Shown: positions 1 to 64,000 of the stretch, in pieces
Layout: each line of letters opens with the position of its first letter
Numbering within the stretch: position 1 is the first letter of the stretch
Notes under the pieces: generated by a model
Databases searched by the model: none
Told to the model about the DNA's origin: nothing
What the model saw: the letters and a program-made list of their open reading frames with translations, nothing else
Assembly (NCBI GenBank): GCA_021776115.1
Contig: JAJFGN010000042.1
Location: 15,000 to 78,999 of the forward strand
From: Kiloniellaceae bacterium
GTDB lineage: Bacteria > Pseudomonadota > Alphaproteobacteria > Kiloniellales > J153
Reading direction: 5' to 3'
DNA: 64,000 nucleotides
Program-made: the position numbers and the translations under genes

Positions 1-312
<312 letters not shown>

Positions 313-362
313 AGCCTATTCCTAGTTCCCCAATTCTCACGAGCTTAACCCCAGTCACAAAT

Positions 363-500
363 CGTCATGCCGGCCAAGCGGCACCGCCGCGCGAGCCGGG
401 ATCTTTGTCGAACATTGGTACGGCTTTTGCCGAAGATCCCGGATCGCTGGCTTTTCTATCCAAATCATAGATTTGGAGAAAAGCCGTGTCCGGGATGACG
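363..500. repeat. MITE-like element (gtcatcccggac family) in the sufB-sufC spacer
   Basis: Terminal inverted repeats cgtcatgccggcc (363-375) and gtccgggatgacg (488-500). Inner inverted repeats ccgggatctt (396-405) / aagatcccgg (433-442) and tccaaat/atttgga near 457-477. Confidence 0.6.
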
Positions 501-513
501 CATGAAAGCACCA

Positions 514-1968
<1,455 letters not shown>

Positions 1969-1984
1969 GGCCGCGTACTCCCCC

Positions 1985-2452
1985 TCAGACCATACGCTTT
2001 GCTTGCGCGTCGGGGATATCCCGCGCGCCCGGAAAGAAGTCGCCGGGGGGGCCTGGCAACATGTCGGCCAGGCTGACCCGAGAAAGCGCCCCGTGAATGG
2101 CTTTGTTGACCTTGTCCCAGTTACCCCGCATCGGGCAAAAAGACTGCACCTCGCAGCCGCCGACGGCGCCATCGACGCAGGCGGTCAGGGCGATCGGCCC
2201 TTCGAGGGCCTGGATGATCTCGGCGACCGAAATGGCCTCGGCCGGCCGGTCCAGGGAATACCCTCCGGCGGCGCCCCGGTGCGAGGTGACGAGATCGGCA
2301 TGGGCCAGAGCATTCAATAGCTTCGCCACCGTGGGCAGGGGAACGCCTGTCTCCTGGGCGATACTGGGCGCGGTGCACAGCCCGTCCGGGGACCGGGTCA
2401 TTTGGCTCATCACCACCACAGCGTAATCCGTCAAACGATTGAGTTTAAACAT
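1985..2452 (-). CDS. Rrf2-family transcriptional regulator (IscR/SufR-like) heading the suf operon
   Basis: [18 protein letters not shown]...[32 protein letters not shown] is a typical Rrf2 winged helix. A Cys cluster ([16 protein letters not shown]) follows. The gene sits directly upstream of sufB on the same strand. Confidence 0.9.
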
Positions 2453-2812
2453 CCCGATCTCCAAATCGGACTAATCTAGTATGGTTTCCTAAATATACAG
2501 TTTCTGCGGCCAATCAAGGCCTTTGGCGCCGAATAATCCCCGCGTGGGCCGATCCACCGTGGATTGGATGGGGTGCCGCCTGCCTTGCCAAGCAAGGCGG
2601 GGGCTTCCGCGCACCCAAAGAATAGAATGCAAGTAAAAAAGTAAGGATTGTTATAAATATAGAAACAAACTGTTTCTTTAAAAGAAATAAGATCGCAAGT
2701 ATTTTACTATTATTTATTAGGTAAATGAACGCAGGTCCTAAATTGTAGTTCCCCTAAGAACCAACACTCCGCCCAAAGGTGTTTTTGGGGGACAATTCTT
2801 GGAGGGATTGGC

Positions 2813-4033
2813 ATGGGAACGGGAAGTAGAGTCCTTCTGGTAGTGACAGCGGCTGTCCTGGTGGGCTTGGGTCTGGGTATTCAGGGCGCGGCGGCGCAAA
2901 CGGTAGAGGATTTGAGGCGCGAGATAGACCGGCTGAACAATCGGCTCGATCAGATGGAGGAGAGGGAGAAAGCAGATAAAGCCGATGCAGCGGCGGGCAA
3001 GCAGGATAAGACCGTGTCCTCTGGCAACGACAAGATAAAGCTGGAGTTGTCCGGCCAAGTGAACCGCGGTGTTCTCTTCGTCGATAACGGCCCGACTTCG
3101 GAGGTCTTTCATGTCGATAACGACAATTCCTCAACCCGCATACGCTTCATCGGCAAGGGGCAGCTCAACGAAGACGTGAGCGTCGGCACGCAAATCGAGG
3201 TGCAATTCGAATCCAACTCAACCGCCGCGATCCGAATCGATCAGGATAGTCCAGCCGGCCCCAACAACTTCACGGAACGTAAGCTGGAGCTTTACGGCGA
3301 TAGCAAGACCCTGGGCCGCGTCTGGGTTGGCCAAGGCGATACCGCCTCCAACGGCACGTCCGAGGTCGATCTTTCAGGGACCAGTGTCGTCGCTTACTCC
3401 GGTATCGCGGACATGGCTGGGGGCATAGCCTTCGCGGCGTCTGGCGGCGCCCTCGGCCCGCGCATAAATCAGGCCTTCAGTAATTTCGACGGTCTCTCCC
3501 GCGACGATCGCGTCCGCTACGATACGCCGAAGTTCATGGGCTTCCAGGGCTCGGCCTCTGCGGTTGACGGCGGCTCGTGGGATGCGGCCGCGCGCTTTGC
3601 CGGTAACTTCGCGGGCACCAAGGTGGTTTCCGCCCTGGCCTACGCCGACGCCGGTTCGCGCCAAGGCTTCGATCAGGTCAACGGATCGGTTTCAGTTCTG
3701 CTTCCCTTCGGGGTCAGCGTTACCGGCGCGGCGGGTTCCCGCGACTTAACCGGCCGCGCCGGCAGCGATCCGATGACTTACTACGGTAAGCTCGGTTACA
3801 AGTTCCGTCTGACCGACATGGGGGAAACCGCGGTCGGCGTCGATTTCGCCAAGACCGACGATCTGGCGGCGGTCGGCGATGAGTTCACCACCTATGGCGC
3901 CTTCGCCGTGCAGCGTTTCGACGCGATCGGTACCGAACTCTACCTGGCGCTGCGCAATCACGAACTGGATCGCAGCGGCACCGATTTCGATGACATTTTC
4001 GCGGTTCTGACCGGCGCCAGAGTCAAGTTCTAG
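2813..4033 (+). CDS. Outer-membrane porin-like beta-barrel protein with N-terminal coiled-coil segment
   Basis: Signal peptide (LLVVTAAVLVGLGLGIQGAAA), then a charged coiled-coil stretch (EDLRREIDRLNNRLDQMEEREKADK). Alternating beta-strand-like sequence follows, ending in a C-terminal ...LTGARVKF with terminal Phe, which is typical of OM barrels. Confidence 0.7.
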   Translation: MGTGSRVLLVVTAAVLVGLGLGIQGAAAQTVEDLRREIDRLNNRLDQMEEREKADKADAAAGKQDKTVSSGNDKIKLELSGQVNRGVLFVDNGPTSEVFHVDNDNSSTRIRFIGKGQLNEDVSVGTQIEVQFESNSTAAIRIDQDSPAGPNNFTERKLELYGDSKTLGRVWVGQGDTASNGTSEVDLSGTSVVAYSGIADMAGGIAFAASGGALGPRINQAFSNFDGLSRDDRVRYDTPKFMGFQGSASAVDGGSWDAAARFAGNFAGTKVVSALAYADAGSRQGFDQVNGSVSVLLPFGVSVTGAAGSRDLTGRAGSDPMTYYGKLGYKFRLTDMGETAVGVDFAKTDDLAAVGDEFTTYGAFAVQRFDAIGTELYLALRNHELDRSGTDFDDIFAVLTGARVKF

Positions 4034-4053
4034 AGCATGAGGACGGCAAGATA

Positions 4054-4236
4054 ATGGTTTCCAATGCCAAGCTGAAACGAATAGCAGGACCAGGCGCGGC
4101 CCTGGCCGCCGTGATCCTGCTAGCCACGGCCTGCGCCCAGATCGAACCCATGGAATATACCGAAATCCATGAAATCCAACCTGGGCCCGGCCTGTTATCC
4201 GGAAAAGATGGAGCCTTCGTTCTCTACGGAGATTAG
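4054..4236 (+). CDS. Small putative lipoprotein (60 aa)
   Basis: Lipobox-like LLATAC after a hydrophobic segment. GAGGA lies about 10 nt upstream of the ATG. No recognisable family. Confidence 0.4.
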   Translation: MVSNAKLKRIAGPGAALAAVILLATACAQIEPMEYTEIHEIQPGPGLLSGKDGAFVLYGD

Positions 4237-4458
4237 GTAAGCGCTCTAGAAAATCCTTCGGACGTCTCTCCCCGCTCGCCCCTTCGAGCCGATGCCTGGC
4301 TTGGAGGGGCATCTTTTTGGGGCGCGTTCAAATGCGAAGTCTCAACGGGATGTGATCGCTTGTGACTACTGCGCCGGACCGGGCCGCCTAATATATCACG
4401 AAAGGGTCACGACAGGGCCCCAGTGGCGAGTCCACGGTACGGAGGCGCGATCCGGTCG

Positions 4459-5466
4459 ATGAAAGGCGAGTCGTCATCAGGCTTGGGGCAGCTTGGCCTG
4501 GCGCATGTCGCGGCCTTCGCGCGGGTCGTCGATGCCGGCAGCTTTACGGCGGCGGCGCGCCAACTCGGTCTTTCCAAGGCAACCGTCAGCAAGCAGGTCG
4601 CGCATTTGGAAGCGCGGCTTGGCGCTTGTCTGCTCAAGCGCACCACCCGCAGTCTGGGCCTGACCGAAGAGGGCGCGCGGTTTTACACCCATTGCCGCAC
4701 GATCCTTGAGGAACTGGCGGCCGCTGAGTCGGAGATCCTGGCATCGCTTGGCGTGGCGCGGGGCCGCATCCGGGTCGGTGCTCCGGGTCTATTTGGGAGC
4801 CAGGGGATTGCGCGCGCCTTGCATGAATTCATGGCGCGGTATCCGGACATTGAAATCGAGTTGTCTTCGCGCGACGAGGCGGATGAGCGGGCCGACGACG
4901 GCGTTGGCATCGACGGCGTCGACATCGCGATCCGTATCGGGCGAGCCCCGATCGCTGGCGGGCATTCGGTTCGTTTGGCGCCCTGTATTTGCATTGTTTG
5001 CGGCACACCGGCCTATCGGGCGCGATATGGCGAGCCGAAGACGCCCAGTGACCTTACCAAACATAACTGCCTTCGCTTTGGGCTCGGGGCCGGTGGCGGG
5101 ACGTGGCGCATGGAAGGCCCCGGGGGCTCGCGAAACGTGACCGTCAGCGGCCGCTTCCGCGCCAATAGCCGGGCGGCCTTGCGTCTCGCTATTCTTTCGG
5201 ACCTCGGCTTGGCGCTCATGCCCGAGGCCATGGTTGCCGACGATCTCGCGGCGGGCCGGCTGGTCACGATTCTGCCGGCCTTCCGAGACCGGTCGGAGGC
5301 TTGGTACTTGGATTACCCGGCCGGCCGGGCGGTGTCCCCGATAGTGCAGGCCTTCGCGGCCTTTCTGCAGCCCCTTTTTCAAGCGCCGAGTCCCACGCCC
5401 GCCGCGGCCGGGCCCGCGCGTCTACGCGGTTGGCTCAAGGACTTAGAGCATGACGCTATCATTTGA
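4459..5466 (+). CDS. LysR-family transcriptional regulator
   Basis: N-terminal HTH (LAHVAAFARVVDAGSFTAAARQLGLSKATVSKQVAHLEARLGACLLKRTTRSLGLTEEG) plus a LysR substrate-binding region. The start is uncertain (ATG 4423 or 4459). Confidence 0.9.
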   Translation: MKGESSSGLGQLGLAHVAAFARVVDAGSFTAAARQLGLSKATVSKQVAHLEARLGACLLKRTTRSLGLTEEGARFYTHCRTILEELAAAESEILASLGVARGRIRVGAPGLFGSQGIARALHEFMARYPDIEIELSSRDEADERADDGVGIDGVDIAIRIGRAPIAGGHSVRLAPCICIVCGTPAYRARYGEPKTPSDLTKHNCLRFGLGAGGGTWRMEGPGGSRNVTVSGRFRANSRAALRLAILSDLGLALMPEAMVADDLAAGRLVTILPAFRDRSEAWYLDYPAGRAVSPIVQAFAAFLQPLFQAPSPTPAAAGPARLRGWLKDLEHDAII

Positions 5467-6094
5467 TGTCAAATCAGCTACCCTTTCTGCCGTACTGCTA
5501 GGCACGCTATTTGCGGCCCCGGCCAGCGCCCAGTCGGACGTCGATCCCACGAAGCCGAAGAAGCATTTCACGGTCACCCAGCCCGCCGGCCTAACCGGGG
5601 CCGATGCCCAGGATATTTACAACCGGATCAAAGACGACATGGTGTCGGGGTATCGATTGTCGCTAGAGCCCTATACCCGTTCTTATGCTGGTTGGGCGCG
5701 CTACAACACCGCCCCCTATCGCTCCGCACAGCACGGCGAGCGCTTTGTCAATAATTACGCCAACGACTTGGCGCGGGCGTACCGCTTATACGAAAAGTCC
5801 GGCTCGATGCCGGCCGGTGCCATCCTGGTCAAGGACAGCTTCGCGGTCACCCAAAAGGGCGATGTCTTTAGTGGCCCGATCTTTGCGATGGAGAAAATGG
5901 CGGCTGGGTTCAAGGCCTCCAGCGGCGATTGGCGCTACACCATGATCATGCCCGACGGCAGTCTGCTGGGTACGACCAACGGGAGCGGCTCGGAACGCGT
6001 GGAATTCTGCGTATCCTGTCACGCCCAGGTTGGGGCCGAACAAGACCACATGTTTTATGTGCCCAAGGCCTACCGGCTGGATGTCGCTGACTAA
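5450..6094 (+). CDS. Cytochrome P460-family periplasmic monohaem protein
   Basis: Signal peptide ending APASAQ. Single C-terminal CXXCH (EFCVSCHAQ). Blocks GAILVKDSF, FAMEKMAAGF and DWRYTMIMPDGS match my recollection of the P460/c-prime-beta fold family. The start overlaps the LysR stop by 17 nt. Confidence 0.7.
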   Translation: MTLSFDVKSATLSAVLLGTLFAAPASAQSDVDPTKPKKHFTVTQPAGLTGADAQDIYNRIKDDMVSGYRLSLEPYTRSYAGWARYNTAPYRSAQHGERFVNNYANDLARAYRLYEKSGSMPAGAILVKDSFAVTQKGDVFSGPIFAMEKMAAGFKASSGDWRYTMIMPDGSLLGTTNGSGSERVEFCVSCHAQVGAEQDHMFYVPKAYRLDVAD

Positions 6095-6260
6095 TCCGGC
6101 CAGCGGCGCCGGACTACAGAGATGCGTCATCACGCGAACGTGAAACACCTTGATTCTGCAAACCTTTTCCCGAACCGCTAGATTGGAGCGTGTCGCTGCG
6201 GCCGTGGAGCCGGGCATTTCATTTTTTGCTTTTAAGAGTTGAGGTAAGGGGAGGGACGTA

Positions 6261-7346
6261 ATGATCTCAAGAAAACGGGCGCTGTTGTCCAACACAGTGA
6301 TGCCCTTCGTGTTGTTTGCCGGTGTTGCGGCTGGGGGCGTGGTCCTGACGAACGGCACTGGAAGCGCCCCGGCGCTGGCCCAGTGCGCCGCGAAGAAAGT
6401 CAATCCCTGCGCGGCAGCGAAGGTCAATCCTTGCGCGGCAGCGAAGTGCAATCCTTGCGCGGCAGCGAAGTGCAACCCTTGCGCGGCAGCGAAGTGCAAT
6501 CCTTGCAATCCCTGTGCGGCCAAGGGCTGCAATCCCTGCAATCCCTGTGCGGCAGGTGGTGGTGGGTCCGCCAGCAAGGCGTGCTTCGTGCCCCGTTTGC
6601 GGACGGCGGCGAAATGCAATCCTTGCGCTGCTAAGAAATGCAACCCTTGCGCGGCCAAGGCGTGTAACCCGTGTAATCCTTGCGCCGCCAAGAAGTGCAA
6701 TCCTTGCGCGGCCTCGAAGTGCAATCCTTGTGCTGCCAAGGCTTGCAATCCGTGTAATCCTTGTGCGGCCAAGAAATGCAATCCCTGCAATCCTTGCGCG
6801 GCGAAGGCTTGCAACCCTTGCAACCCCTGTGGCGGGGCCGCCGCGCCGGAGCTGACGGATGCCGAGGCGGTGAAGGTCTACGACTGCTTGTTGAAGGAGC
6901 TTAAGTCGGCCTACGCCAAGTCGGGCAACAAGGTCGCGGTGTCCTACGCATCTTGGCCGCGCTACAGCAGGCGGGCCTATGTATCCGATACGCATGGCGG
7001 CCGCTTCGTTCAGAACTATGCGAACAAAACCGGCCGCGCCTATGGCGCTTTCGAAAACGCGGGAACCCTACCGGCCGGCACCGCCCTGGCAAAGCCCAGT
7101 TTCTCGGTGACCGGGGGCGGCAAGGTTTCCGTTGAACCCTTGTTCATCATGGAAAAAATGAAGGCGGGCTTCAATTCGGATAGCGACGATTGGCGCTATA
7201 CCATGGTTATGCCGAACGGCGCCGTCTTTGGAACCACCAAGGGCAAGGGCGCGGACAACGTCGAGTTCTGCATCGGCTGTCACATGTCGGTGACGCCGGA
7301 TCAGGATTCGGTCATGCTCCTGCCGGAGGAGTACCGGGTCCGCTAA
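6261..7346 (+). CDS. Cytochrome P460-family protein with N-terminal CNPC cysteine-repeat domain
   Basis: Signal peptide, then residues 42-190 made of AAK(x)CNPC / CNPCNPC units (34 Cys by my count). The C-terminal 160 aa are paralogous to the preceding gene ([59 protein letters not shown]). Confidence 0.8.
6384..6830 (+). repeat. Coding tandem repeats (21-nt and 30-nt units) encoding AAKxCNPC / AAKxCNPCNPC
   Basis: Repeated gcggcagcgaagtgcaatccttgc-type units are visible in the DNA. They also generate a long mirror ORF on the opposite strand (5786..6823). Confidence 0.9.
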
Positions 7347-7370
7347 TACCCGTCTGAAAAGGGATCGTTA

Positions 7371-7877
7371 TTGAGTCGCCTCCGCACCGCAGCCAGGGAC
7401 TCGGTAACCGCAATTCAAGGCCTGAGGCTTTGCGCGGTTACTGTCTGGCTGTCGGTGTTGGGGGCCCCGGCTCTGGCGGATTTCACCGATGGACTGGCCG
7501 CCTACGATGGCGGCGATTACCCAACAGCTTTCGAAGAATGGCGCGCGTTGGCGGAGGCGGGGGATGCCGAGGCCCAGGTCGCGCTGGCCAGCCTCTACCT
7601 CGCGGGCCAAGGCGTTCGGGCTGACGTCGGCGCCGGAATCTCCTGGTACCGCCGGGCCGCCGAGGCTGGGCATCCCGTCGCACAACTGAACCTCGGCGAC
7701 TTCTACAGCCGCGGCGCGGGCGTGCCGCGCGATTTGGTCACGGCCTATGTCTGGCTCAGCCTAGCCGCCGACCAAGGCCGCGCTTGGGCCGACCAGCGGC
7801 GTCAGGAGATCGCGCGCGAGATGTCGGGGGCGCAATTGGCGGAGGCCGAGGCGCGCGTCCTGGCGGAGCGTCCCTGA
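7371..7877 (+). CDS. Secreted Sel1-repeat (TPR-like) protein
   Basis: Three Sel1-like units (GDAEAQVALASLYLAGQGVRAD, GHPVAQLNLGDFYSRGAGVPRD, ...). Signal-like LRLCAVTVWLSVLGAPALA. Apparent TTG start. Confidence 0.75.
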   Translation: MSRLRTAARDSVTAIQGLRLCAVTVWLSVLGAPALADFTDGLAAYDGGDYPTAFEEWRALAEAGDAEAQVALASLYLAGQGVRADVGAGISWYRRAAEAGHPVAQLNLGDFYSRGAGVPRDLVTAYVWLSLAADQGRAWADQRRQEIAREMSGAQLAEAEARVLAERP

Positions 7878-7884
7878 GCCCTGC

Positions 7885-8585
7885 TTAAACCCCCAGGTAC
7901 CGCTCGCTCAAGCTGGGGTCGGCGGTGAGTTCGGCCGAGGTGCCCCGCCAAACCGCGCGGCCCTTTTCGATGATGGTGTGGCGGTTTGCGAAACGGGCCA
8001 GCGCGGCCACGTTCTTATCGATAACCAGGATCGCCAGCCCCGCCGCCTTGAGGGTTTCGAGCGTGCGCCAGATCTCCGCGCGCACCAGGGGCGCCAGACC
8101 TTCGGTCGCCTCGTCGAGGATGAGCAGCTTGGGATTGGTCATAAGCGCCCGGGCGATGGCCAGCATCTGTTGCTCGCCGCCGGAAAGCTGATCGCCCATA
8201 GCGTTCAGTCGCTCGTGCAGAACCGGGAACAGCGCCAGAACCCGCTCCAGGCTCCAGGCCGCCTCGCCACCAGGGGCCGGGCGCGCGGTAGCGACTAAAT
8301 TTTCGCGGACCGTCAAGTTGGGAAAAATCTGGCGTCCCTCGGGGACTAGGCCCAGGCCGGCGCGCGCGATTCGAAACGGGGCCAGGCCGGCGATATCCCG
8401 GCCCTCGAAATGCACCTGCCCGGCGCGTGGGGGCACCAGGCCCATGATCGCGCGCACGCTGGTGGTCTTGCCCATGCCGTTGCGCCCGAGCAGGGTGACT
8501 GCCTCGCCGGCGCCAACCGCGAGGTCGAGCCCGAAGAGGACCTGACTCTCGCCGTAGAAAACCTCGAGGCCCTGGACATTCAACA

Positions 8586-8586
<1 letters not shown>
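7885..8586 (-). CDS. livF: Branched-chain amino acid (HAAT family) ABC transporter ATP-binding protein LivF-type
   Basis: Walker A GRNGMGKTT, signature LSGGEQQML, Walker B LLILDE. 233 aa, last gene of a four-gene transporter operon. Confidence 0.88.
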
Positions 8587-9333
<747 letters not shown>

Positions 9334-9341
<8 letters not shown>

Positions 9342-10380
9342 GGCGGTCCAACTTCGCAGCGACGAGGCCCCACAGGCCCTGCTTCGCGAACAGAACCGCC
9401 AGGACCAGCAGCGGCCCGAAGATCACCATCCAATGCTGGGTCCATTGCGACAGGACTTCCTCCAACATGAAGAAGACCACCGCGCCGGCGAGCGGACCGA
9501 AGACCGTGCCCATGCCGCCCAGGACCACGATCACCAGGATCTCGCCGGAGCGCTGCCAGCTCAGGAACGCCGGACTAACGAACTCCGTGTGATTGACCAT
9601 GAGTGCGCCGGCCAGTCCCACGATCGCGCCGGAGATCACGAAGGCGGTGAGCTTGGTGCGGGTCGTGGCGAAGCCGAGTGCGCGCATGCGCCGCTCGTTG
9701 TCGCGGATGCCCTGAAGCGCCAGGCCGAAACGGGCGTTGGCCCAACGCGCGGTGGCGAGCAATGCGATCAGAACGAGGACCAGCACCAGGTAGTAGAACT
9801 GCGCCGGGTCGTGCAGGTCGAGCGGCCCCGCGGCCGAGCGTGAGAGCAGGCTGAGCCCATCGTCGCCGCCATAGGTCTCGAGCGAGACGAAGAAGAAGAA
9901 CAGCATTTGCGCGAAGGCCAGCGTGATCATGATGAAATAGAGTCCGCTGGTGCGCAGGCTGATCGCGCCGATGACGAGCGCGGCCAGGGCGCAGGCGAGC
10001 ATGGCGGCCGGCCAGGCCAGGATTGCTTGATCGGTTCCGGCAACCTCGAAGGGCCAGGTCATGAACGGCTCGCCCCTCATCTCGTGCCGGCTCAAGATCG
10101 CCACGACGTAGCCGCCCAGGCCGAAGAAGGCGGCGTGCCCGAAACTGATCATGCCGCCATAACCGAGGATGAGGTTCAGGCCGATCCCGGCCAGCGCCAA
10201 AATCAGAATCCGGGTCGCGATTCCGACCGCGTAATCCAGGCCCAAGGCCCCGGCCAGCAGAGGCAGTAGGAGCGCGAAGGCAAGGCCGCCGAACAGAAGG
10301 GCACGCCGCAAATTCAACTTTCCCTCTCCCGAGGGAGAGCATCTGTGTTGCTTGTCAAGGTGCGCTTTGGCCCTCGACAA
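9334..10380 (-). CDS. livM: HAAT-family ABC transporter permease LivM-type
   Basis: Polytopic membrane protein with the LNLILGYGGMISFGHAAFFGLGGY motif. The first ~20 codons of the ORF read through a REP-like hairpin, so the true start may be a TTG near 10317/10311. Confidence 0.85.
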
Positions 10381-10432
10381 AACGAGAAGCCCTCACCCGC
10401 GCGTCGCGCCGCCCTCTCCCTCGGGGAGAGGG
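10324..10432. repeat. Two REP-like GC-rich hairpins (CCCTCTCC..GGAGAGGG family) in the livH-livM intercistronic spacer
   Basis: The first is ctctcc-cgag-ggagag at 10324-10339. The second is gccctctcc-ctcg-ggagagggc at 10411-10432, a 9-bp stem. Confidence 0.65.
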
Positions 10433-10455
10433 CAATTCGATGTTCGCCTGTACTC

Positions 10456-11367
10456 TCAGCCATGGGCGGGGAACAGCCCGCGCGGGCGCCACACCAGGAC
10501 CGCGGCCATGAGGATATAGATCGCCATGGAGGCGAGGGCGGCGCCGACGCCGCTGGCCGCCGCCGGGCCCATCATCGCGCCGAACAGGCCGGGCAAGAAG
10601 GCGCGGCCCAGGGTATCGGCGGTCCCGACCAAGACCGCCCCGACCAGCGCCCCGCGGATCGAGCCGATGCCGCCGATGACGATGACCACGAAGGCGAGGA
10701 TCAGGACCGGCTCGCCCATGCCGGTCTCGACCGCATAGATCGGCCCGGCCATGACCCCGGCGAGCGCCGCCAGCATTGCCCCCAGCCCGAACACCAAGGT
10801 GTAGAGCCGTTTGATATCGACGCCCAGGGCCCCGACCATCTCGCGGTTCGAGGCTCCGGCGCGGATCAGCATGCCAAGGCGGGTGCGCGCGACCAGCCAA
10901 TAGAGGAACCCGGCGACGCCGAGGCCGAGGATCAGGATCGCCAGACGGAACGCGGGGTAGGGGGCGCCGGGCAGAATCTCGACCGCGCCCGACAGCCAGC
11001 TTGGCGGATCGAGGAACAGGGCGCGCGGGCCCCAGATCATGGCCACCGCCTCGTTGAAGAACAGGATCAGCCCGAAGGTCGCCAGCACCTGGTCCAGATG
11101 ATCGCGGTCATAGAGGTGGCGCAGCGCGATCGCCTCGACCGCGATGCCGACCAGCGCGGTTGCCGGTAGGGCGATCAAAAGGCCGAGCAGGAACGAGTCC
11201 GTCCACTGCGCGGCGCTGGCGGCGATGAAAGCCCCAACCATGTAGAGCGAGCCGTGCGCCAGATTGACCAGGTTCATGATCCCCAAGACCAGCGTCAGGC
11301 CGGCCGCCAGCAGGAACAGCATGACCCCAAGCTGCAAGCCGTTCAAAATCTGTTCGAGGAGGAGCAT
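10456..11367 (-). CDS. livH: HAAT-family ABC transporter permease LivH-type
   Basis: MLLLEQILNGLQLGVMLFLLAAGLTLVLGIMNLVNLAHGSLYMVGAF is a typical LivH N-terminus. 303 aa. Confidence 0.9.
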   Translation of the reverse strand: MLLLEQILNGLQLGVMLFLLAAGLTLVLGIMNLVNLAHGSLYMVGAFIAASAAQWTDSFLLGLLIALPATALVGIAVEAIALRHLYDRDHLDQVLATFGLILFFNEAVAMIWGPRALFLDPPSWLSGAVEILPGAPYPAFRLAILILGLGVAGFLYWLVARTRLGMLIRAGASNREMVGALGVDIKRLYTLVFGLGAMLAALAGVMAGPIYAVETGMGEPVLILAFVVIVIGGIGSIRGALVGAVLVGTADTLGRAFLPGLFGAMMGPAAASGVGAALASMAIYILMAAVLVWRPRGLFPAHG

Positions 11368-11453
11368 GGGTAAGTCAACCTAGCGGTGGCAGGGGGCCGG
11401 AGTTGAATCGGGTTCCCTGTTCGTCCCCGGAACAGGGAATTCGGCGGTCGCTC

Positions 11454-11492
11454 ATTTCCCTGTTATTCCCTGAGAACAGGGAAATTTTTTTT
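11454..11492 (+). terminator. Intrinsic-terminator-like hairpin plus T8 (plus-strand orientation)
   Basis: atttccctgtt (11454-11464) pairs with aacagggaaat (11475-11485), followed by a T8 run ending at 11492. No plus-strand gene lies upstream (see findings). Confidence 0.4.
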
Positions 11493-11589
11493 CGAGATAT
11501 CTGCGCCTTTCCGGACCCGCAAGTCTAGCCACTGCCACGGCGCATACAATGGAAAGGCTGTGGATGCCGATTGCACCGCGAAAGGCCGG

Positions 11590-12804
11590 TCAGGTATTGG
11601 TCGCGGCGCGGCGAACCGCCAATAGACCGATCGCGACCAATATCAGGGCTATGGGTATGGCCAGGGCGCCGTTCACGGTGATCCAGCCAAAGGCCGAATA
11701 CAGCGATCCCGAAAGAAAACTGGCGGCGGCGACGGTGCCGAAGACCGTGAAGTCGTTCAGCGCTTGGACCCTGGCGCGTTCCTCGGGCCGATGGGTTCCC
11801 GCCAACAAGGTGGTGCCGCCAATGAACATGAAATTCCAGCCGATGCCGATGGCCACAAGTCCGACCCAGAAATTCTCCAGCCCCGTGCCGGAGATGTTGG
11901 CGGCCATGGTCACGGCACTGAGCACCGCCCCGGCACAGATAATCCGTAGAACGCCGAAGCGGTTGATCAGATGGCCGGTGATGAAACTGGGCGCGAACAT
12001 GGCGAGCACGTGCCACTGAACGATGAAGGCGGCGTCGCCGAAGCCGAATCCCTGGCCGATGACGGCCAAGGGCGTCGAGGTCATCACCAGGATCATCGAC
12101 CCGTTCCCCAGCGCCGCCGACATGACCGCGACGACGAACACCGGCTGCCGGGTAATAGCGGCGAGGGGCCGGCCTTTGTTCCGATTTTCTTTCGCCACCG
12201 GTTTTTCGAAGCGTGCCAATTGAAGCACCAGGATGGCCGTCAAACCCAATCCGGCCACGGCGGCGTAGCTTCCGGCGAAAAGCACTGGCGACAAAAGTTC
12301 GCGGGTCTGAACGGCCAGCCAGGGCCCGGCCACGGCGGCAACAATGCCGCCCGCCAAGACATAGGAGATCGCCCGCGCCCGGTGCCGCGCGCCCACGGAT
12401 TCCGTCGCCGCGAAGCGTAGTTGTTGCCAAAATGCATTGTGGACGCCAATGCCCAGGCTGGCGGCGGCGAACAACCAGAACTGCCCGTGAAGAATACTGT
12501 AAACGGCCACAAAGGCGGAGGCCGCGCCAATGGCCTGACCGGCAGAATAGCCGATGCGCCGCCCGAACCGCCCCATCGACAAGGCCGCCGGGATCGTCGC
12601 CACCGTGGTGCCGACAAACTGAAGCGCCATGGGCAAGGTGGCCAGGGCCGGATTGTCGGCCAAGTACAACCCGGTCAGCGCGGTCACGGTCGTCACCATG
12701 ACCGCGCCCGATTGCGACAGCGCCTGAGTGAGGCTAAGAACGAAGATGGTCGCCCATCCGCGCCGGCCGCCTTCGGGGGGTATGGTTTTCATAGGTATCT
12801 GCAT
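11590..12804 (-). CDS. MFS transporter
   Basis: 404 aa with about 12 hydrophobic segments. It contains an MFS-like loop motif (MGRFGRRIGY) between the early helices. Confidence 0.85.
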   Translation of the reverse strand: MQIPMKTIPPEGGRRGWATIFVLSLTQALSQSGAVMVTTVTALTGLYLADNPALATLPMALQFVGTTVATIPAALSMGRFGRRIGYSAGQAIGAASAFVAVYSILHGQFWLFAAASLGIGVHNAFWQQLRFAATESVGARHRARAISYVLAGGIVAAVAGPWLAVQTRELLSPVLFAGSYAAVAGLGLTAILVLQLARFEKPVAKENRNKGRPLAAITRQPVFVVAVMSAALGNGSMILVMTSTPLAVIGQGFGFGDAAFIVQWHVLAMFAPSFITGHLINRFGVLRIICAGAVLSAVTMAANISGTGLENFWVGLVAIGIGWNFMFIGGTTLLAGTHRPEERARVQALNDFTVFGTVAAASFLSGSLYSAFGWITVNGALAIPIALILVAIGLLAVRRAATNT

Positions 12805-13112
12805 TCGTTAAGTCTGCGATTGCCAAACGATTGGCACATTGTGGATAGGTGAGATCCGTCCGTTAGGAAACATCTCTCTGGCTTCGCGGGGCCATGGAGA
12901 TCGGCCATCTTGTGTTCAGCATTGCCGACGAGCGGAATATGCGCCGTTCTCCAGCTAAAGGCTTGCAGGAGCTCTGCAGAATTCCTGAATTTATCGTGGA
13001 TTCCGGGCAATATACGATCAGCAGAGGTGAGAGCGCCGGGAAACGCCCGATGAGGTCATGCCACCCTCGCTCAAGTCAAGTACCCAGCCCAGCCCAAGCA
13101 ACGGATCAGGAT

Positions 13113-14183
13113 CTAGGAAAGCAGGGTGCGTTCGATCAGCCAATAGACGCCGAGCAAGGCGATCGACGTCGAGAGGCCGTAGACGAGAGCCGGCCTTCTA
13201 GCCGCTCCGGATCCGGCGGACGTCATCCGGCCGAGCAGAAGCAGCACCTGAAGCATGATGGCGACCACCGCCACCTGACCGATCTCGACACCGATATTGA
13301 ACGAGGCCAGAGCGATGAGCAGCGCGTCGCGCGGCAGGCCATAGGCGGTCAACGCGCTGGCGAAACCGAAGCCGTGGACCAGGCCGAGGACGAAGGCCGT
13401 CTTCCAGCGCCGTTCGATATCTCTATTGAAAAAGTTCTCGGCCGCGGCGGCGATGATGGTCGCCGCGATCAGGGGTTCCACCAAGCTCGCCGGCAGGGTA
13501 ACGATATCGAGTGCCGCAAGCGAGAGGGTCACCGTGTGCGCGAGAGTGAAGGCGGTGACCACCTTGACCACGGACCAAACGCGGCGGGCCCAGAGCAGGA
13601 GGGCAAGCAGGAACGCGAGATGATCAAAGCCGATGAAGATGTGCTCGGCACCGGAAACGACATAGCGGGTGAAGACCTCGAATCGCGGCACAGGCTGGCC
13701 GAGTTCAAGGGTGTTGTTGCCTTGGTTGAGGGCCACCGGTGTGGCGTCGTCGCCCGCGACCAGGAGGACGTTCTGTATGGTGCCGGGCCGGGTCCGATGC
13801 AGAAGCCGGGTGCGGTAGACGAGCCCCGCGGTGGTGGCGCCACAGGGCGACCGCAAAATTACGAGAACACCATCGGCGGCCGCGGCGATACCGTCGAGGG
13901 TCAGTGGGCAAGAATCGCGGGCCGACTCGATCGCCGTCACCGCGCGCAGATGGTCACCGATCGCCGGGCTCGCTCTGTCCAGCCGTTCAGGGTCGACCAG
14001 GCCATCGGCGCCGAGCAAGTCAAGCCCGGCCGCCAAGGCGAGATCGGCGCCCTTGACCGAGATCTCAACGGTCGTCTGCTCGGCGTCGACGACAATGGTG
14101 GCCACGGTCATTCCGGGATCGTGAGCCTGCGCCGCCCCGGCCATGCCGAGCAGCAGCAAGATCCAAAGAACACGCCTAATCAT
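13113..14183 (-). CDS. HupE/UreJ-family (type 2) membrane protein with periplasmic N-terminal domain
   Basis: Signal peptide MIRRVLWILLLLGMAGAAQAHDPG, then a ~170-aa soluble domain and a membrane domain with HIFIGFDHLAFLLALLL and FNIGVEIGQ motifs typical of HupE/UreJ_2. The start is taken at ATG 14183, overlapping the upstream gene's stop. Confidence 0.7.
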   Translation of the reverse strand: MIRRVLWILLLLGMAGAAQAHDPGMTVATIVVDAEQTTVEISVKGADLALAAGLDLLGADGLVDPERLDRASPAIGDHLRAVTAIESARDSCPLTLDGIAAAADGVLVILRSPCGATTAGLVYRTRLLHRTRPGTIQNVLLVAGDDATPVALNQGNNTLELGQPVPRFEVFTRYVVSGAEHIFIGFDHLAFLLALLLWARRVWSVVKVVTAFTLAHTVTLSLAALDIVTLPASLVEPLIAATIIAAAAENFFNRDIERRWKTAFVLGLVHGFGFASALTAYGLPRDALLIALASFNIGVEIGQVAVVAIMLQVLLLLGRMTSAGSGAARRPALVYGLSTSIALLGVYWLIERTLLS

Positions 14184-14721
14184 CAATGGGTTCGGGGCGC
14201 CCTTGCAGGAAATCGACGCTGCCGGGATGCCACGGCACGCCGTGGTCAATCGCGATATCGGGGGCGACCGCCAGATCGGTGCCGGCCAGTGCCCCGGTCA
14301 GCAGCCAGGCATAGCGAGGCGGGAAGTCGGCCTGCGCGACCAGGACGCGGTCGTCGGTTGGTATCAAAACGCGCAGTGCCGTCTGGCCATGGGGCGCGAA
14401 AGCATCGAGTCCCTTCGACATCGCCACGGCGTCCGCAGCGCCCAGAACCGCTACATCCAACTGCCCCGTGCCGAGCAGGCTGGCCAGCCGCCCGGCATCG
14501 GGCGCGCGGGCGATGCGCGCCTTCGCCGCCGGCAAATGCTCGGCCAACAGCGCCACGATCTGCTTGGCCAGATCGTAGGTGCGGGGGTCGGCCTTATGAC
14601 ACCCGATTAACAGATGCTTGCGGCGATAGACCACCCATTGTTGGTAGGGGGTATGGCCGCCGAGCAGCAGTCCTGCCGCGGCGGCCAACCCAGCCTTGAG
14701 GAGTCGCCTCCGCCCGATCAC
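14176..14721 (-). CDS. Tat-signal periplasmic protein, possibly solute-binding-like
   Basis: GTG start overlapping the stop of the formamidase gene. Twin-arginine motif GRRRLLKAGLAAAAGLLL. The remainder is weakly reminiscent of TAXI/PhnD-type binding proteins, without a confident family call. Confidence 0.55.
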   Translation of the reverse strand: MIGRRRLLKAGLAAAAGLLLGGHTPYQQWVVYRRKHLLIGCHKADPRTYDLAKQIVALLAEHLPAAKARIARAPDAGRLASLLGTGQLDVAVLGAADAVAMSKGLDAFAPHGQTALRVLIPTDDRVLVAQADFPPRYAWLLTGALAGTDLAVAPDIAIDHGVPWHPGSVDFLQGRPEPIDD

Positions 14722-15974
14722 TCGTCGAACACGTCCTCTTTGAGCACGGCGGTGACGATATAGTTGGGCACGTCAACCACCTGGCCGACGCGCAGATCAA
14801 CCGCGACGCTGGCCAGGATGTAAGCCTGTTCGGCGCTGAGGCCATGCTTACGCTGGATGTAGTCGATCATCTTGATCAACGCATCGCGCGCCGCCAGCGT
14901 CAGATCCTCCGACAGGTTGCTCAGATCGGTGATCTTCTTGCTTTCCAGATAGGTGTATTGCGTCGGCACCTCGCCCGATTGCTTCAGGGGTAGGCCGATC
15001 GTCTGGTAGAACTTGGTGGGCTCCATGTTCCTGATCTGCGGGCCACCCTCGACCTCCGGGCCCTTGATGAACGCGGCCTGACCCTTGCGGATTTCGGTCT
15101 TCACGGTCACCACCGCGCCCATCTCAATGGCGGTGCCCGAAACCTCGCCGTCGCCCTGCGCATAGTGCACATCGCCAACGAAAAGGCCGCAGCCGTCGAT
15201 GAAGCAAGGCAGCAGCAGGGTGGTGCCGATCTGCATCTGCTGCACGTCCATGTTGCCGCCGTTTTCGCGCGGCGGAATGGTCCTCAGGCACTCGGTCTTG
15301 TTCGACCCCTCGGGGCCGCAGACCGCGGTGGGAAGGGCGCCCGTGGGCTGTGGCGGCAGAGCGACGCCACCGGCCGAGCCTAGCGCTGTTTCGCGCGCTA
15401 GCCAGCTCTTGACCTCAGGGTCGCCGGGAAGCACGCCGACCGACCCCATGAAGGCCTCGTAGGGCACCTTGACGCCGGGCATCTGGTCGGAGACCGCATG
15501 CGTGCGCGACAGCTTCCAGTTGACCAAGAAGGGCTCGGTATATATGTCGCGCAGGAAGCCGAAGCCCGGCACAATTACCGTATAGCCATATTCGTCGGGC
15601 ACGATATCGACGAGGGTAATGGCGAGAACATCGCCGCGCTTCGCGCCCTCGATGTAAACCGGTCCGGTCATCGGGTGAACCAGGTTCAGATCGATCGCCG
15701 CCAAATCGTCGGCGTTGGAATCGAGGGTGAGATCGGAATCCAACGCGTCGCGCGTTTGGAATACGATCATTTGGCCGGGCTCGGCTCGCGAGACCGGCGG
15801 AATCGCCGGGTGATAGCGATTGAAGCAGTTCGGATCGTCGACGCAGTGTTTGCCCATCTTGGCGATGGTCACTATGTCCTGCCACTTAACCTCGGTCGTA
15901 TCGGCAAGTGAGACGGTCGCGGTGCCCATAAGAAAACCGGTTACCAGAACTAATAGCTGGCCAATTTTACCCAT
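14718..15974 (-). CDS. Acetamidase/formamidase-family amidohydrolase with signal peptide
   Basis: Family blocks HPMTGPVYIEGAKRGDVLAI, ENGGNMD and FVGDVHYAQGDGEVSGTAIEM. The start at ATG 15974 is preceded by AAGGGAGGG and gives MGKIGQLLVLVTGFLMGTATVSLA, a Sec-type signal. Confidence 0.85.
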   Translation of the reverse strand: MGKIGQLLVLVTGFLMGTATVSLADTTEVKWQDIVTIAKMGKHCVDDPNCFNRYHPAIPPVSRAEPGQMIVFQTRDALDSDLTLDSNADDLAAIDLNLVHPMTGPVYIEGAKRGDVLAITLVDIVPDEYGYTVIVPGFGFLRDIYTEPFLVNWKLSRTHAVSDQMPGVKVPYEAFMGSVGVLPGDPEVKSWLARETALGSAGGVALPPQPTGALPTAVCGPEGSNKTECLRTIPPRENGGNMDVQQMQIGTTLLLPCFIDGCGLFVGDVHYAQGDGEVSGTAIEMGAVVTVKTEIRKGQAAFIKGPEVEGGPQIRNMEPTKFYQTIGLPLKQSGEVPTQYTYLESKKITDLSNLSEDLTLAARDALIKMIDYIQRKHGLSAEQAYILASVAVDLRVGQVVDVPNYIVTAVLKEDVFDE

Positions 15975-16159
15975 CGTATACCCTCCCTTGGATCGGCGAT
16001 TTGCTCCACAAGTATTTATAAATTCAGCGTAAAGAGATTGTATTTTTTGAGCAAGCCGCATTGGTTCGAGAGTTCACGAGCTCGGTGAACCCACCCAGCG
16101 CGATACGCTCGCATAGTCGCGACCTAGGCGGGCTGCGGCCTGTTGCCGGGGTCGGTGCG

Positions 16160-16918
16160 ATGACGCATGCTTCCACTCATGTCCCCTGCGAGAGCGACCC
16201 CGTGAAATTAAGTTCGAGTGCTCTGATTGTCGTGGCCGTGGTTGTTCAGGCGCTGACCGGGCCGGCCCTGGCCCTGGAGGTCGATCTCGAGCTGGTCTTG
16301 GCGGTCGATGTTTCGGCGAGCATCGACGCGCAGGAAGCGCGGCAGCAGCGCGACGGCTATATCTTCGCGCTATCGCAGCCGGAGGTGATCGCGGCGATCC
16401 AATCGGGACCGAGAGGCCGGATCGCGGTTAGCTACCTCGAATGGGCCGGTGCGTTGTACCAGCGTGTCGTCGCCGGTTGGGCCGTTGTCGACGACGCGGC
16501 GAGCGCCAAGCGCTTCGCCGAGACCCTGGCGCGCGCGCCCATCGGCAGCGCGCCCGGCACCTCGATCAGCGCGGCGATCGATTTCGCGCGCCGGGAATTC
16601 AGCCGCAACGGCCATGAGGGCGCCCGTGCGGTGATCGATATCTCCGGCGACGGCCCGAACAGCGACGGCCGCGCGGTCGAGGCGGCGCGAGACGACGCGG
16701 TCCTGTCGGGACTCACGATCAACGGCCTGCCCCTGCTGAGCTTTCGGCCCAATCCGGGCGGCGGCGCCCCGGCCACCGGGGTCTATCGTCATTACGCCCG
16801 CAAGGTGATCGGCGGCCCAGGGGCCTTCGTCATGCCGGCGGTCACCTTCGAGGACTTGGCCGCGGCGCTGGTCGAAAAGCTAGCCCGCGAAATCCGTGGC
16901 GACGTGCCGCTGTCTTAG
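16160..16918 (+). CDS. DUF1194-type (vWA-like) secreted protein
   Basis: LELVLAVDVSASIDAQEARQQRDGYIFALSQPEVIAAIQSGPRGRIAVSYLEWAG matches my recollection of DUF1194. An alternative GTG start at 16202 gives a cleaner signal peptide (VKLSSSALIVVAVVVQALTGPALA). Confidence 0.7.
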   Translation: MTHASTHVPCESDPVKLSSSALIVVAVVVQALTGPALALEVDLELVLAVDVSASIDAQEARQQRDGYIFALSQPEVIAAIQSGPRGRIAVSYLEWAGALYQRVVAGWAVVDDAASAKRFAETLARAPIGSAPGTSISAAIDFARREFSRNGHEGARAVIDISGDGPNSDGRAVEAARDDAVLSGLTINGLPLLSFRPNPGGGAPATGVYRHYARKVIGGPGAFVMPAVTFEDLAAALVEKLAREIRGDVPLS

Positions 16919-17029
16919 GACCGGATGCGTTAATCGGTGTTTAATACCAAGGAGCGTTAACCCTTCCCCAAGAGAGTCCGGGCAGAATCCTTTACAATTT
17001 GGGCGCGTATTTGCCAGGAGGTTGGCCGC

Positions 17030-18160
17030 ATGGCCATCCGGGACAGCTATCTATTTCCGACGTTGGAGACCGGATCGTCCCGGGTGTTCAACGTCTGTTC
17101 GCGCAGTGCCGAACTGAGTCGGTTAATCGCCAACAGCGCCGAGGAGGCGGAGCCGGGCTTCCTGTTCCACTCGCGCGAGCTCAATAACGTGATCCTGGTC
17201 AAGGAGGCGCGGCCGAGCCGCAAGAGCTCGCGCTACCACTTCGACCATTCGATCGGAACGAAGCTCTACTTTCCGTATAACTGCGCTCGAATTTACGATG
17301 GCGGCAAGTCCGCTTTCATCGACGACCCGCAGATCCGGCGCATGCTCAAACACCACGCTGGGCTCGATTTCGACGAAAAAAGCGAGGACGCCGACCGGGA
17401 CCTGAGCCTGATCCGTCTGCTAGAGGAGCTTCCGTCGCTCGACCCCTTCCTGGTCAAGGACAAGCTGGACATCGAGGGAATTCACGCCCATGAGATCTAC
17501 TTCCAGATCTCGGACACCGAGTGGAAGGCCATTCAGGCGCACGTTTCCGAGAAGCTGAAACCGATCATCGCATTCGCGTTCCCGGACTCGGAAGATCTGC
17601 AGAAGGGACGGACGCTCTTTCTCATGAAGAAGCTTTGGAACACGAAGGATATCGATACCCTGATGCCGATCATGGACGCGTTCGATCTGCCGCGCGAGGA
17701 GGCGAGCAAGATCTTCTCCGCCTGGAAAGGCATCATGTACTACGACTTCGAATATAATCGGTGCCTTCCGAGTTGGAGGCAGAACATCGAGTGGATGGGG
17801 CAGGACGCCGTGCCGACGGATTTCGTGGACCCGGAGCGGCGCGCCCTGCTGCGGGAGCTGACGGACTCGGTCCGCGGTCAATACAAGGAGTTCTGGCACG
17901 AACTACGGGATATCTTCTCGTCGTACGAGGACGCCTACGAGAAGTTATTCGTGCTCAGGCAGGAACCTGGCCCGTTCGTCGAGTTCATGCGCACCGCGGT
18001 CAAGACCTACTGGATCCTGGGATCGCGGATGAGTGCCATCAATCATAGCGCGATCGTCTGGGACATTTTGACCTCCGGCACCTTCAAGCGGCGTCTCAAT
18101 TACGACCAGCTTTACAATCTCTTAGAAATGCAGCACGAAATATTCGATAGCTGCCGTTGA
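17030..18160 (+). CDS. Hypothetical cytoplasmic protein (376 aa), no family recognised
   Basis: Long ORF with host-like GC3-rich codon usage and no competing ORF. No signal peptide, TM segment or motif that I can name. Confidence 0.6.
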   Translation: MAIRDSYLFPTLETGSSRVFNVCSRSAELSRLIANSAEEAEPGFLFHSRELNNVILVKEARPSRKSSRYHFDHSIGTKLYFPYNCARIYDGGKSAFIDDPQIRRMLKHHAGLDFDEKSEDADRDLSLIRLLEELPSLDPFLVKDKLDIEGIHAHEIYFQISDTEWKAIQAHVSEKLKPIIAFAFPDSEDLQKGRTLFLMKKLWNTKDIDTLMPIMDAFDLPREEASKIFSAWKGIMYYDFEYNRCLPSWRQNIEWMGQDAVPTDFVDPERRALLRELTDSVRGQYKEFWHELRDIFSSYEDAYEKLFVLRQEPGPFVEFMRTAVKTYWILGSRMSAINHSAIVWDILTSGTFKRRLNYDQLYNLLEMQHEIFDSCR

Positions 18161-18238
18161 GCCCGGCGGCCGGGATCCTGAAACCGGACGAAATAAATCC
18201 TAATTTCTGACCTTGAGTGGGTATGGTGTCCGAACAAT

Positions 18239-18451
18239 CGAGGGATGAGCCATGCCCAAACCGGCCCGTATAGAAGACCTGAAACTTACGCCGTACTGGT
18301 GGGAGTCGGCACCGCCCGCCGTGACCGATCCTGCCGATATCCCCGGGACTGCGGATGTCGGGATCGTCGGGGCCGGGTTCGCCGGTATGACCGCGGCCCT
18401 CACCCTGGCCCGCGCGGGACGACGTGTCGTGGTCTTCGATGCCATGCGGGC
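18239..18451 (+). repeat. Direct repeat copy A (213 bp, about 7 mismatches to copy B)
   Basis: By eye it aligns base for base with 19391-19603 at an offset of 1152 bp. It covers the RBS, the start codon and the first ~66 codons of the FAD oxidoreductase. Confidence 0.9.
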
Positions 18452-18497
18452 TGCGGGCGGGCTCGAATGTTCATCCGAACGGGAGGATGCGCCCTAA
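18252..18497 (+). pseudogene. Truncated duplicate of the 5' end of the FAD-dependent oxidoreductase gene
   Basis: MPKPARIEDLKLTPYWWESAPPAVTDPADIPGTADVGIVGAGFAGMTAALTLARAGRRVVVFDAMRA is near-identical to residues 1-67 of ORF 19404..20717. It then diverges and stops. Confidence 0.75.
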
Positions 18498-18596
18498 GCG
18501 GGCATGCGTTCTGGGCGCGTCCGATGCACACTTGCTGAAAGCAGTGAGGAATCGACGAACCCTCCAGCGGCCAAGGTTCGTGTCGAACCTCTAAAA

Positions 18597-18960
18597 TCAA
18601 TAACACGGCGGTTGTATGGCGACGGGTTGCGAATCGTACACCGCATTGCTTGTTAGTTGCGTCAGGTCGGTTCCGTCAAATTTGATAGAGAAGATCTCGC
18701 GCTGGTTGGCAGCACTAGACGTCGTCTCGGCCGCGACGTACAAACGCCTATCGTCGTATGAGAACGCGATGGCGGAAATTGACCCAGCTTGTCGCGGCTA
18801 ACCAGACGCTCCCTTGATCTGCCGGCGAGAACTGTGTGTACCCGATCACCAACTGACTGGGCGCCCAGCGCAGCCACGTCTTCCTTCCGGGTCCGGTGGA
18901 CAGCAGTACGTGGGAGTTGCCGCCGGGCCGGCGAGCTTGACCTGTGTCAATGCACGGGTC
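18597..18960 (-). pseudogene. Frameshifted relic of a PD40/TolB-like beta-propeller gene (3' part)
   Basis: Own minus-strand translation: one frame gives ISAIAFSYDDRRLYVAAETTSSAANQREIFSIKFDGTDLTQLTSNAVYDSQPVAIQPPCY-stop (stop at 18597-18599). Upstream, a different frame gives ...WAPSQLVIGYTQFSPADQGSVWLA. This is propeller-blade-like sequence broken by a frameshift near 18770. More decayed sequence may extend to about 19270. Confidence 0.4.
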
Positions 18961-19390
18961 CTCCGGCTTCTTTAAAATCTCAAAAGAACCTTGAGAAGGT
19001 ACACCGCGATGGAGAACAACCCTGGATTGCTGGAGGACGTCGAAAGGTCAATTCGCTGTAAAGCGCAGAAACTTGTAGATTTCGTCACGCACGAGCTAAG
19101 CCAGTCCGAGAATCAGGCCAGAGAGCGAGCCCATCTTGCCACCTGTGGGGACAGGCCGTTCGCCGGCTGCAACCCCTGCCAGCCGGGCGGTGCCGATATT
19201 CCTCTTTCAGGCTCGGTGACCAACCCCGCCGCCGTCGCACGCCCGGACGCAAGCGGCCAAGGGAAACCCTGATCCGATCCTTCGACACTTGCGGCGAAAG
19301 GGCTTTATTTTCCCGGCGGGCACGCGCGCTCGTGCGAGTCACATGCCTTGCCTTCCATAACGGCCGGCGCGATCTTTCGCTTCCAACAGC

Positions 19391-19603
19391 CGAGGGATGA
19401 GCCATGCCCAAACCGCCCCGTATAGAAGACCTGAAACTTACGCCGTACTGGTGGGAGTCGGCGCCACCCGCCGTGACCGCTCCGGCCGATATCCCCGGGA
19501 CCGCGGATGTCGGGATCGTTGGGGCCGGGTTCGCCGGTATGACCGCGGCCCTCACCCTGGCCCGCGCGGGACGACGTGTCGTGGTCTTCGATGCCATGCG
19601 GGC
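19391..19603 (+). repeat. Direct repeat copy B (5' end of the intact FAD oxidoreductase gene)
   Basis: See copy A. Confidence 0.9.
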
Positions 19604-20717
19604 GGGCGAGGGGGCGAGCAGCCGTAACGGCGGTATTTGCAGCGGCAACATCAAATTCAGCTTCTCCGCCCTGATGGACAAGTTTGGGCTCGATCGGACC
19701 AAGGCCATCTTCGCCGAGGGAATCGCCGCCAGAACGGCGCTGATTAAACTGATCGAAGACGAGAACATCGACTGCGGTTTCAAGATGGTCGGACGCTTCG
19801 ACGGCGCCAATCATGCGCGCGATTACGACGCCATGGCCCACGAAACGGATCTCTTGAACAAGCATCTTGATTTCGGCGCTTATATGGTGCCGCGAAACCA
19901 ACAACGCGCGGAACTGGGCACGGACTTTTACCAGGGCGGGCGGGTTCGCCCCGATATCGGCGGCGTCCATCCGGCGGAACTGCATCGAGGCATTTACGAG
20001 CGCGCGCTCAGTGCCGGGGTTGCGGTCATCGACGAGACGGCCGTCACCGGCATCGACCGAACCCCGGATGGATTCACTCTCAGCACCGCGCGCGGGTCGG
20101 TTGAAGTTGGGGAGTGCATTGTCGCCACCAACGGCTACACGGATCAGGTGACGGACTGGCTCCGGCGCCGCATCATTCCCATTCCCAGCCAGATCATCGC
20201 CACCGATACACTCGATCCCGGCCTGATGGACCGGCTCATGCCCAAGCGCCGGATGGTGGGCGATACCCGCAATCTCTACAATTACTATCGGCCCTCGCCC
20301 GATGGCACGCGGATCGTATTCGGCGGACGACGCGGTGCGGATACCGACGACGACATGCGGAAATGCCTGCACCTGTATACTAATCTTCTGGAGATTTTTC
20401 CGGAGCTGGAGGGCGTCCGGCTAACCCATTCCTGGTGGGGATATACGGGCTATACCTTCGATTTTGTCCCGCATCTTGCCGTGCATGACGGCATTCACTA
20501 CGCCACTGGATTCTGCGGCTCCGGGGTCGTCTGGGCGCCATGGCTGGGGTGTAAGGCCGCCCACATGATTCTGGGCAACGGGGAGGAGGCGCAATCCCTG
20601 TTCGCGCAAACACCCTTCCCGACCCGTCCGTTTTACAACGGCAAGCCTTGGTTCCTTCCCACCGTCATTCGCTGGTACGCCCTGAAGGACCGCTTCGTGT
20701 ATGGGCGTAAGCATTGA
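19404..20717 (+). CDS. FAD-dependent oxidoreductase (DAO family)
   Basis: N-terminal Rossmann motif DVGIVGAGFAGMTAALTLARAG. 437 aa with DAO-like layout. Confidence 0.88.
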   Translation: MPKPPRIEDLKLTPYWWESAPPAVTAPADIPGTADVGIVGAGFAGMTAALTLARAGRRVVVFDAMRAGEGASSRNGGICSGNIKFSFSALMDKFGLDRTKAIFAEGIAARTALIKLIEDENIDCGFKMVGRFDGANHARDYDAMAHETDLLNKHLDFGAYMVPRNQQRAELGTDFYQGGRVRPDIGGVHPAELHRGIYERALSAGVAVIDETAVTGIDRTPDGFTLSTARGSVEVGECIVATNGYTDQVTDWLRRRIIPIPSQIIATDTLDPGLMDRLMPKRRMVGDTRNLYNYYRPSPDGTRIVFGGRRGADTDDDMRKCLHLYTNLLEIFPELEGVRLTHSWWGYTGYTFDFVPHLAVHDGIHYATGFCGSGVVWAPWLGCKAAHMILGNGEEAQSLFAQTPFPTRPFYNGKPWFLPTVIRWYALKDRFVYGRKH

Positions 20718-20886
20718 TGCGGTGGCGATAACCCGAGATCGAATTGGCCACGCAACAGGACGCGTTTACGCCGGAATTGACCGCTCTGAACCAATGCCTC
20801 GCCATTTCGGCTAAGCTGGAATAGCGTTAGGCGGGCTCTACTTATTCGCCGCCCGGCCCCACAAACCCCTTTGAGGGAGGATCGCC

Positions 20887-22137
20887 ATGAGCCGCAGCAC
20901 TGGCCGCAATTTTCTTTTCGTTCCGGGACCGACCAACATTCCCGACCGGGTGCAGCGCGCCATGATCGTCGCGATGGAGGACCACCGTTCAACCAGGTTC
21001 CCGGACCTTTCGATGAGCGTGTTGAGCGACCTGAAGAAGGTGTTCAAGACGGACGAGGGGCAGGTCTTCATTTTTCCTTCCTCCGGCACCGGCGCCTGGG
21101 AGGCCGCCCTGACCAATACCCTCTCGCCGGGAGACAAGGTTCTCGCGTCGAGCTTCGGCCAGTTCAGCCACCTATGGATCGACATGGCGCAGCGTCTCGG
21201 CTTCGACGTCGTGGTTCAGGAGGTCGAGTGGGGCGAGGGCGTGCCGCTCGAGTGGACCGACGAGGTGCTGCGCGCCGACAGTAAGCACGAGATCAAGGCG
21301 ATCCTGGCCTGTCACAACGAAACCGCGACCGGCGTGACCAGCGACATCGCCGGGTTGCGCCGGGTGATGGACGGCGCCGGCCACCCGGCCCTGCTCTGCG
21401 TGGACGCGGTGAGCTCGCTCGCCAGCATCGATTTCCGCATGGAAGAGTGGCGCGTCGACCTTGCCGTCAGCGGCTCGCAGAAGGGGCTAATGCTGCCGGC
21501 CGGGTTGGGCATCCTGGCGGTCAGCCAGAAGGCCCTGGAGGCGAGGAAGAGTGCCGAATCGAAGCGCTGCTACTTCGATCTCGCCGACATGATCGCCGCC
21601 AACGCGAGCGGTTACTTTCCTTACACCCCGGCCCTGCCCATGCTCTACGGCCTGCGCGAGGCCCTCGACATCATTTTCGAGGAGGGGCTCGAGGACATCT
21701 TCTCGCGCCACCACTATCTCGCGGAGGGGGTGCGCGCGGCGGTCACCGAGGGCTGGGGGCTGTCGCTCTGCGCCAAGGAGCCCAAGTGGTACTCCGACAC
21801 CGTGAGCGCGGCGATCGTGCCGGAGGGGATCAACGGCGCCCATGTCATCGACGTGGCGTTCCGGCGCTACAACCTCGCGCTCGGCGCGGGGCTTTCCAAG
21901 GTCGCCGGCAAGGTGTTCCGCATCGGCCACCTGGGCGACCTCAACGAGCTCATGTTGATGGGCGCCATCGCCGGCGCGGAGATGGCGATGCTCGACGTCG
22001 GCGTTGACGTGAAGCCGGGCAGCGGCGTCGCCGCGGCCTCGACCTACTGGCGCGGCCACGACCCGGTTCCCAAGCGCAAGGTCTCCAAGGAAGAGCAGTT
22101 CTACGAGTCCCACTCGACGGGCTCGGTTCAGGGCTGA
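20887..22137 (+). CDS. Class V aminotransferase (serine-glyoxylate / alanine-glyoxylate type)
   Basis: NFLFVPGPTNIPDRVQRAM N-terminus, SGSQKGLMLPAGLG PLP-lysine block, and RIGHLGDLN near the C-terminus. Confidence 0.85.
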   Translation: MSRSTGRNFLFVPGPTNIPDRVQRAMIVAMEDHRSTRFPDLSMSVLSDLKKVFKTDEGQVFIFPSSGTGAWEAALTNTLSPGDKVLASSFGQFSHLWIDMAQRLGFDVVVQEVEWGEGVPLEWTDEVLRADSKHEIKAILACHNETATGVTSDIAGLRRVMDGAGHPALLCVDAVSSLASIDFRMEEWRVDLAVSGSQKGLMLPAGLGILAVSQKALEARKSAESKRCYFDLADMIAANASGYFPYTPALPMLYGLREALDIIFEEGLEDIFSRHHYLAEGVRAAVTEGWGLSLCAKEPKWYSDTVSAAIVPEGINGAHVIDVAFRRYNLALGAGLSKVAGKVFRIGHLGDLNELMLMGAIAGAEMAMLDVGVDVKPGSGVAAASTYWRGHDPVPKRKVSKEEQFYESHSTGSVQG

Positions 22138-22262
22138 CCTCCCTGGCCGCTTTTCCGGCGTCTCCGGTTTTCTGTGCCCGATAGGAGCCAGAGGGGAGAC
22201 CGTTTCACCCCCGCGCCGCACCGCCATCGGTAAGACGGCCGCCACCCCTTGATCGCTCCGCT

Positions 22263-22463
22263 TTATGCGGCTTTCGATTTTCCCGGAGCGTCGGCAAGCC
22301 TTCCTTCCCGATCCCGGAGGTCACCGTCGGGTTTGCCGTCGCGACGGCGCTTGGCGCGCATTTCGGCCGCCATGCATTTCAGGCAATTCAGGTGTCCGCA
22401 CGAGCCATAGTTTTCGGAGAAAAGTGTAAAGCAGCGCCGGGTGCATTGTTCAAGTGTGGGCAT
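22263..22463 (-). CDS. Small Cys-rich hypothetical protein (66 aa)
   Basis: GAGGAG lies 8 nt upstream of the ATG. Five Cys in the first 30 residues (C-x3-C ... C-x4-C-x2-C), followed by a basic tail. No family recognised. Confidence 0.4.
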   Translation of the reverse strand: MPTLEQCTRRCFTLFSENYGSCGHLNCLKCMAAEMRAKRRRDGKPDGDLRDREGRLADAPGKSKAA

Positions 22464-22752
22464 CGATCGGTCTCCTCTGCTGAGGCAAGATCACGAATCA
22501 TGCCTCGAAGAAACGCCCCACCTGTCGCGCAGCTTTTAACAAGAAACTTTGGTGCGCGGAATGTCTGTTACACGTCTGACATCAAGTTAGATTATAGTTG
22601 AAATAGATTAAATTGCGGTAAATATTTTATTAAACGCCGCCTTAGTGCGAGCTCCGGGCGAATTCCAGGGACATATTACTTAGGTACGCTTGCGTGTCCT
22701 CGTTGCGGCCAAGGAGGCGCCGGATATACGATCCGGCGCCCCCCGCAACCCC

Positions 22753-23916
22753 CTACATCTTGCAATCGCCTGCGTAGGCGTCCTGGTGATCCTTGAACGC
22801 GGTGGCGACGATCTTGTTGGTTAGGGTGTCGCCTTCCTTGACCACCTGGCGGACGTAGATGTCTTGGATCGGGTGGTTGTTGTTGCCGAAGCGGAAAGCG
22901 CCGCGTACTGAGTCGAACTTGGCGGCCTTGAGTGCGGCGCGGAAGGCGTCCTTGTCGCTGGCCATGCCGCCGGTCGCCTTGAGCGCGCTGCCGATCAGGC
23001 GGGCGGCGTCGTAGCCTTGGCTGGCGTAGAGCGAGGGCGGGCGGCCGTAGGCTTTCTGGAAGTCGGCGACGAAGGCCTTGTTGGCCGCGTTGTCGATGTC
23101 CTTGTTCCACTGCGAGGAGTTGATGACCCCCAGCGCCGCGTCGCCGACCGCGCCCAGGATCGTCTGGTCGAAGGAGAAGGCCGGACCGAAGACCGGGATC
23201 GCGCCGGTTAGGCCCGCCTGGTCGAACTGCTTCAGGAAGCTGATGCCCATGCCGCCGGGCAGGAAGAAGAACACCGCGTCCGGCTTGGCGTCGCGCAACG
23301 CCGCGATCTCGGCGGCGTAGTCCTTCTGGCCCAGCTTGGTATAAACCTCACCCGCGACACCGCCGGTGTAAAAGCGCTTGAAACCCTTGAGCGCATCCTT
23401 ACCGGCGGGATAGTTCGGGGCCATGATATAGACCTTCTTGAAGCCCTTATCGTTGACGTATTGGCCCACCGCCTCGTGCAAATTGTCGTTCTGCCAGGCG
23501 ACGTTGAAGTAGTTGGCGTTGCAGCCCTTGCCCGCGAGCAGGGACGGGCCGGCGTTGGGGCTGATGTAGAAGGCACCGGCGCGGGTCACCTTGGGTACCA
23601 CCGCGATCGCCAGGTTCGACCACACGATGCCGGTCAGAATGTCGGCCTTGTCGCGCTCCAGCATCCGGGTCGCCAACTCGACCGCCTTTTCCGGTTTGCG
23701 ACCGTCGTCCTCGACGATTAGCTCAACCGCCTGGCCGCCGAGTTTGCCGCCTTCCTGGTCGATCGCGAGCTGAAAGCCATCGCGGATGGCAATGCCCAGG
23801 GCGCTGCCGCCGCCGGAAAGCGTGGTGATCATGCCGATCTTGACCGGCTCCGCCGCCAGCGTGGGCGCGGCCAGAATGGCGCTCAACGCCGCAAGTACAA
23901 GTATCCGCGATTTCAT
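22753..23916 (-). CDS. ABC transporter substrate-binding protein, Leu/Ile/Val-binding (LivK/type 1 PBP) family
   Basis: Start taken at MKSRILVLAALSAILAAPTLAAEPVKIGMITTLSGGGSALG (ATG 23916). The longer ORF to 24162 reads through a palindromic repeat element. Confidence 0.9.
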   Translation of the reverse strand: MKSRILVLAALSAILAAPTLAAEPVKIGMITTLSGGGSALGIAIRDGFQLAIDQEGGKLGGQAVELIVEDDGRKPEKAVELATRMLERDKADILTGIVWSNLAIAVVPKVTRAGAFYISPNAGPSLLAGKGCNANYFNVAWQNDNLHEAVGQYVNDKGFKKVYIMAPNYPAGKDALKGFKRFYTGGVAGEVYTKLGQKDYAAEIAALRDAKPDAVFFFLPGGMGISFLKQFDQAGLTGAIPVFGPAFSFDQTILGAVGDAALGVINSSQWNKDIDNAANKAFVADFQKAYGRPPSLYASQGYDAARLIGSALKATGGMASDKDAFRAALKAAKFDSVRGAFRFGNNNHPIQDIYVRQVVKEGDTLTNKIVATAFKDHQDAYAGDCKM

Positions 23917-24026
23917 GGTCTTCACTCCCTGTTTTAACCTTTTACCCGAAGAATCGCCTCGAGATTGAGGCGATCCTAGCGTAAGCCGAAGGCGGGCGCC
24001 ACACCCGGTGGGTGGCTCCGCCAACC

Positions 24027-24137
24027 GAACCTCTCCTCGTCCTTCGACAGGCTCAGGATGAGGAGAGGTTCTCGTGCCTTCGGACTGGCCAGACGAGCGT
24101 TGTTGCACCCTCATCCTGAGCTTGTCGAAGGACGAGG
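24027..24137. repeat. Nested palindromic REP/MITE-like element
   Basis: 29-bp inverted repeat: cctcgtccttcgacaggctcaggatgagg (24035-24063) against 24109-24137, with 1 mismatch. There is also a local 12-bp stem, gaacctctcctc (24027-24038) with gaggagaggttc (24060-24071). Confidence 0.7.
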
Positions 24138-24169
24138 GTGACGAAGAGGGTGCGCTTAGCACCCGGGGC

Positions 24170-24412
24170 TCAGGCGAAGGCTTTGAAGGCGATGATCGTG
24201 AAGGTGTCCTTGACCCCCTTGAGGGTCTGGAGGTGCTCGGTCACGAAGTGGCCGATGTCCTGATCGTCCGGCAGATAGCACTTGATCAGCAGGTCGTACT
24301 CGCCCGAGGTCGAGTGCACCTCCGAGACCTGCTCGATCGATTGGACCGCCTCGTCCGCGACCTTGTAGGCCCGGCCGAGTTCGCATTTCGTCATCACGAA
24401 GATCGTTTGCAT
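24170..24412 (-). CDS. Stand-alone Lrp/AsnC-type ligand-binding (RAM) domain protein, 80 aa
   Basis: MQTIFVMTKCELGRAYKVADEAVQSIEQVSEVHSTSGEYDLLIKCYLPDDQDIGHFV... has the typical small AsnC-fold layout without an HTH. Confidence 0.7.
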   Translation of the reverse strand: MQTIFVMTKCELGRAYKVADEAVQSIEQVSEVHSTSGEYDLLIKCYLPDDQDIGHFVTEHLQTLKGVKDTFTIIAFKAFA

Positions 24413-25016
24413 GAGGGACGCCCGCTCTCGCTGAAGATACCTGGGTCCGATGATAATGCATCCGCGAGGCGTGCCAACGCCTCATTGGCGCGGCGCCGGG
24501 GGACTGAATCGAAATAACACCCCCGAAAGGGGCGGCACGTTCCAGCTTGCCGAGGCTGCGGTATCGCGTGCTCTGTTCGCGCGCGTCCTGGGCTTGACTG
24601 CAGGTCTGCGCGCGTCGTCGCCAAAACCAACATGACGAAGCGCGTCAGGATGAGCGAGATCGTTCAGCAGACGAAGTGCGCCAAGCCACGGGTGAATCAT
24701 GCCTGGATTGCTGATTTCGTCGCCATAAACGGCCATGGGGCGAAAATTACGACAAATGTGACCTGGGTCAATGTTTCGATTGGCGAGTTGTGGTTGCTGT
24801 TTCAAATACCGGAAGTGCTATTTGGGAAATATCGGCTGACATGATTCGATATGTCACGGTTCCCTTCTCAGTCAAATGATTTTGATAAGGGAGCGGTACG
24901 GTCCACGTAGCGCCGGATAAGCGTTGCGGCACCTTGGCATTACATCCGCGGCCCGCGCCGCCGAGGCAGTCGGTGGCGAAGCGGCACGGAAAAATCGAGG
25001 CAGGGGAGATAGGGAC

Positions 25017-28000
25017 ATGGCACGAGCATATGCATCGAGCAAGCAAGGGCGGTGTTGGGCGGGCGTTCTGTCCGTCTTTGTCGCGTTCCTAGCCTTGACC
25101 GCCTGGGCGCCCCCGGCGGGCGCGTTCGAACAGTGGTCGACGGATAGAAACACCACGAATTGCGCCGAATGCCACGGCAACTTCCGGACGAGTCCCTACA
25201 TCTCGAACAAGGACGGGGCGAACTGGGGGGACGACCTCCACGACGTGCACCGGACCACGATGCTTTCCAGCGACTGCAACACCTGCCACGTAAGCGGATC
25301 GCGGTTCCCGGTCTTTCTCGGCTCTTCTGTCGGCGGAACCGGCCTCGACCCGATCTCCTGCGCGGGATGTCACGGCCGCGCCGAGGACGCGCAGACGCAG
25401 GGTAGTGTGATAGGTACGATTGGTGCCGGCCTGCGTCAGCGGCACTGGAATGCGGGGGAAACGGGCTGTCTCGACTGCCACGACGACTCCAATCCAACCG
25501 CTTTCACGACGGTGGCTGAAAACACACCGCCGCCCTACTACTTCACGCCCGACACGGCGCATCCCAACAAGCCGACCGACGCGTGCGACGCCAACGGGAC
25601 GGAAAGCCTGTTCGGAGCCACCGGCCTGGACAACGACGGCGACCTGCTCGAGGACGGCGCCGATTCGGACTGTGTGGTGGCAGTGCCTGACATCAATCCG
25701 AACCCGGCCACGCTCGACTTTGGCGTGGTCTTTGTCTCCAACACCGGCATGCTGACGACCCAGATCGAGAATTTGGGCACCGGCGATCTCACGGTGACCG
25801 GCCTCGGCTTTGGTGCCGGAACCAGCACGGAATTCACCTTCACGGCGCCGGCCACGCCGTTTATCGTCCCCGCCGGCGGCACGCAGGCCGTGGACGTGAG
25901 CTATTCGCCTGTCGATGTGGGCCTGGATACCGGCTCTCTGGAGATCGCCAGCGACGATCCCGACGAGGCCACCGTCGCGGTTGCCCTGTCGGGGACCGGC
26001 GAGGTGGCGCCGACGCCGGACATCAACCTCGCTCCGGTGGCGTTGGACTTCGGCACGGTCTTCCTCGGTAGTTCCTCGACCTTGACCGCCGACATCCAGA
26101 ACCTGGGCAATGCCGATCTCACGGTCACCTTCACTGGTCTGTGCACCGGCACCAGCGCGGAGTTCAGCTTCACGGCGGATGCGACTCCCTTTACCGTCCC
26201 GGCGGGCGGCAGCCGACAGGTGTCGGCGACCTATACCCCGGCCGACGTGGGAACGGATACCGGCTGTCTGGAAATCGCGAGCGACGATCCGGACGAAGCC
26301 ACGGTCTTGCTCGACCTGACGGGTACCGGAGCCGCGGTGCCGATACCGGACATCAACCTGAATCCGGTGGCGCTCGACTTCGGCACGGTCACGCTCGGTA
26401 ATTCGGGCACGCTGAGTGCCGATATCCAGAACCTCGGCAGCGCCGATCTCACTGTGACCGGCATCACGCCGTCCGCAGGGACGAGCGCCGAGTACAGCTT
26501 CACCGCACCGGCCGTCCCCTTCACGGTACCGGCGGGGGGCAGTCAGGCGGTGTCGGTGACCTACACCCCGGCGGATGTCGGGGTCGATGCCGGGTCTCTG
26601 GTGATCGCCAGCGACGACCCGGACGAGCCCACGTCCGACTTGGGCTTGACGGGCGCAGGCTCTGCCGTGCCTGCACCGGACATCAATCTGAATCCGGTGG
26701 CGCTCGACTTCGGCACGGTCACGGTCGGCGATTCCTTGATGCTGACCAGCCTGGTAGAGAACCTCGGGACGGCCAACCTGGCCCTTTCGGCCATCAACCT
26801 GTGCGCCGGCACCAGCAGCGAGTTCGTTCGCGGCGGGGTGTCGACCAACATCGCACCGGGGGCAAGCACGTCAATGACCGTGACCTACAGCCCGGTCGAC
26901 GAGGGCACCGATACCGGGTGCATAGCGATATCGAGCAACGATCCCGACGAGGCCACGGTCAATCTTGACCTTGCCGGAACCGGGGCAGTCGCGGCACCGG
27001 ACATCAACGTCACACCGATGGCGCTCGACTTTGGCGCGATCACCATCGGCAACACGGCGACCCTGTCCACCCAGATTGAGAACCTCGGCGCCGCCGATCT
27101 CAGTGTAACCGGCATCGCCTTGGGTTCGGGTACCAGCACGGAGTACAGCTTCACCGCACCGGCCACGCCTTTCGTGATCCCGGCCGGCGGCAGCCAAACC
27201 GTGACGGTGTCGTACGTTCCGTTCGATCTTGGTCTGGATACGGGGTCTCTGGAGGTCACCAGCGACGATCCGGACGAAGCCACGGTCACGGTTGCCCTGT
27301 CGGGGACCGGTGAGGCGGCGCCGACGCCGGATATCAACCTGGCTCCGATGGCGTTGGATTTCGGCACGGTCGCAATCGGCAATAGCGCGTTGCGCACCGC
27401 CGACATCCAGAACCTGGGCAATGCCGATCTCACGGTCGTCTTCGTCAACCTGTGCGTCGGTACCGGTGCGGAGTTCGACTTCACGGCGGATATGACACCC
27501 TTCGTTATCCCGCCGGGCGGCACCAGGGCCGTGTCGACGACCTACACCCCGGTCGATGTCGGGACCGACACCGGTTGCCTGGAGATTCAAAGCGATGATC
27601 CGGACGAATCGGTTGTCGAACTCGGCTTGACGGGTAGCGGTATCGATCAACCTGCCTTCAAGGAGGTCAACATCAAGGTGCCGCGTGCCATCAACCTGAA
27701 GAGCCGCGGTGTCACGCCCATCAAGTTCTGGGCCGACATGGACCTCGCCATCGCCGAGGTAACCTGTGGACCGGCCCAAGCCATGCCGGAACGGCTCAAC
27801 ACGGAAGACTTCAACGACGATGGCTTTACCGACGTGATTGGCTTGTTCAAGACTCAATCGCTCGGCATTGAGCGCGGCGACCGGACGCTGATGTGCAGCG
27901 GCATACTGGTTGGCGGCACCGCATTCGAGGGAACGTCCAATGAGTTCCGAACCGTCGGCCGCGACAAGGACAAAGACGAAGACGAAGACGAAGATCGCAA

Positions 28001-28091
28001 AAAAGATAAGGACGACGAAGACGAAGATGAAGATGAAGACGAAGACGAAGACGAAGACGAAGACGAAGACGAAGACGAAGACGAAGATTGA
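25017..28091 (+). CDS. Secreted tetrahaem c-type cytochrome fused to six Ig-like (choice-of-anchor-D/ASH-like) repeats and a poly-Asp/Glu tail
   Basis: Start ATG 25017 after GGGGAGA. Signal peptide ...FLALTAWAPPAGA. Four CXXCH motifs (CAECH, CNTCH, CAGCH, CLDCH), then GLDNDGDLLEDGADSDC. Six ~110-aa repeats begin PDIN(L)xPxALDFG. A C-terminal ~130-aa domain precedes the tail DKDKDEDEDEDRKKDKDDEDEDEDEDEDEDEDEDEDEDED. Confidence 0.85.
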   Translation: MARAYASSKQGRCWAGVLSVFVAFLALTAWAPPAGAFEQWSTDRNTTNCAECHGNFRTSPYISNKDGANWGDDLHDVHRTTMLSSDCNTCHVSGSRFPVFLGSSVGGTGLDPISCAGCHGRAEDAQTQGSVIGTIGAGLRQRHWNAGETGCLDCHDDSNPTAFTTVAENTPPPYYFTPDTAHPNKPTDACDANGTESLFGATGLDNDGDLLEDGADSDCVVAVPDINPNPATLDFGVVFVSNTGMLTTQIENLGTGDLTVTGLGFGAGTSTEFTFTAPATPFIVPAGGTQAVDVSYSPVDVGLDTGSLEIASDDPDEATVAVALSGTGEVAPTPDINLAPVALDFGTVFLGSSSTLTADIQNLGNADLTVTFTGLCTGTSAEFSFTADATPFTVPAGGSRQVSATYTPADVGTDTGCLEIASDDPDEATVLLDLTGTGAAVPIPDINLNPVALDFGTVTLGNSGTLSADIQNLGSADLTVTGITPSAGTSAEYSFTAPAVPFTVPAGGSQAVSVTYTPADVGVDAGSLVIASDDPDEPTSDLGLTGAGSAVPAPDINLNPVALDFGTVTVGDSLMLTSLVENLGTANLALSAINLCAGTSSEFVRGGVSTNIAPGASTSMTVTYSPVDEGTDTGCIAISSNDPDEATVNLDLAGTGAVAAPDINVTPMALDFGAITIGNTATLSTQIENLGAADLSVTGIALGSGTSTEYSFTAPATPFVIPAGGSQTVTVSYVPFDLGLDTGSLEVTSDDPDEATVTVALSGTGEAAPTPDINLAPMALDFGTVAIGNSALRTADIQNLGNADLTVVFVNLCVGTGAEFDFTADMTPFVIPPGGTRAVSTTYTPVDVGTDTGCLEIQSDDPDESVVELGLTGSGIDQPAFKEVNIKVPRAINLKSRGVTPIKFWADMDLAIAEVTCGPAQAMPERLNTEDFNDDGFTDVIGLFKTQSLGIERGDRTLMCSGILVGGTAFEGTSNEFRTVGRDKDKDEDEDEDRKKDKDDEDEDEDEDEDEDEDEDEDEDEDED
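25686..27656 (+). repeat. Six in-frame coding repeats of 330 nt (one of 321 nt)
   Basis: Repeat starts (ccngacatcaa) are at 25686, 26016, 26346, 26676, 26997 and 27327. Confidence 0.9.
28035..28082 (+). repeat. Perfect (GAAGAC)x8 microsatellite inside a longer GAN-codon tract (27963-28088)
   Basis: Read directly from the sequence. It encodes (ED)n at the extreme C-terminus of the large cytochrome. Confidence 0.95.
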
Positions 28092-28231
28092 CCGTCGTGG
28101 CAAAAGGGGCAGGGACTGACGGCTGATGCCGGCACCGGTGTCGGGATGACCGCAAACCGCTATCGAACGGCGCATCCAACGGTCATCCCTTAGCCGGACC
28201 TTTGGGGGATCTTTCCCTTCTGACAGGCAAC

Positions 28232-28266
28232 GGGGAGGAAGCATTTGGCTTCCTCCCCCTTTTTTG
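28232..28266 (+). terminator. Rho-independent terminator of the large cytochrome gene
   Basis: 11-bp stem ggggaggaagc / gcttcctcccc with loop atttg, followed by cTTTTTTg. Confidence 0.8.
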
Positions 28267-28342
28267 TGTGCCAGGCATAGTGTTGATCTAGGGTGAGATG
28301 CCGACGCGCCACACTGGTCGCGGTCCGCGTCAAAGCATCTGA

Positions 28343-28374
28343 GTGAAAACCAAAAACGCCCCCGAAGGGGCGTT
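28343..28374 (-). terminator. Rho-independent terminator of the DEAD-box helicase gene
   Basis: The minus strand reads aacgcccc-ttcg-ggggcgtt followed by TTTTTGGTTTTC, about 24 nt after the stop codon. Confidence 0.75.
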
Positions 28375-28397
28375 CTTATCCGGCCAGGAGACCTTGC

Positions 28398-29915
28398 TCA
28401 GGCGACCTTAACCGGGCGCAGGATGAAGGCCGGCGTATGCTCGCCGAAGGAGGCTTCACCGATGGTGGTGTCGATATCGTCCTGTTTCTTGCTGGCCCGG
28501 CGCCGTGGCTTTGCGGCAGCTGGCTTTGGTCTGGCGACGGCGCCGCCGGTCGTGCCGTTGGCGGCCGGGGGTGTCTTTTCCTCCGCAACCGGGGCGTCCT
28601 CAATCGGTGCTGGCGTTTCCGGCTCTGCCGGTACCGCTACCGCTTTGGGTGGCTCTCGCTCGGCTTTTTCGCGCGCTGGCCTTGGCGAGGCCTTGCGGGC
28701 GGTGCCGCGAGATCGTGCCGGTTTGTCGCTGCTCTTGCGCCCGCGTCCGCCGCGTCCGCGGGTTGGGACATCGGCTTCGCTCCAGGGCTCGAAACCCTCG
28801 ACCGCCATCTCCTCGATCCCTCGGCCCAACATGCGGATAACCGCGTCGAGACCTTTGGATTCCTCGGCCAAGGCCAGGGTCACGGCGCGGCCGCTGCGTC
28901 CGGCGCGTCCGGTCCGGCCGATACGGTGGATGTAGTCTTCGGCATGCACCGGCACGTCGAAATTGAAGACGTGCGACACCTTTGGGATATCCAGGCCGCG
29001 CGCGGCCACGTCGGAGCAAACCAGCAGGGGCATCTCGCCGGCCTTGAACTTCGCCAGGGTCTCGGTCCGCGCCGGCTGGGACATGTCGCCATGCAAGGCC
29101 GCGACCTTGTGGCCGTGGCGCTTAAGCGACTTATAGACGATGTCCACGTCCTTCTTGCGGTTGCAGAAGATCAGCGCGCTCGCGACATCTTCGGTTTCCA
29201 GCACGGCCCGAAGCGCCGCCCGTTTATCCTTCTGGTCGCCGCTGACCTTAACCATAACCTGGGTCACGGTTTCGGCGGCGGAGCTGGGCGGATCGACCGA
29301 GATCGCTTTCGGGTTCATCAGGAAAGCGTCGGCCAGGCGCCGAACCTCGGGCGGCATGGTCGCGGAGAAAAACAGGGTCTGACGAATCTTCGGTAACAGG
29401 CCCACGATCCGTTCGACATCGGGAATAAAGCCCATGTCCAGCATGCGGTCGGCCTCGTCGATCACCAGGATCTTGACGTCGGCCAACAGGATCCTGCCGC
29501 GCTCGTACAAATCGAGCAGCCGTCCTGGCGTCGCGATCAGGACGTCGACGCCGCGATCCAGCTTACGCTCCTGATCGGCCAGCGAGGTGCCGCCGGTCAA
29601 AAGCGCCATCGAGAGCTTGCTGTACTTGCCGTATAGCTCGAAGTTCTGCGATACCTGGGCAGCCAATTCACGTGTCGGCGCTAGGATAAGCGACCGCGGC
29701 ATACGCGCCTTGGCGCGCCCGCTGGCCAGGATATCGATCATGGGAAGTGTGAACGACGCGGTTTTTCCGGTCCCGGTCTGGGCGCAGCCTAAAATATCGC
29801 GGCCCATTAGGACGTAGGGAACAGCTTGTGCCTGAATGGGGGTGGGCTCGGCATAGCCGACCTCATCCACCGCCTTTAGGACTTCAGGACTAAGTCCTAG
29901 ATCAGTGAAATTCAT
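28398..29915 (-). CDS. DEAD-box ATP-dependent RNA helicase (RhlE-like) with basic C-terminal extension
   Basis: Q motif/GYAEPTPIQ, AQTGTGKT, DEAD (VIDEADRM), SAT, HRIGRTGRAG. Confidence 0.93.
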   Translation of the reverse strand: MNFTDLGLSPEVLKAVDEVGYAEPTPIQAQAVPYVLMGRDILGCAQTGTGKTASFTLPMIDILASGRAKARMPRSLILAPTRELAAQVSQNFELYGKYSKLSMALLTGGTSLADQERKLDRGVDVLIATPGRLLDLYERGRILLADVKILVIDEADRMLDMGFIPDVERIVGLLPKIRQTLFFSATMPPEVRRLADAFLMNPKAISVDPPSSAAETVTQVMVKVSGDQKDKRAALRAVLETEDVASALIFCNRKKDVDIVYKSLKRHGHKVAALHGDMSQPARTETLAKFKAGEMPLLVCSDVAARGLDIPKVSHVFNFDVPVHAEDYIHRIGRTGRAGRSGRAVTLALAEESKGLDAVIRMLGRGIEEMAVEGFEPWSEADVPTRGRGGRGRKSSDKPARSRGTARKASPRPAREKAEREPPKAVAVPAEPETPAPIEDAPVAEEKTPPAANGTTGGAVARPKPAAAKPRRRASKKQDDIDTTIGEASFGEHTPAFILRPVKVA

Positions 29916-30125
29916 CTATGTTTTATCAATCGGAAGTTTGTTTCTAAGGATGTAACTATGGACAGCAGTTTATTTGATGGTTCACGGTCCATTGTCAACT
30001 GCGGTTATGGGTCAAAACCCCTTATAAACTGTGTATTTCCTTCCTTTCAGACTGCCGCGTAATAAAATATGCCTAAACTGGGGAATATTGTTGGTTTTAT
30101 TTCGTGAGTCGAAATGGTGGGGGAC

Positions 30126-30677
30126 ATGTCCGGTTTACTGATCGAGGCGGCGGCATCCTGTCTAGTCGCAGTCGATTTGCAGGAACGCCTGGCCCCTGCG
30201 ATATCGGGGCGGGACAAAGTGGTGCGCAAGGCCGCTCTCTTGCTGCGCGCCGCCGCGCGCCTGAAGGTGCCGGTTCTTCTGACCGAGCAGTACCCCAAAG
30301 GTTTGGGCGGCACCTTGCCGGAAATCCTTCAACTCGCGCCCGGTGCGGACAAGGTGGAGAAGATCGCCTTCTCTTCGCTTGCCGATCCGGGATTTCTAGA
30401 ACGCTATCGCGCGCTGGGCCGGCGCCAGGTGGTGTTGCTCGGCACCGAGGCGCACGTGTGCATGCTGCAGACCGGCCTAGACATGCTGAGCGACGGCGCC
30501 GCGCTCTTTGTCGTGGCGGACGCGGTCGGCTCGCGCGATCCGGCCGATGCGCGGGCGGCGCTGCAACGGCTGGAGCGGGCAGGGGCGACGATCGTGACCG
30601 CGGAGATGGTTGTGTTCGAGTGGCTGCGCCGCGCGGGCACGGAAGACTTTCGCCACCTGTTACGCTACATCAAGTAA
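30126..30677 (+). CDS. Isochorismatase-family cysteine hydrolase
   Basis: LVAVDLQERL..., VLLTEQYPKGLG, VVLLGTEAHVCMLQT (catalytic Cys context). About 183 aa. Confidence 0.8.
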   Translation: MSGLLIEAAASCLVAVDLQERLAPAISGRDKVVRKAALLLRAAARLKVPVLLTEQYPKGLGGTLPEILQLAPGADKVEKIAFSSLADPGFLERYRALGRRQVVLLGTEAHVCMLQTGLDMLSDGAALFVVADAVGSRDPADARAALQRLERAGATIVTAEMVVFEWLRRAGTEDFRHLLRYIK

Positions 30678-30724
30678 CGCTTGTTCAAGGGTGCGCCTTT
30701 CCCAATGACGTCTAGACCGACCGC

Positions 30725-31438
30725 ATGACACAACGCGTGCCGCTGTCCCTGCTGCCGGGCTTGCTGCTCGACGCCGGCCTTTGGCGGGCCCAGACGGAGG
30801 CTCTCGCGGACACCGCCGACTGCCGGGTCGCCGACTTTTCGACGCAGGATAATGTCGCGGACATGGCTCGCTCGGTCCTCGCGGCAATGCCGGAGCGTTT
30901 TGCCCTCGCCGGCTTGTCCATGGGCGGGTACGTCGCGCTCGAAATCATGCGCCAAGCGCCGCACCGTGTCGCCCTGCTGGCGCTGCTGGACACCAAGGCG
31001 CGATTGGACGTACCGGAAGAGACGCGCCGCCGGCGCGGCCTGATCGAACTGGCGCAAAAGGGCAAATTCCGCGGCGTTACCCGCATGCTCCTGCCCATGC
31101 TGGTTCACGAAGACGCGCTCGGCGACGAGGCCGTGACGGGTGAAATCATGGCCATGGCCGAGCGGTGCGGCCGCGACGTGTTCGTGCGTCAGCAAACCGC
31201 CATCATGACTCGGCCCGACAGCTTGCCGGGCTTGCCGCGCATTGCCTGCACGACCTTGGTCCTGTGCGGCCGCGAGGATGTCCGCACGCCGCTCGCGTGT
31301 CACGAGGAATTGGTCCGGGGTATTCACAGCGCGAGTCTGACCGTTATCGACGGGTGCGGTCACTTGCCGCCATTGGAAAAACCAACCGAAGTCAATCGGG
31401 CTTTACGCACATGGCTGTCCGCCTGGCCGCGAGGTTAG
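30725..31438 (+). CDS. Alpha/beta-fold hydrolase
   Basis: Nucleophile elbow GLSMGG, C-terminal GHLPPLEKP block, 237 aa. Confidence 0.85.
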   Translation: MTQRVPLSLLPGLLLDAGLWRAQTEALADTADCRVADFSTQDNVADMARSVLAAMPERFALAGLSMGGYVALEIMRQAPHRVALLALLDTKARLDVPEETRRRRGLIELAQKGKFRGVTRMLLPMLVHEDALGDEAVTGEIMAMAERCGRDVFVRQQTAIMTRPDSLPGLPRIACTTLVLCGREDVRTPLACHEELVRGIHSASLTVIDGCGHLPPLEKPTEVNRALRTWLSAWPRG

Positions 31439-31995
31439 AGATCGAACGCCGAGGAACTGCCCAGGATATTGTCGTTCTTGGAGGGGAACAGCTCGCGCGT
31501 TATCTGGCGCAGCAACCCTTTGAGCGCCGGGTCGTTGTGACCGGCCGCCGTTTGAGCCAAACGCGCGCTCACCGAAGTCTCGCGGGAGCTTCCTGCACAC
31601 AGCGCGGCCATAACCTGGATCGGTCCGTCGGCCTGGCGGCTGCTCGGCGCGGTTTCTTCGCAAAGATTCTGAGGTGAGGAACCGGGCTTGGCATTGAACA
31701 CCATAACGACCCGGTAGGGTGAGCCGTTATTCGGCTCCTTTTGGGTTGAGAACCGGAGTGGCTGCCCAAAGTTCGCGCCGGCCATCGCACCGGTTACCGT
31801 GCGTTCGAATTCGGCCTGCGACGCTTGAAAGGGGTTGCCGACAACCTGGGTGTATACGGGACCTTTAGCGGCGATGTAGTTGACGGTCTTGGGATCCCAT
31901 GTGCTCACATAAGTCGGGTCTAGCGCGCTGGCAGCACAGGCCGATAGCCCGCCGGCAAGAACCAAACTGGAAGTTAGTCGTGCAAAACCCGTCAT
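31435..31995 (-). CDS. Putative lipoprotein, unknown function
   Basis: MTGFARLTSSLVLAGGLSAC lipobox. GGAGG lies 9 nt upstream of ATG 31995. No family recognised. Confidence 0.55.
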   Translation of the reverse strand: MTGFARLTSSLVLAGGLSACAASALDPTYVSTWDPKTVNYIAAKGPVYTQVVGNPFQASQAEFERTVTGAMAGANFGQPLRFSTQKEPNNGSPYRVVMVFNAKPGSSPQNLCEETAPSSRQADGPIQVMAALCAGSSRETSVSARLAQTAAGHNDPALKGLLRQITRELFPSKNDNILGSSSAFDL

Positions 31996-32256
31996 CGAAT
32001 ACATCCTCCGTCGGCAACGATGAGACCTAGCATACCGCATTTGAGTGCGAATTCGGATCGCGACAATTCACGATTACGCGAAGCTTTGAAGTCGGCCTGA
32101 CGGACGCTTGCTTACATTGTTCGCGAGGCACTGAAAAGGCCTTGGCGGACGACGACCCCACTTAAAGGGGATTCCCGAACCGTCCTTTTTTGGCGGCAAG
32201 AAAAGAGGGGGGAGCTTGAGGCTCCCCCTGACCATCCCTCGCCGGCGGATCGGCGG

Positions 32257-33432
32257 CTACTTGCCGATGGTATGGGTGCTCGCGATCCCGGCGTAGGCTG
32301 CCTTGTCGGCGTCGGCATGGCAGCGCATGCACGCGAACTCCAGGCTCAGCGCATTCTTGGCCTTCTTGCCGTCGTCGCTGAACATGGTGTAGTCGGCGGC
32401 CTTGTTGATGCGGAACAGGTGAGTCCAGACGTCGCCCTCATAGGGGCCGTTCTTGATCGCCGATTTGGTCGCCCGGCCCATGTGGCAATCCTGGCAGCTG
32501 ACGCTGGCCTTCTCCATCGTACTGCCCGTGTAGGCCTTCCTTTGCTTGGCGTGGCAGGTATCGCAGACCTCCTTCTTGCCCTCGCGCACCTTGATGCCGC
32601 TGGCCCGCGTGTCGTGCGGATCGTGACAGCTGCCGCAGGAGAGCTTCGCGTGCGGGCTATTCAGGTGCTCTGGGTACTGTTCGTGGTGGCGGATAAAGCC
32701 GCCCGCAGCGATGGTCACATTGGGGTCCTTGCCGCGGACATGGCAGGATCCGCACTGCGCGGCCTTTTTGTCGATCTTGATGTTGGCCTTGGTCGGCTTC
32801 TTGGCGTGCGCCGCGCCCGGCCCATGACAGGCCTCGCAGGTGATGTTGAATTGGGCCCAGTCGCCTTTGATACCCGGAAGCCCGGCCTTGGAGACACCGG
32901 GGAAGCCCTTCTCGTTGAACACCTTGCCATCGATCTGGTAACCCGTGGTATGGCAGGTGCCGCAGGAAAACTGTTTCGTTTCGTCCTTGTGGTAGTTGCT
33001 CCACGACCCATCCGACCAGTTGTATTGGTTCTTGCCGTTCTTGGTGAGGATGTGCCCGTCGCTGCCGACAAAACGGGTCTTCCAGTGCTTGCTGGCGCCG
33101 ATGATGAAGAGGACGTTGTCCCAGTTGTAGACATCCTTGTCGTGATCGGGCAGCAGGAAGCCGCCGTCGCGGGCGTTGCCGAACAGGCCGAAGCGGCCAT
33201 CCAGGGCGCCGATGGCGGGGCCGCCGATGGCCAGCTTGCGGCTGTGGCCGTGGCTGAGCCAGGCGTCGAGCGCTTCGGCGTGGCATTGGCCGCAAACCTG
33301 GGGCCCTTCCGTGTAGGCCGCGTCGCCGTTGAGGCCCGCGGCCGCTGCCGGCGTGCTGGCCAGTGAAAGCACCAGTGCCGCCGGGAAGAGAAGACAGATC
33401 GGCATCAACGAGGGGAGGGAGATTTTTGTCAT
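32257..33432 (-). CDS. Periplasmic octahaem c-type cytochrome
   Basis: Signal peptide and eight CXXCH motifs (CGQCH, CGTCH, CEACH, CGSCH, CGSCH, CDTCH, CQDCH, CMRCH). AGGAG lies 6 nt upstream of the ATG. Confidence 0.85.
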   Translation of the reverse strand: MTKISLPSLMPICLLFPAALVLSLASTPAAAAGLNGDAAYTEGPQVCGQCHAEALDAWLSHGHSRKLAIGGPAIGALDGRFGLFGNARDGGFLLPDHDKDVYNWDNVLFIIGASKHWKTRFVGSDGHILTKNGKNQYNWSDGSWSNYHKDETKQFSCGTCHTTGYQIDGKVFNEKGFPGVSKAGLPGIKGDWAQFNITCEACHGPGAAHAKKPTKANIKIDKKAAQCGSCHVRGKDPNVTIAAGGFIRHHEQYPEHLNSPHAKLSCGSCHDPHDTRASGIKVREGKKEVCDTCHAKQRKAYTGSTMEKASVSCQDCHMGRATKSAIKNGPYEGDVWTHLFRINKAADYTMFSDDGKKAKNALSLEFACMRCHADADKAAYAGIASTHTIGK

Positions 33433-33747
33433 GACTGGCTCCTATGTGTTAGGGGCCGGCACCGAGGGAAGGCCTTAGCTTGGAGATTCAAAGCAATCCG
33501 GCGGACCGCCTGGAGATGCGTGCCCAAGGACACGTCCTGTATGACATCGTCAACTCGCGAAGGATTATGCATCCCTGCCTTAGCGTCAATGACCCCGATC
33601 AATTGCAGGGCGAAAATGCTTGACCTGACCCGGCGGGATCTCCCTGCGCGAGGATTGCCCCAACCGCCGTTACCCTCGATGGCACCGGTTTCCACCGGTT
33701 TCTCTAGGTCGATCCGATGCCCGACTCCGGTACCGCCGTGCCGGGTT

Positions 33748-34959
33748 TTATCTCGCGGGTTGGTTCGCATATAGCGAAGCGACGCTTTCGATGATCGCCT
33801 CGCTATAGGGCAGGCTCATCCTGTGCATCATGGAGCTGCCGCGCTTGCCGTCGCGATACGCCCTCAGGGCCTTAACGAGATAGTCCTTGTCCTGCCCGCT
33901 GATCTTCGGAATCGCCATCGTCGGATTCTTAACCTCCGCGCCGTGGCAACGGTTGCATTTCGCGGCTAACTCCGGCGCGGTTATCGGCCTGCTCTCTGCC
34001 GACGCGGATTGCTGTGTCGCATAAAACGCCGCGAGATTCGCGATCTCTTTGTCGGTGTCGTCGATGAGCATCCCATCGTGCTGGCGAGACCGGTCGCGGT
34101 AGGCCTTGATCGCGCCGACCAGGTATAGCGGGTCCTGGGCGGCAAGGCTCGGCGTTGCCGTATCGTGGCTCACCCCGCGCGCGCCGTGGCAACCGCCGCA
34201 GCGGGCGCTTAGCGGCTCGCCGGCGGCGGCGTCGCCGAAGGTGGGCGCGTCCCGCCGTGCCGGAGTTTGAGTCGCGTAGTACATGGCCAAGCTCTCGATA
34301 TCGACATGGCTCAGTTCGCGCAGCATCTCCTTGCCGGAAATGCTGCGTCTGCCGTCCAGATAGGCCCGCACGGCAGAGACAAAATAAAGCGGCTGTTGGC
34401 CGGCCAGACTCGGCGTGCCGGAAGTCTTGCTGTTGCCGTCGTCGCCATGGCAATTGGCGCAGACGCCGGCCTGTGCCTTGCCCTTTTCGTAGGGAGACAT
34501 GAGATCTTCCGGCTTCATTTCAGCGACGCCCTCGAGCGGCGGCAGACTGGCGTAGTAGCCAGCGACGTTGCGGATCTCCGCGCTGCTCAGCTCCTTCGTC
34601 ATGTCCCGGAGGGCGGCATGCGTCCGCTTTTCCTCCTTGTAGGCAACTAGCGACTCGAACAGATACTGGTCGACCTGGGCCGCCATGTGAGGGATACCGG
34701 GCGCCCGGCCCCTCCCGTCCAGGCTATGGCAGCCGACGCACTGCGCCTCCGCCACGGATTTGCCAGCGCCGATATCCGGGGGCACCATGGCGGTCTTCGT
34801 ATCCTCGCCGCACCCGATCAGCACCAATGGCAGCACGATACCCAATGCAAAGCGCCTCACGAACCGTCTCGGACTGGAGCCCGATCGAAGAACCGGTGAG
34901 AGTATGGCCCGGCTCTCGGTGAAAACGGCCCTGTAGGTTCCCTTGTGCATGCGTGCCAT
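33748..34959 (-). CDS. Lipoprotein with four class-I (c4/c553-like) cytochrome c domains
   Basis: Lipobox LVLIGC. Four ~90-aa repeats each carry one CXXCH (CVGCH, CANCH, CGGCH, CNRCH) and a downstream AYxxGxR....M block. The ATG at 34959 is preceded by GGAGA; an upstream GTG at 34974 is also possible. Confidence 0.8.
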   Translation of the reverse strand: MARMHKGTYRAVFTESRAILSPVLRSGSSPRRFVRRFALGIVLPLVLIGCGEDTKTAMVPPDIGAGKSVAEAQCVGCHSLDGRGRAPGIPHMAAQVDQYLFESLVAYKEEKRTHAALRDMTKELSSAEIRNVAGYYASLPPLEGVAEMKPEDLMSPYEKGKAQAGVCANCHGDDGNSKTSGTPSLAGQQPLYFVSAVRAYLDGRRSISGKEMLRELSHVDIESLAMYYATQTPARRDAPTFGDAAAGEPLSARCGGCHGARGVSHDTATPSLAAQDPLYLVGAIKAYRDRSRQHDGMLIDDTDKEIANLAAFYATQQSASAESRPITAPELAAKCNRCHGAEVKNPTMAIPKISGQDKDYLVKALRAYRDGKRGSSMMHRMSLPYSEAIIESVASLYANQPAR

Positions 34960-34992
34960 CGATAAGGTCTCCACAATATGGCGGTCTCGCTT

Positions 34993-36987
34993 CTACCCGG
35001 ACACCGTATGTCCCCAGAAGCCGACCAAAACCAGGACGAGCAGCGTCAGTCCGATCAGGATCAATGTGGCCCCCAATACCTTGGAAGCCCGCGTCATCGG
35101 CCGCGACGGCGCGTCCACCAGATATTTCTCGAACTCTCCGCTTTCGACCAGACGCCGGTATTCCAATGTGTGCTCGCGTTTGTACTCCTCCAACGGCATG
35201 GCTCCCGTGAACATCAAGATATCCATCGGAAACTTGTCCGGCCTGAAATGGACGTTGAAAAAGTGAACCGAGAACAAGAACACGGCTGCAAGGAACGCCT
35301 CCTCCCCGTGAACGAGGGTCGCCACATTGAACACCCACCCGGGCAGAACGGAGGCCGTTACCTGCGGAAACCACAACATCGCTCCACTCAAGCCGATGAT
35401 CACCATGCCCCAGAACGGCGCCCAGTAGTCGAATTTCTTCCAGTAGGTCCAGCGGTCGAAGATCGGCCGCGATCCCATGCCGAAGAACCACTTGAACATG
35501 GCCACCACATCCCACAGGTCTTGCAGGTTCGGCACCGTCGAGTTGGGCCCGAAGAACTTGAAGGTTTTCCAGTTCCGGATGACGTGGGTCAGAACGTACA
35601 CGAGATGCCCGACGAATATGAAGATGAAGGCCGCTGCGGCGAATCTGTGGATCAACGCCGCGACTTTGGGGCCACCGAGCAGCTTCATGACTAGCTGCGC
35701 CCAGCCCGAATCCGCATAGAGCACCGCAGTCCCGGTCAGGACTAGCGTCATTATGGCGATCGCAAAGATGAGGTGGGCGAGCCGCCAGAGGGCGGGCCAG
35801 CGCTTGACATACTTCTTTTCGCCCTGCGGCAACTCGTTGATCTGCACGTGCGGCCTGTTCTTGGCTTCCGCGCGGTCTCTGTACTCCCGGTAGAACCACA
35901 GCGCCGAGTGAGTCCAGAAGAAGGCGAAGACGCCGGAGAGCAGCGCGATCATGCCCTTGGAGGCGAGCCACAAATACGGATAGCGTTCGAAGTCTTTGGT
36001 ATTGCCGTGCGGCTGGAAGGTGGTGAACCCGGCGACCGCGTCCTCATGACATTTCCGGCAGGTGGTAAGGCGGTTGGTCCCGTACACCTGCGATGCCGGG
36101 TCGTCCACCCTTTGAATTTCGTGGTAACCGTGGCAGTCGAAGCATTTGGCTGTATAGGCATAGCCCAAGGTGCTCACCTGGCCGTGGTACGTACCGGTAT
36201 AGGTTTCCAGCTCTTCTTCGTGGCAGTTCCCGCAATTCTTGGTAATCGCCAGTTCGACCGAGCCACCGTTACTGCCGGTCGGAGATTCGATGTCATGCGT
36301 GGTATGGCAGTCTGTGCAGACGGCTGCGAAAGGATTGGCGTTAACGGAAATCTCCTTGCCGTGCACTGAGGTCAGATAGGCAGCCTTTTGCTCGGTATGA
36401 CACCTCCCGCAGATGTTCGGAATCTCCAGCCGCGATTCCGCACCGATCGTGCTTTCGATCGGAACGACATAGTGGGCATTGTGGCAGTCATAGCAGGTTG
36501 CGTTGGTTCGCGACTGGTCGTCCATATTGGGCCGGGCGTGGATCGACGCCCAGTAGCTCTCGATCTGCCGCACCACCTTGCCCAACGTGGCGTTTTCCGC
36601 CATCTTGCCCTCGCGCAGGGCTGTTTCCCATAGGCTCTGGTGGCACTTGACGCAGCCGACCACTCGATCGACGTTCTCCCGGTGCGGGATCTCGACGACG
36701 TCCTTGTGGCACTCCACGCAAGCGCGCTTCCCATGCACGCTCTCTCCGAATCTCTCCGGCTCTATATGCAGCTGGCGCATTTCACCGCCGGGGCCGGGTT
36801 CGGCAAAATCTTCGATGCCGTGACAACCCAGGCACAATTCGCTGTCAAGCAATTCGGCGTCGCTTTCGGCCGCCGTGTCAGCGCTTGGGGTCGTCTGCGC
36901 CTCGGCTCGCGCCGACCAACCGCCGGTCGCGACCGCCAACAAAACACTGCTCGCAAGGGCCCAAGTCAGAAATCTGGAAGCGCGCAT
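34993..36987 (-). CDS. CbcL-like fusion: periplasmic nine-haem c-type cytochrome domain plus membrane cytochrome-b (FdnI/HydC-like) domain
   Basis: Signal peptide and nine CXXCH motifs (CLGCH, CVECH, CVKCH, CYDCH, CGRCH, CTDCH, CGNCH, CFDCH, CRKCH) in residues 1-330. About six hydrophobic helices follow, with conserved His residues (WRLAHLIF, ALIHRFAAAAFIFIFVGHLVY, ATLVHGEEAFLAAVFLFSVHFFNVHF). Confidence 0.85.
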   Translation of the reverse strand: MRASRFLTWALASSVLLAVATGGWSARAEAQTTPSADTAAESDAELLDSELCLGCHGIEDFAEPGPGGEMRQLHIEPERFGESVHGKRACVECHKDVVEIPHRENVDRVVGCVKCHQSLWETALREGKMAENATLGKVVRQIESYWASIHARPNMDDQSRTNATCYDCHNAHYVVPIESTIGAESRLEIPNICGRCHTEQKAAYLTSVHGKEISVNANPFAAVCTDCHTTHDIESPTGSNGGSVELAITKNCGNCHEEELETYTGTYHGQVSTLGYAYTAKCFDCHGYHEIQRVDDPASQVYGTNRLTTCRKCHEDAVAGFTTFQPHGNTKDFERYPYLWLASKGMIALLSGVFAFFWTHSALWFYREYRDRAEAKNRPHVQINELPQGEKKYVKRWPALWRLAHLIFAIAIMTLVLTGTAVLYADSGWAQLVMKLLGGPKVAALIHRFAAAAFIFIFVGHLVYVLTHVIRNWKTFKFFGPNSTVPNLQDLWDVVAMFKWFFGMGSRPIFDRWTYWKKFDYWAPFWGMVIIGLSGAMLWFPQVTASVLPGWVFNVATLVHGEEAFLAAVFLFSVHFFNVHFRPDKFPMDILMFTGAMPLEEYKREHTLEYRRLVESGEFEKYLVDAPSRPMTRASKVLGATLILIGLTLLVLVLVGFWGHTVSG

Positions 36988-37056
36988 AATCGTGACCGGA
37001 GCCCCCAGTTGATGTCCATCGACAACGCAATCTGCGTAGATATCGCAATAGAAACA

Positions 37057-37070
37057 TTGACCTAAGTCAA
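37057..37070. promoter_or_regulatory. FNR/FixK (CRP-FNR family) box TTGACCTAAGTCAA
   Basis: Perfect TTGA-N6-TCAA palindrome, centred about 77 bp upstream of the ATG of the CbcL-like gene. It lies in the 329-bp spacer between that gene and parE. Confidence 0.45.
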
Positions 37071-37316
37071 ACGCAGCGATTATTCCGTTTTACCCGGAAG
37101 ACCCGTGGTGGGTCAAATCGCACGGCAGCACTGCGCCCGCACAGGCCAGGCTTGGCGGTCCTCGATATGGAGAGGTGGACCGCTTGGCCGTTTCCTAGAG
37201 CAGGGGTCCGGCAGGGCGCGGGACCCGGCCATCCCTCGAATCGGTTTATGTGCCTGTCCAGACGCGACCCCGAGACGCTGGAAAGGTCTTCGCGGGCGGG
37301 TCGTTGCGGATTTTCT

Positions 37317-39326
37317 TTAGACGTCGAGTTCTTGGACGAACTTGGCGTTTTCCTGGATGAAGGCGAAGCGCAGCTCCGGCTTTCGGCCCATCAGGCGCTC
37401 GACCAGGTCGTCGGCCTCCTTGCGGTGAGCTTTGGTCTTAGCCTGAGCCTCCGCGCCGGTGCCGCGCGCATCCGTCAGCGACACGCGCAGCAGGGTGCGG
37501 TTCCGGCGGTCCATGGTCGTTTCCTTGAGCTGCTTGGCGGGCATTTCGCCCAGGCCCTTGAAGCGGCTGATCTCGATCTTTCCGCGGCCCTTGAAGTGAT
37601 CTTTGAGCAAGTCGTCCTTGTGCTTGTCGTCGCGCGCGTAGACAGACTCTCCACCTTGCGTCAGGCGGTAGAGCGGCGGCAGGGCCAGGAACAGGCAACC
37701 GTTTTCGATTAGGCCCGGCATTTCGCGATAAAAAAAGGTGATCAGCAGCGAGGCAATGTGGGCGCCGTCGACATCGGCGTCGGTCATGATAATGACCCGC
37801 TCGTAGCGCAGCTTGTCGATGTCGAACTGCTGACGCAAGCCGCAGCCAAGCGCCTGCGTGATGTCGGAGATTTCCTGATTGGCGCGCATCTTTGCTTGAG
37901 TCGCACTGGCCACGTTCAGGATCTTGCCGCGGAGCGGCAAAACGGCCTGGGTTACACGGTCGCGCGCTTGCTTGGCGGAGCCGCCGGCCGAATCGCCTTC
38001 GACCAAAAAGACCTCTGTGCCCTCGGCGCGCGAGCGCGCGCAATCGGACAGCTTGCCGGGGAGGCGCAGCTTGCGCGTCGCTGACTTGCGGTTGAGCTCT
38101 TTTTCCTGGCGCCGGCGCAAGCGGTCGTCGGCGCGCTCGATGATGCGATCGAGGAGGACCTTGGCCCGCTCGGGATGACCCGACAGCCAGTGGTCGAAGT
38201 GATCCTTGACCGTCGTCTCGACAAGCTTAGCCGCCAAGGGCGAGGCCAATTTTTCCTTGGTCTGGCCTTGGAACTGCGGATCCTTGATGAAGAGCGAGAG
38301 GATGACGCAGGCGCAACCCAAAATGTCGTCGGCGGTGATCTGCGCCATCTTCTTTTTGTTGCCGGCCATTTCGCCATAAGCCTTCAGGCTCTTGGTCAGG
38401 CCGGCGCGCAGACCTTGCTCATGGGTCCCACCGTCGGGTGTGGAGACGGTGTTGCAGTACAAGCTTAAGAAACCGTCCTCGTCGGCGGGCCAGGTCATGG
38501 CCCATTCCATACGGCCCTCGCCGTCGGGGAAGTCGGCTTGGTCAACGAAGGGTTCCGGTATCAGAGTCTTACGGCCGTTCAGGCTGGCGTCCAGATAGTC
38601 CTGTAGGCCATTGGGGAAGTGCAGGGTTTCCTCGGCCGGGGTCTCGCTCTTCTTCTTGATCAGGCTGGGGTCGCAGGCCCAGCGAATCTCGACGCCGCGA
38701 TACAGATAAGCGCGTGAGCGCGCCATGCGGTACACAAGATCCGGCTGAAATGCGGCTTCTTTGCCGAATATGGAGACATCGGGCTGGAAGGACACCGTGG
38801 TGCCGCGGCGGTTGGGTGCGCCCCCGGCCGGTTTCAGCTTGCCTTGAGGTTTGCCGCGCTTGAATTCTTGCCGGTAGAGCTTTTTGTCGCGCGCCACCTC
38901 GACGCACAACTTTTCAGCCAAGGCGTTGACCACCGAGATGCCGACGCCGTGCAGGCCGCCGGAGGTCGCATAGGCCTTCTGCGAAAACTTGGCCCCGGAA
39001 TGCAGTGTGGTCAAAATAACTTCGAGTGCCGACTTGGTCTTGAATTTGGGATGTGGGTCGACCGGAATGCCGCGCCCGTTGTCGCGGACCGTAACCAGGT
39101 TATCGCGGCCGAGCTCCAGTTCGATGCGCGTGGCGTGGCCGGCGACGGCCTCGTCCATGGCATTATCGAGCAACTCGGCCACCAGATGGTGCATGGCCCG
39201 CTCGTCGCTGCCGCCGATATACATACCGGGGCGCCGCCGGACCGGCTCCAGGCCTTCGAGGACCTCGATGTCCTTGGCCGAATAACTGCCTTGCGTGCGT
39301 GCGGAGTTGTCGAAAAGGTCCGCCAT
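37317..39326 (-). CDS. parE: DNA topoisomerase IV subunit B
   Basis: GHKL ATPase N-terminus (LEGLEPVRRRPGMYIGG, ELLDNAMDE, DNGRGIP) and Toprim EGDSAGGSAKQARDR. The 669-aa length fits ParE rather than GyrB. Confidence 0.88.
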   Translation of the reverse strand: MADLFDNSARTQGSYSAKDIEVLEGLEPVRRRPGMYIGGSDERAMHHLVAELLDNAMDEAVAGHATRIELELGRDNLVTVRDNGRGIPVDPHPKFKTKSALEVILTTLHSGAKFSQKAYATSGGLHGVGISVVNALAEKLCVEVARDKKLYRQEFKRGKPQGKLKPAGGAPNRRGTTVSFQPDVSIFGKEAAFQPDLVYRMARSRAYLYRGVEIRWACDPSLIKKKSETPAEETLHFPNGLQDYLDASLNGRKTLIPEPFVDQADFPDGEGRMEWAMTWPADEDGFLSLYCNTVSTPDGGTHEQGLRAGLTKSLKAYGEMAGNKKKMAQITADDILGCACVILSLFIKDPQFQGQTKEKLASPLAAKLVETTVKDHFDHWLSGHPERAKVLLDRIIERADDRLRRRQEKELNRKSATRKLRLPGKLSDCARSRAEGTEVFLVEGDSAGGSAKQARDRVTQAVLPLRGKILNVASATQAKMRANQEISDITQALGCGLRQQFDIDKLRYERVIIMTDADVDGAHIASLLITFFYREMPGLIENGCLFLALPPLYRLTQGGESVYARDDKHKDDLLKDHFKGRGKIEISRFKGLGEMPAKQLKETTMDRRNRTLLRVSLTDARGTGAEAQAKTKAHRKEADDLVERLMGRKPELRFAFIQENAKFVQELDV

Positions 39327-39439
39327 ATTACCCCGAATCTTGCCCCCTTGGGTCCCGCTGTGCAGCTAGGATTTAGCGCTATGATGTAGGCTATAGGTGC
39401 GATATTCACAACATATAGTTAACTTTTCAGGAGCCCTTC

Positions 39440-39889
39440 ATGGCCCGATCTAAAAAAAGCGCCTACGGGGCGGAATCGGTTGTGTCTTCCGGTGAGGCAC
39501 AGGCTTCGCCAAGGGGCGAACTCGCCATTCGCGCCTTGGCCATGCCGGCCGATGCCAATCCCAACGGCGACATTTTCGGGGGCTGGGTCCTGTCGCAGAT
39601 GGATATCGCCGGCGGGATCACGGCAGGCCAGCGCGCCCGGGGCCGGGTCGCCACCGTTGCAATCACGGCCATGACCTTCCACCTTCCAGTTTACGTGGGC
39701 GACGTCCTATGCGTCTATGCCGAGGTCGAGCGCGTCGGGCGCACCTCGATCAGCGTTCATCTTGAAGCCTGGGCGTTGCGTGGCCGCTTGAGTGAGCGGG
39801 TGAGAGTTACGGAAGGTCGGTTCGTGTTTGTGGCGCTGGATGCGAAGGGGCGGCCGCGGCCGGTACAGCAGGAGGAAGTCGAAGTATGA
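39440..39889 (+). CDS. Acyl-CoA thioesterase (YciA-like hotdog fold)
   Basis: ANPNGDIFGGWVLSQMDIAGG..., VATVAITAMTFHLPVYVGDVL, GRTSISVHLEAWA. Confidence 0.85.
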   Translation: MARSKKSAYGAESVVSSGEAQASPRGELAIRALAMPADANPNGDIFGGWVLSQMDIAGGITAGQRARGRVATVAITAMTFHLPVYVGDVLCVYAEVERVGRTSISVHLEAWALRGRLSERVRVTEGRFVFVALDAKGRPRPVQQEEVEV

Positions 39890-40266
39890 TCGGGCAGAAG
39901 TGTACGGGTTTCGGATTGGGGGTGGCCATACTCCTCGGAGCTGTCGGTCTGGCTCAGGCCGGGGAGGCCGATGTCGTGGCCGCGCAGGCGGTGCGCGATG
40001 GCGAGGGTGTGTACCGCTTCCACGTTTCGGTGTCGCACGGCGATAGCGGCTGGGACCATTATGCCGACAAGTGGGACGTTCTCGCGCCCGACGGGAGTCT
40101 GCTGGGCACCCGAGTCCTGTTGCATCCTCACGAAAACGAACAGCCCTTCACCCGTTCCCTCGGTGGGGTCGCCATTCCGGCAGGCGTGGATCGGGTCACA
40201 CTACGCGCGCACGACAGCGTGCACGGTTATGGCGGTGCGGAATTAACCGTCGAGATTAAGCGCTGA
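39886..40266 (+). CDS. Small secreted His-rich protein, unknown function
   Basis: ATGA overlap with the thioesterase stop. Signal peptide GLGVAILLGAVGLAQA. Motifs HVSVSHGDSGWDHYADKWDV and LLHPHENEQPF. Confidence 0.55.
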   Translation: MIGQKCTGFGLGVAILLGAVGLAQAGEADVVAAQAVRDGEGVYRFHVSVSHGDSGWDHYADKWDVLAPDGSLLGTRVLLHPHENEQPFTRSLGGVAIPAGVDRVTLRAHDSVHGYGGAELTVEIKR

Positions 40267-40283
40267 GACTCTATTCCACCACA

Positions 40284-41156
40284 CTAGCTGGCGACGGAGG
40301 AGCCGGTAGCGCCCGCCGCGCCCGCGTCGGCGAGGCCGGTCATACGGAAGCCCGGACCTTCTTTCTGGCGCCGAGCCGCGTCGTCGCGGCCTCGTATCTT
40401 GCCGATGCGGAAGGTCATGTCTTTGGAGAGCTTATCGTATGCCTCGGCGGTCTTGGCCACGTCCTCCGGTGCAACAATGCCTGTAGCTTGAAGAATCGCC
40501 TGGAGGTAGTCGAGGGACGTCTCCTTGGGGGGCTTATGGGCCTCCGACCAGAATTCGATGATCCCGGCGATATAACCTGTCAGGCGTAGCCTGTGCTCCG
40601 GTGTTTTGCCGAATTGCGGCCCGACATATTGAAGGGCGTCTTGAACCAAGGCCAGGAGGTTGGCCATTTCCGAATCGCTCTTCTTGGGTGGCGACGCCTT
40701 GGGTGCGATGGGTTCCGCGGATTTGAGATTGGCGCTGACGTCCGTGAGTTTTTTCTTGCGCCTGGCGCTCAAGCCTTGTCGTTGCGCGTGCTGCAGCCAG
40801 AGCGTGATCCGCTCGACAAGGGTTTCCATGCTGTCGGACTTGATTATGTAATCGTCGCCTCCGGCGGCGAGGCAGTCGCGCAGGACGTCGATCTGGTCTA
40901 GGGCGCTCAGAAATAAGATCGGAATGTTGCCGCCGATGATCTTTCGGGCGCGCTCGCAGGTCTCGATGCCGTTGAGCTTTGGCATCATGATGTCCAGGAT
41001 CACCAGACGGGGCGTTGTCTTTGAGAGGAAGCTCAGCGCTTCGACACCGTCGGCCGCCGCCAAGACGCTGAAGCCAGCGGCGCTTAGCGTGTCGACATAA
41101 AGCCGTCTCATGAGCGGATCGTCTTCCGCGAGGACAATAAGGCCGCCGCCTGCCAC
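40284..41156 (-). CDS. Response regulator: receiver domain plus uncharacterised C-terminal domain
   Basis: REC motifs (LIVLAEDD, VILDIMMPKLNG, ILFLSA, DDYIIKS) followed by a ~150-aa domain that I cannot assign. Confidence 0.85.
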   Translation of the reverse strand: MAGGGLIVLAEDDPLMRRLYVDTLSAAGFSVLAAADGVEALSFLSKTTPRLVILDIMMPKLNGIETCERARKIIGGNIPILFLSALDQIDVLRDCLAAGGDDYIIKSDSMETLVERITLWLQHAQRQGLSARRKKKLTDVSANLKSAEPIAPKASPPKKSDSEMANLLALVQDALQYVGPQFGKTPEHRLRLTGYIAGIIEFWSEAHKPPKETSLDYLQAILQATGIVAPEDVAKTAEAYDKLSKDMTFRIGKIRGRDDAARRQKEGPGFRMTGLADAGAAGATGSSVAS

Positions 41157-41270
41157 GCCTGTTACGCCTTTCCGGTTAACCGACCGAGCTATGGAACGAT
41201 ACGGAACGGAAGATTAACCGTATTTACTTAACGATCCGTTTTCCAAGCCCCCGGAGTTCACGGCGTTTAT

Positions 41271-41738
41271 TCAGGAAGTGTCGTGTTCGGCAGAGCCGAG
41301 TTTGGCATTGAGATCCTGGAGCAATTTCTCGCGCCTGGCATGCATGCCTTGCCGCTTCGCGTGCCGCCGCCAGGTATGGATCCGCTCGATCAGGGATTCG
41401 ATGCTGTTGGACTTGATCAGGTAATCGTCGCCGCCGGCGGCGAGGCAGTCGCGCAGGATGACGATCTGATCCAGGGCGCTCAGAAAAAGGATCGGGATGT
41501 CATTGCCGATGATCTTTCGGGCGCGCTCACAGGTCTCGATGCCGTTGAGTTTCGGCATCATGATGTCCAAGATGACCAGTCGAGGCGTTACCCTGGAGAG
41601 CAAGCTCAGAGCCTCCAAACCGTCAGCCGCCGCCAGAACGCTGAAGCCGGCTTCTTCCAGAGTATCGACATAAAGCCGCCTCATGAGCACATCGTCTTCC
41701 GCAAGGACAATGAGGCCTCTGCTACTTATGCTTGTCAC
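41271..41738 (-). CDS. Single-domain response regulator (receiver only), paralogue of the downstream gene
   Basis: About 75-80% amino-acid identity by eye to residues 5-150 of ORF 40284..41156. Confidence 0.85.
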   Translation of the reverse strand: MTSISSRGLIVLAEDDVLMRRLYVDTLEEAGFSVLAAADGLEALSLLSRVTPRLVILDIMMPKLNGIETCERARKIIGNDIPILFLSALDQIVILRDCLAAGGDDYLIKSNSIESLIERIHTWRRHAKRQGMHARREKLLQDLNAKLGSAEHDTS

Positions 41739-41896
41739 GCCTACACGCCTCTTTTTGGCTAAACGACCGAAATATCTAGCAAAACAAGTCAGAGGAGTAG
41801 AGTTTTTTCTTTAACGTTCCGTTATTTGAACCCGTCAAAGTTGATGAACTTTTTGTGACGGGGCCTCTCATCCTGGGTGACCTGCGTCCTCCGGCG

Positions 41897-42157
41897 TTAG
41901 TAATCTTCCTCGTTCAGGAGCTTGCGCCACTCACCGAGCCAACTCAGCTCGTCCAGAAATACCATCATACGTACACATAAGGCAGCCGGATAGGGGATCG
42001 GCGAGGCGCCGGACGCCCAGCGCCGCACGGTTCTGTCGTTGATCCGCAGTTCTCGCGATAAGGCCGTTTGCCAACGATGGGCGCCGTATAGGCGGCTGCC
42101 ATGGCGGCGCAGCTCTTCCGCGGTCATGGGGCGTGGTTCACTCGGGTCGTTGGCCAT
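41897..42157 (-). CDS. Small putative helix-turn-helix protein (86 aa)
   Basis: WQTALSRELRINDRTVRRWASG resembles a Cro/antitoxin-type HTH. No confident family call. Confidence 0.5.
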   Translation of the reverse strand: MANDPSEPRPMTAEELRRHGSRLYGAHRWQTALSRELRINDRTVRRWASGASPIPYPAALCVRMMVFLDELSWLGEWRKLLNEEDY

Positions 42158-42378
42158 GGCGAATTTCCGCTAGCTGGTTGGTACCCTCCGGGCCGGGCAG
42201 GCTCAGCGAAGTTAGGGCGCCTGGTCCTAATTTTGTCTTATCCGAGCGTTGAATCCCAGGCGTTTCGGTGCAGGATCGTGGAGTAATTATTCGTTAGTAA
42301 ATGTAAACAAAAATTAGAAATTAACTAAGTATTAACCAAAAAAGCTGGGAAAAATAGAAAATTCGATATAATTTTCTA

Positions 42379-42407
42379 TTGATTTCGAAGAAGCCGGGGA
42401 TTACAAT
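42379..42407 (+). promoter_or_regulatory. Sigma-70-type promoter candidate TTGATT-N17-TACAAT
   Basis: -35 at 42379-42384 and -10 at 42402-42407 with exactly 17-bp spacing. It is embedded in a strongly AT-rich stretch (42290-42410). Confidence 0.4.
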
Positions 42408-42413
42408 TCCTTC

Positions 42414-42512
42414 ATTGCTTTCTCAGGTATCTGATCTGCGCAATCTTCTCCTCACTTAGCGCTCTCCAGAAGAAACGGGAGGCCGGAACGTTCCGGCCTC
42501 CCGAATTTCTTT
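42414..42512 (+). ncRNA. Candidate small RNA (~100 nt) between the promoter candidate and the terminator hairpin
   Basis: No ORF. Bounded by the promoter above and the 14-bp-stem hairpin at 42476-42503 plus AATTTCTTT. Contains a CUUCUCCUCA (anti-Shine-Dalgarno-like) stretch at 42446-42455. Confidence 0.3.
42476..42503. terminator. Perfect 28-nt palindrome cgggaggccggaac/gttccggcctcccg with T-rich flanks on both strands
   Basis: The plus strand is followed by aatttctttg and the minus strand by tttcttctgg. It could terminate the candidate sRNA on the plus strand, glnA read-through on the minus strand, or both. Confidence 0.55.
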
Positions 42513-42620
42513 GTAATCCCTTTACAATTGAAACCATCGGACACGCGGAGCCCGGCTCCGCGTGTCCGACGTAGGTCTGGACTAGTGTTCTGGAGCTGAA
42601 GTTCGCATCCTAATTCATTG

Positions 42621-42846
42621 CCGTCATCCCGGACGGTTAGAGCCTGCCCCCGACAGGATCGGGGGCGAGCCCGAAAATCGCCCGATTTTCGGCAGGTGAG
42701 CCTTACGATCCGGGATCCATGTATCCGCCTGTCCGACGCCCGGATTGCGGCGCGATGGATCCCGGATCACTGACTTTCCTTACCAAATCAGACCCCCGCT
42801 TTCGCGAGGGCATGGATTTGGAGGAAAGTCGCGTCCGGGATGACGG
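42621..42846. repeat. MITE-like element with 15-bp perfect terminal inverted repeats (ccgtcatcccggacg) and nested internal palindromes
   Basis: TIRs at 42621-42635 and 42832-42846. Inner inverted repeat gatccgggatccat (42707-42720) / atggatcccggatc (42755-42768), plus ccgaaaatcg/cgattttcgg at 42671-42692. It belongs to the same family as 363-500. Confidence 0.65.
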
Positions 42847-42881
42847 GGAAACTCAATGCCACCAATTTCTGTTCCACCACA

Positions 42882-44291
42882 CTAGGACGAATAGTACATC
42901 TGGAACTCGATCGGGTGCGGCGCCTGCTCGAAGCGATAAATTTCTTCCCACTTCAGTTCCAGATAGGCGTGAATCTGGTCCTTGGTGAAAACATCGCCGG
43001 CGAGCAGGAACTCGTGGTCGTCGACCAGGGCGTTGGCGGCTTCGCGCAAGGAGCCCGAAACCGTGGGCACGTCCTTCAACTCCTCGGGCGGGAGGTCGTA
43101 GAGGTTCTTATCGATCGGATCGCCCGGGTGAATCCGGTTCCGGATGCCATCGAGACCGGCCATGAACATGGCGGCGAAGGCCAGGTAGGGATTGGCCGTC
43201 GCATCGGGGAAGCGGACCTCGACACGCTTTGCCTTAGGGCCGGCGCCGAAGGGAATGCGGCACGACGCCGAGCGGTTCCGGCTCGAATAGGCCAGGAGGA
43301 CCGGCGCCTCGAAACCCGGGACCAGGCGCTTGTAGCTGTTGGTCGAGGGGTTGGTGAAAGCGTTGATCGCGCGCGCGTGCTTGATCATTCCGCCAATGTA
43401 GTACAGGGCCATTTCGGATAGCCCGGCGTAGCCGTCGCCGGCGAAAAGGGGCTTGCCGTCCTTCCAAATAGACTGGTGCGTGTGCATGCCGGAGCCGTTG
43501 TCGTTATGAACCGGCTTGGGCATGAAGGTCGCCGTTTTGCCGTAATTATGAGCGACATTCTGCACGACGTACTTGTAGATCTGCATGTTGTCGGCCGTGC
43601 GCACGAGGGTATCGAAGACGATGCCCAGTTCGTGCTGGGACGGCGCGACTTCATGGTGGTGCTTTTCGACATTCAGGCCCATTTCGGCCATGACGGTGGT
43701 CATCTCCGCACGCAGATCGGTTCCGGTGTCGACCGGCGGCACCGGGAAATAGCCGCCCTTGGCCTGCGGCCGGTGTCCGGTGTTGCCGCTTTCCATCTTC
43801 TCGCCCGACATATACGGGCCCTCCTCGTCGGAGAGGTGGAAATAGGAGTGATTCTGCTCGACCTTAAAGCGCACGTCGTCGAATACGAAGAATTCGGCCT
43901 CGGGGCCGAAGTAGGCGGTGTCGCCAATGCCCGCCGCCTTGAGGTAAGCCTCGGCTTTCTTGGCGGTTGAGCGAGGGTCGCGGTCGTAGGGCTGACCGGT
44001 GGCCGGCTCGGCGATATCGCAAAATAGGATCAGCTGCGGCTGTGCCGCGAAGGGATCCATCACCGCGGTCGAGAGGTCGGGCACCAGGGTCATGTCCGAC
44101 TCGTTAATCGCCTTCCAGCCCGCGATCGACGACCCGTCGAACATGATCCCTTCGGTTAGCGCGTCCTCGTCGACGGCCTGAGCCGCCATGGCGAGGTGTT
44201 GCCACTTTCCGCGCGGGTCCGTGAAGCGGTAATCGACGTACTTGACGTCGTGTTCCTTCATCATCTCAAGAACTGTTTTTGCGTCGGACAT
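42882..44291 (-). CDS. glnA: Glutamine synthetase type I
   Basis: 469 aa. Contains [41 protein letters not shown], and the adenylylation-site region NLYDLPPEE. Confidence 0.97.
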
Positions 44292-44351
44292 TTTCGTTTT
44301 TTCCCGTGTTCGGTTTGTGTGTTGAGCGACTTGCAGAGCGTGGGCGGAAGA

Positions 44352-44711
<360 letters not shown>

Positions 44712-44929
44712 TCAGGGGTTACGCGACTGCCAAAACCGGCGTGCCGATCGCGCCGTTGTCCATTTCACGTATAGCATGCCGCGTACCAAGTCTGGCGGAG
44801 AGCCGGAACCAACGGCCAAGGCATTGCGATACAAAGAAAACGAGGTCAAACCAACCCAACTCGGCATCCATCCGAAAATGACGCATTCGCCTAACAAATA
44901 GGCAGTTAGCCTAATATTTCATCGCCATA

Positions 44930-46123
44930 CTAGGCGCTTCTTCGCTCTTCCAGCCAGATGCCGATGCGGTCGATGGCCTCACGGATGTTCTCGATCGAAT
45001 TAGCGTAGGACAGGCGCAGATAGCCCTCGCCGTAGTGGCCGAAACTGGTCCCCGCGATGGTCGCGACACCGGCCTGTTCCAGCAACCCTGTTTCCAGCTT
45101 CTTGGCCGCGATGCCGGTCTTGGAGATATTCGGGAAGGCGTAGAACGCGCCGCCGGGCGCCACGCAGGACAAGCCTGGAACGGCATTCAATTTCTCGACC
45201 ACGACCCGGCGGCGGGCGTCGAAAGCGGCGACCATGTCGCGGACCGGCTCTTGCGGGCCTTCCAGGGCGGCGATACCGGCGAACTGAGCCGGCGCGTTGA
45301 CACAGGAATGGCAATTGATCGCCAAGCGGGTCGCGCCCTCAATCAGCGATTTGGGCCACACGGCATAGCCTAGCCGCCAGCCGGTCATGGCGTAGGTCTT
45401 GCTCCAACCGTCGAGCAGGATCACCCGGTCGCGCAGTTCCGGATACTGGAGCAGGCTAGCGTGCTCCCGTCCGTCGTAAAGCATCTGGCCGTAAATTTCG
45501 TCGGACATGACCGCAACACCGGGGTGGCGTGCCAATCCGGCGACGAGTTTATCCACCTCCGCGCGCGGCGTGACGCCCCCGGTCGGGTTGGCCGGGCTGT
45601 TGAGAATAATCAAACTGGTCTTCGGCGTGATCCGGGCCAGCACGTCCTCGGCCGAAAAGGCGAAGCCGTTCTCTTCCAACAGCGGGATCGGCACCGGCGT
45701 CGCGCCGCTGAACTTGATGACCGACTCGTAGATCGGAAAACCGGGGTTAGGGTACATGATCTCGGCGCCAAGCTCGCCGAAGATCAGAACCGCGAAGAAC
45801 ATGGTCACCTTGCCGCCCGGCACCGCCAGGACCAAGCCGGGATTGACTTCGACCCCAAGACGGCGGTGCAGGTCGGCGGCGACCGCCTCGCGCAACGCCG
45901 GTATGCCGCCGGCGGGGGTATAGCCGTGGTGCCCGTCGCGCAGAGCCTTGATCGCCGCCTCGACGATGTGGCCCGGCGTCTGAAAATCCGGTTGACCGAT
46001 TCCCAGATTGATGACGGAACGGCCCGCCGCTTCCAGGGCCTTGGCCCGGGCCAAGACCTCGAACGCGCTTTCGGTGCCGATCCGCCCAATCGCCTCGGCG
46101 GTTCTCAGGGCGCTCACTTCCAT
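44930..46123 (-). CDS. Class I/II pyridoxal-phosphate aminotransferase (aspartate/aromatic-type)
   Basis: Start at MEVSALRTAEAIGRIGTESAFEVL (ATG 46123). Contains INLGIGQPDF, NPANPTG and GWSKTYAMTGWRLGY (PLP-Lys). Confidence 0.9.
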   Translation of the reverse strand: MEVSALRTAEAIGRIGTESAFEVLARAKALEAAGRSVINLGIGQPDFQTPGHIVEAAIKALRDGHHGYTPAGGIPALREAVAADLHRRLGVEVNPGLVLAVPGGKVTMFFAVLIFGELGAEIMYPNPGFPIYESVIKFSGATPVPIPLLEENGFAFSAEDVLARITPKTSLIILNSPANPTGGVTPRAEVDKLVAGLARHPGVAVMSDEIYGQMLYDGREHASLLQYPELRDRVILLDGWSKTYAMTGWRLGYAVWPKSLIEGATRLAINCHSCVNAPAQFAGIAALEGPQEPVRDMVAAFDARRRVVVEKLNAVPGLSCVAPGGAFYAFPNISKTGIAAKKLETGLLEQAGVATIAGTSFGHYGEGYLRLSYANSIENIREAIDRIGIWLEERRSA

Positions 46124-46259
46124 GGCCGGGGTCCTTTCGAGCTCAACCGGGCGCGAGACTACGCCTGTGGCCAGCGCGCGAGCAAGGGCAGGCCCGGCGC
46201 TTGACGGGACCAGGGCCCGGTGTTTTAACACCCGGTACGTGATCGCGGCGAATATCGAT

Positions 46260-46337
46260 GGTGGCTGTAGCTCAGTTGGTTAGAGCACCGGTTTGTGGTA
46301 CCGGGGGTCGGGGGTTCAAGTCCCCTCAGCCACCCCA
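46260..46337 (+). tRNA. tRNA-His (anticodon GTG) with G-1 and encoded CCA
   Basis: Manual cloverleaf: G-1 plus acceptor gtggctg/cagccac, D arm gctc..gagc, anticodon arm ccggt-ttGTGgt-accgg, T arm ggggg-ttcaagt-cccct, discriminator C, CCA. Confidence 0.93.
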
Positions 46338-46467
46338 ATTTCCCCCCCAATTTCCTGGCCCCAATTTCCCGGCAATTTGCCTCAATGCCCACGCAATATT
46401 TCGGCGGCATGTTGGCGCATAGCAGGGTATGATCGCTGATTCGCAAATAACGCGGCGTGCAACTCCC

Positions 46468-47883
46468 ATGGCTACAAGACTTTCGTTCACGATTTTCGCC
46501 ATCCTGATCGTCGGCGTCTGGGCGATCCTTGGTCCCGGGCCGGCGCGGGCCCAGGATTACGACGCCGGCATGGCCGCTTACGAGGCGGGCGACTATGAGC
46601 GCGCGGTCCGGATTTGGGATCCCTTGGCCACGGGCGGCGACGCGACGGCTCAATACAGTCTGGGTAAGCTCTACGAGACCGGGAACATCGATCTGCAGCG
46701 TGACTATGGGCGCGCGGTCGAGTGGTACCGGCTGGCGGCGGCCCAGGGGATCGCGGCCGCGCAAAACAACTTGGGTTTGATGTATGCCCAAGGCCGCGGC
46801 GTCGCCCGTGACGCAGGCCGGTCTGTGGAGTTGTGGAGCGGGGCGGCCAAACAGAACCATCCGATGGCGCAATTCAATCTCGGCTTGGCTTATTTTCGCG
46901 GCGAAGGGGTTGCCGAGAACAAGAAGGAAGCAGAATCGTGGTTCCGGCGCGCGGCCGAACTTGGGCTCGCGGACGCCCAGTATGCCCTAGGGCAGGTCCG
47001 GCTTCATGGCCTGACGGCCGAGGCCAACCGGGGCGAGGCGCTTGCTTGGTATCAGCTTGCCGCCGCTCAAGGACATCAGAAGGCAAGGGAACAGGCCGAG
47101 GTCTTGCGCAAGGAAGGCGTGAAGCCGCGCATGGATGCGTCGCTCGATGCGCCTGGCGATGCGGGGGGCGCACCCGGGGGCACATCTGGGGGGGTAGCCC
47201 CCGTTGCACCACCGAAGGCGCAGACCGCACAGGCGCCGGCAGTGACGAAGAACGCCGTGACAGCTCAGGCGGAGAAAGCACCGCCAAGCACCGCCCTTGC
47301 GCAACCAGCGGCGCCGGCCGCGCCAACCAAACAAAACACGGCCGTCGCAGAGATGCCGGTCAAGAAAGGTGTAACGGGCGCGCAGATCGCTGCGCCCAAG
47401 GTGCCCAAGGCCGCTCAGACAAAGACCGGCCAAATGGGGACCCCGCCGGCAAGAACACCGCTGCAGACCCAACCCGCAGCCAAACCCGCAGCCAAACCCG
47501 CGGCCAAACCTGTGGCCAAGACGCAGACGGTCACGCCACGGGCGGCCAAACCGGCGCAGATCAAGACACAGGTCGCGCGCGCGGGTGTCGGGGCGGCGCC
47601 ATCCGGCGTCGGCGGCAGGGTGAAGGTATGGCTGTACTCGGCCGATAGCGAAGGCCAGGCCATCGAATACCTGCGCCGGATCGAGAACCAGCATAAAGCG
47701 CAGCTTACGGGTGTCGATGGCGCCGTCACGCCGGTTCAATTCAGTGACGGCAAAGTCCTGTACCGGGTGGTTGCCGGAGACTTCGAAAATTGGAACGCCG
47801 GCCGCAAGTGGTGCAGATCGCTAACCGCAAGTGCGCTGGGTACGTTCTGCAAGGTTTTGCCGTCGTCAGGGGCGGCCAATTGA
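46468..47883 (+). CDS. Sel1-repeat / SPOR-domain protein with Pro/Ala-rich linker
   Basis: Signal/anchor MATRLSFTIFAILIVGVWAIL. About five Sel1 units (AQYSLGKLYETG, AQNNLGLMYAQGRGV, AQFNLGLAYFRGEGV, AQYALGQVRLHG...). An AAKPAAKPAAKPVAK linker follows, then a C-terminal SPOR-like VWLYSADSEGQAIEYLRRIE...YRVVAGDF. Confidence 0.8.
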   Translation: MATRLSFTIFAILIVGVWAILGPGPARAQDYDAGMAAYEAGDYERAVRIWDPLATGGDATAQYSLGKLYETGNIDLQRDYGRAVEWYRLAAAQGIAAAQNNLGLMYAQGRGVARDAGRSVELWSGAAKQNHPMAQFNLGLAYFRGEGVAENKKEAESWFRRAAELGLADAQYALGQVRLHGLTAEANRGEALAWYQLAAAQGHQKAREQAEVLRKEGVKPRMDASLDAPGDAGGAPGGTSGGVAPVAPPKAQTAQAPAVTKNAVTAQAEKAPPSTALAQPAAPAAPTKQNTAVAEMPVKKGVTGAQIAAPKVPKAAQTKTGQMGTPPARTPLQTQPAAKPAAKPAAKPVAKTQTVTPRAAKPAQIKTQVARAGVGAAPSGVGGRVKVWLYSADSEGQAIEYLRRIENQHKAQLTGVDGAVTPVQFSDGKVLYRVVAGDFENWNAGRKWCRSLTASALGTFCKVLPSSGAAN

Positions 47884-48653
47884 GCGCGTTGGCGCCCTTC
47901 AAGAACCAGTTGACGCCGGGCCAGACCGCATTCGGCTGTTGGCTTAATCTGTTTAGCCCGATGGTGGCCGAAGTGGTCGCTCAAGCCGGCTACGACTGCG
48001 TTTTGATCGACCTGGAGCACGGGCCGGGATCGTTTCTCGATATGGTTCCGCTGCTGCAAGCGGTTCAGGGGTGGGATTGCGCGCCGCTGGTTCGGGTACC
48101 CTCCAACGATCCGGTCAACATGAAAAAGGTGCTCGATATTGGCGTCGAGGGAGTCATGATACCGTCCGTGGATACCGTGGCGCAGGCCGAGGCCGCCGTG
48201 GCGGCGTGCCGGTATCCGCCGCGTGGGCGCCGGGGCATGGCGGCCACCATCGTGCGCGCCTCTGAATACGGCGCATGCTGGCAGGAATACGTGGCCAAAG
48301 CGGACGACGCCTTGCTGGTCATGTGCCAGATCGAAAGCGCCGAGGCCGTCCGCAACGCCAGCGCGATTGCCGCTGTCGAGGGTGTCGACATGCTGTTTAT
48401 CGGGCCCTTCGATTTGTCGGCGAGTTTGGGCCACCTCGGCAAACCCGACCATCCCGAAGCCTGCGCCGCGATCGCGGAGATCGAGGCGGCGGCCAAGTCG
48501 GCCGGGGTCAGGTTAGGCGGCATTCCCACGCCGGAGCGTAGCGCCGCCGAATTGACGAACGCGGGCTACAGTCTGGTATTGGCCGACGCGGATGTGCTTT
48601 TGCTGCGCGATGCGGCGCGGTCCAGCGTCGCCGCGCTGCGTGCGGGGCGCTAA
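47880..48653 (+). CDS. HpcH/HpaI-family 2-keto-3-deoxy-acid aldolase
   Basis: FKNQLTPGQTAFGCWLNLFSPMVAEVVAQAGYDCVLIDLEHGPG, VRVPSNDPVNMKKVLDIGVEGVMIP, CRYPPRGRRG. The start is uncertain. TTG 47880 overlaps the upstream stop; the ORF opens at 47790. Confidence 0.82.
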   Translation: MSALAPFKNQLTPGQTAFGCWLNLFSPMVAEVVAQAGYDCVLIDLEHGPGSFLDMVPLLQAVQGWDCAPLVRVPSNDPVNMKKVLDIGVEGVMIPSVDTVAQAEAAVAACRYPPRGRRGMAATIVRASEYGACWQEYVAKADDALLVMCQIESAEAVRNASAIAAVEGVDMLFIGPFDLSASLGHLGKPDHPEACAAIAEIEAAAKSAGVRLGGIPTPERSAAELTNAGYSLVLADADVLLLRDAARSSVAALRAGR

Positions 48654-48666
48654 CCTCAGTCCCGGT

Positions 48667-49212
48667 TTAGCGTGGCGTGTCCGGATTGAGCCGGCTGCCT
48701 AGATAATCCAGGATCGCCGACAATTCCTCCGGCTCGGGTTCGGGCATGCCCTGTTCCTCGACCATCCATTCCAGCGTCTCTTCCCACGACGCCCGCGTTA
48801 GCCGCTGCTGCAGCACAATGGCGAGCGAGTGACACGCTTGACAGATGTAATAAACCTCCTCGCGTCCCGGACCCGCCGCTAGTCCACCCCAGTCTTCGCT
48901 ATCGACGCCGAAATGGGTCGAGAGATAGGACAAGATCAAGGTCCGGGCCCAAGGCTTGGGCGGTGTCATGTTATTGGACTTGATCATGCGTTCGATGTTC
49001 GCGTCCCAGTCCTCGCGGCTCATGCGCTGCTGTGCGAACTGGTTGAGCGAGTGGCAAGCGGTGCAGGTGAAATACACTGCTTCCCGGCCCGGGCCCTCGG
49101 GCAAGCCCTCGAAATCGGCGGCGTCCTGTGCGGCGCTGGCGGTTGGGAGGCGCGCGCCCCAACCGCCGAGCAGCAAGATCGTCAGGAAAACCCCAGCAGC
49201 GAAGCGGTTCAA
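48667..49212 (-). CDS. Periplasmic dihaem c-type cytochrome (two tandem domains), probable electron acceptor of the sulfite dehydrogenase
   Basis: Signal peptide. Two homologous halves each carry GPGRE(A/E)VY(F/Y)xCxACHSL. The start overlaps the stop of the Mo-enzyme gene. Confidence 0.8.
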   Translation of the reverse strand: MNRFAAGVFLTILLLGGWGARLPTASAAQDAADFEGLPEGPGREAVYFTCTACHSLNQFAQQRMSREDWDANIERMIKSNNMTPPKPWARTLILSYLSTHFGVDSEDWGGLAAGPGREEVYYICQACHSLAIVLQQRLTRASWEETLEWMVEEQGMPEPEPEELSAILDYLGSRLNPDTPR

Positions 49213-50522
49213 GCGACCTGGACCGCGATTCGATGCATGGAGTTGTTGAGGTAGCCCTTGGGATTCCAGTTGATCGCAAAGGGTTGCGTCATGCCGGCGT
49301 CATCGGTGGCGCGGGCCCAGATCTCGTAATAGCCCTTCTCGGGGAACGATAGGTCGGCGTTCCAGCGTTGCCAGGAGTAAGGGTTGGGTGGGTCCATGAG
49401 TTGGGCCGCGATCCAGGTCGCGCCGAAATCTATGCTGACGTGCATCGCGGCCACCTTCCGGTCGCCGGCCCAAGCGTGCCCACCGACCCGCAGGCTCCGC
49501 CCACCGATGCTTTGGCCGGTCTCATGCGAGGTGATCAGGGACTTCACCGGCATGGCCTCGATAATCCGGAAATCCTTCTTGTCCACTTTGGTGCCCGGCG
49601 CGACGTTGTAGTAGGGCCGCCGGTACGCCGTGCCGGTCATCTTCGGCCCGTCGTGCACGACGTCGCGGATCTGAATCCGGCGCAGCCATTTTTGCGAGGT
49701 CGACCCAGGCCAGCCCGGACAAATCGTGCGCGCCGGAAATCCGTTCAGGGTCGGGATCGGCTCGCCATTCATCTCGAAGGCGACGATCGAATGGGCCTCC
49801 ATCGCCTTGGCCAAAGGCACTCCGCGCGAGATCGGTAACTTGTTCGGGTCGCCGGAAAGGTGTCCATCCATACCGTAGTGCGCGGTATAGATGGCCGAGT
49901 CTTTGACGCCCGCGGCCTTGAGCAGGTCGCGGTAACGTATGCCCGTCCACTCGGCATTGCCGATCGCGCCGAGGGTCCATTGATTGCCCTTGGCCGGCGG
50001 GTTGAAGGCGGCGCGGCCATTGCCGCCGCATTCGACCTGGAGCTTGAGCTTGACCACCTCGAACCTGCTCTTGAGGTCGTCGAGCGTCAGCGTCATCGGG
50101 TTGTTCACCTCACCGTCGACGGTAAGCGTCCAGCCGCTTGCGTCCATCTTCTCGGCCATTTCAGGCACGATTCCGTTGTTACGCACGAAATGGCGGCTGT
50201 TGGGGGTCACGTCGTCGTCGAGCAGGTGCGGCGGCGTCTCGGCGTTGATCGGCCTGTCGTTCAAGACCGTCAGGCCGTCCTTGCCTTTGAGCATGAAATC
50301 CTTGGTCGATTCCGCCAGGGCGGCGGGGATCAGGCCACTGGGCATGTTGCTTTGGAAGGGAATAGTGCCGCCGACCACGGCGCCCATCGCGGCCAAGCCG
50401 GCGCCCTTTAGAAAGCCGCGCCGATCGCGCTCCGCGACCCGGCCGAAAATCATATAGTCGGCCGCTTCCGGGTCCTGTTCATAAAGTTCGCAGATGCCTC
50501 GCTCGATCGGCTTCTTGGTCAT
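49209..50522 (-). CDS. Sulfite-oxidase-family molybdopterin oxidoreductase (SorA/SoxC-like), Tat-exported
   Basis: Twin-arginine signal ERDRRGFLKGAGLAAMGAVV. Moco-binding region (LNDRPINAETPPHLL, VECGGNGR) and a C-terminal dimerisation-domain-like sequence. Confidence 0.87.
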   Translation of the reverse strand: MTKKPIERGICELYEQDPEAADYMIFGRVAERDRRGFLKGAGLAAMGAVVGGTIPFQSNMPSGLIPAALAESTKDFMLKGKDGLTVLNDRPINAETPPHLLDDDVTPNSRHFVRNNGIVPEMAEKMDASGWTLTVDGEVNNPMTLTLDDLKSRFEVVKLKLQVECGGNGRAAFNPPAKGNQWTLGAIGNAEWTGIRYRDLLKAAGVKDSAIYTAHYGMDGHLSGDPNKLPISRGVPLAKAMEAHSIVAFEMNGEPIPTLNGFPARTICPGWPGSTSQKWLRRIQIRDVVHDGPKMTGTAYRRPYYNVAPGTKVDKKDFRIIEAMPVKSLITSHETGQSIGGRSLRVGGHAWAGDRKVAAMHVSIDFGATWIAAQLMDPPNPYSWQRWNADLSFPEKGYYEIWARATDDAGMTQPFAINWNPKGYLNNSMHRIAVQVA

Positions 50523-50637
50523 TCGCTTCCTCCCATTTGATGGCCGCGCTGCCTGCGCTTTTTTTGCCTGATGAGAGAGGAGACGTTTCGAGCGCCGATT
50601 TTATTCCCTTGGCCGCGCATTTTTCCGAGGGTCCACA

Positions 50638-51441
50638 CTAGCTCGGGCAGGGGATGCTCTTGTCGCGGCTTTCCCGCAGGGCCGTGCGGGTTTGAACGTC
50701 GAGCGGCGCCCGTTCACGCGTGGCTTGGTGCAGACTTCGCGCGATTAGATCCAGCCGAGCTTGGTCCATCCCGTCGGCCATCAGAAGATATCCGTGGGTG
50801 GCGCTGCTCCAGGAATAGCTTTGCTTTGGACTTTGGCCAAGTTGCGTGAACGCGCGTGGCAGGCCCGCACCGCCGGTTAGAATGAATAGGCTGACGCGAC
50901 AACCGCGGGTTCCGCGGTAGCCAAGGTGCATCGCTTCCCGATCGGGGCTGCCTAGCGCCGTGGGCTCAATCCGGCTCAGCGTTAGCTTGGCCGATGTCAG
51001 ATCCGGCAGATAAGCCTGCGCGCCCAGGCGGCTGACGGCGGCAAGGACTTGTCCGGCATTGGGTTCTCTTACCGCGATTCGAGTGGGCCCTGCGTTTGCC
51101 CATGCCTCGTGCGCCGCCCACGCCTTGTCCAGCCAAGGCGGCGGTGCGCCCGCTCCGCCAAGGGGAATCGAAAGGGCGGCGACGGCCAGGACGAGAATAC
51201 CTAGGAGGCAAGCCGCGATGGCGCCATGCCCCACGCGGCGGACGGAGGTCGCGGGAATTTCGATGTCGGGGACTTCCGCCGATTCATGGACGGTCGCTTT
51301 GAGCTTGGCGAGCGTCGCGGCCGCTATCGCCAATTCTCGGTCTCCAGCAAGCGATTGCGCGACCTCGGCGGCCTCGGGGGGCGCCAACTCACCGTCGACG
51401 TAGGCGTTAAGTTGAGTCCAGTCTGGCCGGGAGGTGTTCAT
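50638..51441 (-). CDS. Anti-sigma factor (single-pass membrane protein)
   Basis: ATGA overlap with the ECF sigma gene. N-terminus MNTSRPDWTQLNAYVDGELAPPEAAEVAQSLAGDRE, one TM segment (AIAACLLGILVLAVAALSI), and a periplasmic C-terminal domain. Confidence 0.75.
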   Translation of the reverse strand: MNTSRPDWTQLNAYVDGELAPPEAAEVAQSLAGDRELAIAAATLAKLKATVHESAEVPDIEIPATSVRRVGHGAIAACLLGILVLAVAALSIPLGGAGAPPPWLDKAWAAHEAWANAGPTRIAVREPNAGQVLAAVSRLGAQAYLPDLTSAKLTLSRIEPTALGSPDREAMHLGYRGTRGCRVSLFILTGGAGLPRAFTQLGQSPKQSYSWSSATHGYLLMADGMDQARLDLIARSLHQATRERAPLDVQTRTALRESRDKSIPCPS

Positions 51442-51965
51442 TTCGCGGCCTTCCTTGCCCGCGCCGGCAGCGGCTGCACATTGCTCTCGCCGATAGCCAG
51501 CAACAGGCAATGGCGGGCCCGGCTGAGACGGCTCATAACGGTGCCTGGCGGAACCCCGATCAGCGCCGCCGTTTCGCCGTAACTAAAGCCGGCCAGGTCG
51601 ACCAGAGCAATCACTTCGCGATGCGGCGGCGACAGCTTGGTCAATCCGATGCGCACCGTCAGGCTGCTGATCAGGCTGTCGTCGAAGCGCCAGGTTTCGC
51701 CTCCCTCCGCGACAGGTTCGGTGGCATCGTCCAGTGCGACGACGCGTCCCGAGCGGCGCTCCTCGTCAAAGAAAGCGTTGCGGAGTATCCGGAACAACCA
51801 GGCCCGGTAAGCCGGTTCATCGCCCGGCCATCGGCGCGCCGCCATGGCGCGCAACGCGCAGTCCTGGACTAGATCCCGGGCTCGGTCCCGGTTTCCGGTC
51901 AAGCTGATCGCGTAGCCGTTTAAGCGGCCAAGATAGGCCGCGATGCGCGCGCGCTGTTCCGTCAC
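51438..51965 (-). CDS. ECF-type RNA polymerase sigma factor
   Basis: Region 2 (DLVQDCALRAM...YRAWLFRILRNAFFDEERR) and region 4 (LSPPHREVIALVDLAGFSYGETAALIGVPPGTVMSRLSRAR). Confidence 0.9.
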   Translation of the reverse strand: MTEQRARIAAYLGRLNGYAISLTGNRDRARDLVQDCALRAMAARRWPGDEPAYRAWLFRILRNAFFDEERRSGRVVALDDATEPVAEGGETWRFDDSLISSLTVRIGLTKLSPPHREVIALVDLAGFSYGETAALIGVPPGTVMSRLSRARHCLLLAIGESNVQPLPARARKAAK

Positions 51966-52063
51966 TTAGCCTCCCACTTGGCCTCCCATTGGGCCTCCAC
52001 GCTAGACGTTCCAGCCAAGAATGGGCTGGAACGTCTAGCGTGCGCAAGAGGGCCGGGCCGGAT

Positions 52064-52564
52064 TCAGCCCCCGGAGACGAGTTCGCCTTCGAGAATGAAA
52101 CGGCGATCCTTCGGCCCGGCGGCTTTGATCTGGAGCGAGCCAGCGCCCTTCATACCGGCGTACTGTCCGGTGCCGCCGACAATCTCCCAAAATCCGTAAT
52201 CGATTAGCTTCGGCTTACCTTTTTCGCCGGGCACGAAGATGGCGCGGACCAGCCATTTCACATAGGCCTTGCCACCCTTGGCATCGGTGAACTCGAGATA
52301 CCCGCGCGGATCGCCCCCGACCCCGGGAATGATATCGTGCATGCCCAGTTCCGTGACCGAGGCGCCGCTCAAGGGACCGTTACCCTTGGCCGTACCCTCG
52401 CGCCGGACCATGAGGACGAAATGCTTCGACCCGTCCTCGAAATTCATGCGCATGCTTTCCTTGGGGGTCAGGACGGCGTCGATTTTCATGGGCTCCGCGT
52501 GCGCGGCGGCCAGCCCAAGTCCAAAAACGAGTGTCGCGGCAAGCGCGGAAATCGTGAGTCTCAT
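52064..52564 (-). CDS. Secreted hypothetical protein (166 aa)
   Basis: The start at ATG 52564 is preceded by AGGGAGAA. Signal peptide MRLTISALAATLVFGLGLAAAHA. No family recognised. Confidence 0.6.
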   Translation of the reverse strand: MRLTISALAATLVFGLGLAAAHAEPMKIDAVLTPKESMRMNFEDGSKHFVLMVRREGTAKGNGPLSGASVTELGMHDIIPGVGGDPRGYLEFTDAKGGKAYVKWLVRAIFVPGEKGKPKLIDYGFWEIVGGTGQYAGMKGAGSLQIKAAGPKDRRFILEGELVSGG

Positions 52565-52662
52565 GGGTTCTCCCTGCATATTCGTGTTTTTGCATGTGAT
52601 GATGTACACGGATAACGCGCTGCCACCCAAATGTGGTGTCACTTTGGCGTGATCGATCTACG

Positions 52663-54165
52663 ATGCGCCCTATGGAGACCAGGGACTCTTTGTACGTTCT
52701 GGATACTGAGCAGATGTACCGGGCCGACGCCGCCGCCATAGCCGGTGGGGTTCCGGGTATGGCGCTGATGGAAAACGCTGGCCGCGCGGCCGCCGTGGCG
52801 CTTCGGGCAAGGTTCTCGCCTCGTTTGGCGGTTGTGTTCTGCGGGCCGGGCAACAACGGTGGCGATGGCTTCGTGGTCGCCCGGTGCTTGATGGACGCCG
52901 GTTGGCCGGTCCGTCTCGCCCTCTTGGGAAGGCCGGAAACCCTCAAGGGCGATGCGGCGCACCATGCCCGGCTTTGGACCGGACCGGTGGAGCCTCTGAC
53001 CTCGGATAACCTTCCGGCTTTGCTCCAGGACGCCGGCTTGGCCATCGACGCCTTGTTCGGCGCCGGCCTCGCCCGACCGTTGGAGGGCGCCGCCCGTGCG
53101 GCGGTCGAGGCGATCGAGGCGGCGGGTCTGCCGGTAGTGGCGATTGACGTGCCGAGCGGCCTATCGGGCGACAGCGGAGCGGTGCTTGGCGATACGGCGC
53201 TCAAGGCTGCACTGACCGTAACCTTCTTTCGCAAGAAACCCGGCCATCTGCTTCTGCCAGGACGATCTTTATGCGGCGAACTTGTGGTCGCGGATATCGG
53301 AATACCTCACGACGTCCTGCCCGGGATCGCGCCCTCGACGTTTGAGAACGCGCCGCCGCTGTGGGCCGACAGATATCCCTGGCGCGGGCCCGATAGCCAC
53401 AAGTACGACTTCGGCCACGCGCTGGTTCTCGGCGGTCCGGTCATGACGGGAGCCGGCCGCCTGGCGGCGCAGGCCGCGCTCCGGGTCGGCGCAGGGCTGG
53501 TCAGCGTGGCTTGCCCGCGCGTAGCGGTGCCCGTCTACGCCCAAGCCAGCCCCAGCCTGATCGTCTTGCCAAGCGACGCCGATGAGGATTTTGCGGATCT
53601 CTTGGCCGATCCCAGGCGCAACGCGGTTCTTATCGGACCCGGTCTGGGTCTTGGCGAGTCGACCCGAAGCCGGGTCTTGGCGGCACTCGGCGCCGGCAAG
53701 GCCATGGTTCTGGATGCCGACGCGCTGACCTCGTTCTCGCAGCGGCCCGCGGAGCTCTTCGGGGCGATAGCGGGAAACTGTGTCCTGACTCCGCACGAAG
53801 GGGAGTTTGCCCGCCTATTCCCGGATCTCCAGGGCGGCAAGTTAAGCCGGGCCCGGGCCGCCGCGGCCGCCAGCGGCGCCGTTGTGCTTCTGAAAGGCGG
53901 GGATACGGTCGTCGCAGCGCCGGATGGCCGGGCGGCGATCAATTGCAACGCGCCGCCAAGCCTGGCGATCGCTGGTGCAGGCGATGTCCTGGCGGGTCTT
54001 GTGGTGGGGCTGATGGCTCAGGGACTGGACGGCTTCGACGCCGCCTGTGCGGCTGTCTGGCTGCATGGGGAGGCCGGAGCTGCAGTGGGCCCGGGGCTAA
54101 TCGCCGATGATCTTCCTGCGGCTCTAGCGGTAGTTCTGCGCCGCTTAGCGAGGATGAGCCAATGA
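52663..54165 (+). CDS. nnr: Bifunctional NAD(P)H-hydrate repair enzyme (epimerase / ADP-dependent dehydratase)
   Basis: YjeF-N block (VFCGPGNNGGDGFVVAR) and a carbohydrate-kinase-like C-terminal domain (HKYDFGHALVLGG, VLTPHEGEF, GAGDVLAG). The start is uncertain (52633, 52663 or 52672). Confidence 0.9.
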   Translation: MRPMETRDSLYVLDTEQMYRADAAAIAGGVPGMALMENAGRAAAVALRARFSPRLAVVFCGPGNNGGDGFVVARCLMDAGWPVRLALLGRPETLKGDAAHHARLWTGPVEPLTSDNLPALLQDAGLAIDALFGAGLARPLEGAARAAVEAIEAAGLPVVAIDVPSGLSGDSGAVLGDTALKAALTVTFFRKKPGHLLLPGRSLCGELVVADIGIPHDVLPGIAPSTFENAPPLWADRYPWRGPDSHKYDFGHALVLGGPVMTGAGRLAAQAALRVGAGLVSVACPRVAVPVYAQASPSLIVLPSDADEDFADLLADPRRNAVLIGPGLGLGESTRSRVLAALGAGKAMVLDADALTSFSQRPAELFGAIAGNCVLTPHEGEFARLFPDLQGGKLSRARAAAAASGAVVLLKGGDTVVAAPDGRAAINCNAPPSLAIAGAGDVLAGLVVGLMAQGLDGFDAACAAVWLHGEAGAAVGPGLIADDLPAALAVVLRRLARMSQ

Positions 54166-54319
54166 GGCGCAATCCCGGGATCGGGCACACCGCCCAACGC
54201 GGCTGGCGGGCAAAATTCCGGCAGTGAAATGGGCCGATATCACTGAGAGTCGAGATAAATCTCTATTGGGCTTTGCTTGAATATAAAACTGAATTTCTAA
54301 ATAAATATACAGTATAAAT

Positions 54320-55363
54320 TTACTGTGTTACGGCTTTCATAAATAATCCAAAAATAAACATTACAAAAAGTAGAATATATGTATAGACTTGCGAAAACAC
54401 GTCGGTCAGAAAATCCTTCACAAACGATTTTATAGAAACACCGTTTCGCCGTTTTTGTTGTGTGGTGTTTGAAGTGTCTTCCCGGTCGTTAGCATTATTT
54501 GTAGATCTGTTTGTATAGGCGTTCGACATTGTTGTGTAAGAGCTCAAAAGCCTATGTTTTGGGGCATATTCTGAAATAGCGCTGGCCGAGCCTGACCTAT
54601 TGGCCAAGCCTAAACTGTTGGCCAGGCCTAAGCTATTGACCAGGCCTAAGCTGTTACCCGAGCCTGAGCTGTTGCCCGAGCCTGAGCTGTTTGTTGCAGG
54701 TCTTCCAGGCTTGATAAACACAAGATTACTCAGACTATTTTCAAGATTTCTGTCGAATGCGGATTTGGCTTTTCCCTGGGGCGATCCGAAAATTCCTTCG
54801 GCTGTATTTAGTATGGACTCAAAATATCTCAGACAATTTCCGATATTCGCCACGCGTGCGCCAATATCCGTCATGTGTGCTTTGACCTGGCCCAAATCCG
54901 ACGTATTGCCATTGGGCAGGCCCGCATCGGGGCTACCGCCGTTTGGCTCCGAAATCGCCCGATCCAAACCGGAACCCTCTCTGGGGGGCTCCAATAGGGG
55001 CTGCGAATCACTGTCGCGAGACAAACTGCCGGAAGGCTGGAAGGCCAAATTCCCGATTACGGCTCCGGATTCGGCATGCTCGCTCGATAGCTCCCCACCT
55101 ATTACATAGGAACTGGCGTCAGCATCACTGTACGATAAGCTGCAGGCGTCAGAGCTCAATCCCTCGTGCGACGACGTCAGTTGACCCACGAAGGGGTCGT
55201 GTGAACCGGGCTGCGATTGTCCGGAACCGTCATTGATCAAAGTCGCTTCGACAGCGTCCGGATAAAGGACAAACACAAACAGAGCGAATACGCAGACCGC
55301 TGCCCCGCCTCGCCGAGCGCAGTAGGGACCTTTACGTTTCCCCAAGGCGTGCCATTCCGTCAT
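54320..55363 (-). CDS. Hypothetical Ser/Gly/Asn-rich protein with N- and C-terminal hydrophobic segments, in an AT-rich island
   Basis: 347-aa ORF. N-terminal hydrophobic segment AAVCVFALFVFVLYP, C-terminal segment VYTYILLFVMFIFGLFM, and internal hexapeptide repeats SGSGNS/LGL(A/V)NS. Codon usage is visibly more AT-rich than in the flanking genes. Confidence 0.5.
   Translation of the reverse strand: MTEWHALGKRKGPYCARRGGAAVCVFALFVFVLYPDAVEATLINDGSGQSQPGSHDPFVGQLTSSHEGLSSDACSLSYSDADASSYVIGGELSSEHAESGAVIGNLAFQPSGSLSRDSDSQPLLEPPREGSGLDRAISEPNGGSPDAGLPNGNTSDLGQVKAHMTDIGARVANIGNCLRYFESILNTAEGIFGSPQGKAKSAFDRNLENSLSNLVFIKPGRPATNSSGSGNSSGSGNSLGLVNSLGLANSLGLANRSGSASAISEYAPKHRLLSSYTTMSNAYTNRSTNNANDREDTSNTTQQKRRNGVSIKSFVKDFLTDVFSQVYTYILLFVMFIFGLFMKAVTQ
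54581..54688. repeat. Six tandem 18-bp units (gttggccaggcctaagct-like)
   Basis: Read directly from the sequence. They encode the hexapeptide repeats of the island protein. Confidence 0.9.
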
Positions 55364-55872
55364 TCGTCTACCTAACTCAACGCCTGATACTGGCCACGAA
55401 AGGCGGTGCGTACCGTGAGTCCCGATTTACTCCAAGGTTTACCAACCTGGTGCCGACGGTAATCGCGACCCGATCAAAAATTACAGCAAAATAGTCGGGC
55501 AAAGTAAATCCAAATTACTGTTTAGCCGCAACTTGGACCTCAAGCTTTGGTGAACCTGACACTTCCCACATAACCGCAAAATCTACTCTGAAAGCCCGTT
55601 TTTGGCTATTTGGCGTGTCCGTAAGCCCGTTTGGCCAATTTTACCGTCATCCAGGCACACCCCTCCCATCTTTCCGGATAGCCGATACGGTAGCTGTTCT
55701 GCGCCATTTCGCGAGGATGCGTCAATTATAAGTAGAAATTATGCGATATTAACTCCCTCATAAGGTTACGGGGCGGCTTAACCTGTATTTAAACGTGGTG
55801 AGCCATAATTCGAGCCTAGGGTTAGCGCAAACCCTGCCCGCAGGGAGCGGGTCACGGTGAAAGGTATTCAAT

Positions 55873-56139
55873 ATGCTCGCGCTACAAGTCGGCCAATGGT
55901 TCAAAGGCGGTTCTCGACCCGACGATGTGAAGGTCGGGGCGGAATTTCGTAAGACTCGCCGGGGCAACATCGTCGAAATTGCCAAGGTGTTGGAAATCGC
56001 CCCCGATTGCATGGGCGTTCCCCATGTGCACTACAAAGTGTCGATCCAGAGCGCGCACCATGAGTGCTTCGAGGAGCAACGGACCCTAGGCCTCGACAGT
56101 TTCGCGGAACGCTTCGGTAAGGCTCTCGCTGCCGGCTGA
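55873..56139 (+). CDS. Hypothetical protein (88 aa)
   Basis: ORF only. Weak RBS, no family recognised, at the right edge of the AT-rich island. Confidence 0.3.
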   Translation: MLALQVGQWFKGGSRPDDVKVGAEFRKTRRGNIVEIAKVLEIAPDCMGVPHVHYKVSIQSAHHECFEEQRTLGLDSFAERFGKALAAG

Positions 56140-56286
56140 ACGCCAGTCCGCGCGTTTCTTCCCCAAGGGGCCGGTTTCCAACAAATCGATGCCAGTTGAC
56201 GTGCGTGCCCCCGGACCAGGGTTGCGGGGCTTGAGTGCGCCTCGATCGTCGGTAATCATGCCGGCGCATTGGGGAGGATCGAAGTT

Positions 56287-58722
56287 ATGGCGGACCCATC
56301 GGCGGCGGGACAAGATCGCGATCGGGCGACAGATCCGGCGCGCTTGGCTTGCTTGCGGGCGCTGGAGCGAAAGATCCTTTGGCTCTCCTCCTGGATCATC
56401 CATAACGCCAACCATATCCGGCCCAGTCGTGACGGTTTGAAAGTCGGCGGCCACCAGGCCTCCAGCGCCTCCCTAGCGACCCTGATGACCGCGCTTTATA
56501 TGGACGTGCTGCGGCCGCAGGACCGGGTCGCCGTTAAGCCGCATGCCAGTCCGGTGTTTCACGCCATTCAGTATCTGTTGGGTCAGCAAACGCGCGAAAA
56601 TTTGGAACGGTTCCGGGCCCTCGGCGGAGCCCAATCCTATCCCTCGCGGACCAAGGACGTGGACGACGTCGATTTCTCGACCGGCTCGGTCGGGATGGGC
56701 GTCGCGATGACCAGCTTCGCGAGCCTGGCACAGGACTATGTGCATCTGAAAGGTTGGGCGCCAGAGGGCCTGCCGGAAGGCCGCATGGTCGCTCTGGTCG
56801 GCGATGCCGAATTGGACGAGGGCAACGTCTACGAAGCCCTGTTCGAGGGCTGGAAGCACGACATTCAAAACGTCTGGTGGGTGATTGACTACAACCGGCA
56901 AAGTCTGGACGCCGTGGTCACGGACCGGCTGTTCGGCCGCATTGACGAGATGTTCTCGAACCTGGGTTGGCAGGTCGTGACCTTGAAGTATGGCGAACGC
57001 CTGCGCGCCGCCTTCGAACAGCCCGGCGGCGGGGCCTTGCGGCATTGGATCGACGATTGCCCGAACTCGCTCTACTCGGCCCTGGTGTTCCAGGGCGCGC
57101 CGGCCTGGCGCCGCCAGCTACGGGCCGATATCGGCGATGCGGCCGGTGTTCGCGCGCTTCTGGACGACCTCGACGATAAGTCCCTGGCCGGGCTGATGAC
57201 CAATCTGGCTGGACACGACATGGTCTCGGTCCTGGACGCTTTTCACGCCGTGCAAGACACCCGGCCGACCTGCTTCATCGCCTATACCATCAAGGGCTTG
57301 GGCCTGCCGTTCGCGGGACACAAGGACAACCACGCCGGTTTGATGAATCCGGCGCAGATGGATGAATTCAAACGTCTCAACGCCATTCCCGAGGGTGCGG
57401 AATGGGATCGTTTCGCGGGCTTGGATTTGCCGGCGGAGACCGTTCAAACCTTTCTTGACGAGGTGCCTTTCGCGGCCCGGCCACGCCGGCGCACCGGGGT
57501 GCCAGCGATCGCGGTACCGCCCGGCTTTCCGCGCCCTAAGGCTGAGATCATGTCGACCCAGGAAGGCTTTGGCCGGATCATGGCTGAGCTGGCGCGCGAC
57601 GGCGGCGCCTTGGCTGAGCGCATCGTGACGACCTCGCCGGACGTCACGGTCTCGACCAACCTGGGCGGATGGGTCAATCGCCGCGGCATCTTCGACCGGC
57701 ACCAACGAGAGGATGTCTTTAAGGAGCAAAAGGTCGTCTCCGCGCAGCGCTGGGGCATGTCGCCGGGCGGTCAGCACATCGAGCTCGGTATCGCCGAGAA
57801 CAACTTGTTCCTGCTGCTCGGCGCGTTGGGCCTCTCGCACTCCCTGTTCGGGACCCGGCTGCTGCCGGTCGGGACGCTGTACGACCCCTTCATTCAGCGC
57901 GGCTTGGATGCGCTCAATTACGCCTGCTATCAGGATGCCCGCTTCATGGTCGTCGCGACGCCGTCGGGTATAACCCTGGGTCCGGAGGGCGGGGCGCATC
58001 AGTCGATCTCGTCGCCGCTGATCGGCATGGCGCAGGATGGCCTGGCCAGCTTCGAACCGGCGTTCGCCGATGAGCTGGCGGCGATCATGGCCTGGGCCTT
58101 CGACTATATGCAGCGCGGCGGCGAGGAGGGGCGCGGCCCGACGCCCGGCCCGGCGAATTGGTTGCGCGATGCCGGCGGCGGTTCAGTCTATTTGCGGCTT
58201 TCCACGCGCCCCATTCCGCAAGTGGCACGCGCCATGCCGGCGGTCCTGGAAAATGCCGTCATCGCGGGCGGGTATTGGCTGCGCGAACCTGCGCGCGGGG
58301 CCGACTTGGCGATTGCCTATACAGGAGCGATCGCGCCAGAGGCCCTGGCGGCGCACGCGGCCATTGCCGAGGAGATTCCCGGCGCCGGGCTCTTGGCCGT
58401 GACCTCGGCCGATCGCTTGAACGCCGGCTGGCACGCGGCCGGGCGGGCCCGGCAGGCCGGCGATTCTAAGGCCCAAAGTCATGTCGAGCACCTGCTCGCG
58501 CCGCTCGATCCCGATGCCGGGCTGGTCACCGTGCTGGACGGCCATCCCACCGGCCTGTCGTGGCTGGGGGGTGTGTGCGGTCACACGGTTCAGGCCTTGG
58601 GTGTGGAGCATTTCGGGCAATCCGGCGATCTACCCGATCTCTATCGCAAGTATGGAATCGATAGTGAGGCGATCCTGGATGCTTGCGCCGCGGCCTGCTT
58701 GGCGCGAGTCCGGCGCCGCTAG
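56287..58722 (+). CDS. Thiamine-diphosphate enzyme of the homodimeric 2-oxoacid dehydrogenase E1 (AceE) / transketolase-like family
   Basis: Start ATG 56287 after GGGAGGA. GGHQASSASLATLMTALYMD and GDAELDEGNVYEA (TPP-binding GDG-like motif region). Large C-terminal transketolase-like domains. No E2/E3 genes are adjacent. Confidence 0.8.
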   Translation: MADPSAAGQDRDRATDPARLACLRALERKILWLSSWIIHNANHIRPSRDGLKVGGHQASSASLATLMTALYMDVLRPQDRVAVKPHASPVFHAIQYLLGQQTRENLERFRALGGAQSYPSRTKDVDDVDFSTGSVGMGVAMTSFASLAQDYVHLKGWAPEGLPEGRMVALVGDAELDEGNVYEALFEGWKHDIQNVWWVIDYNRQSLDAVVTDRLFGRIDEMFSNLGWQVVTLKYGERLRAAFEQPGGGALRHWIDDCPNSLYSALVFQGAPAWRRQLRADIGDAAGVRALLDDLDDKSLAGLMTNLAGHDMVSVLDAFHAVQDTRPTCFIAYTIKGLGLPFAGHKDNHAGLMNPAQMDEFKRLNAIPEGAEWDRFAGLDLPAETVQTFLDEVPFAARPRRRTGVPAIAVPPGFPRPKAEIMSTQEGFGRIMAELARDGGALAERIVTTSPDVTVSTNLGGWVNRRGIFDRHQREDVFKEQKVVSAQRWGMSPGGQHIELGIAENNLFLLLGALGLSHSLFGTRLLPVGTLYDPFIQRGLDALNYACYQDARFMVVATPSGITLGPEGGAHQSISSPLIGMAQDGLASFEPAFADELAAIMAWAFDYMQRGGEEGRGPTPGPANWLRDAGGGSVYLRLSTRPIPQVARAMPAVLENAVIAGGYWLREPARGADLAIAYTGAIAPEALAAHAAIAEEIPGAGLLAVTSADRLNAGWHAAGRARQAGDSKAQSHVEHLLAPLDPDAGLVTVLDGHPTGLSWLGGVCGHTVQALGVEHFGQSGDLPDLYRKYGIDSEAILDACAAACLARVRRR

Positions 58723-58792
58723 CGGAGGCGCATTGGCCGCCCGCTGTTGCACCGGGGGGCGCTATGGTATAAACGGGCGCGCCGCCATAGCT

Positions 58793-58877
58793 GCGGGCGT
58801 GGCGGAATTGGTAGACGCGCTGGCTTTAGGTGCCAGTGGAGCGATCCGTGGGGGTTCGAGTCCCTCCGCCCGCACCA
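58793..58877 (+). tRNA. tRNA-Leu (anticodon TAG), long variable arm, encoded CCA
   Basis: Manual fold: acceptor gcgggcg/cgcccgc, anticodon arm ctggc-ttTAGgt-gccag, long variable arm, T arm ggggg(ttcgagt)ccctc, A73, CCA. Confidence 0.93.
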
Positions 58878-58982
58878 AAAACAAGGGCGCATCTGCCGGC
58901 CGGGGCAGCCCGTTGAATCGATACGGGACGGCTTCCGGATCGAAGCAATCGAAGCGCACGAGACAGAAAGGCCAAGCTGGTC

Positions 58983-60422
58983 ATGCAGGTTACCGAGACA
59001 AACACCGAAGGGCTAAGGCGCGAGTACAAGGTCCTCATCAGTGCCAACGACATTGAAGAGAAGGTAACCGGAAAGCTGGAAGAGCTGGGCGCCAAAATCA
59101 AGGTGCCGGGCTTTCGTCCCGGCAAGGTGCCGATGCAGGTGCTCAAACAGCGCTTCGCCAAGTCGGTCATGGGCGAGGTTCTGGAACGCGCGGTCAACGA
59201 CAGTTCCAGCCAAGCCCTTAGCGAGCGCGGCTTGCGCCCGGCGGTCCAGCCCAAGATCGAGATCACGTCCTTCGACGAGGGCAAGGATCTCGAATACACC
59301 ATGGCGCTGGAGGTTCTGCCCGAGATTGTGCCGATGGATTTCGCAAAGGTCGAGCTGGAACGCTTGGCGATCGAGGTCGAGGACAGCGCCATCGCGGAAA
59401 CCTTGGCGGACCTGGCCAAGGCCCACAAAAAGACCAAGCCCCTCGATAAGCCGCGCAAGGCCAAGTCGGGCGATGTCCTGGTGCTCAACTTCAAGGGTAC
59501 GGTAGACGGCGAGGCCTTTCCCGGCATGGAGGCCGAGGACCACCATCTTGAGCTCGGTTCGAACTCCTTCATCGCCGGGTTCGAAGAGCAGCTGATTGGC
59601 GTCGGCGCCGGCGACAGCCGTGAGGTCAAGGTGACCTTTCCCGAGGAGTACGCGAACGACAAGCTCTCCGGACGCGAGGCCATCTTCGCCGTGACGATCA
59701 AGGACGTGCTGGAATCGGTCCCGGCCGAGATCAACGACGAATTCGCCGCCACACTAGGCGAAAAAGACTTGGACAGCGTGAAGCAGCGGGTGCGTGAGCG
59801 CCTGGCGTCGGAATACAAAGATTTCGGTCGCAATCGTATGAAGCGCGAGCTCTTGGACCAATTGGCGGAGGGGCATGAATTCCCGGTGCCCGGAGGCATG
59901 GTAGACAGCGAGTTCGATGCGATCTGGAAGCAGATCGAGGAGGATCGTAAGGCCGGCAAGCTGGACGCCGACGACGCCGCCAAGAGCGAAGACGAGCTGA
60001 AGTCCGAATACCGGGAAATTGCCGAACGCCGCGTGCGTCTTGGCCTGCTCATCTCGGAAGTGGGGCAGCGCAACGCTATCGAGGTTACCCAGGAAGAGCT
60101 GAACCGGGCCTTGTTGCAGGAAGCGCAGCGGCATCCGGGGCATGAGCGCGAAGTGTTCGAATTCTATCAGCGCACGCCCGAGGCCATGGCTAACCTGCGC
60201 GCCCCGATCTTCGAGGACAAGGTTGTCGACTTCATCGTCGATCTGGCAAAAGTGTCGGAGCGAAAAGTGACGCCAGAGGAACTGCGCAAGGAAATGGAAG
60301 CGGAAGCTGCTGGCGAGGGTGCCGGGTCGGGCAAGAAAGCTAAGGCTAAAGCAGGCGCCAAGAAAGCGGCCGGCAAGGCGAAGAAAGCCGCCAAGCCGAA
60401 GAAGGGGGCGACGGATTCTTGA
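58983..60422 (+). CDS. tig: Trigger factor
   Basis: MQVTETNTEGLRREYKVLISANDIEEKV..., GFRPGKVP ribosome-binding signature, and an FKBP-like middle domain. Confidence 0.95.
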   Translation: MQVTETNTEGLRREYKVLISANDIEEKVTGKLEELGAKIKVPGFRPGKVPMQVLKQRFAKSVMGEVLERAVNDSSSQALSERGLRPAVQPKIEITSFDEGKDLEYTMALEVLPEIVPMDFAKVELERLAIEVEDSAIAETLADLAKAHKKTKPLDKPRKAKSGDVLVLNFKGTVDGEAFPGMEAEDHHLELGSNSFIAGFEEQLIGVGAGDSREVKVTFPEEYANDKLSGREAIFAVTIKDVLESVPAEINDEFAATLGEKDLDSVKQRVRERLASEYKDFGRNRMKRELLDQLAEGHEFPVPGGMVDSEFDAIWKQIEEDRKAGKLDADDAAKSEDELKSEYREIAERRVRLGLLISEVGQRNAIEVTQEELNRALLQEAQRHPGHEREVFEFYQRTPEAMANLRAPIFEDKVVDFIVDLAKVSERKVTPEELRKEMEAEAAGEGAGSGKKAKAKAGAKKAAGKAKKAAKPKKGATDS

Positions 60423-60507
60423 TCCGGGGCTTGATCGGCCGGGCTGCTAACCCGACTTTAGGATTTGTGGCTCACGCTCCAACAGATTCAGGAAAAATGG
60501 ATATCTC

Positions 60508-61143
60508 ATGAGTGACGCAAGAGATTTGGCGATGAACGCATTGGTGCCGATGGTGGTCGAGCAGACCAACCGCGGTGAGCGGGCCTATGACATCTATTCG
60601 CGTCTGCTCAAGGAGCGGATCATCTTCCTGACCGGACCGATCAATGACCCGGTCTCCAGCTTGATTTGCGCTCAGTTGCTTTATCTGGAATCCGAGAATC
60701 CGAAAAAGGATATCTCGTTCTACATCAACTCGCCCGGGGGCGTCGTGACCTCCGGTTTGGCGATGTACGACACGATGCAGTACATCCGCCCCGAGGTCTC
60801 GACCGTTTGCGTCGGGCAGGCCGCATCGGCCGGCTCGCTGCTGCTGATGGCCGGCGCCAAGGGCAAGCGCTTTGCCCTGCCGAACGCCAAGATCATGGTG
60901 CATCAACCCTCCGGCGGCTTCGAGGGCCAGGCCACGGATATCGAGATCCACGCCCGGGAAATTATCAAGACACGAAGCCGTCTAAACGAGCTTTATGCCC
61001 AGCACACCGGCCAAACCGTCGCAATCATCGAGGACGCCATGGAGCGGGACCGTTTCATGACCGCGGACGAAGCGAAGGAATTCGGCCTGATCGATACCAT
61101 CGTGGTCAATCGCCCGGTCTCCGACGACGACAAGCGCGATTAG
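60508..61143 (+). CDS. clpP: ATP-dependent Clp protease proteolytic subunit
   Basis: [33 protein letters not shown] (active-site Ser), MVHQPSGG (His). Confidence 0.97.
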
Positions 61144-61557
61144 CAAGCTAACCGGCCCCGGAAAGGGCCCGGGGGGCATAAGGCTGTTTCGCCCCGCCGG
61201 TCCCCAATTTCACGCCCAATCCCGGTCCGGCGTGGCGGGCCCTGGGCGATTTCCGGCCCAGAGGCGGCGGCGGCAAATAAAATCCGCGCTATCGTCCTTG
61301 GCCGATTGACACTTTCCGAATCGTTAACCAAATCGTAAGGAAACTCACCGGATAAGGTTAAACCTGTCCGAAAGTACTGGCGTTAAGGGAAATTTGAAGC
61401 GCATTCCCTACACTTTTTCCAGGAGCTTACGGGCCCGGTTGATAATGCCCGCGGATTGCCGGAAAGGCGCTGGAAGCCGCGGATTTTAACATTGTATGCA
61501 TGTGGCGCGTGCGTCTAACATGGCTTTGTCGAGCTTGGGGTTTGAGACATAAAGAAC

Positions 61558-62820
61558 ATGAGCAAATCTAGCGGCAGCGACTCAAAAAACACTCTGTACT
61601 GCTCGTTTTGCGGAAAGAGCCAGCACGAGGTCCGCAAGCTTATCGCGGGTCCGACGGTCTTTATCTGCGATGAGTGTGTCGAGCTCTGCATGGATATTAT
61701 CAGGGAGGAGCATAGAACCACCCTGGTGAAGTCCAGTGACGGCGTGCCGACCCCGCACGATATTTGCTCGGTTCTGGACGACTACGTAATCGGCCAGAGC
61801 AAGGCCAAGCGGGTTCTCTCCGTTGCCGTCCACAACCACTACAAGCGCCTGGCGCACAGCGCCAAGTCGTCGGATGTGGAACTGGCAAAATCGAATATTC
61901 TGCTGGTCGGCCCCACCGGGTGCGGCAAGACGCTTCTGGCCCAGACCCTGGCGCGGATCCTGGACGTTCCCTTCACCATGGCGGACGCCACGACCCTGAC
62001 CGAAGCGGGATATGTCGGCGAGGATGTCGAGAATATCATCCTGAAGTTGTTGCAGTCGGCCGACTACAACGTCGAGCGCGCGCAACGAGGCATCGTCTAT
62101 ATCGACGAGGTCGACAAGATCAGCCGGAAATCGGACAACCCCTCGATTACCCGGGACGTCTCGGGCGAGGGTGTGCAGCAGGCTCTTCTGAAGATCATGG
62201 AGGGCACGGTGGCCTCCGTGCCCCCGCAGGGTGGACGCAAGCACCCGCAGCAGGAGTTCCTGCAGGTCGACACGACCAACATCTTGTTTATTTGCGGCGG
62301 CGCTTTCGCCGGACTTGAGAAGATCATTTCCCTGCGCGGTGTGGGCACCTCAATCGGGTTTGGGGCCGACGTCCGCAGCCCGGACGAACGCAGCGCGGGC
62401 CAGGTCTTGAAGGACGTGGAGCCGGAAGACCTGCTAAAATTCGGCTTGATCCCGGAATTCGTTGGCCGCTTGCCGGTCGTCGCCACGCTCGAGGACCTCG
62501 ATGAGGCGGCGCTGATCGAAATCCTCACCCGTCCCAAGAACGCCCTGGTCAAGCAATACCAGCGCCTGTTTGAGATGGAGGACGTCAGCCTCGATTTCAG
62601 CGAGGAGGCCCTCAAGGCGATTTCCGAGAAGGCGATTAAGCGTAAGACCGGCGCCCGCGGCTTGCGCTCGATCATGGAGGCGATCCTCCTGGAACCGATG
62701 TACGAATTGCCCGGCCTGGATGGTGTTGAGGAGATCGTCATCAACCGGGAGGTGGTCGAGGGGCGGGCCCAACCGCTCCAAATCTACACGGATCGCCGCG
62801 AAGACGTGTCGAGCGCTTAG
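61558..62820 (+). CDS. clpX: ATP-dependent Clp protease ATP-binding subunit ClpX
   Basis: Zinc-binding N-terminus [27 protein letters not shown], Walker A GPTGCGKT, Walker [10 protein letters not shown]. Confidence 0.97.
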
Positions 62821-63005
62821 GCCCCTCGGGGCGAGAGTGGCGTTAAATTCCAGTTCGCTGGGGCACAGGGTGGCTTCTCCCGATGCCCTGGCCTTGAAGT
62901 GGCCCGATTCCGACCCGATTTCTAAGGCACCAGGGGCCAATCCGGTGCGGTGCCAGCCTATCGATCCCTGGCGCAGGCCCGCGTCACGATAACTGAAGAG
63001 GTCAT

Positions 63006-64000
63006 ATGCTCGAAATTCCAGGCGGTAATTTGTTTCCGGTCCTTCCCCTACGCGACATCGTGGTCTTTCCCCATATGATCGTGCCGCTCTTCGTCGGGCG
63101 CGAGAAGTCGGTGCGCGCGCTCGAAGATGTCATGAAGGACGACAAACAGATTCTTCTGGTCACGCAAAAGAGCGCGGCGCAGGACGATCCCAAGCCTGCC
63201 GATATCTATACCGTCGGCACCATAGGCACGGTGCTACAACTGCTTAAGTTGCCGGATGGCACGGTCAAGGTTCTGGTCGAGGGCCAACAGCGCGCGCGCA
63301 TCAACCGCTATACCGAGGCTGAGGAGTTTTTCCAGGCCTATGCCTCTATCGTCGAGGACACCCAGGGTGACGACCGCGAACTGGATGCCTTGGCGCGAAC
63401 CGTGATCAATCAGTTCGAGCAATATATCAAGCTGAACAAAAAGATTCCGCCGGAGGTGCTGGTCTCGATCAACCAGATCGAAGAACCCAGCAAGCTGGCC
63501 GATACGATCGCCTCGCATCTGACTCTCAAGATTGCGGAGAAGCAGGAGCTGCTTGAGGCCGAAACCATCAACGCACGCCTGGAAAAAGTGTTCGGCTTCA
63601 TGGAGGCCGAGATCGGTGTCTTGCAGGTTGAAAAGCGAATCCGCAACCGCGTTAAGCGGCAGATGGAAAAGACTCAGCGCGAGTACTATCTCAACGAACA
63701 GCTCAAGGCGATTCAGAAGGAACTGGGCGAGGGCGAGGAGGGCCGCGACGAGCTGGCCGAGCTCGATGAGCGGATCCTTAAGACGCGGCTGACCAAGGAG
63801 GCGCGCGACAAGGCCCAGGCCGAGGCGAAGAAGCTTCGTTCCATGAGCCCGATGTCAGCCGAAGCTACGGTCGTGCGCAACTATTTGGATTGGCTGCTCG
63901 GTATTCCTTGGAAAAAGCGCAGCAAGGTCAAGAAGGACATCAATCTAGCTGAGGATATCCTCAACGCCGATCACTATGGGCTTGAGAAGGTCAAGGAGCG
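63006..64000 (+). CDS. lon: Lon protease, N-terminal part (runs off the right edge)
   Basis: Own translation from ATG 63006: MLEIPGGNLFPVLPLRDIVVFPHMIVPLFVGREKSVRALEDVM...YYLNEQLKAIQKELGE... This is the classic Lon N-domain. It is absent from the ORF track because no stop codon falls within the window. Confidence 0.95.
   Translation, partial: MLEIPGGNLFPVLPLRDIVVFPHMIVPLFVGREKSVRALEDVMKDDKQILLVTQKSAAQDDPKPADIYTVGTIGTVLQLLKLPDGTVKVLVEGQQRARINRYTEAEEFFQAYASIVEDTQGDDRELDALARTVINQFEQYIKLNKKIPPEVLVSINQIEEPSKLADTIASHLTLKIAEKQELLEAETINARLEKVFGFMEAEIGVLQVEKRIRNRVKRQMEKTQREYYLNEQLKAIQKELGEGEEGRDELAELDERILKTRLTKEARDKAQAEAKKLRSMSPMSAEATVVRNYLDWLLGIPWKKRSKVKKDINLAEDILNADHYGLEKVKE

Follow-up and report, generated by a model that had tools for sequence, protein, structure and literature searches.

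CbcL, MtrH and MtoC are inner-membrane quinol oxidases or quinone reductases whose family is tied to MtrAB and MtoAB clusters, and a survey of these genes found that further c-type cytochrome genes often adjoin them (PMC6295460). Among the sites where the quinone pool exchanges electrons with periplasmic or extracellular chains, proteins of the CbcL/MtoC type are those least understood. The locus described here combines a member of this family with a c4-type and an octahaem cytochrome, a mix that the original prediction called unusual but which has precedents. MtoC goes with the class-I cytochrome MtoD (PMC6295460, PMC4412085), a bis-His cytochrome with a potential of +155 mV (PMC4412085), and the c4 cytochrome CycA1 goes with bc1 in Acidithiobacillus (PMC10654088). 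PdsA is a dihaem shuttle linking NetBCD/CymA to MtrA (PMC8805035). On the side of the octahaem, the closest described protein is OcwA, a terminal reductase (PMC6703420) in which H281 and H282 lie over the five-coordinate haem 2 (PMC6703420; PMC9250108). OcwA and OmhA belong to clade 3 of the NrfA superfamily, previously represented by a handful of Gram-positive cell-surface proteins (PMC9250108).

The window, i.e. the whole 64-kb stretch of DNA that we analysed, comes from an uncultured marine-type alphaproteobacterium. We re-derived ORFs and haem-binding motifs from the sequence and obtained three cytochrome genes on the minus strand, encoding the CbcL-like, tetrahaem and octahaem proteins with 9, 4 and 8 CXXCH motifs, i.e. 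21 c-haem sites in total, and without any CX3-4CH motif (table 1). Eight or four CXXCH in proteins of these sizes are far above the chance expectation. The CbcL-like and tetrahaem genes are separated by 33 bp, the tetrahaem and octahaem genes by 315 bp. We thus retrieved all the elementary features of the original prediction: the genes and their common strand, the gaps, the lipobox, the signal peptide, the motif counts and the 21 c-haems. The direction of electron flow, which the prediction had left open, cannot be read from the sequence. MtrAB, PioAB, Cyc2, porin and decahaem genes are all absent from the window, hence no link to the outer membrane is visible. We propose, with a probability of roughly one half, that the locus encodes a low-oxygen-induced, quinone-linked CbcL-c4 module with a facultative OcwA-like periplasmic redox partner.

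Table 1. Features of the cytochrome locus (positions in the window; units refer to the proposed transcription units).
Feature	Position	Strand	Unit	Basis or location
CbcL-like inner-membrane cytochrome	34993..36987	-	1	664 aa, 9 CXXCH, PF01292
Lipid-anchored tetrahaem cytochrome, four tandem class-I (c4/c552/c553-like) domains	33748..34959	-	1	PF00034, lipobox
Soluble periplasmic octahaem cytochrome, OcwA/OmhA/MccA/c554 clade	32257..33432	-	2	8 CXXCH, AF2 model, Foldseek, profile
FNR/FixK/Anr-type palindrome TTGACCTAAGTCAA (TTGA-N6-TCAA), perfect	37057..37070			70-83 bp upstream of the CbcL-like start codon
One-mismatch FNR-like box (minus strand: TTGATCGGGGTCAT)	33589..33602			157-170 bp upstream of the octahaem start
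Intrinsic-terminator-like hairpin GGGGGAGC-CTCAA-GCTCCCCC, then CTCTTTTCTT	32208..32228	-		29 bp past the octahaem stop codon

The CbcL-like protein has the two parts expected of the CbcL/MtrH/MtoC family. At its N-terminus, in the periplasm, is a c domain with nine haems; at its C-terminus is a HydC/FdnI-like b-type domain, which in this family crosses the membrane with about six helices and has conserved His ligands. The nine CXXCH (residues 52-314) are invariant in four homologues, and so are the membrane histidines 360, 405, 447, 461, 560 and 575. The C-terminal part has four strongly hydrophobic segments and two weaker ones (residues ~520-540 and 551-575, read by eye), and the match to PF01292 scores 33.1 bits (cut-off 30.1). 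We predict that the protein is a quinol dehydrogenase or a quinone reductase. Its homologues, at 50-81% identity, are in many cases adjoined by MtrB/MtrA-like genes.

The tetrahaem protein has 403 aa, CXXCH motifs at residues 74, 167, 254 and 335, and a lipobox (LVLIGC, Cys50) that is kept in 110 of 120 homologues. Its four domains align to one another. It matches PF00034 with 85 bits, and among PDB entries it matches the cytochromes c4 6q2u and 8uf3 at E-values of about 1e-19 to 1e-18 (best 1.6e-19); no MtoD structure is among these PDB sequence matches. The match to the NCBIfam PdsA model (NF049874) is partial and its 98.7 bits are far under the cut-off of 330. Several start codons can be considered. 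Automatic ORF calling picks a GTG at 34974, while the ATG at 34959 is part of a GGAG-N9-ATG arrangement conserved in the window, L007 and L172. Yet 89 of the 120 homologues are shorter than 398 aa, and many of these have their start some 33 aa further on (M[KR]xLAL...), equivalent in the window to a GTG at 34860 and to a gap of 132 bp with the CbcL-like gene. The mature protein is identical whether translation starts at this GTG or at the ATG. We rejected a Tat signal in the stretch SPRRFVRR, because the maturation of c-type cytochromes follows Sec export and the motif is not conserved in homologues.

The domains of this protein had been described as high-potential and c4-type. All four are class-I domains and all have the AY..G.R....M block. 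However, Met120 of domain 1 is conserved in 65 of the 120 homologues while His114 is found in every one of them, so uniform His/Met 'c4' ligation is not established. From this pattern, domain 1 is probably bis-His, and hence would not be a typical high-potential c4 haem, which makes 'high potential' an uncertain label for the protein. In the same homologues, domain 2 has its Met at position 210 or 212, and domains 3 and 4 retain theirs.

The CbcL-like gene and the tetrahaem gene are a conserved pair or operon in Alpha-, Beta- and Gammaproteobacteria. A c4 gene is found directly downstream of the CbcL homologue and on the same strand in 14 genome loci (L013-L015, L019-L021, L023-L026, L042, L076, L077 and L088), as well as in L007-L010, L172, L136 and L165. 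This pairing is confined to CbcL homologues with at least ~56% identity. What follows the c4 gene is variable: the slot is empty in L007 and L008, holds a Fer4-NrfD-molybdopterin enzyme in L172, and is taken by a second c4 in Hyphomicrobiales loci. In the closest pairs, either this type of enzyme or unrelated genes come next, and most CbcL-c4 loci are conserved without an octahaem. In 8 other loci the gene that immediately precedes the CbcL homologue encodes an HAO/HDH-like octahaem, which makes the coupling of an octahaem with a CbcL-type membrane module a recurrent design. Matches to the NCBIfam HDH model were obtained for the upstream octahaems of L030, L047, L069 and L086. As relatives of the octahaem in the window these 8-haem ORFs were discarded, since they do not match the HMM of its family.

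The octahaem protein has 391 aa, with CXXCH motifs at residues 47, 157, 199, 227, 266, 290, 313 and 368, and starts with a hydrophobic segment (residues 4-22) followed by PAAAA. All the CXXCH of this protein and of the tetrahaem protein are invariant among homologues. Its AF2 model, which is without haems, has a pLDDT of 90.6 and displays an N-terminal tetrahaem module that resembles c554 and has a beta-sheet insertion (strands in residues 107-155). The best folds retrieved by Foldseek are OcwA (6i5b, E = 3e-12, TM 0.57), OmhA and MccA (TM 0.55), and the profile search against PDB gave the same proteins: OcwA at 5.5e-29 (residues 30-206), OmhA at 3.4e-22 and MccA at 4.6e-18. The segment HHEQYPEHL (residues 249-257) aligns to HHLQYPEWL of OcwA, whose two histidines, 252/253 in the chain, are H281/H282 given an offset of 29 residues. 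In 71 homologues the conservation of His249 and His250 is 90% or more; the homologue of L088 lacks the motif. This alignment suggests that the protein probably has one haem with open coordination, haem 2, under His249-His250.

Other multihaem families do not fit. There is no CXXCK, the motif of the active-site haem in NrfA/ONR, for which the Foldseek scores were TM ≤0.19 and E ≥0.06. The best HAO/HDH fold (6t5e) had an E-value of 0.6 and a probability of 0.13, and the NCBIfam HDH model did not match. Similarity to OTR (1SP3) is restricted to a local profile match (E = 1.3e-4, residues 162-285) and OTR is absent from the Foldseek list. The decahaem family of MtrA/DmsE (TIGR03508) scores 38 bits for a cut-off of 192, and the protein has eight haems, not ten. 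The octahaem is thus OcwA/OmhA/MccA-like, not HAO, ONR or OTR, and stands outside the catalytic octahaem families that the original prediction had named as evidence against itself. Its role as a passive periplasmic wire fared less well: the resemblance to OcwA and MccA, together with the distal His-His motif, suggests a terminal redox protein or an enzyme.

FNR/FixK boxes typically mark genes of microaerobic respiration. The perfect motif TTGA-N6-TCAA has three matches in the 64 kb, where 0.56 are expected, and of 77 loci, 26 have such a box in the ~350 bp that precede the CbcL homologue (0.03 expected per locus). The one preceding the CbcL-like gene is a putative low-oxygen activator site of the CbcL-c4 operon. 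The imperfect box upstream of the octahaem gene is suggestive only, as a candidate for a separate low-oxygen promoter. Perfect boxes precede the octahaem homologues of L171 (82% identity), L014 and L088. Boxes with at most one mismatch occur in 26 of 76 loci of the family where ~18% are expected, i.e. an approximately two-fold enrichment. The upstream regions of the octahaem genes of the window and L171 do not align, and a scan for sigma-70 promoters gave none on the minus strand of the region. The stem of the terminator-like hairpin after the octahaem gene is 8 bp long, and 7 of these pairs are G-C; between the c4 and octahaem genes the minus strand has no comparable terminator.

The idea that the three genes form one system is partly borne out. 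CbcL and c4 are a conserved functional pair, but the octahaem is not part of a conserved three-gene unit. The gene neighbourhoods gave a mixed answer. The nearest octahaem homologues, in L171 (82%), L091 (74%), L001 (67%) and L004 (65%), are not beside CbcL-c4. A single metagenome sample yielded both L171 and the CbcL-c4 locus L008, which suggests that a close relative keeps octahaem and CbcL-c4 apart. In contrast, CbcL and c4 are followed, in the same orientation, by a distant homologue of the octahaem (33-38% identity) in L014, L015, L088, L136 and L165/L169. This is more than expected by chance, and at least five loci, gammaproteobacterial or metagenomic, thus have the order CbcL-c4-octahaem. 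Some members of the family lie beside distant CbcL-family genes (L102, L104, L111 and L123), others beside Rieske/cytochrome b genes (L097, L099, L102 and L158). Members of the octahaem family are thus linked to CbcL-family genes recurrently, yet facultatively. The recurrent neighbours other than cytochromes are generic two-component regulators, which give no pointer to a substrate.

One may ask if the octahaem is simply a chance neighbour, i.e. an independent periplasmic cytochrome with other partners next to a self-contained CbcL-c4 pair. We regard this as unlikely. It would account for the unrelated contexts of the closest octahaem homologues and for the spacer, box and terminator that the gene has of its own. 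It would also fit the scarcity of octahaem-family genes in CbcL-family genome loci (3 of 80) and the surroundings of the locus, where the flanking genes (ParE, DEAD-box helicase, isochorismatase, hydrolase and a 201-aa lipoprotein) lack synteny with all the loci compared and the three intergenic regions lack similarity to any of them. However, three genome loci and two metagenomic loci share the order and strand of the three genes in spite of the low identity of their octahaems. Furthermore, of 81 distinct octahaem-family loci, 14 have a member of the CbcL-/MtrA-like multihaem cluster within 5 kb on either side and 6 have one of the tetrahaem c4 cluster (both figures include the window), far above what chance gives for rare families.

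We therefore keep the reading of a low-oxygen module with a facultative partner, which would work as follows. The locus would consist of two transcription units that probably answer the same signal, low oxygen. The first would be an operon of the CbcL-family cytochrome and its dedicated tetrahaem, in which the b-type membrane domain of the former would exchange electrons with the quinone pool and its nine c-haems would pass them along. The tetrahaem, tethered to a membrane by its N-terminal lipid via an acidic linker, would be the periplasmic outlet or inlet. The second unit would produce the soluble octahaem of the OcwA/MccA clade. This protein would most likely act at the end of the chain, as a terminal reductase or oxidase whose substrate is soluble or colloidal. 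The tetrahaem and the CbcL-like protein would connect it to the quinone pool.

The original prediction saw in the three proteins a wire across the periplasm. Spelled out, this would be a relay between the quinone pool and an outer-membrane porin-cytochrome (MtrAB, PioAB or MtoAB) encoded elsewhere in the genome, which would serve either to reduce Fe(III)/Mn(IV) or for Fe(II)/electrode oxidation. The family is tied to such clusters, as mentioned above (PMC6295460). MtrB/PioB-like and decahaem genes adjoin many CbcL homologues (L010, L014, L039, L046, L049, L050, L057, L059, L062, L078 and others), and in L014 the same trio lies inside an MtrB/MtrA cluster, between MtrB (402 bits) and a decahaem. 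We nevertheless find this relay improbable, given the lack of porin and decahaem genes in the window, the low score against the DmsE/MtrA family of NCBIfam, and an octahaem that keeps the open-haem pocket motif and resembles OcwA and MccA, which are terminal reductases or enzymes, not relays. The c4-type cytochromes are established electron donors of cbb3 oxidases, and the tetrahaem matches both a cbb3-c4 structure (8snh) and the ccoP domain of NCBIfam. The CbcL-c4 pair, conserved without octahaem in most loci and here preceded by an FNR/FixK box, might accordingly be an alternative quinol:cytochrome c oxidoreductase with no need of the octahaem. When oxygen is low, it would bypass bc1 or supplement it, and its electrons would go to periplasmic acceptors of high potential, e.g. 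cbb3 oxidase or the enzymes of denitrification. This has an equally low probability, since no oxidase or denitrification gene is linked to the pair here or in the related loci examined, the probably bis-His domain 1 is atypical for a high-potential c4, and the recurrent octahaem or MtrAB neighbours are left unexplained.

These findings are incremental and do not overturn current models. They extend the OcwA/OmhA clade to abundant periplasmic proteins of Proteobacteria and other phyla (916 homologue clusters and more than 549 metagenomic loci). They also provide one CbcL subclade with a testable partner, the dedicated lipid-anchored tetrahaem, and, by the FNR-type boxes preceding the CbcL-c4 operon in many lineages, with testable conditions of induction. 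A wider generalization is tentative and on balance rather doubtful: the 391-aa protein would stand for a large and so far uncharacterised family of OcwA-like octahaem oxidoreductases in the periplasm of Gram-negatives, with a catalytic five-coordinate haem and interchangeable quinone-linked membrane modules, either CbcL/MtoC-type with the tetrahaem adaptor or Rieske/cytochrome b. If true, this would be a new family of anaerobic or microaerobic respiratory enzymes, for which an N-oxide, hydroxylamine, a sulfur compound or a chelated metal are candidate substrates.

How does the locus compare with known systems? The CbcL-like gene has the same architecture as CbcL of Geobacter sulfurreducens, MtrH of Rhodoferax ferrireducens and MtoC of Dechloromonas and Gallionella, and betaproteobacterial homologues in Mtr-type clusters are ~50% identical to it. 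In contrast to MtrAB/MtoAB-type clusters, no MtrAB or MtoAB gene is linked to it in the window. Its subclade (at least ~56% identity) is paired with a lipid-anchored tetrahaem class-I cytochrome, whereas MtoC goes with the monohaem MtoD. MtoD of Sideroxydans and PdsA of Aeromonas/Vibrio are, like the tetrahaem, class-I partners encoded beside an inner-membrane quinone-reactive cytochrome, but they are soluble and have one or two domains instead of four with a lipid anchor. Likewise, cytochrome c4 is a soluble periplasmic protein of two domains, whereas the tetrahaem has four domains homologous to those of c4 and a conserved lipobox. The HAO-c554-cM552 chain of Nitrosomonas also couples a periplasmic octahaem to a quinone-reactive membrane multihaem cytochrome. 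CbcL operons recurrently recruit octahaems of two clades: HAO/HDH-like ones are encoded immediately upstream of CbcL, while the OcwA/MccA-like one of the window is downstream, after the tetrahaem.

Among known octahaems and their relatives, the best match in fold and profile is OcwA, the nonahaem terminal reductase of Thermincola potens (PDB 6I5B), although sequence identity is ~16%. Both proteins have c554-like haems 1-4, a beta-sheet domain between haems 1 and 2, and HH-x-QYPE over haem 2 (PMC6703420). They differ in haem number (eight against nine, and eleven in OmhA of Carboxydothermus), in the second open haem of OcwA (HH380/381), which has no counterpart here, and in its C-terminal three-helix bundle, since the octahaem ends 19 residues after the motif of haem 8 and its model has short helices only. 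They also differ in location, i.e. the periplasm of a Gram-negative against the cell surface of a Gram-positive. MccA, the octahaem sulfite reductase of Wolinella (PDB 4RKM), has eight haems in a comparable order, and the motifs of haems 5-7 align (e.g. CHDPH and CHMP). Yet the octahaem is about half its length, and its haem 8 is bound by CMRCH instead of CX15CH (or CX17CH) (PMC9250108). The Cu-binding cysteines of MccA (C399 and C495) are missing (PMC9250108): the sole Cys outside the motifs is in the signal peptide, hence the mature protein has no Cu(I) site. Taken together, CbcL-c4 with an adjoining octahaem does not amount to a new kind of system, but is a variant of electron-transfer gene clusters that are already known.

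Recounting by script gave 9, 4 and 8 c-haem motifs, 21 in all, in three consecutive minus-strand genes, with no CX3-4CH variants in the three proteins and intergenic gaps of 33 bp (CbcL-like/c4) and 315 bp (c4/octahaem). The original prediction had described three cytochrome genes with these motif counts, lipobox and gaps, and the recount from sequence bears it out. Every CXXCH is invariant among homologues, and the counts are therefore not due to chance. The trio is flanked by housekeeping genes (ParE, DEAD-box helicase, isochorismatase, hydrolase), and the adjacent ParE shares 79-83% identity with proteins from metagenome-assembled genomes of Kiloniellaceae/Kiloniellales, which places the window in an uncultured alphaproteobacterium of this group.

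Coordinates of features in the window and in homologous loci fetched for comparison (L-handles)
Feature	Sequence	Position	Strand	Description
CbcL-like gene	window	34993-36987	-	664 aa, nine CXXCH
Tetrahaem (c4) gene	window	33748-34959	-	403 aa, four CXXCH, lipobox LVLIGC with Cys50
Octahaem gene	window	32257-33432	-	391 aa, eight CXXCH, hydrophobic N-terminus then PAAAA
Perfect TTGA-N6-TCAA palindrome	window	37057-37070		70-83 bp upstream of CbcL start
Strong terminator-like hairpin	window	32228-32208		after octahaem gene
Predicted lipoprotein	window	31435-32040	-	201 aa, lipobox LSAC, just downstream of terminator
Tetrahaem/Ig-like protein	window	24924-28091	+	1055 aa, four CXXCH
One-mismatch FNR-like box	window	24758-24771		GTGACCTGGGTCAA, about 155 bp upstream of the 1055-aa gene
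Cytochrome P460-family protein	window	5450-6094	+	35 bits
Monohaem protein	window	6261-7346	+	361 aa
Sulfite-oxidase-type molybdoenzyme	window	48670-50522	-	Oxidored_molyb + Mo-co_dimer; adjacent or overlapping dihaem cytochrome c ORF
Response regulator	window	40284-41156	-	long C-terminal extension
Response regulator	window	41271-41738	-	
Octahaem homologue	L014	11477-13045		
Octahaem homologue	L015	13673-15232		
Octahaem homologue	L088	13795-15354		
Redox gene set	L172	2760-7765		after CbcL-c4, same strand

The CbcL-like protein combines nine c-haem motifs with a membrane domain of the Ni_hydr_CYTB (HydC/FdnI-like) type, which scores above the cut-off of Pfam, and its hydrophobic segments carry His residues invariant in the homologue comparison. 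Its predicted architecture is that of the CbcL/MtrH/MtoC family. A survey treats the members of this family as quinol oxidases or quinone reductases in pathways of extracellular electron transfer; they are known both from bacteria that reduce Fe(III) and from bacteria that oxidise Fe(II), and other cytochrome genes often adjoin them (PMC6295460). A scan of the genome collection gave at least 590 relatives, and the best 80, used as genome loci, span Alpha-, Beta- and Gammaproteobacteria, Magnetococcales and others. A tetrahaem gene directly follows the CbcL homologue on the same strand in 14 of these best 80, and likewise in loci L007-L010 and L172 and in two metagenomic loci, which supports the predicted linkage of these two genes. 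All loci with the pair have CbcL homologues at least about 56% identical to that of the window; the betaproteobacterial homologues at about 50% lack the tetrahaem gene and mostly lie beside MtrB/MtrA/MtrC-like genes. CbcL and the tetrahaem are thus a clade-specific, conserved two-gene module.

Larger clusters occur in Hyphomicrobiales, Xanthobacteraceae and Pseudolabrys MAGs (L019-L026). In most of them CbcL is accompanied by two tetrahaem c4 paralogues of about 40% identity, and most also encode a decahaem, a protein with a weak match to MtrB/PioB and, on the opposite strand, another CbcL paralogue that is shorter. In L172, which encodes the closest c4 relative (84% identical), the genes after the pair encode Fer4 (PsrB-like) and NrfD (PsrC-like) proteins, a molybdopterin oxidoreductase of 868 aa and a chaperone of the TorD type. 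The position behind c4 appears to be taken by different redox enzymes, depending on the genome.

Four class-I domains in tandem (Pfam Cytochrom_C, 85 bits) make up the tetrahaem, which matches cytochrome c4 entries of the PDB down to E 1e-19; the PdsA profile is matched in part only, far under cut-off. Its start codon is ambiguous: the ATG at 34959 lies in a GGAG-N9-ATG arrangement conserved in three related loci, and 89 of 120 homologues are shorter than 398 aa, many of them starting where the window has a GTG at 34860. The lipobox is kept in 110 of the 120, and the mature protein would therefore be identical with either start. The 'AY..G.R....M' block is found in all four domains of the window's protein, as first described, but among the homologues a Met is retained only in domains 3 and 4, plus Met210 or Met212 of domain 2. 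In domain 1 His114 is invariant and just 65 of the 120 homologues have a Met, so uniform high-potential His/Met ligation is not established.

The octahaem has only generic multihaem matches in Pfam and NCBIfam, under family cut-offs, and its family (916 clusters at E 1e-5 or better) is essentially unnamed. The AlphaFold model, built with 71 homologues, is confident (pLDDT 90.6). In Foldseek it matched OcwA, the nonahaem terminal reductase of Thermincola potens (TM 0.57, E 3e-12), OmhA of Carboxydothermus, which ranks with the best matches, and the octahaem sulfite reductase MccA (TM 0.55). Matches to NrfA, ONR, HAO and c554 were insignificant and OTR was not in the match list; the protein does not group clearly with HAO, ONR or OTR, an outcome that would have counted against the original prediction. 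The family profile gave E 5.5e-29 for OcwA, 3.4e-22 for OmhA and 4.6e-18 for MccA. Profile alignment placed the nearly invariant HHEQYPEHL (His249/His250) on HHLQYPEWL of OcwA, where H281/H282 lie over the distal face of the five-coordinate haem 2 (PMC6703420; PMC9250108). The model also shows a beta-sheet insertion between haems 1 and 2, a feature that it shares only with OcwA and MccA. MccA itself is ruled out, since the free cysteines of the Cu site are absent and the haem 8 motif is a normal CXXCH; compared with full OcwA, the protein has only eight haems and lacks both the second open haem and the three-helix bundle. With such a fold and profile in a protein that is neither MccA nor full OcwA, the octahaem belongs to an uncharacterised periplasmic branch of 'clade 3' of the NrfA superfamily. 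The homologues in L014, L015 and L088 are extended at the C-terminus by a domain of about 140 aa with a conserved GEGF...SFYTYD...WG motif and no Pfam match, which is absent from the window's octahaem; the L088 protein has also lost the His-His motif.

Could the octahaem adjoin CbcL-c4 by chance? Its closest homologues lie in unrelated contexts, without CbcL-c4 beside them: next to RNase HII and methyltransferase genes in L171 (82% identity), beside the Nqr operon and NnrS in L001 (67%), and among other unrelated genes in L091 (74%) and L004 (65%). The metagenome of L171 also contains the CbcL-c4 locus L008, with unrelated genes in the slot after c4, and we found no synteny of flanks or intergenic DNA with related loci. 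However, in three gammaproteobacterial genomes (L014, L015, L088) a clear family member lies downstream of CbcL and c4 on their strand, with all eight haem motifs aligned (HMM 382-436 bits, 33-37% identity), and the order recurs in two metagenomic loci, L136 and L165/L169. Chance adjacency is thus rather unlikely. The neighbourhood is conserved in these five loci but not around the closest homologues (82-65%), and the octahaem's link to CbcL-c4 is best described, from gene order, as facultative but non-random. Some remaining family members lie beside distant CbcL-family genes or Rieske/cytochrome b genes. In eight further CbcL-family loci the gene immediately upstream encodes another kind of octahaem, HAO/HDH-like; octahaem proteins are recurrently paired with CbcL-type membrane modules.

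These HAO/HDH-like genes, on the same strand as CbcL (L030, L032, L047, L069, L080, L082, L084, L086), occur in Thiomargarita, Methylomonas/Methylococcales, Magnetococcales, Sedimenticola and other Gammaproteobacteria MAGs; the proteins score 79-88 bits against the hydrazine-dehydrogenase profile and are 50-86% identical among themselves. The arrangement suggests an octahaem-enzyme-to-quinone module, of which we found no prior description in the literature consulted.

The window's c4-octahaem spacer contains no terminator-like hairpin comparable to that after the octahaem gene, and this spacer is long in all trios (253-710 bp). Perfect TTGA-N6-TCAA palindromes, sites typical of FNR/Anr/FixK low-oxygen regulons, occur only three times in the window (0.56 expected), and such a box lies upstream of CbcL homologues at 26 of 77 loci (0.03 expected per locus). 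The window's octahaem has a one-mismatch box at 33589-33602, 157-170 bp upstream. Its homologues in L171, L014 and L088 have perfect boxes upstream, which for L014 and L088 fall within the c4-octahaem spacer; enrichment across the octahaem family is modest (26 of 76 loci, about 18% expected). Two transcription units with a common low-oxygen signal would be the most economical reading.

The 1055-aa protein is an unusual combination of an N-terminal tetrahaem region, six Ig-like domains of the choice-of-anchor-D/ASH type (364 bits) and, at the C-terminus, a long poly-Asp/Glu tail; possibly it is a cytochrome that is secreted or surface-exposed and co-regulated with the other cytochrome genes. 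Neither Pfam nor NCBIfam matches the 201-aa lipoprotein, and none of the fetched loci encodes a homologue. A LysR regulator gene lies upstream of the P460 and monohaem genes, and the monohaem protein has no match in Pfam. The molybdoenzyme with its dihaem ORF resembles a SorAB-like sulfite dehydrogenase pair. The two paralogous response regulators, side by side, have near-identical receiver domains; the extension of the longer one has no recognised output domain.

We propose with moderate confidence that the CbcL-like protein would couple the quinone pool to its nine c-haems, that the lipid-tethered tetrahaem would be its dedicated periplasmic adaptor, and that the OcwA-like octahaem, with haem 2 probably open, would be an optional terminal module at which a soluble or colloidal substrate is reduced or oxidised. 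Of the wire first envisaged, the CbcL-tetrahaem link is conserved, but the three genes are not one conserved unit. The three proteins might instead relay electrons to an outer-membrane conduit encoded elsewhere; the L014 trio has an MtrB/PioB porin (402 bits) and a decahaem on one side and an 11-haem MtrC-like gene on the other, and no MtrB/PioB porin or decahaem gene lies within the 64-kb window. We consider such a relay unlikely, and hold it just as improbable that CbcL-c4 is a bc1-bypassing quinol:cytochrome c oxidoreductase.

The value of the locus lies in an uncharacterised OcwA-like periplasmic family and a conserved CbcL-tetrahaem pairing under putative FNR-type control. The pair has parallels in MtoC with MtoD, a class-I, bis-His cytochrome of +155 mV (PMC4412085), and in NetBCD/CymA with PdsA (PMC8805035). 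CbcL and OcwA are precedents for outward electron flow, MtoC/MtoD and HAO-c554-cM552 for inward flow.

What the first reader, a model, noticed from the sequence alone, without database searches (positions are those of the whole stretch)
34993..36987. CbcL-type fusion of a nine-haem c-type cytochrome with a membrane cytochrome-b domain
Seen in the sequence:
- one 664-aa ORF with a signal peptide;
- nine CXXCH motifs in the first ~330 residues;
- then about six hydrophobic helices with His residues placed as in FdnI/HydC-type dihaem b cytochromes.

Established knowledge: a nine-haem c domain fused to a HydC/FdnI-like b cytochrome is the architecture described for Geobacter sulfurreducens CbcL. 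CbcL is an inner-membrane quinol oxidoreductase used for extracellular electron transfer at low potential.

Inference: this gene would connect the quinone pool to the periplasmic cytochromes encoded immediately downstream. That would be an EET-like or metal/mineral-redox module in a genome whose core gene order looks alphaproteobacterial. No outer-membrane porin-cytochrome partner is visible in the cluster, so the terminal partner is unknown and may be new.
Basis: partly seen in the sequence, partly recalled or inferred. Interest (0 to 1): 0.72.

Follow-up and report, generated by a model that had tools for sequence, protein, structure and literature searches.

The report
MtoC-type nine-haem/cytochrome-b fusion protein
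The gene encodes an inner-membrane protein that joins a nine-haem periplasmic cytochrome c to a two-haem, FdnI-like membrane cytochrome b. It belongs to the already catalogued CbcL/MtrH/MtoC family, and its conserved partner is a four-haem c4-like lipoprotein cytochrome, not an outer-membrane porin system.

Summary
The ORF at 34993..36987 (-) encodes 664 aa with a signal peptide and nine CXXCH motifs (residues 52-314). It has nine conserved distal His and six TM helices.

The membrane domain is FdnI-like:
- Profile against PDB: 1kqf_C, E=5e-13.
- AF2 model of residues 330-664: pLDDT 93.6. The only significant Foldseek hit is 1kqf_C (TM 0.78).
- The four FdnI haem ligands align with family-invariant H405, H447, H560 and H575.

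The protein belongs to the known CbcL/MtrH/MtoC family (Zhong & Shi 2018), but to the MtoC/MtrH branch rather than Geobacter CbcL:
- Its haem-motif spacing matches MtoC/MtrH.
- It is 51-56% identical to Dechloromonas and Gallionella homologues.
- It is 31% identical to a CbcL-type protein.

It sits in a clade defined by context. In 32 of 34 related loci a tetrahaem (or, in two Gallionella loci, hexahaem) c4-like cytochrome gene follows directly. In the tetrahaem partners examined the lipoprotein Cys is conserved. The octahaem gene next door is not conserved with it. No MtrB/PioB porin lies in the window, although related Hyphomicrobiales loci carry PioAB-like genes beside the module.

Most likely function: a quinone-pool to periplasmic cytochrome c oxidoreductase. 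The direction of electron flow is unresolved. This is a new member of a known kind and of modest interest.

The parts
34993..36987 (-). Gene for the 664-aa MtoC/MtrH-type nonahaem c / dihaem b fusion cytochrome (stop codon 34993-34995)
   Evidence: ORF list. Pfam and NCBIfam. More than 2296 homologues. 5183 cluster representatives at E<=1e-3.
36904..36987 (-). Signal peptide, residues 1-28 (A-R-A | E cleavage motif)
   Evidence: Read from the translation. AF2 predicts a helix at residues 2-22. The cleavage site itself is inferred.
35980..36903 (-). Periplasmic nine-haem c-type domain, residues 29-336. CXXCH at 52, 90, 112, 165, 193, 224, 252, 282 and 310. Distal His candidates H85, H102, H150, H172, H209, H231, H268, H289 and H327.
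   Evidence: Motif count. Invariance in alignment A1. Pfam Cytochrome_C7, MtrC/MtrF domain II/IV and c3_2.
34996..35979 (-). Membrane domain, residues 337-664. It is an FdnI-like four-helix dihaem cytochrome b core (TM 399-423, 440-471, 515-539, 550-581) flanked by an extra N-terminal TM (337-373) and an extra C-terminal TM (629-663). Haem-b ligands are H405 and H575 (cytoplasmic-side haem) and H447 and H560 (periplasmic-side haem). Other family-invariant residues: H360, R396, R448, D490, Y515, K518.
   Evidence: Profile hit to 1kqf_C with ligand-to-ligand alignment. Invariant columns. AF2 pLDDT 93.6. Foldseek hit to 1kqf_C.
33748..34974 (-). Conserved partner gene: a tetrahaem cytochrome c of four class-I (two c4-like) domains, with a lipoprotein signal (LVLIGC, Cys55). 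CXXCH at 79, 172, 259 and 340. The start codon is uncertain (34974 GTG, 34959 ATG or 34860 GTG).
   Evidence: Pfam Cytochrom_C. PDB cytochrome c4 6q2u at E=1.6e-19. Directly downstream in 32 of 34 clade loci. Lipobox and haem motifs conserved. Start candidates read.
32257..33432 (-). Adjacent octahaem periplasmic cytochrome c (391 aa, Sec signal peptide). It is on the same strand, 315 nt downstream of the partner gene. It is not conserved with the module in any other genome.
   Evidence: Eight CXXCH. Pfam. 916 homologues, which are stand-alone genes elsewhere. No significant match near any related locus; only weak 23-26% local hits.
32208..32228 (-). Terminator-like hairpin (8 bp, 7 G-C pairs, T-run) just after the octahaem gene. 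It is the first such site downstream of the gene that is not inside a coding sequence.
   Evidence: Consensus scan. Pattern match only; not evidence of function.
31435..32040 (-). Gene for a 201-aa protein with a lipobox (LSAC) and no family match. Same strand, function unknown, not conserved in related loci.
   Evidence: Translation. No Pfam or NCBIfam hit. tblastn hit only in L002, the same organism.

Best explanation
The gene encodes an inner-membrane quinone-pool/cytochrome c oxidoreductase of the CbcL/MtrH/MtoC family, in the MtoC/MtrH branch.

Structure. A Sec-exported chain of nine bis-His c-type haems sits in the periplasm. It is tethered by one TM helix to an FdnI-type four-helix cytochrome b that holds two b haems stacked across the membrane: H447/H560 near the periplasm and H405/H575 near the cytoplasm. 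This much is shown.

Mechanism, inferred by homology with FdnI. The quinone/quinol site lies next to the cytoplasmic-side haem. Electrons therefore cross the membrane between that site and the periplasmic haem wire.

Partner, inferred from conserved gene order. The cognate redox partner is the tetrahaem, c4-like lipoprotein cytochrome encoded directly downstream. The two genes form a module that defines a clade across Alpha-, Beta- and Gammaproteobacteria.

Direction is not settled. My preferred reading, at roughly even odds, is quinol oxidation. Electrons would pass to the c4-like cytochrome and on to periplasmic or terminal acceptors, with protons released to the cytoplasm. That makes it a branch that does not build proton-motive force, as proposed for CbcL.

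The neighbouring octahaem cytochrome may draw on the same periplasmic electron pool, but it is not part of the conserved module.
For: - Architecture and ligands.
- Family membership and branch: full-length homology to more than 2296 proteins. The published survey of CbcL/MtrH/MtoC gives motif coordinates. The window's spacing matches MtoC/MtrH. Identity is 51% to the Dechloromonas hankyongensis protein that sits directly after a decahaem and an MtrB_PioB porin, and 56% to Gallionella MAG proteins.
- Partner: a same-strand c4-like gene starts within 700 nt in 32 of 34 clade loci that have downstream DNA, and in none of the 46 more distant loci. The NJ tree gives three context-coherent clades. 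The partner resembles cytochrome c4 and FccA. Its lipobox Cys is conserved.
- N-side quinone site and non-proton-motive quinol oxidation: the same argument is made for CbcL from the FdnI topology (bioRxiv 10.1101/2022.08.31.506072). Family-invariant polar residues R396, D490, Y515 and K518 lie at the cytoplasmic ends of the helices, and K518 aligns with FdnI K114 beside the N110-Q113 quinone-site segment (placement inferred from topology).
Against: - No biochemical data exist for any member of this clade.
- Haem potentials, quinone type and the position of the quinone site are all inferred.
- The direction of electron flow is not determined. The FdnI fold works natively in the inward direction (periplasm to quinone), and named relatives (MtoC) are proposed quinone reductases in Fe(II) oxidisers.
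- Conserved Met ligands in the partner were seen only for domains 3 and 4. Domain 1 has a conserved His instead, so 'high potential' is not shown for all four haems.
- Related Hyphomicrobiales loci of the same clade add PioAB-like genes, so some members may serve EET.
- A physical interaction between the two gene products is not shown.
Confidence: 0.65

Rival explanations
1. Same protein, opposite direction. It would be a quinone reductase taking electrons from periplasmic oxidations (reduced sulfur, sulfite, Fe(II)) through the c4-like lipoprotein cytochrome and the nine-haem wire. Quinone would be reduced at the cytoplasmic face, as in the formate dehydrogenase-N redox loop.
For: - The FdnI fold normally carries electrons inward (established knowledge; fold shown).
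- MtoC is proposed as the quinone reductase of the Mto Fe(II)-oxidation pathway.
- A sister clade is adjacent to flavocytochrome c sulfide dehydrogenase genes in 11 loci from sulfur oxidisers. FccB was confirmed by Pfam.
- The partner is homologous to the FccA haem subunit.
- A SorA-like molybdoenzyme plus a dihaem cytochrome lie about 12 kb away in the window.
Against: - Reducing ubiquinone at the N side against the membrane potential needs a donor well below the quinone potential. Class-I c4-type haems are usually far above it (established knowledge; not measured here).
- No dehydrogenase gene is part of the conserved module in the window's clade.
Confidence: 0.28
2. This would be a Geobacter-type CbcL orthologue acting as the inner-membrane quinol oxidase of an extracellular electron transfer pathway to metals, minerals or electrodes, with an outer-membrane conduit encoded elsewhere or of a new kind.
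For: - Same domain architecture as CbcL.
- Multihaem cytochromes cluster here: an octahaem whose nearest solved sequence relatives include 6i5b, the 333-aa chain A of entry 6r2q (the entry whose chain C is deposited as an OmcA/MtrC-family decahaem) and the multihaem cytochrome 6qvm.
- A 1055-aa secreted tetrahaem/Ig-repeat protein lies 7 kb away.
- L035 and L031, in the same clade, have PioAB-like genes beside the module.
Against: - 31% identity to a CbcL-type protein, and non-CbcL haem spacing.
- No MtrB/PioB or MtoA homologue in 64 kb.
- The conserved partner is c4-like, not a PpcA-, MtrA- or PCC-type cytochrome.
- The octahaem and the 1055-aa protein are absent from all 80 related loci.
- Most clade members come from aerobic or denitrifying lineages, judging by the record titles.
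Confidence: 0.1
3. The gene would be the membrane anchor (gamma subunit) of a formate dehydrogenase, hydrogenase or another known periplasmic enzyme, as the automatic label 'cytochrome b subunit of formate dehydrogenase' suggests.
For: JGI names for many homologues. FdnI fold. A weak TIGR01583 hit.
Against: - TIGR01583 scores 37 bits against a cut-off of 115.85.
- No FdnG/H-, Hya- or Nrf-type catalytic genes lie next to it in the window or in any related locus examined.
- The fused nine-haem domain takes the place of the catalytic partner.
Confidence: 0.02

Closest known systems
MtoC (Gallionella capsiferriformans ES-2 Galf_2006; Dechloromonas aromatica RCB Daro_1404) and MtrH (Rhodoferax ferrireducens Rfer_4073). 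These are nonahaem inner-membrane cytochromes of the Mto/Mtr clusters (Shi et al. 2012; Zhong & Shi 2018, PMC6295460).
   Same: - Length is 655-673 aa, with nine CXXCH in nearly the same spacing and six TM helices at matching positions.
- Identity is 51-56% to Dechloromonas and Gallionella homologues fetched here.
- The FdnI-like b domain is the same.
   Different: - The window gene is not in an mtoAB/mtrAB cluster.
- It falls in a separate clade whose conserved neighbour is a tetrahaem c4-like lipoprotein, not MtoA/MtoB/MtoD.
- The named reference sequences themselves could not be retrieved. The comparison rests on their published motif coordinates and on congeners.
CbcL (Geobacter sulfurreducens GSU0274), the menaquinol oxidase needed for reduction of low-potential extracellular acceptors.
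   Same: The domain plan is the same: a signal peptide, nine CXXCH, then a six-TM HydC/FdnI-like dihaem b domain with no FeS, flavin or Mo subunits.
   Different: - CbcL is 619 aa with haem spacing 23-25-23-24-29-28-43-28, unlike the window protein.
- Identity is about 31-37% to proteins with CbcL-type spacing.
- The taxonomic setting differs (Desulfuromonadales and Syntrophales versus Proteobacteria), and so does the gene neighbourhood.
FdnI, the cytochrome b556 gamma subunit of E. coli formate dehydrogenase-N (PDB 1KQF chain C).
   Same: The four-helix dihaem fold and all four haem-ligand His positions match. The conserved Lys after the quinone-site loop also matches.
   Different: - Sequence identity is only 17%.
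- There are no FdnG/FdnH partners.
- An extra TM helix is present at each end, and the periplasmic electron input/output is a fused nine-haem cytochrome c.
- The score is far below the NCBIfam equivalog cut-off.
Cytochrome c4 and the FccA dihaem subunit (comparison for the downstream partner gene).
   Same: Class-I cytochrome c domains arranged in c4-like pairs. PDB c4 6q2u scores E=1.6e-19 and 1fcd_C scores E=3.5e-9.
   Different: - Four domains in one chain, not two.
- A lipoprotein anchor.
- Obligate linkage to the MtoC-like gene.
- Met ligands are conserved only in domains 3 and 4.

Membership tests
CbcL/MtrH/MtoC family (Zhong & Shi 2018) | N-terminal exported multihaem c-type domain (3-23 CXXCH; nine in the type members) | tested here: met
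   Nine CXXCH at residues 52-314, behind a signal peptide. All are invariant in homologues.
CbcL/MtrH/MtoC family (Zhong & Shi 2018) | C-terminal domain of about six TM helices, similar to HydC/FdnI dihaem b cytochromes | tested here: met
   Pfam PF01292 at 33.1 bits, above the 30.1 cut-off. Profile hit to 1kqf_C at E=5e-13. AF2 model with six TM helices and a Foldseek hit to 1kqf_C at TM 0.78.
CbcL/MtrH/MtoC family (Zhong & Shi 2018) | Conserved His in the TM region as haem-b ligands | tested here: met
   H405, H447, H560 and H575 are invariant in 142 sequences and align with FdnI H18, H57, H155 and H169. Haem binding itself was not tested.
CbcL/MtrH/MtoC family (Zhong & Shi 2018) | Full-length sequence homology to named members | tested here: inconclusive
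   Full-length hits of 46-74% identity to proteins from Dechloromonas, Gallionella, Rhodoferax and Thiocapsa roseopersicina; T. roseopersicina is a species listed in the survey. The reference sequences GSU0274, Galf_2006, Daro_1404 and Rfer_4073 could not be fetched.
CbcL sensu stricto (Geobacter/Desulfuromonas/Syntrophus group) | At least about 57% identity within the group; about 35% to MtoC/MtrH | tested here: not met
   31% identity over 593 aa to P0266, a Syntrophales protein with CbcL-type spacing. 33-39% to other proteins with CbcL-type spacing.
CbcL sensu stricto (Geobacter/Desulfuromonas/Syntrophus group) | Haem-motif spacing of GSU0274 (23-25-23-24-29-28-43-28) | tested here: not met
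   The window's spacing is 38-22-53-28-31-28-30-28.
CbcL sensu stricto (Geobacter/Desulfuromonas/Syntrophus group) | Menaquinol oxidation feeding reduction of low-potential extracellular acceptors | not testable with these tools
   Needs genetics and electrochemistry.
MtoC/MtrH branch | Haem-motif spacing about 37-41, 22-30, 51-53, 28-31, 31, 25, 30, 28, and TM positions as in Galf_2006, Daro_1404 and Rfer_4073 | tested here: met
   Window spacing and TM helices compared with Table S2 coordinates.
MtoC/MtrH branch | Encoded in a cluster with mtoAB/mtrAB (decahaem plus MtrB/PioB porin) | tested here: not met
   No MtoA, MtoB or PioB match in the 64-kb window. Present in L082, L057, L067 and others, and in clade member L035. 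The rest of the genome was not available.
Formate dehydrogenase gamma subunit (FdnI, TIGR01583) | Score above the equivalog cut-off, and adjacency to FdnG/FdnH | tested here: not met
   37.3 bits against a cut-off of 115.85. No catalytic-subunit genes nearby.

The most novel reading that the evidence does not exclude
The window's clade would be a distinct, uncharacterised respiratory module that is widespread in Alpha-, Beta- and Gammaproteobacteria. Its parts are the MtoC-like nonahaem/b fusion and a dedicated tetrahaem c4-like lipoprotein, often joined by a second tetrahaem paralogue and an Aq_1264_TM membrane protein. It would act as a bc1- and ACIII-independent link between the quinone pool and the periplasmic cytochrome c network. 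The nine-haem wire might reach a lipoprotein cytochrome anchored on the far side of the periplasm. The module could then be plugged into different input or output systems: PioAB in Hyphomicrobiales, and bc1 nearby in Gallionellaceae.
Probability: 0.3. Interest if true: 0.55.

Novelty: new member of a known kind. Interest (0 to 1): 0.3.

Why it matters
The practical value here is a correction. Nine-haem/cytochrome-b fusions in Proteobacteria should not automatically be read as Geobacter-like EET quinol oxidases. Within this one family, gene context splits into at least three coherent groups:
- linked to MtoAB porin-cytochrome genes;
- linked to flavocytochrome c sulfide dehydrogenase genes;
- linked to a c4-like tetrahaem lipoprotein.

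The third group, which holds the window gene, is common in metagenomes and has no characterised member. If it proves to be a general quinone:cytochrome c link that bypasses bc1 and ACIII, that would change how respiratory chains and energy yields are reconstructed for many environmental Proteobacteria. For this gene alone, the result is a confident annotation rather than a discovery.

Tried and rejected
1. Full-length AF2 with 25 close homologues gave pLDDT 54 and was unusable. I replaced it with a b-domain model built from a 142-sequence alignment.
2. I tried to name the 50%-cluster representatives through the listing of cluster members. Almost all are unnamed metagenomic proteins, apart from a Magnetococcales cluster.
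3. GSU0274, Galf_2006, Daro_1404 and Rfer_4073 could not be retrieved as sequences. I used their published motif and TM coordinates and proteins with CbcL-type spacing as proxies.
4. The afdb50 fold library was not available.
5. Octahaem gene as part of the module: rejected. Homologues elsewhere are stand-alone, and no related locus has one.
6. Formate dehydrogenase or hydrogenase subunit: rejected (neighbourhoods).
7. The 'novel nonaheme cytochrome' of Ferrigenium straubiae (2026 preprint) has a different architecture: one TM helix plus separate membrane and FeS subunits.
8. The hexahaem lipoprotein of 'Ca. Tenderia electrophaga' might be related to the Gallionella hexahaem partner. I could not check this.
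9. My crude ORF calling in high-GC loci picked up some antisense ORFs. The context statistics therefore rest on tblastn hits.
Full report
**1.

The minus-strand ORF 34993..36987 starts with ATG and encodes 664 aa. The identical protein is already in public collections (P0001). A Logan contig from run SRR15505516 carries the same four-gene stretch (L002).

The N-terminus reads as a Sec signal peptide ending in A-R-A. Nine CXXCH motifs start at residues 52, 90, 112, 165, 193, 224, 252, 282 and 310. In an alignment of 25 homologues (60-81% identity) all nine motifs are invariant. So are nine further His: H85, H102, H150, H172, H209, H231, H268, H289 and H327. That is one candidate distal ligand per haem, which points to a pure bis-His electron-transfer chain rather than a catalytic haem. 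Pfam finds multihaem models (Cytochrome_C7, MtrC/MtrF domain II/IV) and Ni_hydr_CYTB just above its cut-off, at 33.1 against 30.1 bits.

**2. The membrane domain is an FdnI-type dihaem cytochrome b**

- A profile of 46 family members spanning 30-75% identity hits the gamma subunit of E. coli formate dehydrogenase-N (1kqf_C) as the best PDB entry, at E=5.3e-13 over residues 3-208 of 217.
- In the printed alignment the four FdnI haem ligands H18, H57, H155 and H169 fall on H405, H447, H560 and H575.
- These four His are invariant in that set and in a 142-sequence set reaching 24% identity. H360, R396, R448, D490, Y515 and K518 are invariant there too.
- A first full-length AlphaFold run was poor, with pLDDT 54.
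- A model of residues 330-664 built on the 142-sequence alignment reached pLDDT 93.6 and pTM 0.90. It has six TM helices: 337-373, 399-423, 440-471, 515-539, 550-581 and 629-663.
- Its only significant Foldseek match in the PDB is 1kqf_C (E=2e-4, probability 1.0, TM 0.78 normalised to FdnI, rmsd 3.6 A). Hydrogenase-1 cytochrome b is a weak second.

The domain is therefore FdnI plus one extra helix at each end. With the c domain in the periplasm, the topology puts H447/H560 near the periplasm and H405/H575 near the cytoplasm, as in FdnI.

**3. Which family, and which branch**

The architecture has a name. Zhong & Shi (2018, PMC6295460) surveyed 'CbcL/MtrH/MtoC' homologues. They found 138 proteins in 15 phyla, with 3-23 haem motifs, mostly six TM helices and conserved TM His. 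CbcL was about 35% identical to MtoC and MtrH, which are about 55-59% identical to each other.

The family is very large:
- more than 2296 hits in the 90%-clustered collection, the top 120 all full-length at 60-80% identity;
- 5183 representatives of 50% clusters at E<=1e-3, of which 769 are at E<=1e-30.

The survey's Table S2 gives motif coordinates.

| Protein | Haem-motif spacing |
|---|---|
| GSU0274 (CbcL, 619 aa) | 23-25-23-24-29-28-43-28 |
| Galf_2006 (MtoC) | 37-23-53-31-31-25-30-28 |
| Daro_1404 (MtoC) | 40-25-51-31-31-25-30-28 |
| Rfer_4073 (MtrH) | 41-30-53-31-31-25-30-28 |
| Window protein | 38-22-53-28-31-28-30-28 |

The window protein has the MtoC/MtrH pattern. An entry with almost the same spacing is already in that table (Gammaproteobacteria bacterium SG8_15, 38-22-53-28-31-27-30-28). 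Cluster representatives with CbcL-type spacing are 33-39% identical to the window protein. One of them, a Syntrophales protein, aligns at 31% over 593 residues. By contrast, identity is 51% to the Dechloromonas hankyongensis homologue and 56% to the Gallionella MAG homologues.

It is wrong at the level of orthology. I could not retrieve the four reference sequences themselves, so this rests on their published coordinates and on congeners.

**4. Gene context splits the family**

A scan of one genome per species returned 80 loci. tblastn with the window's neighbouring proteins, and with neighbours picked from other loci, gives three patterns. These match three clades in a neighbour-joining tree.

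- **(a) Burkholderiales/Rhodocyclales proteins, 49-54% identical.** These are solitary or lie next to a decahaem and an MtrB_PioB porin. An example is L082, where the porin scores 479 bits. This is the classical MtoC/MtrH situation.
- **(b) Sulfur-oxidiser proteins, 46-49% identical.** These come from Thiobacillus, Hydrogenophilales, Thiodiazotropha and other symbionts. They sit next to a dihaem cytochrome and an FCSD flavoprotein, confirmed by Pfam in L083.
- **(c) The window's clade, 56-74% identical.** It includes Alphaproteobacteria, Kiloniellales, Rhodospirillales, Afifella, Hyphomicrobiales, Sulfuricaulis, Sterolibacterium, Steroidobacteraceae, Burkholderiales and Gallionella. A same-strand gene for a c4-like multihaem cytochrome begins within 700 nt of the stop codon in 32 of the 34 loci that have downstream sequence. 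It does so in none of the 46 loci of groups (a) and (b).

In clade (c), most loci with enough flanking sequence also carry two further genes. One is a second tetrahaem paralogue (37-42% identical). The other is a membrane protein with one CXXCH, of Pfam family Aq_1264_TM. Neither is present in the window.

**5. The partner**

The downstream ORF (33748..34974) has four CXXCH motifs in four class-I cytochrome c domains. Its best solved relatives are cytochromes c4 (6q2u, E=1.6e-19) and the haem subunit of flavocytochrome c. A lipobox (LVLIGC) precedes the mature protein. The Cys is conserved in 26 of 29 orthologues read. Met302 and Met383/386 are conserved as likely axial ligands of domains 3 and 4. 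Domain 1 has a conserved His119 instead.

The start codon is uncertain: 34974, 34959 or 34860. The intergenic gap is therefore 18-132 nt. No terminator-like site lies between the two genes on that strand.

**6. What is not part of the module**

The octahaem gene (32257..33432) lies 315 nt further on. It belongs to a family of 916 detected homologues. In the three relatives whose contigs I read it is a stand-alone gene with unrelated neighbours. It is absent from all related loci. The 201-aa lipoprotein gene and the 1055-aa tetrahaem/Ig-repeat protein are likewise unique to this genome among the loci held.

The rest of the window is housekeeping. It includes a gyrB/parE-type topoisomerase subunit (by reading), a DEAD-box helicase, glnA-glnB, sufB, tig-clpP-clpX, ABC transport and formamidase. 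It also holds a SorA-like molybdoenzyme with a dihaem cytochrome and two cytochrome P460-like proteins. No MtrB/PioB, MtoA or FccB homologue is present.

**7. How it most likely works**

Shown: the fold, the ligand set, the topology and the conserved gene pair.

Inferred by homology with FdnI, and argued in the same way for CbcL by Bond and co-workers:
- the quinone site is at the cytoplasmic-side haem;
- quinol oxidation would therefore release protons into the cytoplasm and send electrons outward across the membrane;
- that step does not add to proton-motive force;
- the reverse reaction would be a Fdn-like redox loop that needs a low-potential donor.

The conserved polar residues R396, D490, Y515 and K518 lie at the cytoplasmic ends of the helices. 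K518 aligns with FdnI K114, next to the N110-Q113 quinone-site segment.

The partner is built from c4-like domains, which are normally high-potential carriers to oxidases. No dehydrogenase or porin belongs to the conserved module. I therefore favour quinol to nine-haem wire to tetrahaem lipoprotein to periplasmic or terminal acceptors. This preference is slight. The inward direction is supported by the family's use in Fe(II) and sulfur oxidisers and by the native direction of the FdnI fold.

EET is not excluded for the clade. In L035 (Hyphomicrobiales) the module is followed by a decahaem and an MtrB_PioB porin of 306 bits. L031 has a 72%-identical decahaem and the start of the porin at the end of the locus. 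L003 has MtrB_PioB fragments about 9 kb away. In L037 (Gallionellaceae) genes that read as petABC (a Rieske protein, a cytochrome b and a one-haem c1; judged by size and N-terminal sequence only, no domain search run) lie beside the module.

**8. Novelty and verdict**

The family was named in 2012-2015 and surveyed in 2018. The window protein is a new, uncharacterised member from an alphaproteobacterial lineage whose nearest relatives are MAGs at 74% identity.

The one point I did not find in the papers I read is the tight, clade-wide coupling to a tetrahaem c4-like lipoprotein. The 2018 survey notes only that some homologues are adjacent to c-type cytochrome genes. That is a modest refinement and not a new kind of system.

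Interest is 0.3. Novelty: a new member of a known kind.

Noticed in passing
window 24924-28091 (+): A 1055-aa secreted protein. It has an N-terminal tetrahaem c-type region (CXXCH at 80, 118, 146, 182), six choice-of-anchor D / ASH Ig-like repeats (NF012200, 364 bits), and a C-terminal tail of about 45 residues that is almost pure Asp/Glu. No homologue occurs in any of the 80 related loci. It could be a surface or extracellular cytochrome.
   Followed up: partly
window 32257-33432 (-): An octahaem periplasmic cytochrome (391 aa). About 70 close homologues and 916 detected in all, spread over Proteobacteria, Chloroflexi, Nitrospirota, Aminicenantes and Firmicutes, all uncharacterised. It is a stand-alone gene in the three other genomes read. 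The best solved sequence relative is 6i5b ('uncharacterized protein'), at E=6e-10 over one short stretch.
   Followed up: partly
L063, L068-L071, L077, L079-L081, L083, L084: A sister clade of the same fusion protein is consistently adjacent to flavocytochrome c sulfide dehydrogenase genes (a dihaem FccA-like gene plus an FCSD flavoprotein) in sulfur-oxidising Beta- and Gammaproteobacteria and in symbionts. This suggests a possible electrogenic route from sulfide to quinone.
   Followed up: partly
L035 10001-18512; L031 10001-21956: In two Hyphomicrobiales MAGs the MtoC-like / tetrahaem / Aq_1264_TM module is followed by a PioA-like decahaem and, in L035, a complete MtrB_PioB porin. In L031 a hexahaem/NrfC-like/NrfD-like trio lies in between.
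   Followed up: partly
L001, L003, L005, L007-L010, L012, L013, L015-L017, L019, L024, L027, L031, L034-L038: A membrane protein of about 250-265 aa with a single CXXCH was found by tblastn in all these loci. Precomputed annotation assigns it to Pfam PF27139 (Aq_1264_TM) in L001 and L003, but my own hmmscan of the L005 copy found no Pfam family. It recurs next to the module together with a second tetrahaem paralogue. Its function is unknown and it is absent from the window.
   Followed up: no
window 48667-50522 (-): A SorA-like molybdopterin oxidoreductase (Oxidored_molyb plus Mo-co_dimer, with a TAT-like RRGFLKG signal). Its stop overlaps the start of a 181-aa dihaem cytochrome gene. The ORFs at 50638-51965 read as an ECF sigma/anti-sigma pair, but that is from the translations only; no domain search was run on them.
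   Followed up: no
window 5450-6094 and 6261-7346 (+): Two neighbouring secreted proteins match cytochrome P460 (35 and 26 bits), each with one CXXCH.
   Followed up: no
window 18252-18497 and 19404-20717 (+): The first 50 residues of a 437-aa DAO-family FAD oxidoreductase are duplicated, with two substitutions, in an 81-aa ORF about 1.1 kb upstream. This looks like a partial gene duplication or a remnant.
   Followed up: no
window 54001-56000: G+C drops to 0.515 against about 0.62 elsewhere. The 347-aa ORF at 54320-55363 (-) has no Pfam match. The stretch may be foreign DNA.
   Followed up: no
window 40284-41738 (-): Two tandem paralogous response-regulator receiver genes (290 and 155 aa) have nearly identical first 120 residues.
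   Followed up: no

Follow-up and report, generated by a model that had tools for sequence, protein, structure and literature searches.

A 1.56-kb insert at nnr, situated within the 64-kb window (by which we mean the whole stretch of DNA analyzed), probably carries one real gene, ORF347, for an exported, membrane-tethered, and fast-evolving protein of a family that we call X. By sequence comparison, window positions 54164-55726 are shown to be a single-gene genomic islet that is inserted in a lineage-specific manner at the end of nnr. The analysis also defines a protein family that no database names. The coordinates of the features are collected in Table 1.

Table 1. Features of the islet and its borders, in window positions
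Feature	Positions	Strand	Basis or remark
Left direct-repeat copy	54128-54163	+	Functional last 12 codons of nnr (...AVVLRRLARMSQ*); stop at 54163-54165
Inserted DNA (islet proper, ~1.52 kb; 1563 bp from repeat to repeat)	54164-55687	.	Absent from all related genomes
3' flank of the ORF347 gene	54166-54319	-	~100 nt very AT-rich, then a 55-nt GC-rich end
ORF347, coding gene of the rare unnamed family X, 347 aa	54320-55363	-	Homologues, conserved blocks, ORF length
C-terminal membrane helix (predicted), codons 326-345	54329-54388	-	Hydropathy, alignment, AF2
In-frame minisatellite, 18-bp unit, 6.1 copies, 83% matches	54583-54691	-	Tandem Repeats Finder
Conserved central amphipathic helix (AR.aNI.NC..Y...L), codons 156-192	54788-54898	-	Alignments A2 and A8; AF2 helix 156-192
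Predicted Sec signal peptide, codons 1-40: basic n-region, hydrophobic core, V-E-A|T site	55244-55363	-	Hydropathy, alignment
Island-borne upstream region	55364-55687	-	Conserved with L087; putative promoter and operator, by conservation
Right direct-repeat copy	55688-55726	+	Displaced, now non-coding nnr tail (...VAVLRHFARMRQL*), contiguous with the ancestral spacer
Ancestral nnr-orf88 intergenic spacer	55727-55872	+	Intact, right of the insertion

Insertion at the end of nnr

To place the island in context, the preliminary description had proposed comparing the nnr/E1 junction in relatives, and there a short spacer is found with no insert. Specifically, nnr and orf88 are separated by 117-230 bp in 13 of 13 related genomes versus 1,707 bp in the window, and no trace of the ORF347 gene lies between them at any of the 13 related loci. 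Similarity to the loci L001, L002, and L003 ends at 54123-54148 and restarts at 55707-55777 (with L002 at 55707), and the ancestral spacer together with the downstream orf88 is 79-84% identical to the same segment in these three. Here, the E1 identity to the window is 0.86-0.89 for L001-L003 and 0.76-0.79 for L004 and beyond, and because the window nests among the former, a single gain is the most parsimonious history.

More conspicuously, the final 36-39 nt of nnr stand on both sides of the insert as an imperfect direct repeat, whose position coincides exactly with the boundaries obtained from the comparisons. Local alignment of the two flanks gave a score of 38, which none of 500 shuffles reached (mean 19, maximum 32), and the repeat search returned family D3 (31 nt, 84% identical, with a spacing of 1563). 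Moreover, both copies of the nnr tail carry derived residues (ARM.Q) that are absent from relatives, which, at the sequence level, agrees with duplication in situ as well as with a very close donor and thus leaves the candidate mechanisms of insertion undistinguished. The surroundings consist of core genes and include no recombinase; annotation of the flanks from 49.2 to 62.8 kb (i.e., part of the 64-kb window) identified two response regulators, glnA, a molybdopterin oxidoreductase, nnr, an E1-like TPP enzyme, tig, clpP, and clpX, with tRNA-Leu among them. The horizontal acquisition that had been proposed for this DNA is thus borne out by a lineage-specific insertion, which is absent from 13 related loci and has a duplicated nnr tail at its flanks.

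Family X

A search among ~15 billion proteins found 12 homologues of ORF347, which makes 13 sequences with ORF347 included, all of them singletons. Word-indexed protein searches, with the whole protein or with alignment A2, were swamped by low-complexity words and returned nothing or P0005 alone; the members were recovered through an exhaustive HMMER scan, giving 8 homologue clusters (E 2e-34 to 1e-4), and a profile without the linkers, giving 3 more. In fact, phmmer matched ORF347 to P0001 over residues 1-342 (E = 2.4e-34), and the family profile, of which ORF347 is itself a part, scores it at 5e-124. ORF347 fits family X by its full-length similarity and by the same order of blocks, which runs from the signal peptide through PF(L/V).QL...C, the central AR..NI..C..Y..LL helix, and K.t.K.F..(D/E)(I/V)FS..YTY to the membrane helix and a basic tail. 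Invariant in alignments A2 and A8 are A40, C74, R170, C177, K312, and Y327.

Sequence searches with ORF347 of Pfam, NCBIfam, PHROGs, PADLOC, and the PDB gave nothing significant, the best being chance matches (E 0.047-1.2), and there was no NCBIfam or Pfam match at E <= 1; the other members of alignment A2 likewise had nothing significant in Pfam, NCBIfam, PADLOC, or the PDB sequences. No further members were found in the JGI metagenome contigs and viral contigs scanned, and a check of the window and of the loci fetched by then gave no paralogues of X. The X genes are solitary, each with its own upstream region, and stand between unrelated housekeeping genes in four contexts with no conserved partner gene. 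By these searches, family X is very rare and alphaproteobacterial and is without a name or Pfam domain.

Fast evolution had been suggested for this DNA, and the orthologues agree: in syntenic positions those of X are only 23-40% identical, versus 72-87% for the Aldolase_II and GATase genes on their two sides, and at the RNR locus X is 42% and its neighbour 82% identical. The dN/dS ratio is 0.155 for one pair of homologues, P0011 and P0012. Thus, on sequence comparison, X orthologues are shown to diverge several times faster than their neighbours yet stay under purifying selection.

Protein architecture and predicted topology

The preliminary description had noted two hydrophobic segments, one N-terminal and one at the C-terminal end, and hydropathy places these at residues ~20-38 and ~326-345 of ORF347, the second stopping 2 residues before the end. 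The composition is 14.4% Ser, 10.7% Gly, and 6.9% Asn. In the predicted signal peptide, 9 of 9 aligned members share the invariant Ala40 (-1) and have a small residue or Val at -3, and a helix of the AF2 model (16-33) falls within this peptide. We rejected Tat export, for which a near-invariant twin-arginine motif (S/T-R-R-x-F-L-K) in the n-region was the criterion; RR is present in ORF347, P0002, P0006, and P0007 but missing in P0001, P0005, and P0008, and no TAT-signal model matched. The central helix contains the invariant Arg170 and Cys177 (the other invariant cysteine, Cys74, is encoded at 55142-55144), and its codons show the best nucleotide-level conservation with L083, L086, and L087. 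At the C-terminal end, the membrane helix is preceded by the conserved K.s.K.F..D.FS..YTY motif with the invariant K312 and Y327, and by several Lys and Arg on the supposed periplasmic side, a point against the predicted topology, and is followed by a short basic tail in all members, which in ORF347 is a 2-residue end. Two AlphaFold2 models, from 9- and 13-sequence alignments, gave isolated helices and no fold (pLDDT 39.8 and 43.6), and the helices 311-323 and 326-346 form the sole segment with a pLDDT above 60.

With this layout, the ORF347 product would be exported by Sec and cut by signal peptidase I after Ala40, and the mature chain of ~307 residues would be held at the inner membrane by its C-terminal helix. 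The bulk of the protein would then be in the periplasm, and the part reaching the cytoplasm would be a very short C-terminal end. A predicted disulfide between C74 and C177 would link the PF(L/V).QL motif of the N-terminal part with the central amphipathic helix, and the two low-complexity linkers would serve as flexible, length-variable spacers, one of them recently expanded by the 18-bp minisatellite. Moreover, the strong conservation of the juxtamembrane and membrane segment suggests that the protein docks onto a partner in the membrane. Overall, the ORF347 product is probably a non-enzymatic, rapidly diversifying tether or spacer protein of the envelope. The earlier view that this is not an enzyme is supported, in that the product, with its export signal, its disordered linkers, and its anchor at the C-terminus, looks like an envelope protein. 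The surface, organelle-scaffold, or adhesin role proposed with it is unsupported, and the predicted topology is periplasmic with a tether to the inner membrane.

Among known proteins, u-spanins (phage T1 gp11 type) are alike in having an N-terminal export signal, a periplasmic middle, and a membrane helix at the extreme C-terminus. They are ~130 aa long, have a lipobox Cys, and occur in phage lysis cassettes; family X, in contrast, has no conserved lipobox, is 290-350 aa long with disordered linkers, and is in no phage context, and ORF347 had no significant PHROG match.

An alternative, which we consider unlikely, is that the product is displayed at the cell surface or released, with its C-terminus acting as a sorting signal cut by a processing enzyme. 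Much as in the PEP-CTERM/exosortase, GlyGly-CTERM/rhombosortase, and LPXTG/sortase systems, the very end of a predicted Sec-exported, low-complexity protein (rich in Ser, Gly, Asn, and Thr) here has a short conserved motif that leads through a hydrophobic helix to a basic tail; the extreme rate of divergence is typical of exposed proteins, and a role of this kind would suit both that rate and the earlier adhesin-like idea. However, no sorting-signal model of NCBIfam or Pfam matches any of the 9 members scanned, and a profile of the C-terminus finds family members alone among the 15,332 ORFs of the window and fetched loci (with 64 kb plus ~21 kb of sequence from carrier genomes), so that, unlike those systems, the (D/E)(I/V)FS..YTY motif is confined to family X among the ORFs scanned. 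No partner enzyme was found, there being no sortase-like gene beside any member in the contexts fetched.

Possible routes of insertion

As for the insertion itself, the comparisons show that, on the terminal branch to this Kiloniellaceae-like genome, ~1.56 kb entered nnr within its last 36-39 nt, such that a near-copy of the nnr tail now completes nnr, with the displaced tail at the far end beside the untouched ancestral spacer. One candidate route is integration at a specific site by way of an att-like repeat, after which the remainder of the element would have been lost, and another is one-sided homologous recombination with the nnr of a close relative. Among features that could explain the insertion, we found no recombinase, no inverted repeats, no tRNA target, and no attC-like site: the one ORF of the insert shows no recombinase similarity and the genes annotated from 49.2 to 62.8 kb are housekeeping genes, the tRNA scan of the island gave no tRNA, and Rfam had no match (E <= 1) in 53500-56800. 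Sliding identity to L001-L003 revealed no clear donor-recipient step in nnr divergence, because these relatives are too distant (70-85% nt identity).

Integrase-mediated genomic islands, and the cis-mobilizable elements (CIMEs) derived from them by loss of the integrase, enter a gene at its 3' end and restore it by means of an att-type direct repeat. The islet resembles them in that it occupies the final codons of a conserved gene, leaves that gene with a near-native C-terminus, is atypical in composition and codon usage, and is missing from close relatives. As with att-type sites, imperfect direct repeats of the gene tail (54128-54163 and 55688-55726) stand at both comparative boundaries. In contrast to such islands, it is 1.56 kb with one cargo gene, has no integrase, excisionase, or relaxase in or near it, targets a protein-coding gene rather than a tRNA, and has a repeat that is 84% identical with identical runs of 9-10 nt at most; the same picture would be expected from one-sided homologous recombination with a close relative.

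Two other kinds of element were considered and rejected. An IS or MITE would be expected to end in inverted repeats, to have duplicated only 2-15 bp of its target, and to occur in several copies; here, we found no terminal inverted repeats at the boundaries, a duplication of 36-39 nt, a single copy in the window, and a unique upstream motif. For an integron cassette, there is no attC (no Rfam match) and no integrase gene nearby, and the unit has its own upstream region.

It is conceivable, though we give it little credence, that the ~1.5 kb of upstream region and gene X form a trans-mobilised module with a rapidly diversifying envelope cargo under arms-race selection. In Kiloniellales-type bacteria, such a module would move between the 3' ends of genes and sites close to tRNAs, occupying nnr here, a position beside tRNA-Gln in OFTM296, and different positions elsewhere; its cargo could, for instance, determine interactions with phages or hosts, and a new signal for sorting or docking might reside in the conserved C-terminus. 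In the OFTM296 locus (L083, the second Kiloniellaceae copy), the family X gene is 390 nt from tRNA-Gln, and the flanking repeat around this copy is not significant (175 of 500 shuffles reach its score).

It is improbable that the gene was ancestral at nnr and precisely deleted in all relatives, with the AT-rich segment an old resident. Recombination between the nnr-tail repeats would indeed excise exactly this segment, and family X is old and vertically inherited at other loci, but the 13 of 13 relatives that have nnr and orf88 and lack the gene fall on both sides of the window in E1 identity, no family X member adjoins nnr at any other locus, the flanking repeat itself implies an insertion event, and the GC3 of the gene is unlike that of the host.

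Composition of the island and its coding content

An AT-rich island had been described here, and both windowed GC and a CAI-like measure do deviate. In 300-nt windows, GC drops from about 0.62 to 0.33-0.50 over 54.1-55.9 kb, being 0.33-0.36 at ~54.2-54.5 kb and <=0.58 up to ~55.9 kb, whereas the window mean outside the island is 0.62 (sd 0.05, minimum 0.41). The lowest-GC 1-kb bins of the window are 54001-55000 (0.499) and 55001-56000 (0.532), and the inserted DNA proper has a GC of 0.50. ORF347 has the least host-like codon usage among the real genes in the window (CAI-like z = -3.0), with a GC3 of 0.53 versus 0.69-0.79 in its neighbours. The only ORF with a lower CAI-like value, 30104-30715, was rejected as a real gene, being a shadow frame of 30114-30677. 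Elsewhere in the window, further GC dips occur at 2.4-2.9, 22.4-22.7, 29.8-30.2, 41.6-42.6, and 61.3-61.6 kb, all of them short, and the three examined (2.4-2.9, 29.8-30.2, and 41.6-42.6 kb) are mainly intergenic DNA.

The low GC of the gene's 3' third is common to 6 of 6 homologues checked, including those that match their hosts in composition, and is thus a family trait, while the low GC3 is unusual for this genome. AT-richness here has two sources, one being the family-wide low-GC 3' third with its Asn, Lys, Ser, Thr, Ile, Phe, and Tyr codons, and the other the mismatch of GC3 with that of the host. Because the first of these is a family trait, AT-richness alone is no proof of foreign origin, which is shown by the sequence comparisons instead.

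Two details of the preliminary description need amending. The island does not abut the E1-like gene, as a conserved 88-aa gene (orf88, 55873-56139) lies in between, and what was read as 500 geneless bp upstream of the ORF is a composite of 510 bp with three distinct parts, namely ~325 bp of island DNA, the 39-nt displaced nnr tail, and ~145 bp of the ancestral nnr-orf88 spacer. Here, the island part includes a conserved and, by that conservation, putatively regulatory region. An SD-like AGGTAG stands 6-11 nt before the ORF347 ATG, and this motif, the start codon, and the N-terminus are conserved among homologues. Further upstream are a putative promoter-like TTTACT-17 nt-TGTAAT (+ strand, 55480-55508) and a direct repeat, AAACGGGCTT(A/T)C, with copies 31 nt apart (55587-55601 and 55618-55632). 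Moreover, ~200 nt of this non-coding DNA (55474-55675) is 58-70% identical to L087, equal to the best coding blocks, with one block (55626-55676) reaching 81%, and the conserved region stops ~12 nt or less from the flanking repeat. No conserved small upstream ORF was found, the candidate matches being rejected as nucleotide conservation because several frames match at once, and a conserved RNA structure in this region is unsupported; folding of three sequences together over 242 columns gave a consensus energy of -14.4 kcal/mol with a covariation term of -0.77. In the 3' flank, we found no canonical terminator and no similarity to any other locus. As a whole, the insert carries one complete expression unit, made up of the ~320-nt upstream region with its conserved block and the 347-codon gene.

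That ORF347 is spurious or a dead remnant, in AT-rich non-coding or decaying foreign DNA, is very improbable. GC is flat across its codon positions (0.50, 0.49, and 0.53), and it has no database name, no domain, much low complexity, and no canonical terminator. However, this sole long ORF of the island has a stop-free run of 368 codons, where 2000 block shuffles average 121 and never exceed 286, it has full-length homologues with invariant residues and matching termini in a family under purifying selection, and its upstream region and ribosome-binding motif are conserved.

The 18-bp minisatellite

The six hexapeptides that had been read from six 18-bp units were recovered with identical sequences by Tandem Repeats Finder (SGSGNS, SGSGNS, LGLVNS, LGLANS, LGLANR, and SGSASA). 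The array sits in the hypervariable second linker, where homologues are gapped or have different low-complexity sequence and P0001 has a 27-nt duplication of its own; the hexapeptide repeats are, by alignment, not a trait of family X. Within the array, only 1 nt distinguishes the two copies that lie closest to the gene's 5' end. Such an array, with its 18-bp in-frame unit in 6 copies, placed in the most variable part of a fast-evolving protein that is predicted to be exported, is like the minisatellites in variable genes for envelope or surface proteins, but unlike these, it shows no copy-number polymorphism between assemblies, the only other one (Logan) being identical.

A loose likeness to LG-repeat membrane proteins had also been raised, and there is scarcely any likelihood that ORF347 encodes a magnetosome-type protein of this sort or another organelle scaffold. 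It has three LGLxNS units and a hydrophobic segment, and so resembles Mms6, MamG, and MamD in having tandem Leu-Gly dipeptides in a protein with a membrane segment, but the three units are point-mutated SGSGNS copies of a single Ser-Gly minisatellite, they lie in the soluble linker ~65 residues before the membrane helix and not within it, and they are absent from all homologues. Moreover, ORF347 has no homology to these proteins and no sequence match to any family, and the annotated flanking genes (part of the 64-kb window) are ordinary core genes with no magnetosome genes among them.

The same independent Logan assembly, on which the same gene is called, bears on whether foreign reads were joined into the contig: although the source is probably a metagenome bin and the Logan contig changes to related sequence past 56411, an assembly chimera is scarcely credible either, as the second assembler gives both junctions with 0 mismatches over 52244-56411, and a duplicated nnr tail exactly at the boundaries is not expected from a chimera.

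Biological meaning

The islet itself is ordinary in kind, being small and lineage-specific with one accessory gene. Its before-and-after comparison, in which a 1.5-kb gene unit has come to lie in the tail of a housekeeping gene with no recombinase nearby, offers a test case for the origin of small islets. In family X, a clear export-and-anchor architecture, as predicted, is combined with fast divergence under purifying selection, a pairing that typifies envelope proteins in contact with phages, hosts, or competitors, and the family is a reasonable target for work on marine Kiloniellales-like bacteria.

Insertion at the nnr tail

A one-genome-per-species scan with the E1-like protein identified 80 loci, of which the closest (86-89% identity) come from Kiloniellaceae MAGs. 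In 13 of these loci, the 88-residue gene orf88 lies 117-230 bp after nnr, and no trace of ORF347 was found in this interval in any of the 13; the equivalent interval in the window spans 1,707 bp. Nucleotide similarity to the related loci L001, L002, and L003 ends at window positions 54123-54148 and restarts at 55707-55777, and exactly at these boundaries we observed an imperfect direct repeat, which shows 84% identity over 31 nt when ungapped and extends to 36-39 nt if one in-frame 3-nt indel is allowed. Its local-alignment score of 38 was reached in 0 of 500 shuffles (mean 19, maximum 32). The preliminary description had proposed horizontally acquired or fast-evolving DNA and pointed to the nnr/E1 junction in relatives as a check; the 13 empty sites and the duplicated nnr tail now establish an insertion here, and the ORF347 family (family X) does diverge fast. 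E1 identity places the window among L001-L003 (0.86-0.89), the loci from L004 on reaching 0.76-0.79, and a single gain on its own branch is therefore parsimonious.

Moreover, an independent assembly contig (Logan, SRR15505516) is identical over window positions 52244-56411, both junctions included, and so an assembly chimera is unlikely. This contig matches the window for 4168 nt and then carries 83 mismatches in its final 382 nt, inside the E1-like gene, as if the assembly graph had switched there to a related, co-occurring strain or species.

As to how the DNA arrived, ARM.Q is common to both nnr-tail copies and absent from L001-L003, and the left copy thus originated in this lineage or in one very closely related to it. 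The insert is surrounded by core genes (glnA, nnr, the E1-like TPP enzyme, tRNA-Leu, tig, clpP, and clpX), and neither inverted terminal repeats, a tRNA, an Rfam element, nor a recombinase was found in or beside it. Site-specific integration into the nnr tail via att-like repeats, either with mobilization in trans or with the remainder of the element lost later, could account for the rebuilt end of nnr and for the stretches of 9-10 identical nt in the repeats, but no recombinase was found. Alternatively, a close relative whose nnr had a family X gene downstream may have supplied the DNA by one-sided homologous recombination, with an illegitimate join lying 36-39 nt ahead of the stop codon in the recipient; such an event would fit repeat copies that are 84% identical, but no donor arrangement is known and there is no clear divergence step along nnr. 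A third possibility is a long target duplication that diverged later, although its length would be unusual.

Features of the window and of related loci
Sequence	Feature	Position	Strand	Remark
Window	Low-GC stretch	41740-42880		~1.1 kb
Window	86-aa ORF	41897-42157	-	function unassigned
Window	Left repeat copy	54128-54163		last 12 codons of nnr (...VVLRRLARMSQ*)
Window	ORF347	54320-55363	-	347 aa
Window	18-bp repeat units	54583-54691		6.1 copies
Window	Upstream DNA brought in with gene	55364-55687		
Window	Block similar to L087	55474-55675		58-70% identity
Window	Promoter-like sequence	55480-55508	+	
Window	Right repeat copy, displaced nnr tail	55688-55726		still reads ...VAVLRHFARMRQL*; joins ancestral spacer
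Window	Ancestral spacer	55727-55872		
Window	orf88	55873-56139	+	88 aa
Window	E1-like gene	56269-58722	+	
L001	Sensor-kinase-like gene	6856-8883		675 aa
L002	ORF	8099-8950		283 aa
L081 (Logan contig)	Mismatched end	4169-4550		window 56412-56793
L083	P0001 site	9535-9608, 10589-10642		AT-rich patch
L086	Ribonucleotide reductase gene	6057-9497		beside P0002
L092	P0011 start region	2238-2450		
L093	P0012 start region	136-354		

Neighboring genes

The AT-rich island had been placed between nnr and the E1-like gene, which holds on the nnr side only, given that orf88 intervenes on the other. This gene is kept just 3' of nnr, on the side of the E1-like gene, in 13 Kiloniellales-type loci (34-92% identity), and gave no Pfam, NCBIfam, or PHROG match. 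The spacer between orf88 and the E1-like gene also varies among close relatives: nothing is there in the window and L003, a sensor-kinase-like gene (kinase motifs recognized by eye) is found in L001, and another ORF in L002. Genes thus seem to be gained and lost readily in this neighborhood. The E1-like protein itself, widely conserved in Alphaproteobacteria (the 80 loci), scores 157 bits against the aceE model (cut-off 860) and has only weak transketolase and PDH-E1 domain matches; it belongs to a divergent family of TPP-dependent enzymes and is not a canonical pyruvate dehydrogenase E1.

Composition and codon usage

In 300-nt windows, GC drops to a minimum of 0.33-0.36 at ~54.2-54.5 kb and remains at or below 0.58 as far as ~55.9 kb, with a mean of 0.62 (sd 0.05, minimum 0.41) outside the island. 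Among the 64 1-kb bins, the two covering 54-56 kb have the lowest GC (0.499 and 0.532), and the AT-rich region of ~1.7 kb already recognized next to nnr is the strongest composition anomaly in the window. Codon usage, suggested earlier as a further check, is likewise atypical, with ORF347 (CAI-like z = -3.0) the least host-like among the real genes. Its GC by codon position is 0.50, 0.49, and 0.53, as against a GC3 of 0.69-0.79 for the neighbors. The last third of the gene lies 0.12-0.21 below the first third in GC in 6 of 6 homologue genes measured, and ORF347 follows the same trend toward its 3' end by codon position; the island signal is therefore partly intrinsic to the gene, given that Asn, Lys, Ser, Thr, Ile, Phe, and Tyr abound in the C-terminal third of its product. 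Here, the two Kiloniellaceae copies, ORF347 and P0001, are extreme in low 3' GC (0.36 for the last third of P0001, and 0.36-0.41 in 300-nt windows at the 3' end in the window), and the GC3 of both is un-host-like (0.47-0.53). Elsewhere in the window, another low-GC stretch (minimum 0.41), mostly non-coding and containing an 86-aa ORF, lies between a response-regulator gene and glnA.

ORF347 and the architecture of family X

ORF347 is the sole long ORF in the island, and its stop-free run of 368 codons is longer than any obtained when the island was block-shuffled 2000 times (mean 121, maximum 286). Kyte-Doolittle peaks at residues ~20-38 and 326-345, the second ending two residues ahead of the stop, match the N- and C-terminal hydrophobic segments described before. 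The low-complexity linkers made word-indexed searches unproductive; an exhaustive HMMER scan across 1.84 billion representatives gave eight proteins of 292-318 aa (E 2e-34 to 1e-4, 26-37% identity), and a linker-free profile search three more. The eight homologues looked up are singletons or pairs within a collection of ~15 billion sequences, are named only 'hypothetical protein', and have no Pfam domains. For any family X member tested, searches of Pfam, NCBIfam, PHROGs, PADLOC, and PDB sequences returned nothing.

Across the alignment, the order of blocks is fixed. A basic n-region and hydrophobic core leading to (V/A/G)-x-A, with Ala40 invariant, is followed by a PF(L/V)FQL motif leading to the invariant Cys74, a variable first linker, the helix AR.aNI.NC..YL..LL with Arg170 and Cys177 invariant, and a variable second linker. 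At the extreme C-terminus, K.t.K.F..(D/E)(I/V)FS..YTY(V/I)L leads into a hydrophobic helix followed by a short basic tail. For one pair of homologues with DNA available, dN/dS is 0.155 at a dS of ~1.1. Moreover, ORF347 and its nearest homologues have in common an SD-like (T/G)AGGTA 6-13 nt ahead of the ATG and an N-terminal MT.W motif. ORF347 is a real, selected gene and not mere noncoding DNA, as the homologues, the invariant residues, and the dN/dS in the family demonstrate. AlphaFold2 models from 9- and 13-sequence alignments reached a pLDDT of 40-44 and contain isolated helices only (signal, central, juxtamembrane, and membrane).

In P0011 and P0012, the called starts (MLILGPE...) come directly after the predicted signal-peptide cleavage site, and the open frame continues upstream to encode the missing signal peptide (...EPAAA|M); hence, both database entries are N-terminally truncated gene calls.

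Hexapeptide repeats

Tandem Repeats Finder recovered the 18-bp units, and their in-frame reading reproduces the six hexapeptides reported earlier (SGSGNS, SGSGNS, LGLVNS, LGLANS, LGLANR, and SGSASA). They sit in the second linker, at positions for which homologues show gaps or unrelated low-complexity sequence (GSGSRGSGSQGSG in P0004), and the same linker of P0001 contains a 27-nt tandem duplication of its own. The sub-types, ...GAGCCTGAGCTGT (SGSGN) and ...AGGCCTAAGCT(A/G)T (LGL.N), are set apart by point substitutions, TCA to TTA for example, and the two SGSGN units nearest the 5' end of the gene are 1 base apart. The Leu-Gly units have therefore arisen recently from a Ser-Gly minisatellite within a soluble linker, and are neither a family feature nor a membrane motif. 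The suggested likeness to LG-repeat membrane proteins is not supported, and we found no basis for relating ORF347 to the magnetosome LG-repeat proteins, to which it does not belong.

Upstream region

The 500 bp upstream of ORF347 had been described as free of genes; the 510 bp between its ATG and orf88 is in fact a composite of three segments (see table). One block is as similar to the region upstream of P0003 (L087) as the best coding blocks, despite a protein identity of only 37%. The motif CTGGATGACGGTAAAATTGGC, unique within the window, is identical in L087, and a promoter-like TTTAC(T/A)-17 nt-T(G/C)(T/A)AAT is common to the window, L086 (the P0002 locus), and L087. Together with two copies, 31 nt apart, of the direct repeat AAACGGGCTT(A/T)C, we infer a putative promoter with regulator-binding sites. 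No conserved small ORF, conserved RNA structure, or Rfam family was found in this region. The conserved block stops within ~12 nt of the right repeat, so that the insert consists essentially of the gene and its control region.

Genomic contexts and divergence of family X

Four contexts were recognized for family X, in each of which the gene stands alone, flanked by unrelated housekeeping genes. Aldolase_II / X / GATase (P0007 and P0008, with the partial contexts of P0004, P0005, and P0011 consistent) is a stable syntenic position, in which the GC3 of the two genes measured (P0004 and P0005, 0.75-0.78) looks host-like. The others are ribonucleotide reductase / X / acyltransferase (P0002, with the partly unannotated neighbors of P0003 consistent), Ppx-GppA, tRNA-Gln / X / DUF4864 (P0001), and nnr / X / orf88, found in the window only. 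The P0001 genome, the OFTM296 MAG, is also that of L003, whose nnr/orf88 site is empty. There, P0001 lies 390 nt downstream of tRNA-Gln(CTG) in another AT-rich patch (GC 0.38-0.41), and no significant repeat flanks it in L083. The reductase gene beside P0002 has intein-splicing and LAGLIDADG endonuclease matches, and is thus intein-containing.

At five Aldolase_II / X / GATase loci (L085, L088, L090, L091, and L092), the X proteins are 23-40% identical, whereas both flanking genes are 72-87% identical; at the reductase locus, these values are 42% and 82%. Family X therefore evolves several times faster than its neighbors, a rate gap that is unusually large for adjoining genes. Similarly, ORF347 and P0001 share 34% identity, while nnr, orf88, and E1 of the same two genomes share 73%, 92%, and 86%.

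Proposed role

Based on the -3/-1 rule for Sec signals, on hydropathy, on the positive charges that follow the last helix, and on cysteines conserved only in the exported part, family X proteins are probably non-enzymatic, rapidly diversifying envelope proteins tethered to the membrane in the periplasm. More tentatively, the precursor might be exported by Sec and cleaved after Ala40, leaving the C-terminal helix to hold the mature chain in the inner membrane, with the body of the protein in the periplasm. A C74-C177 disulfide would link the central helix to the N-terminal motif, both disordered linkers would serve as adjustable spacers, and the strongly conserved juxtamembrane and membrane segment might contact a membrane partner. 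The main rival reading, in which the C-terminus is instead a sorting signal and the protein becomes surface-located or is released, is improbable: none of the known sorting models matches, and in the limited sequence available the tag was not found on a second protein; the likeness to C-terminal sorting signals is in layout only, and that to u-spanins in end-to-end topology only.

The islet, which resembles integrase-less island derivatives, is small and lineage-specific, with one accessory envelope gene, and is ordinary in kind. More noteworthy is family X itself, without a database name or domain, extremely rare, and unusually fast-evolving.
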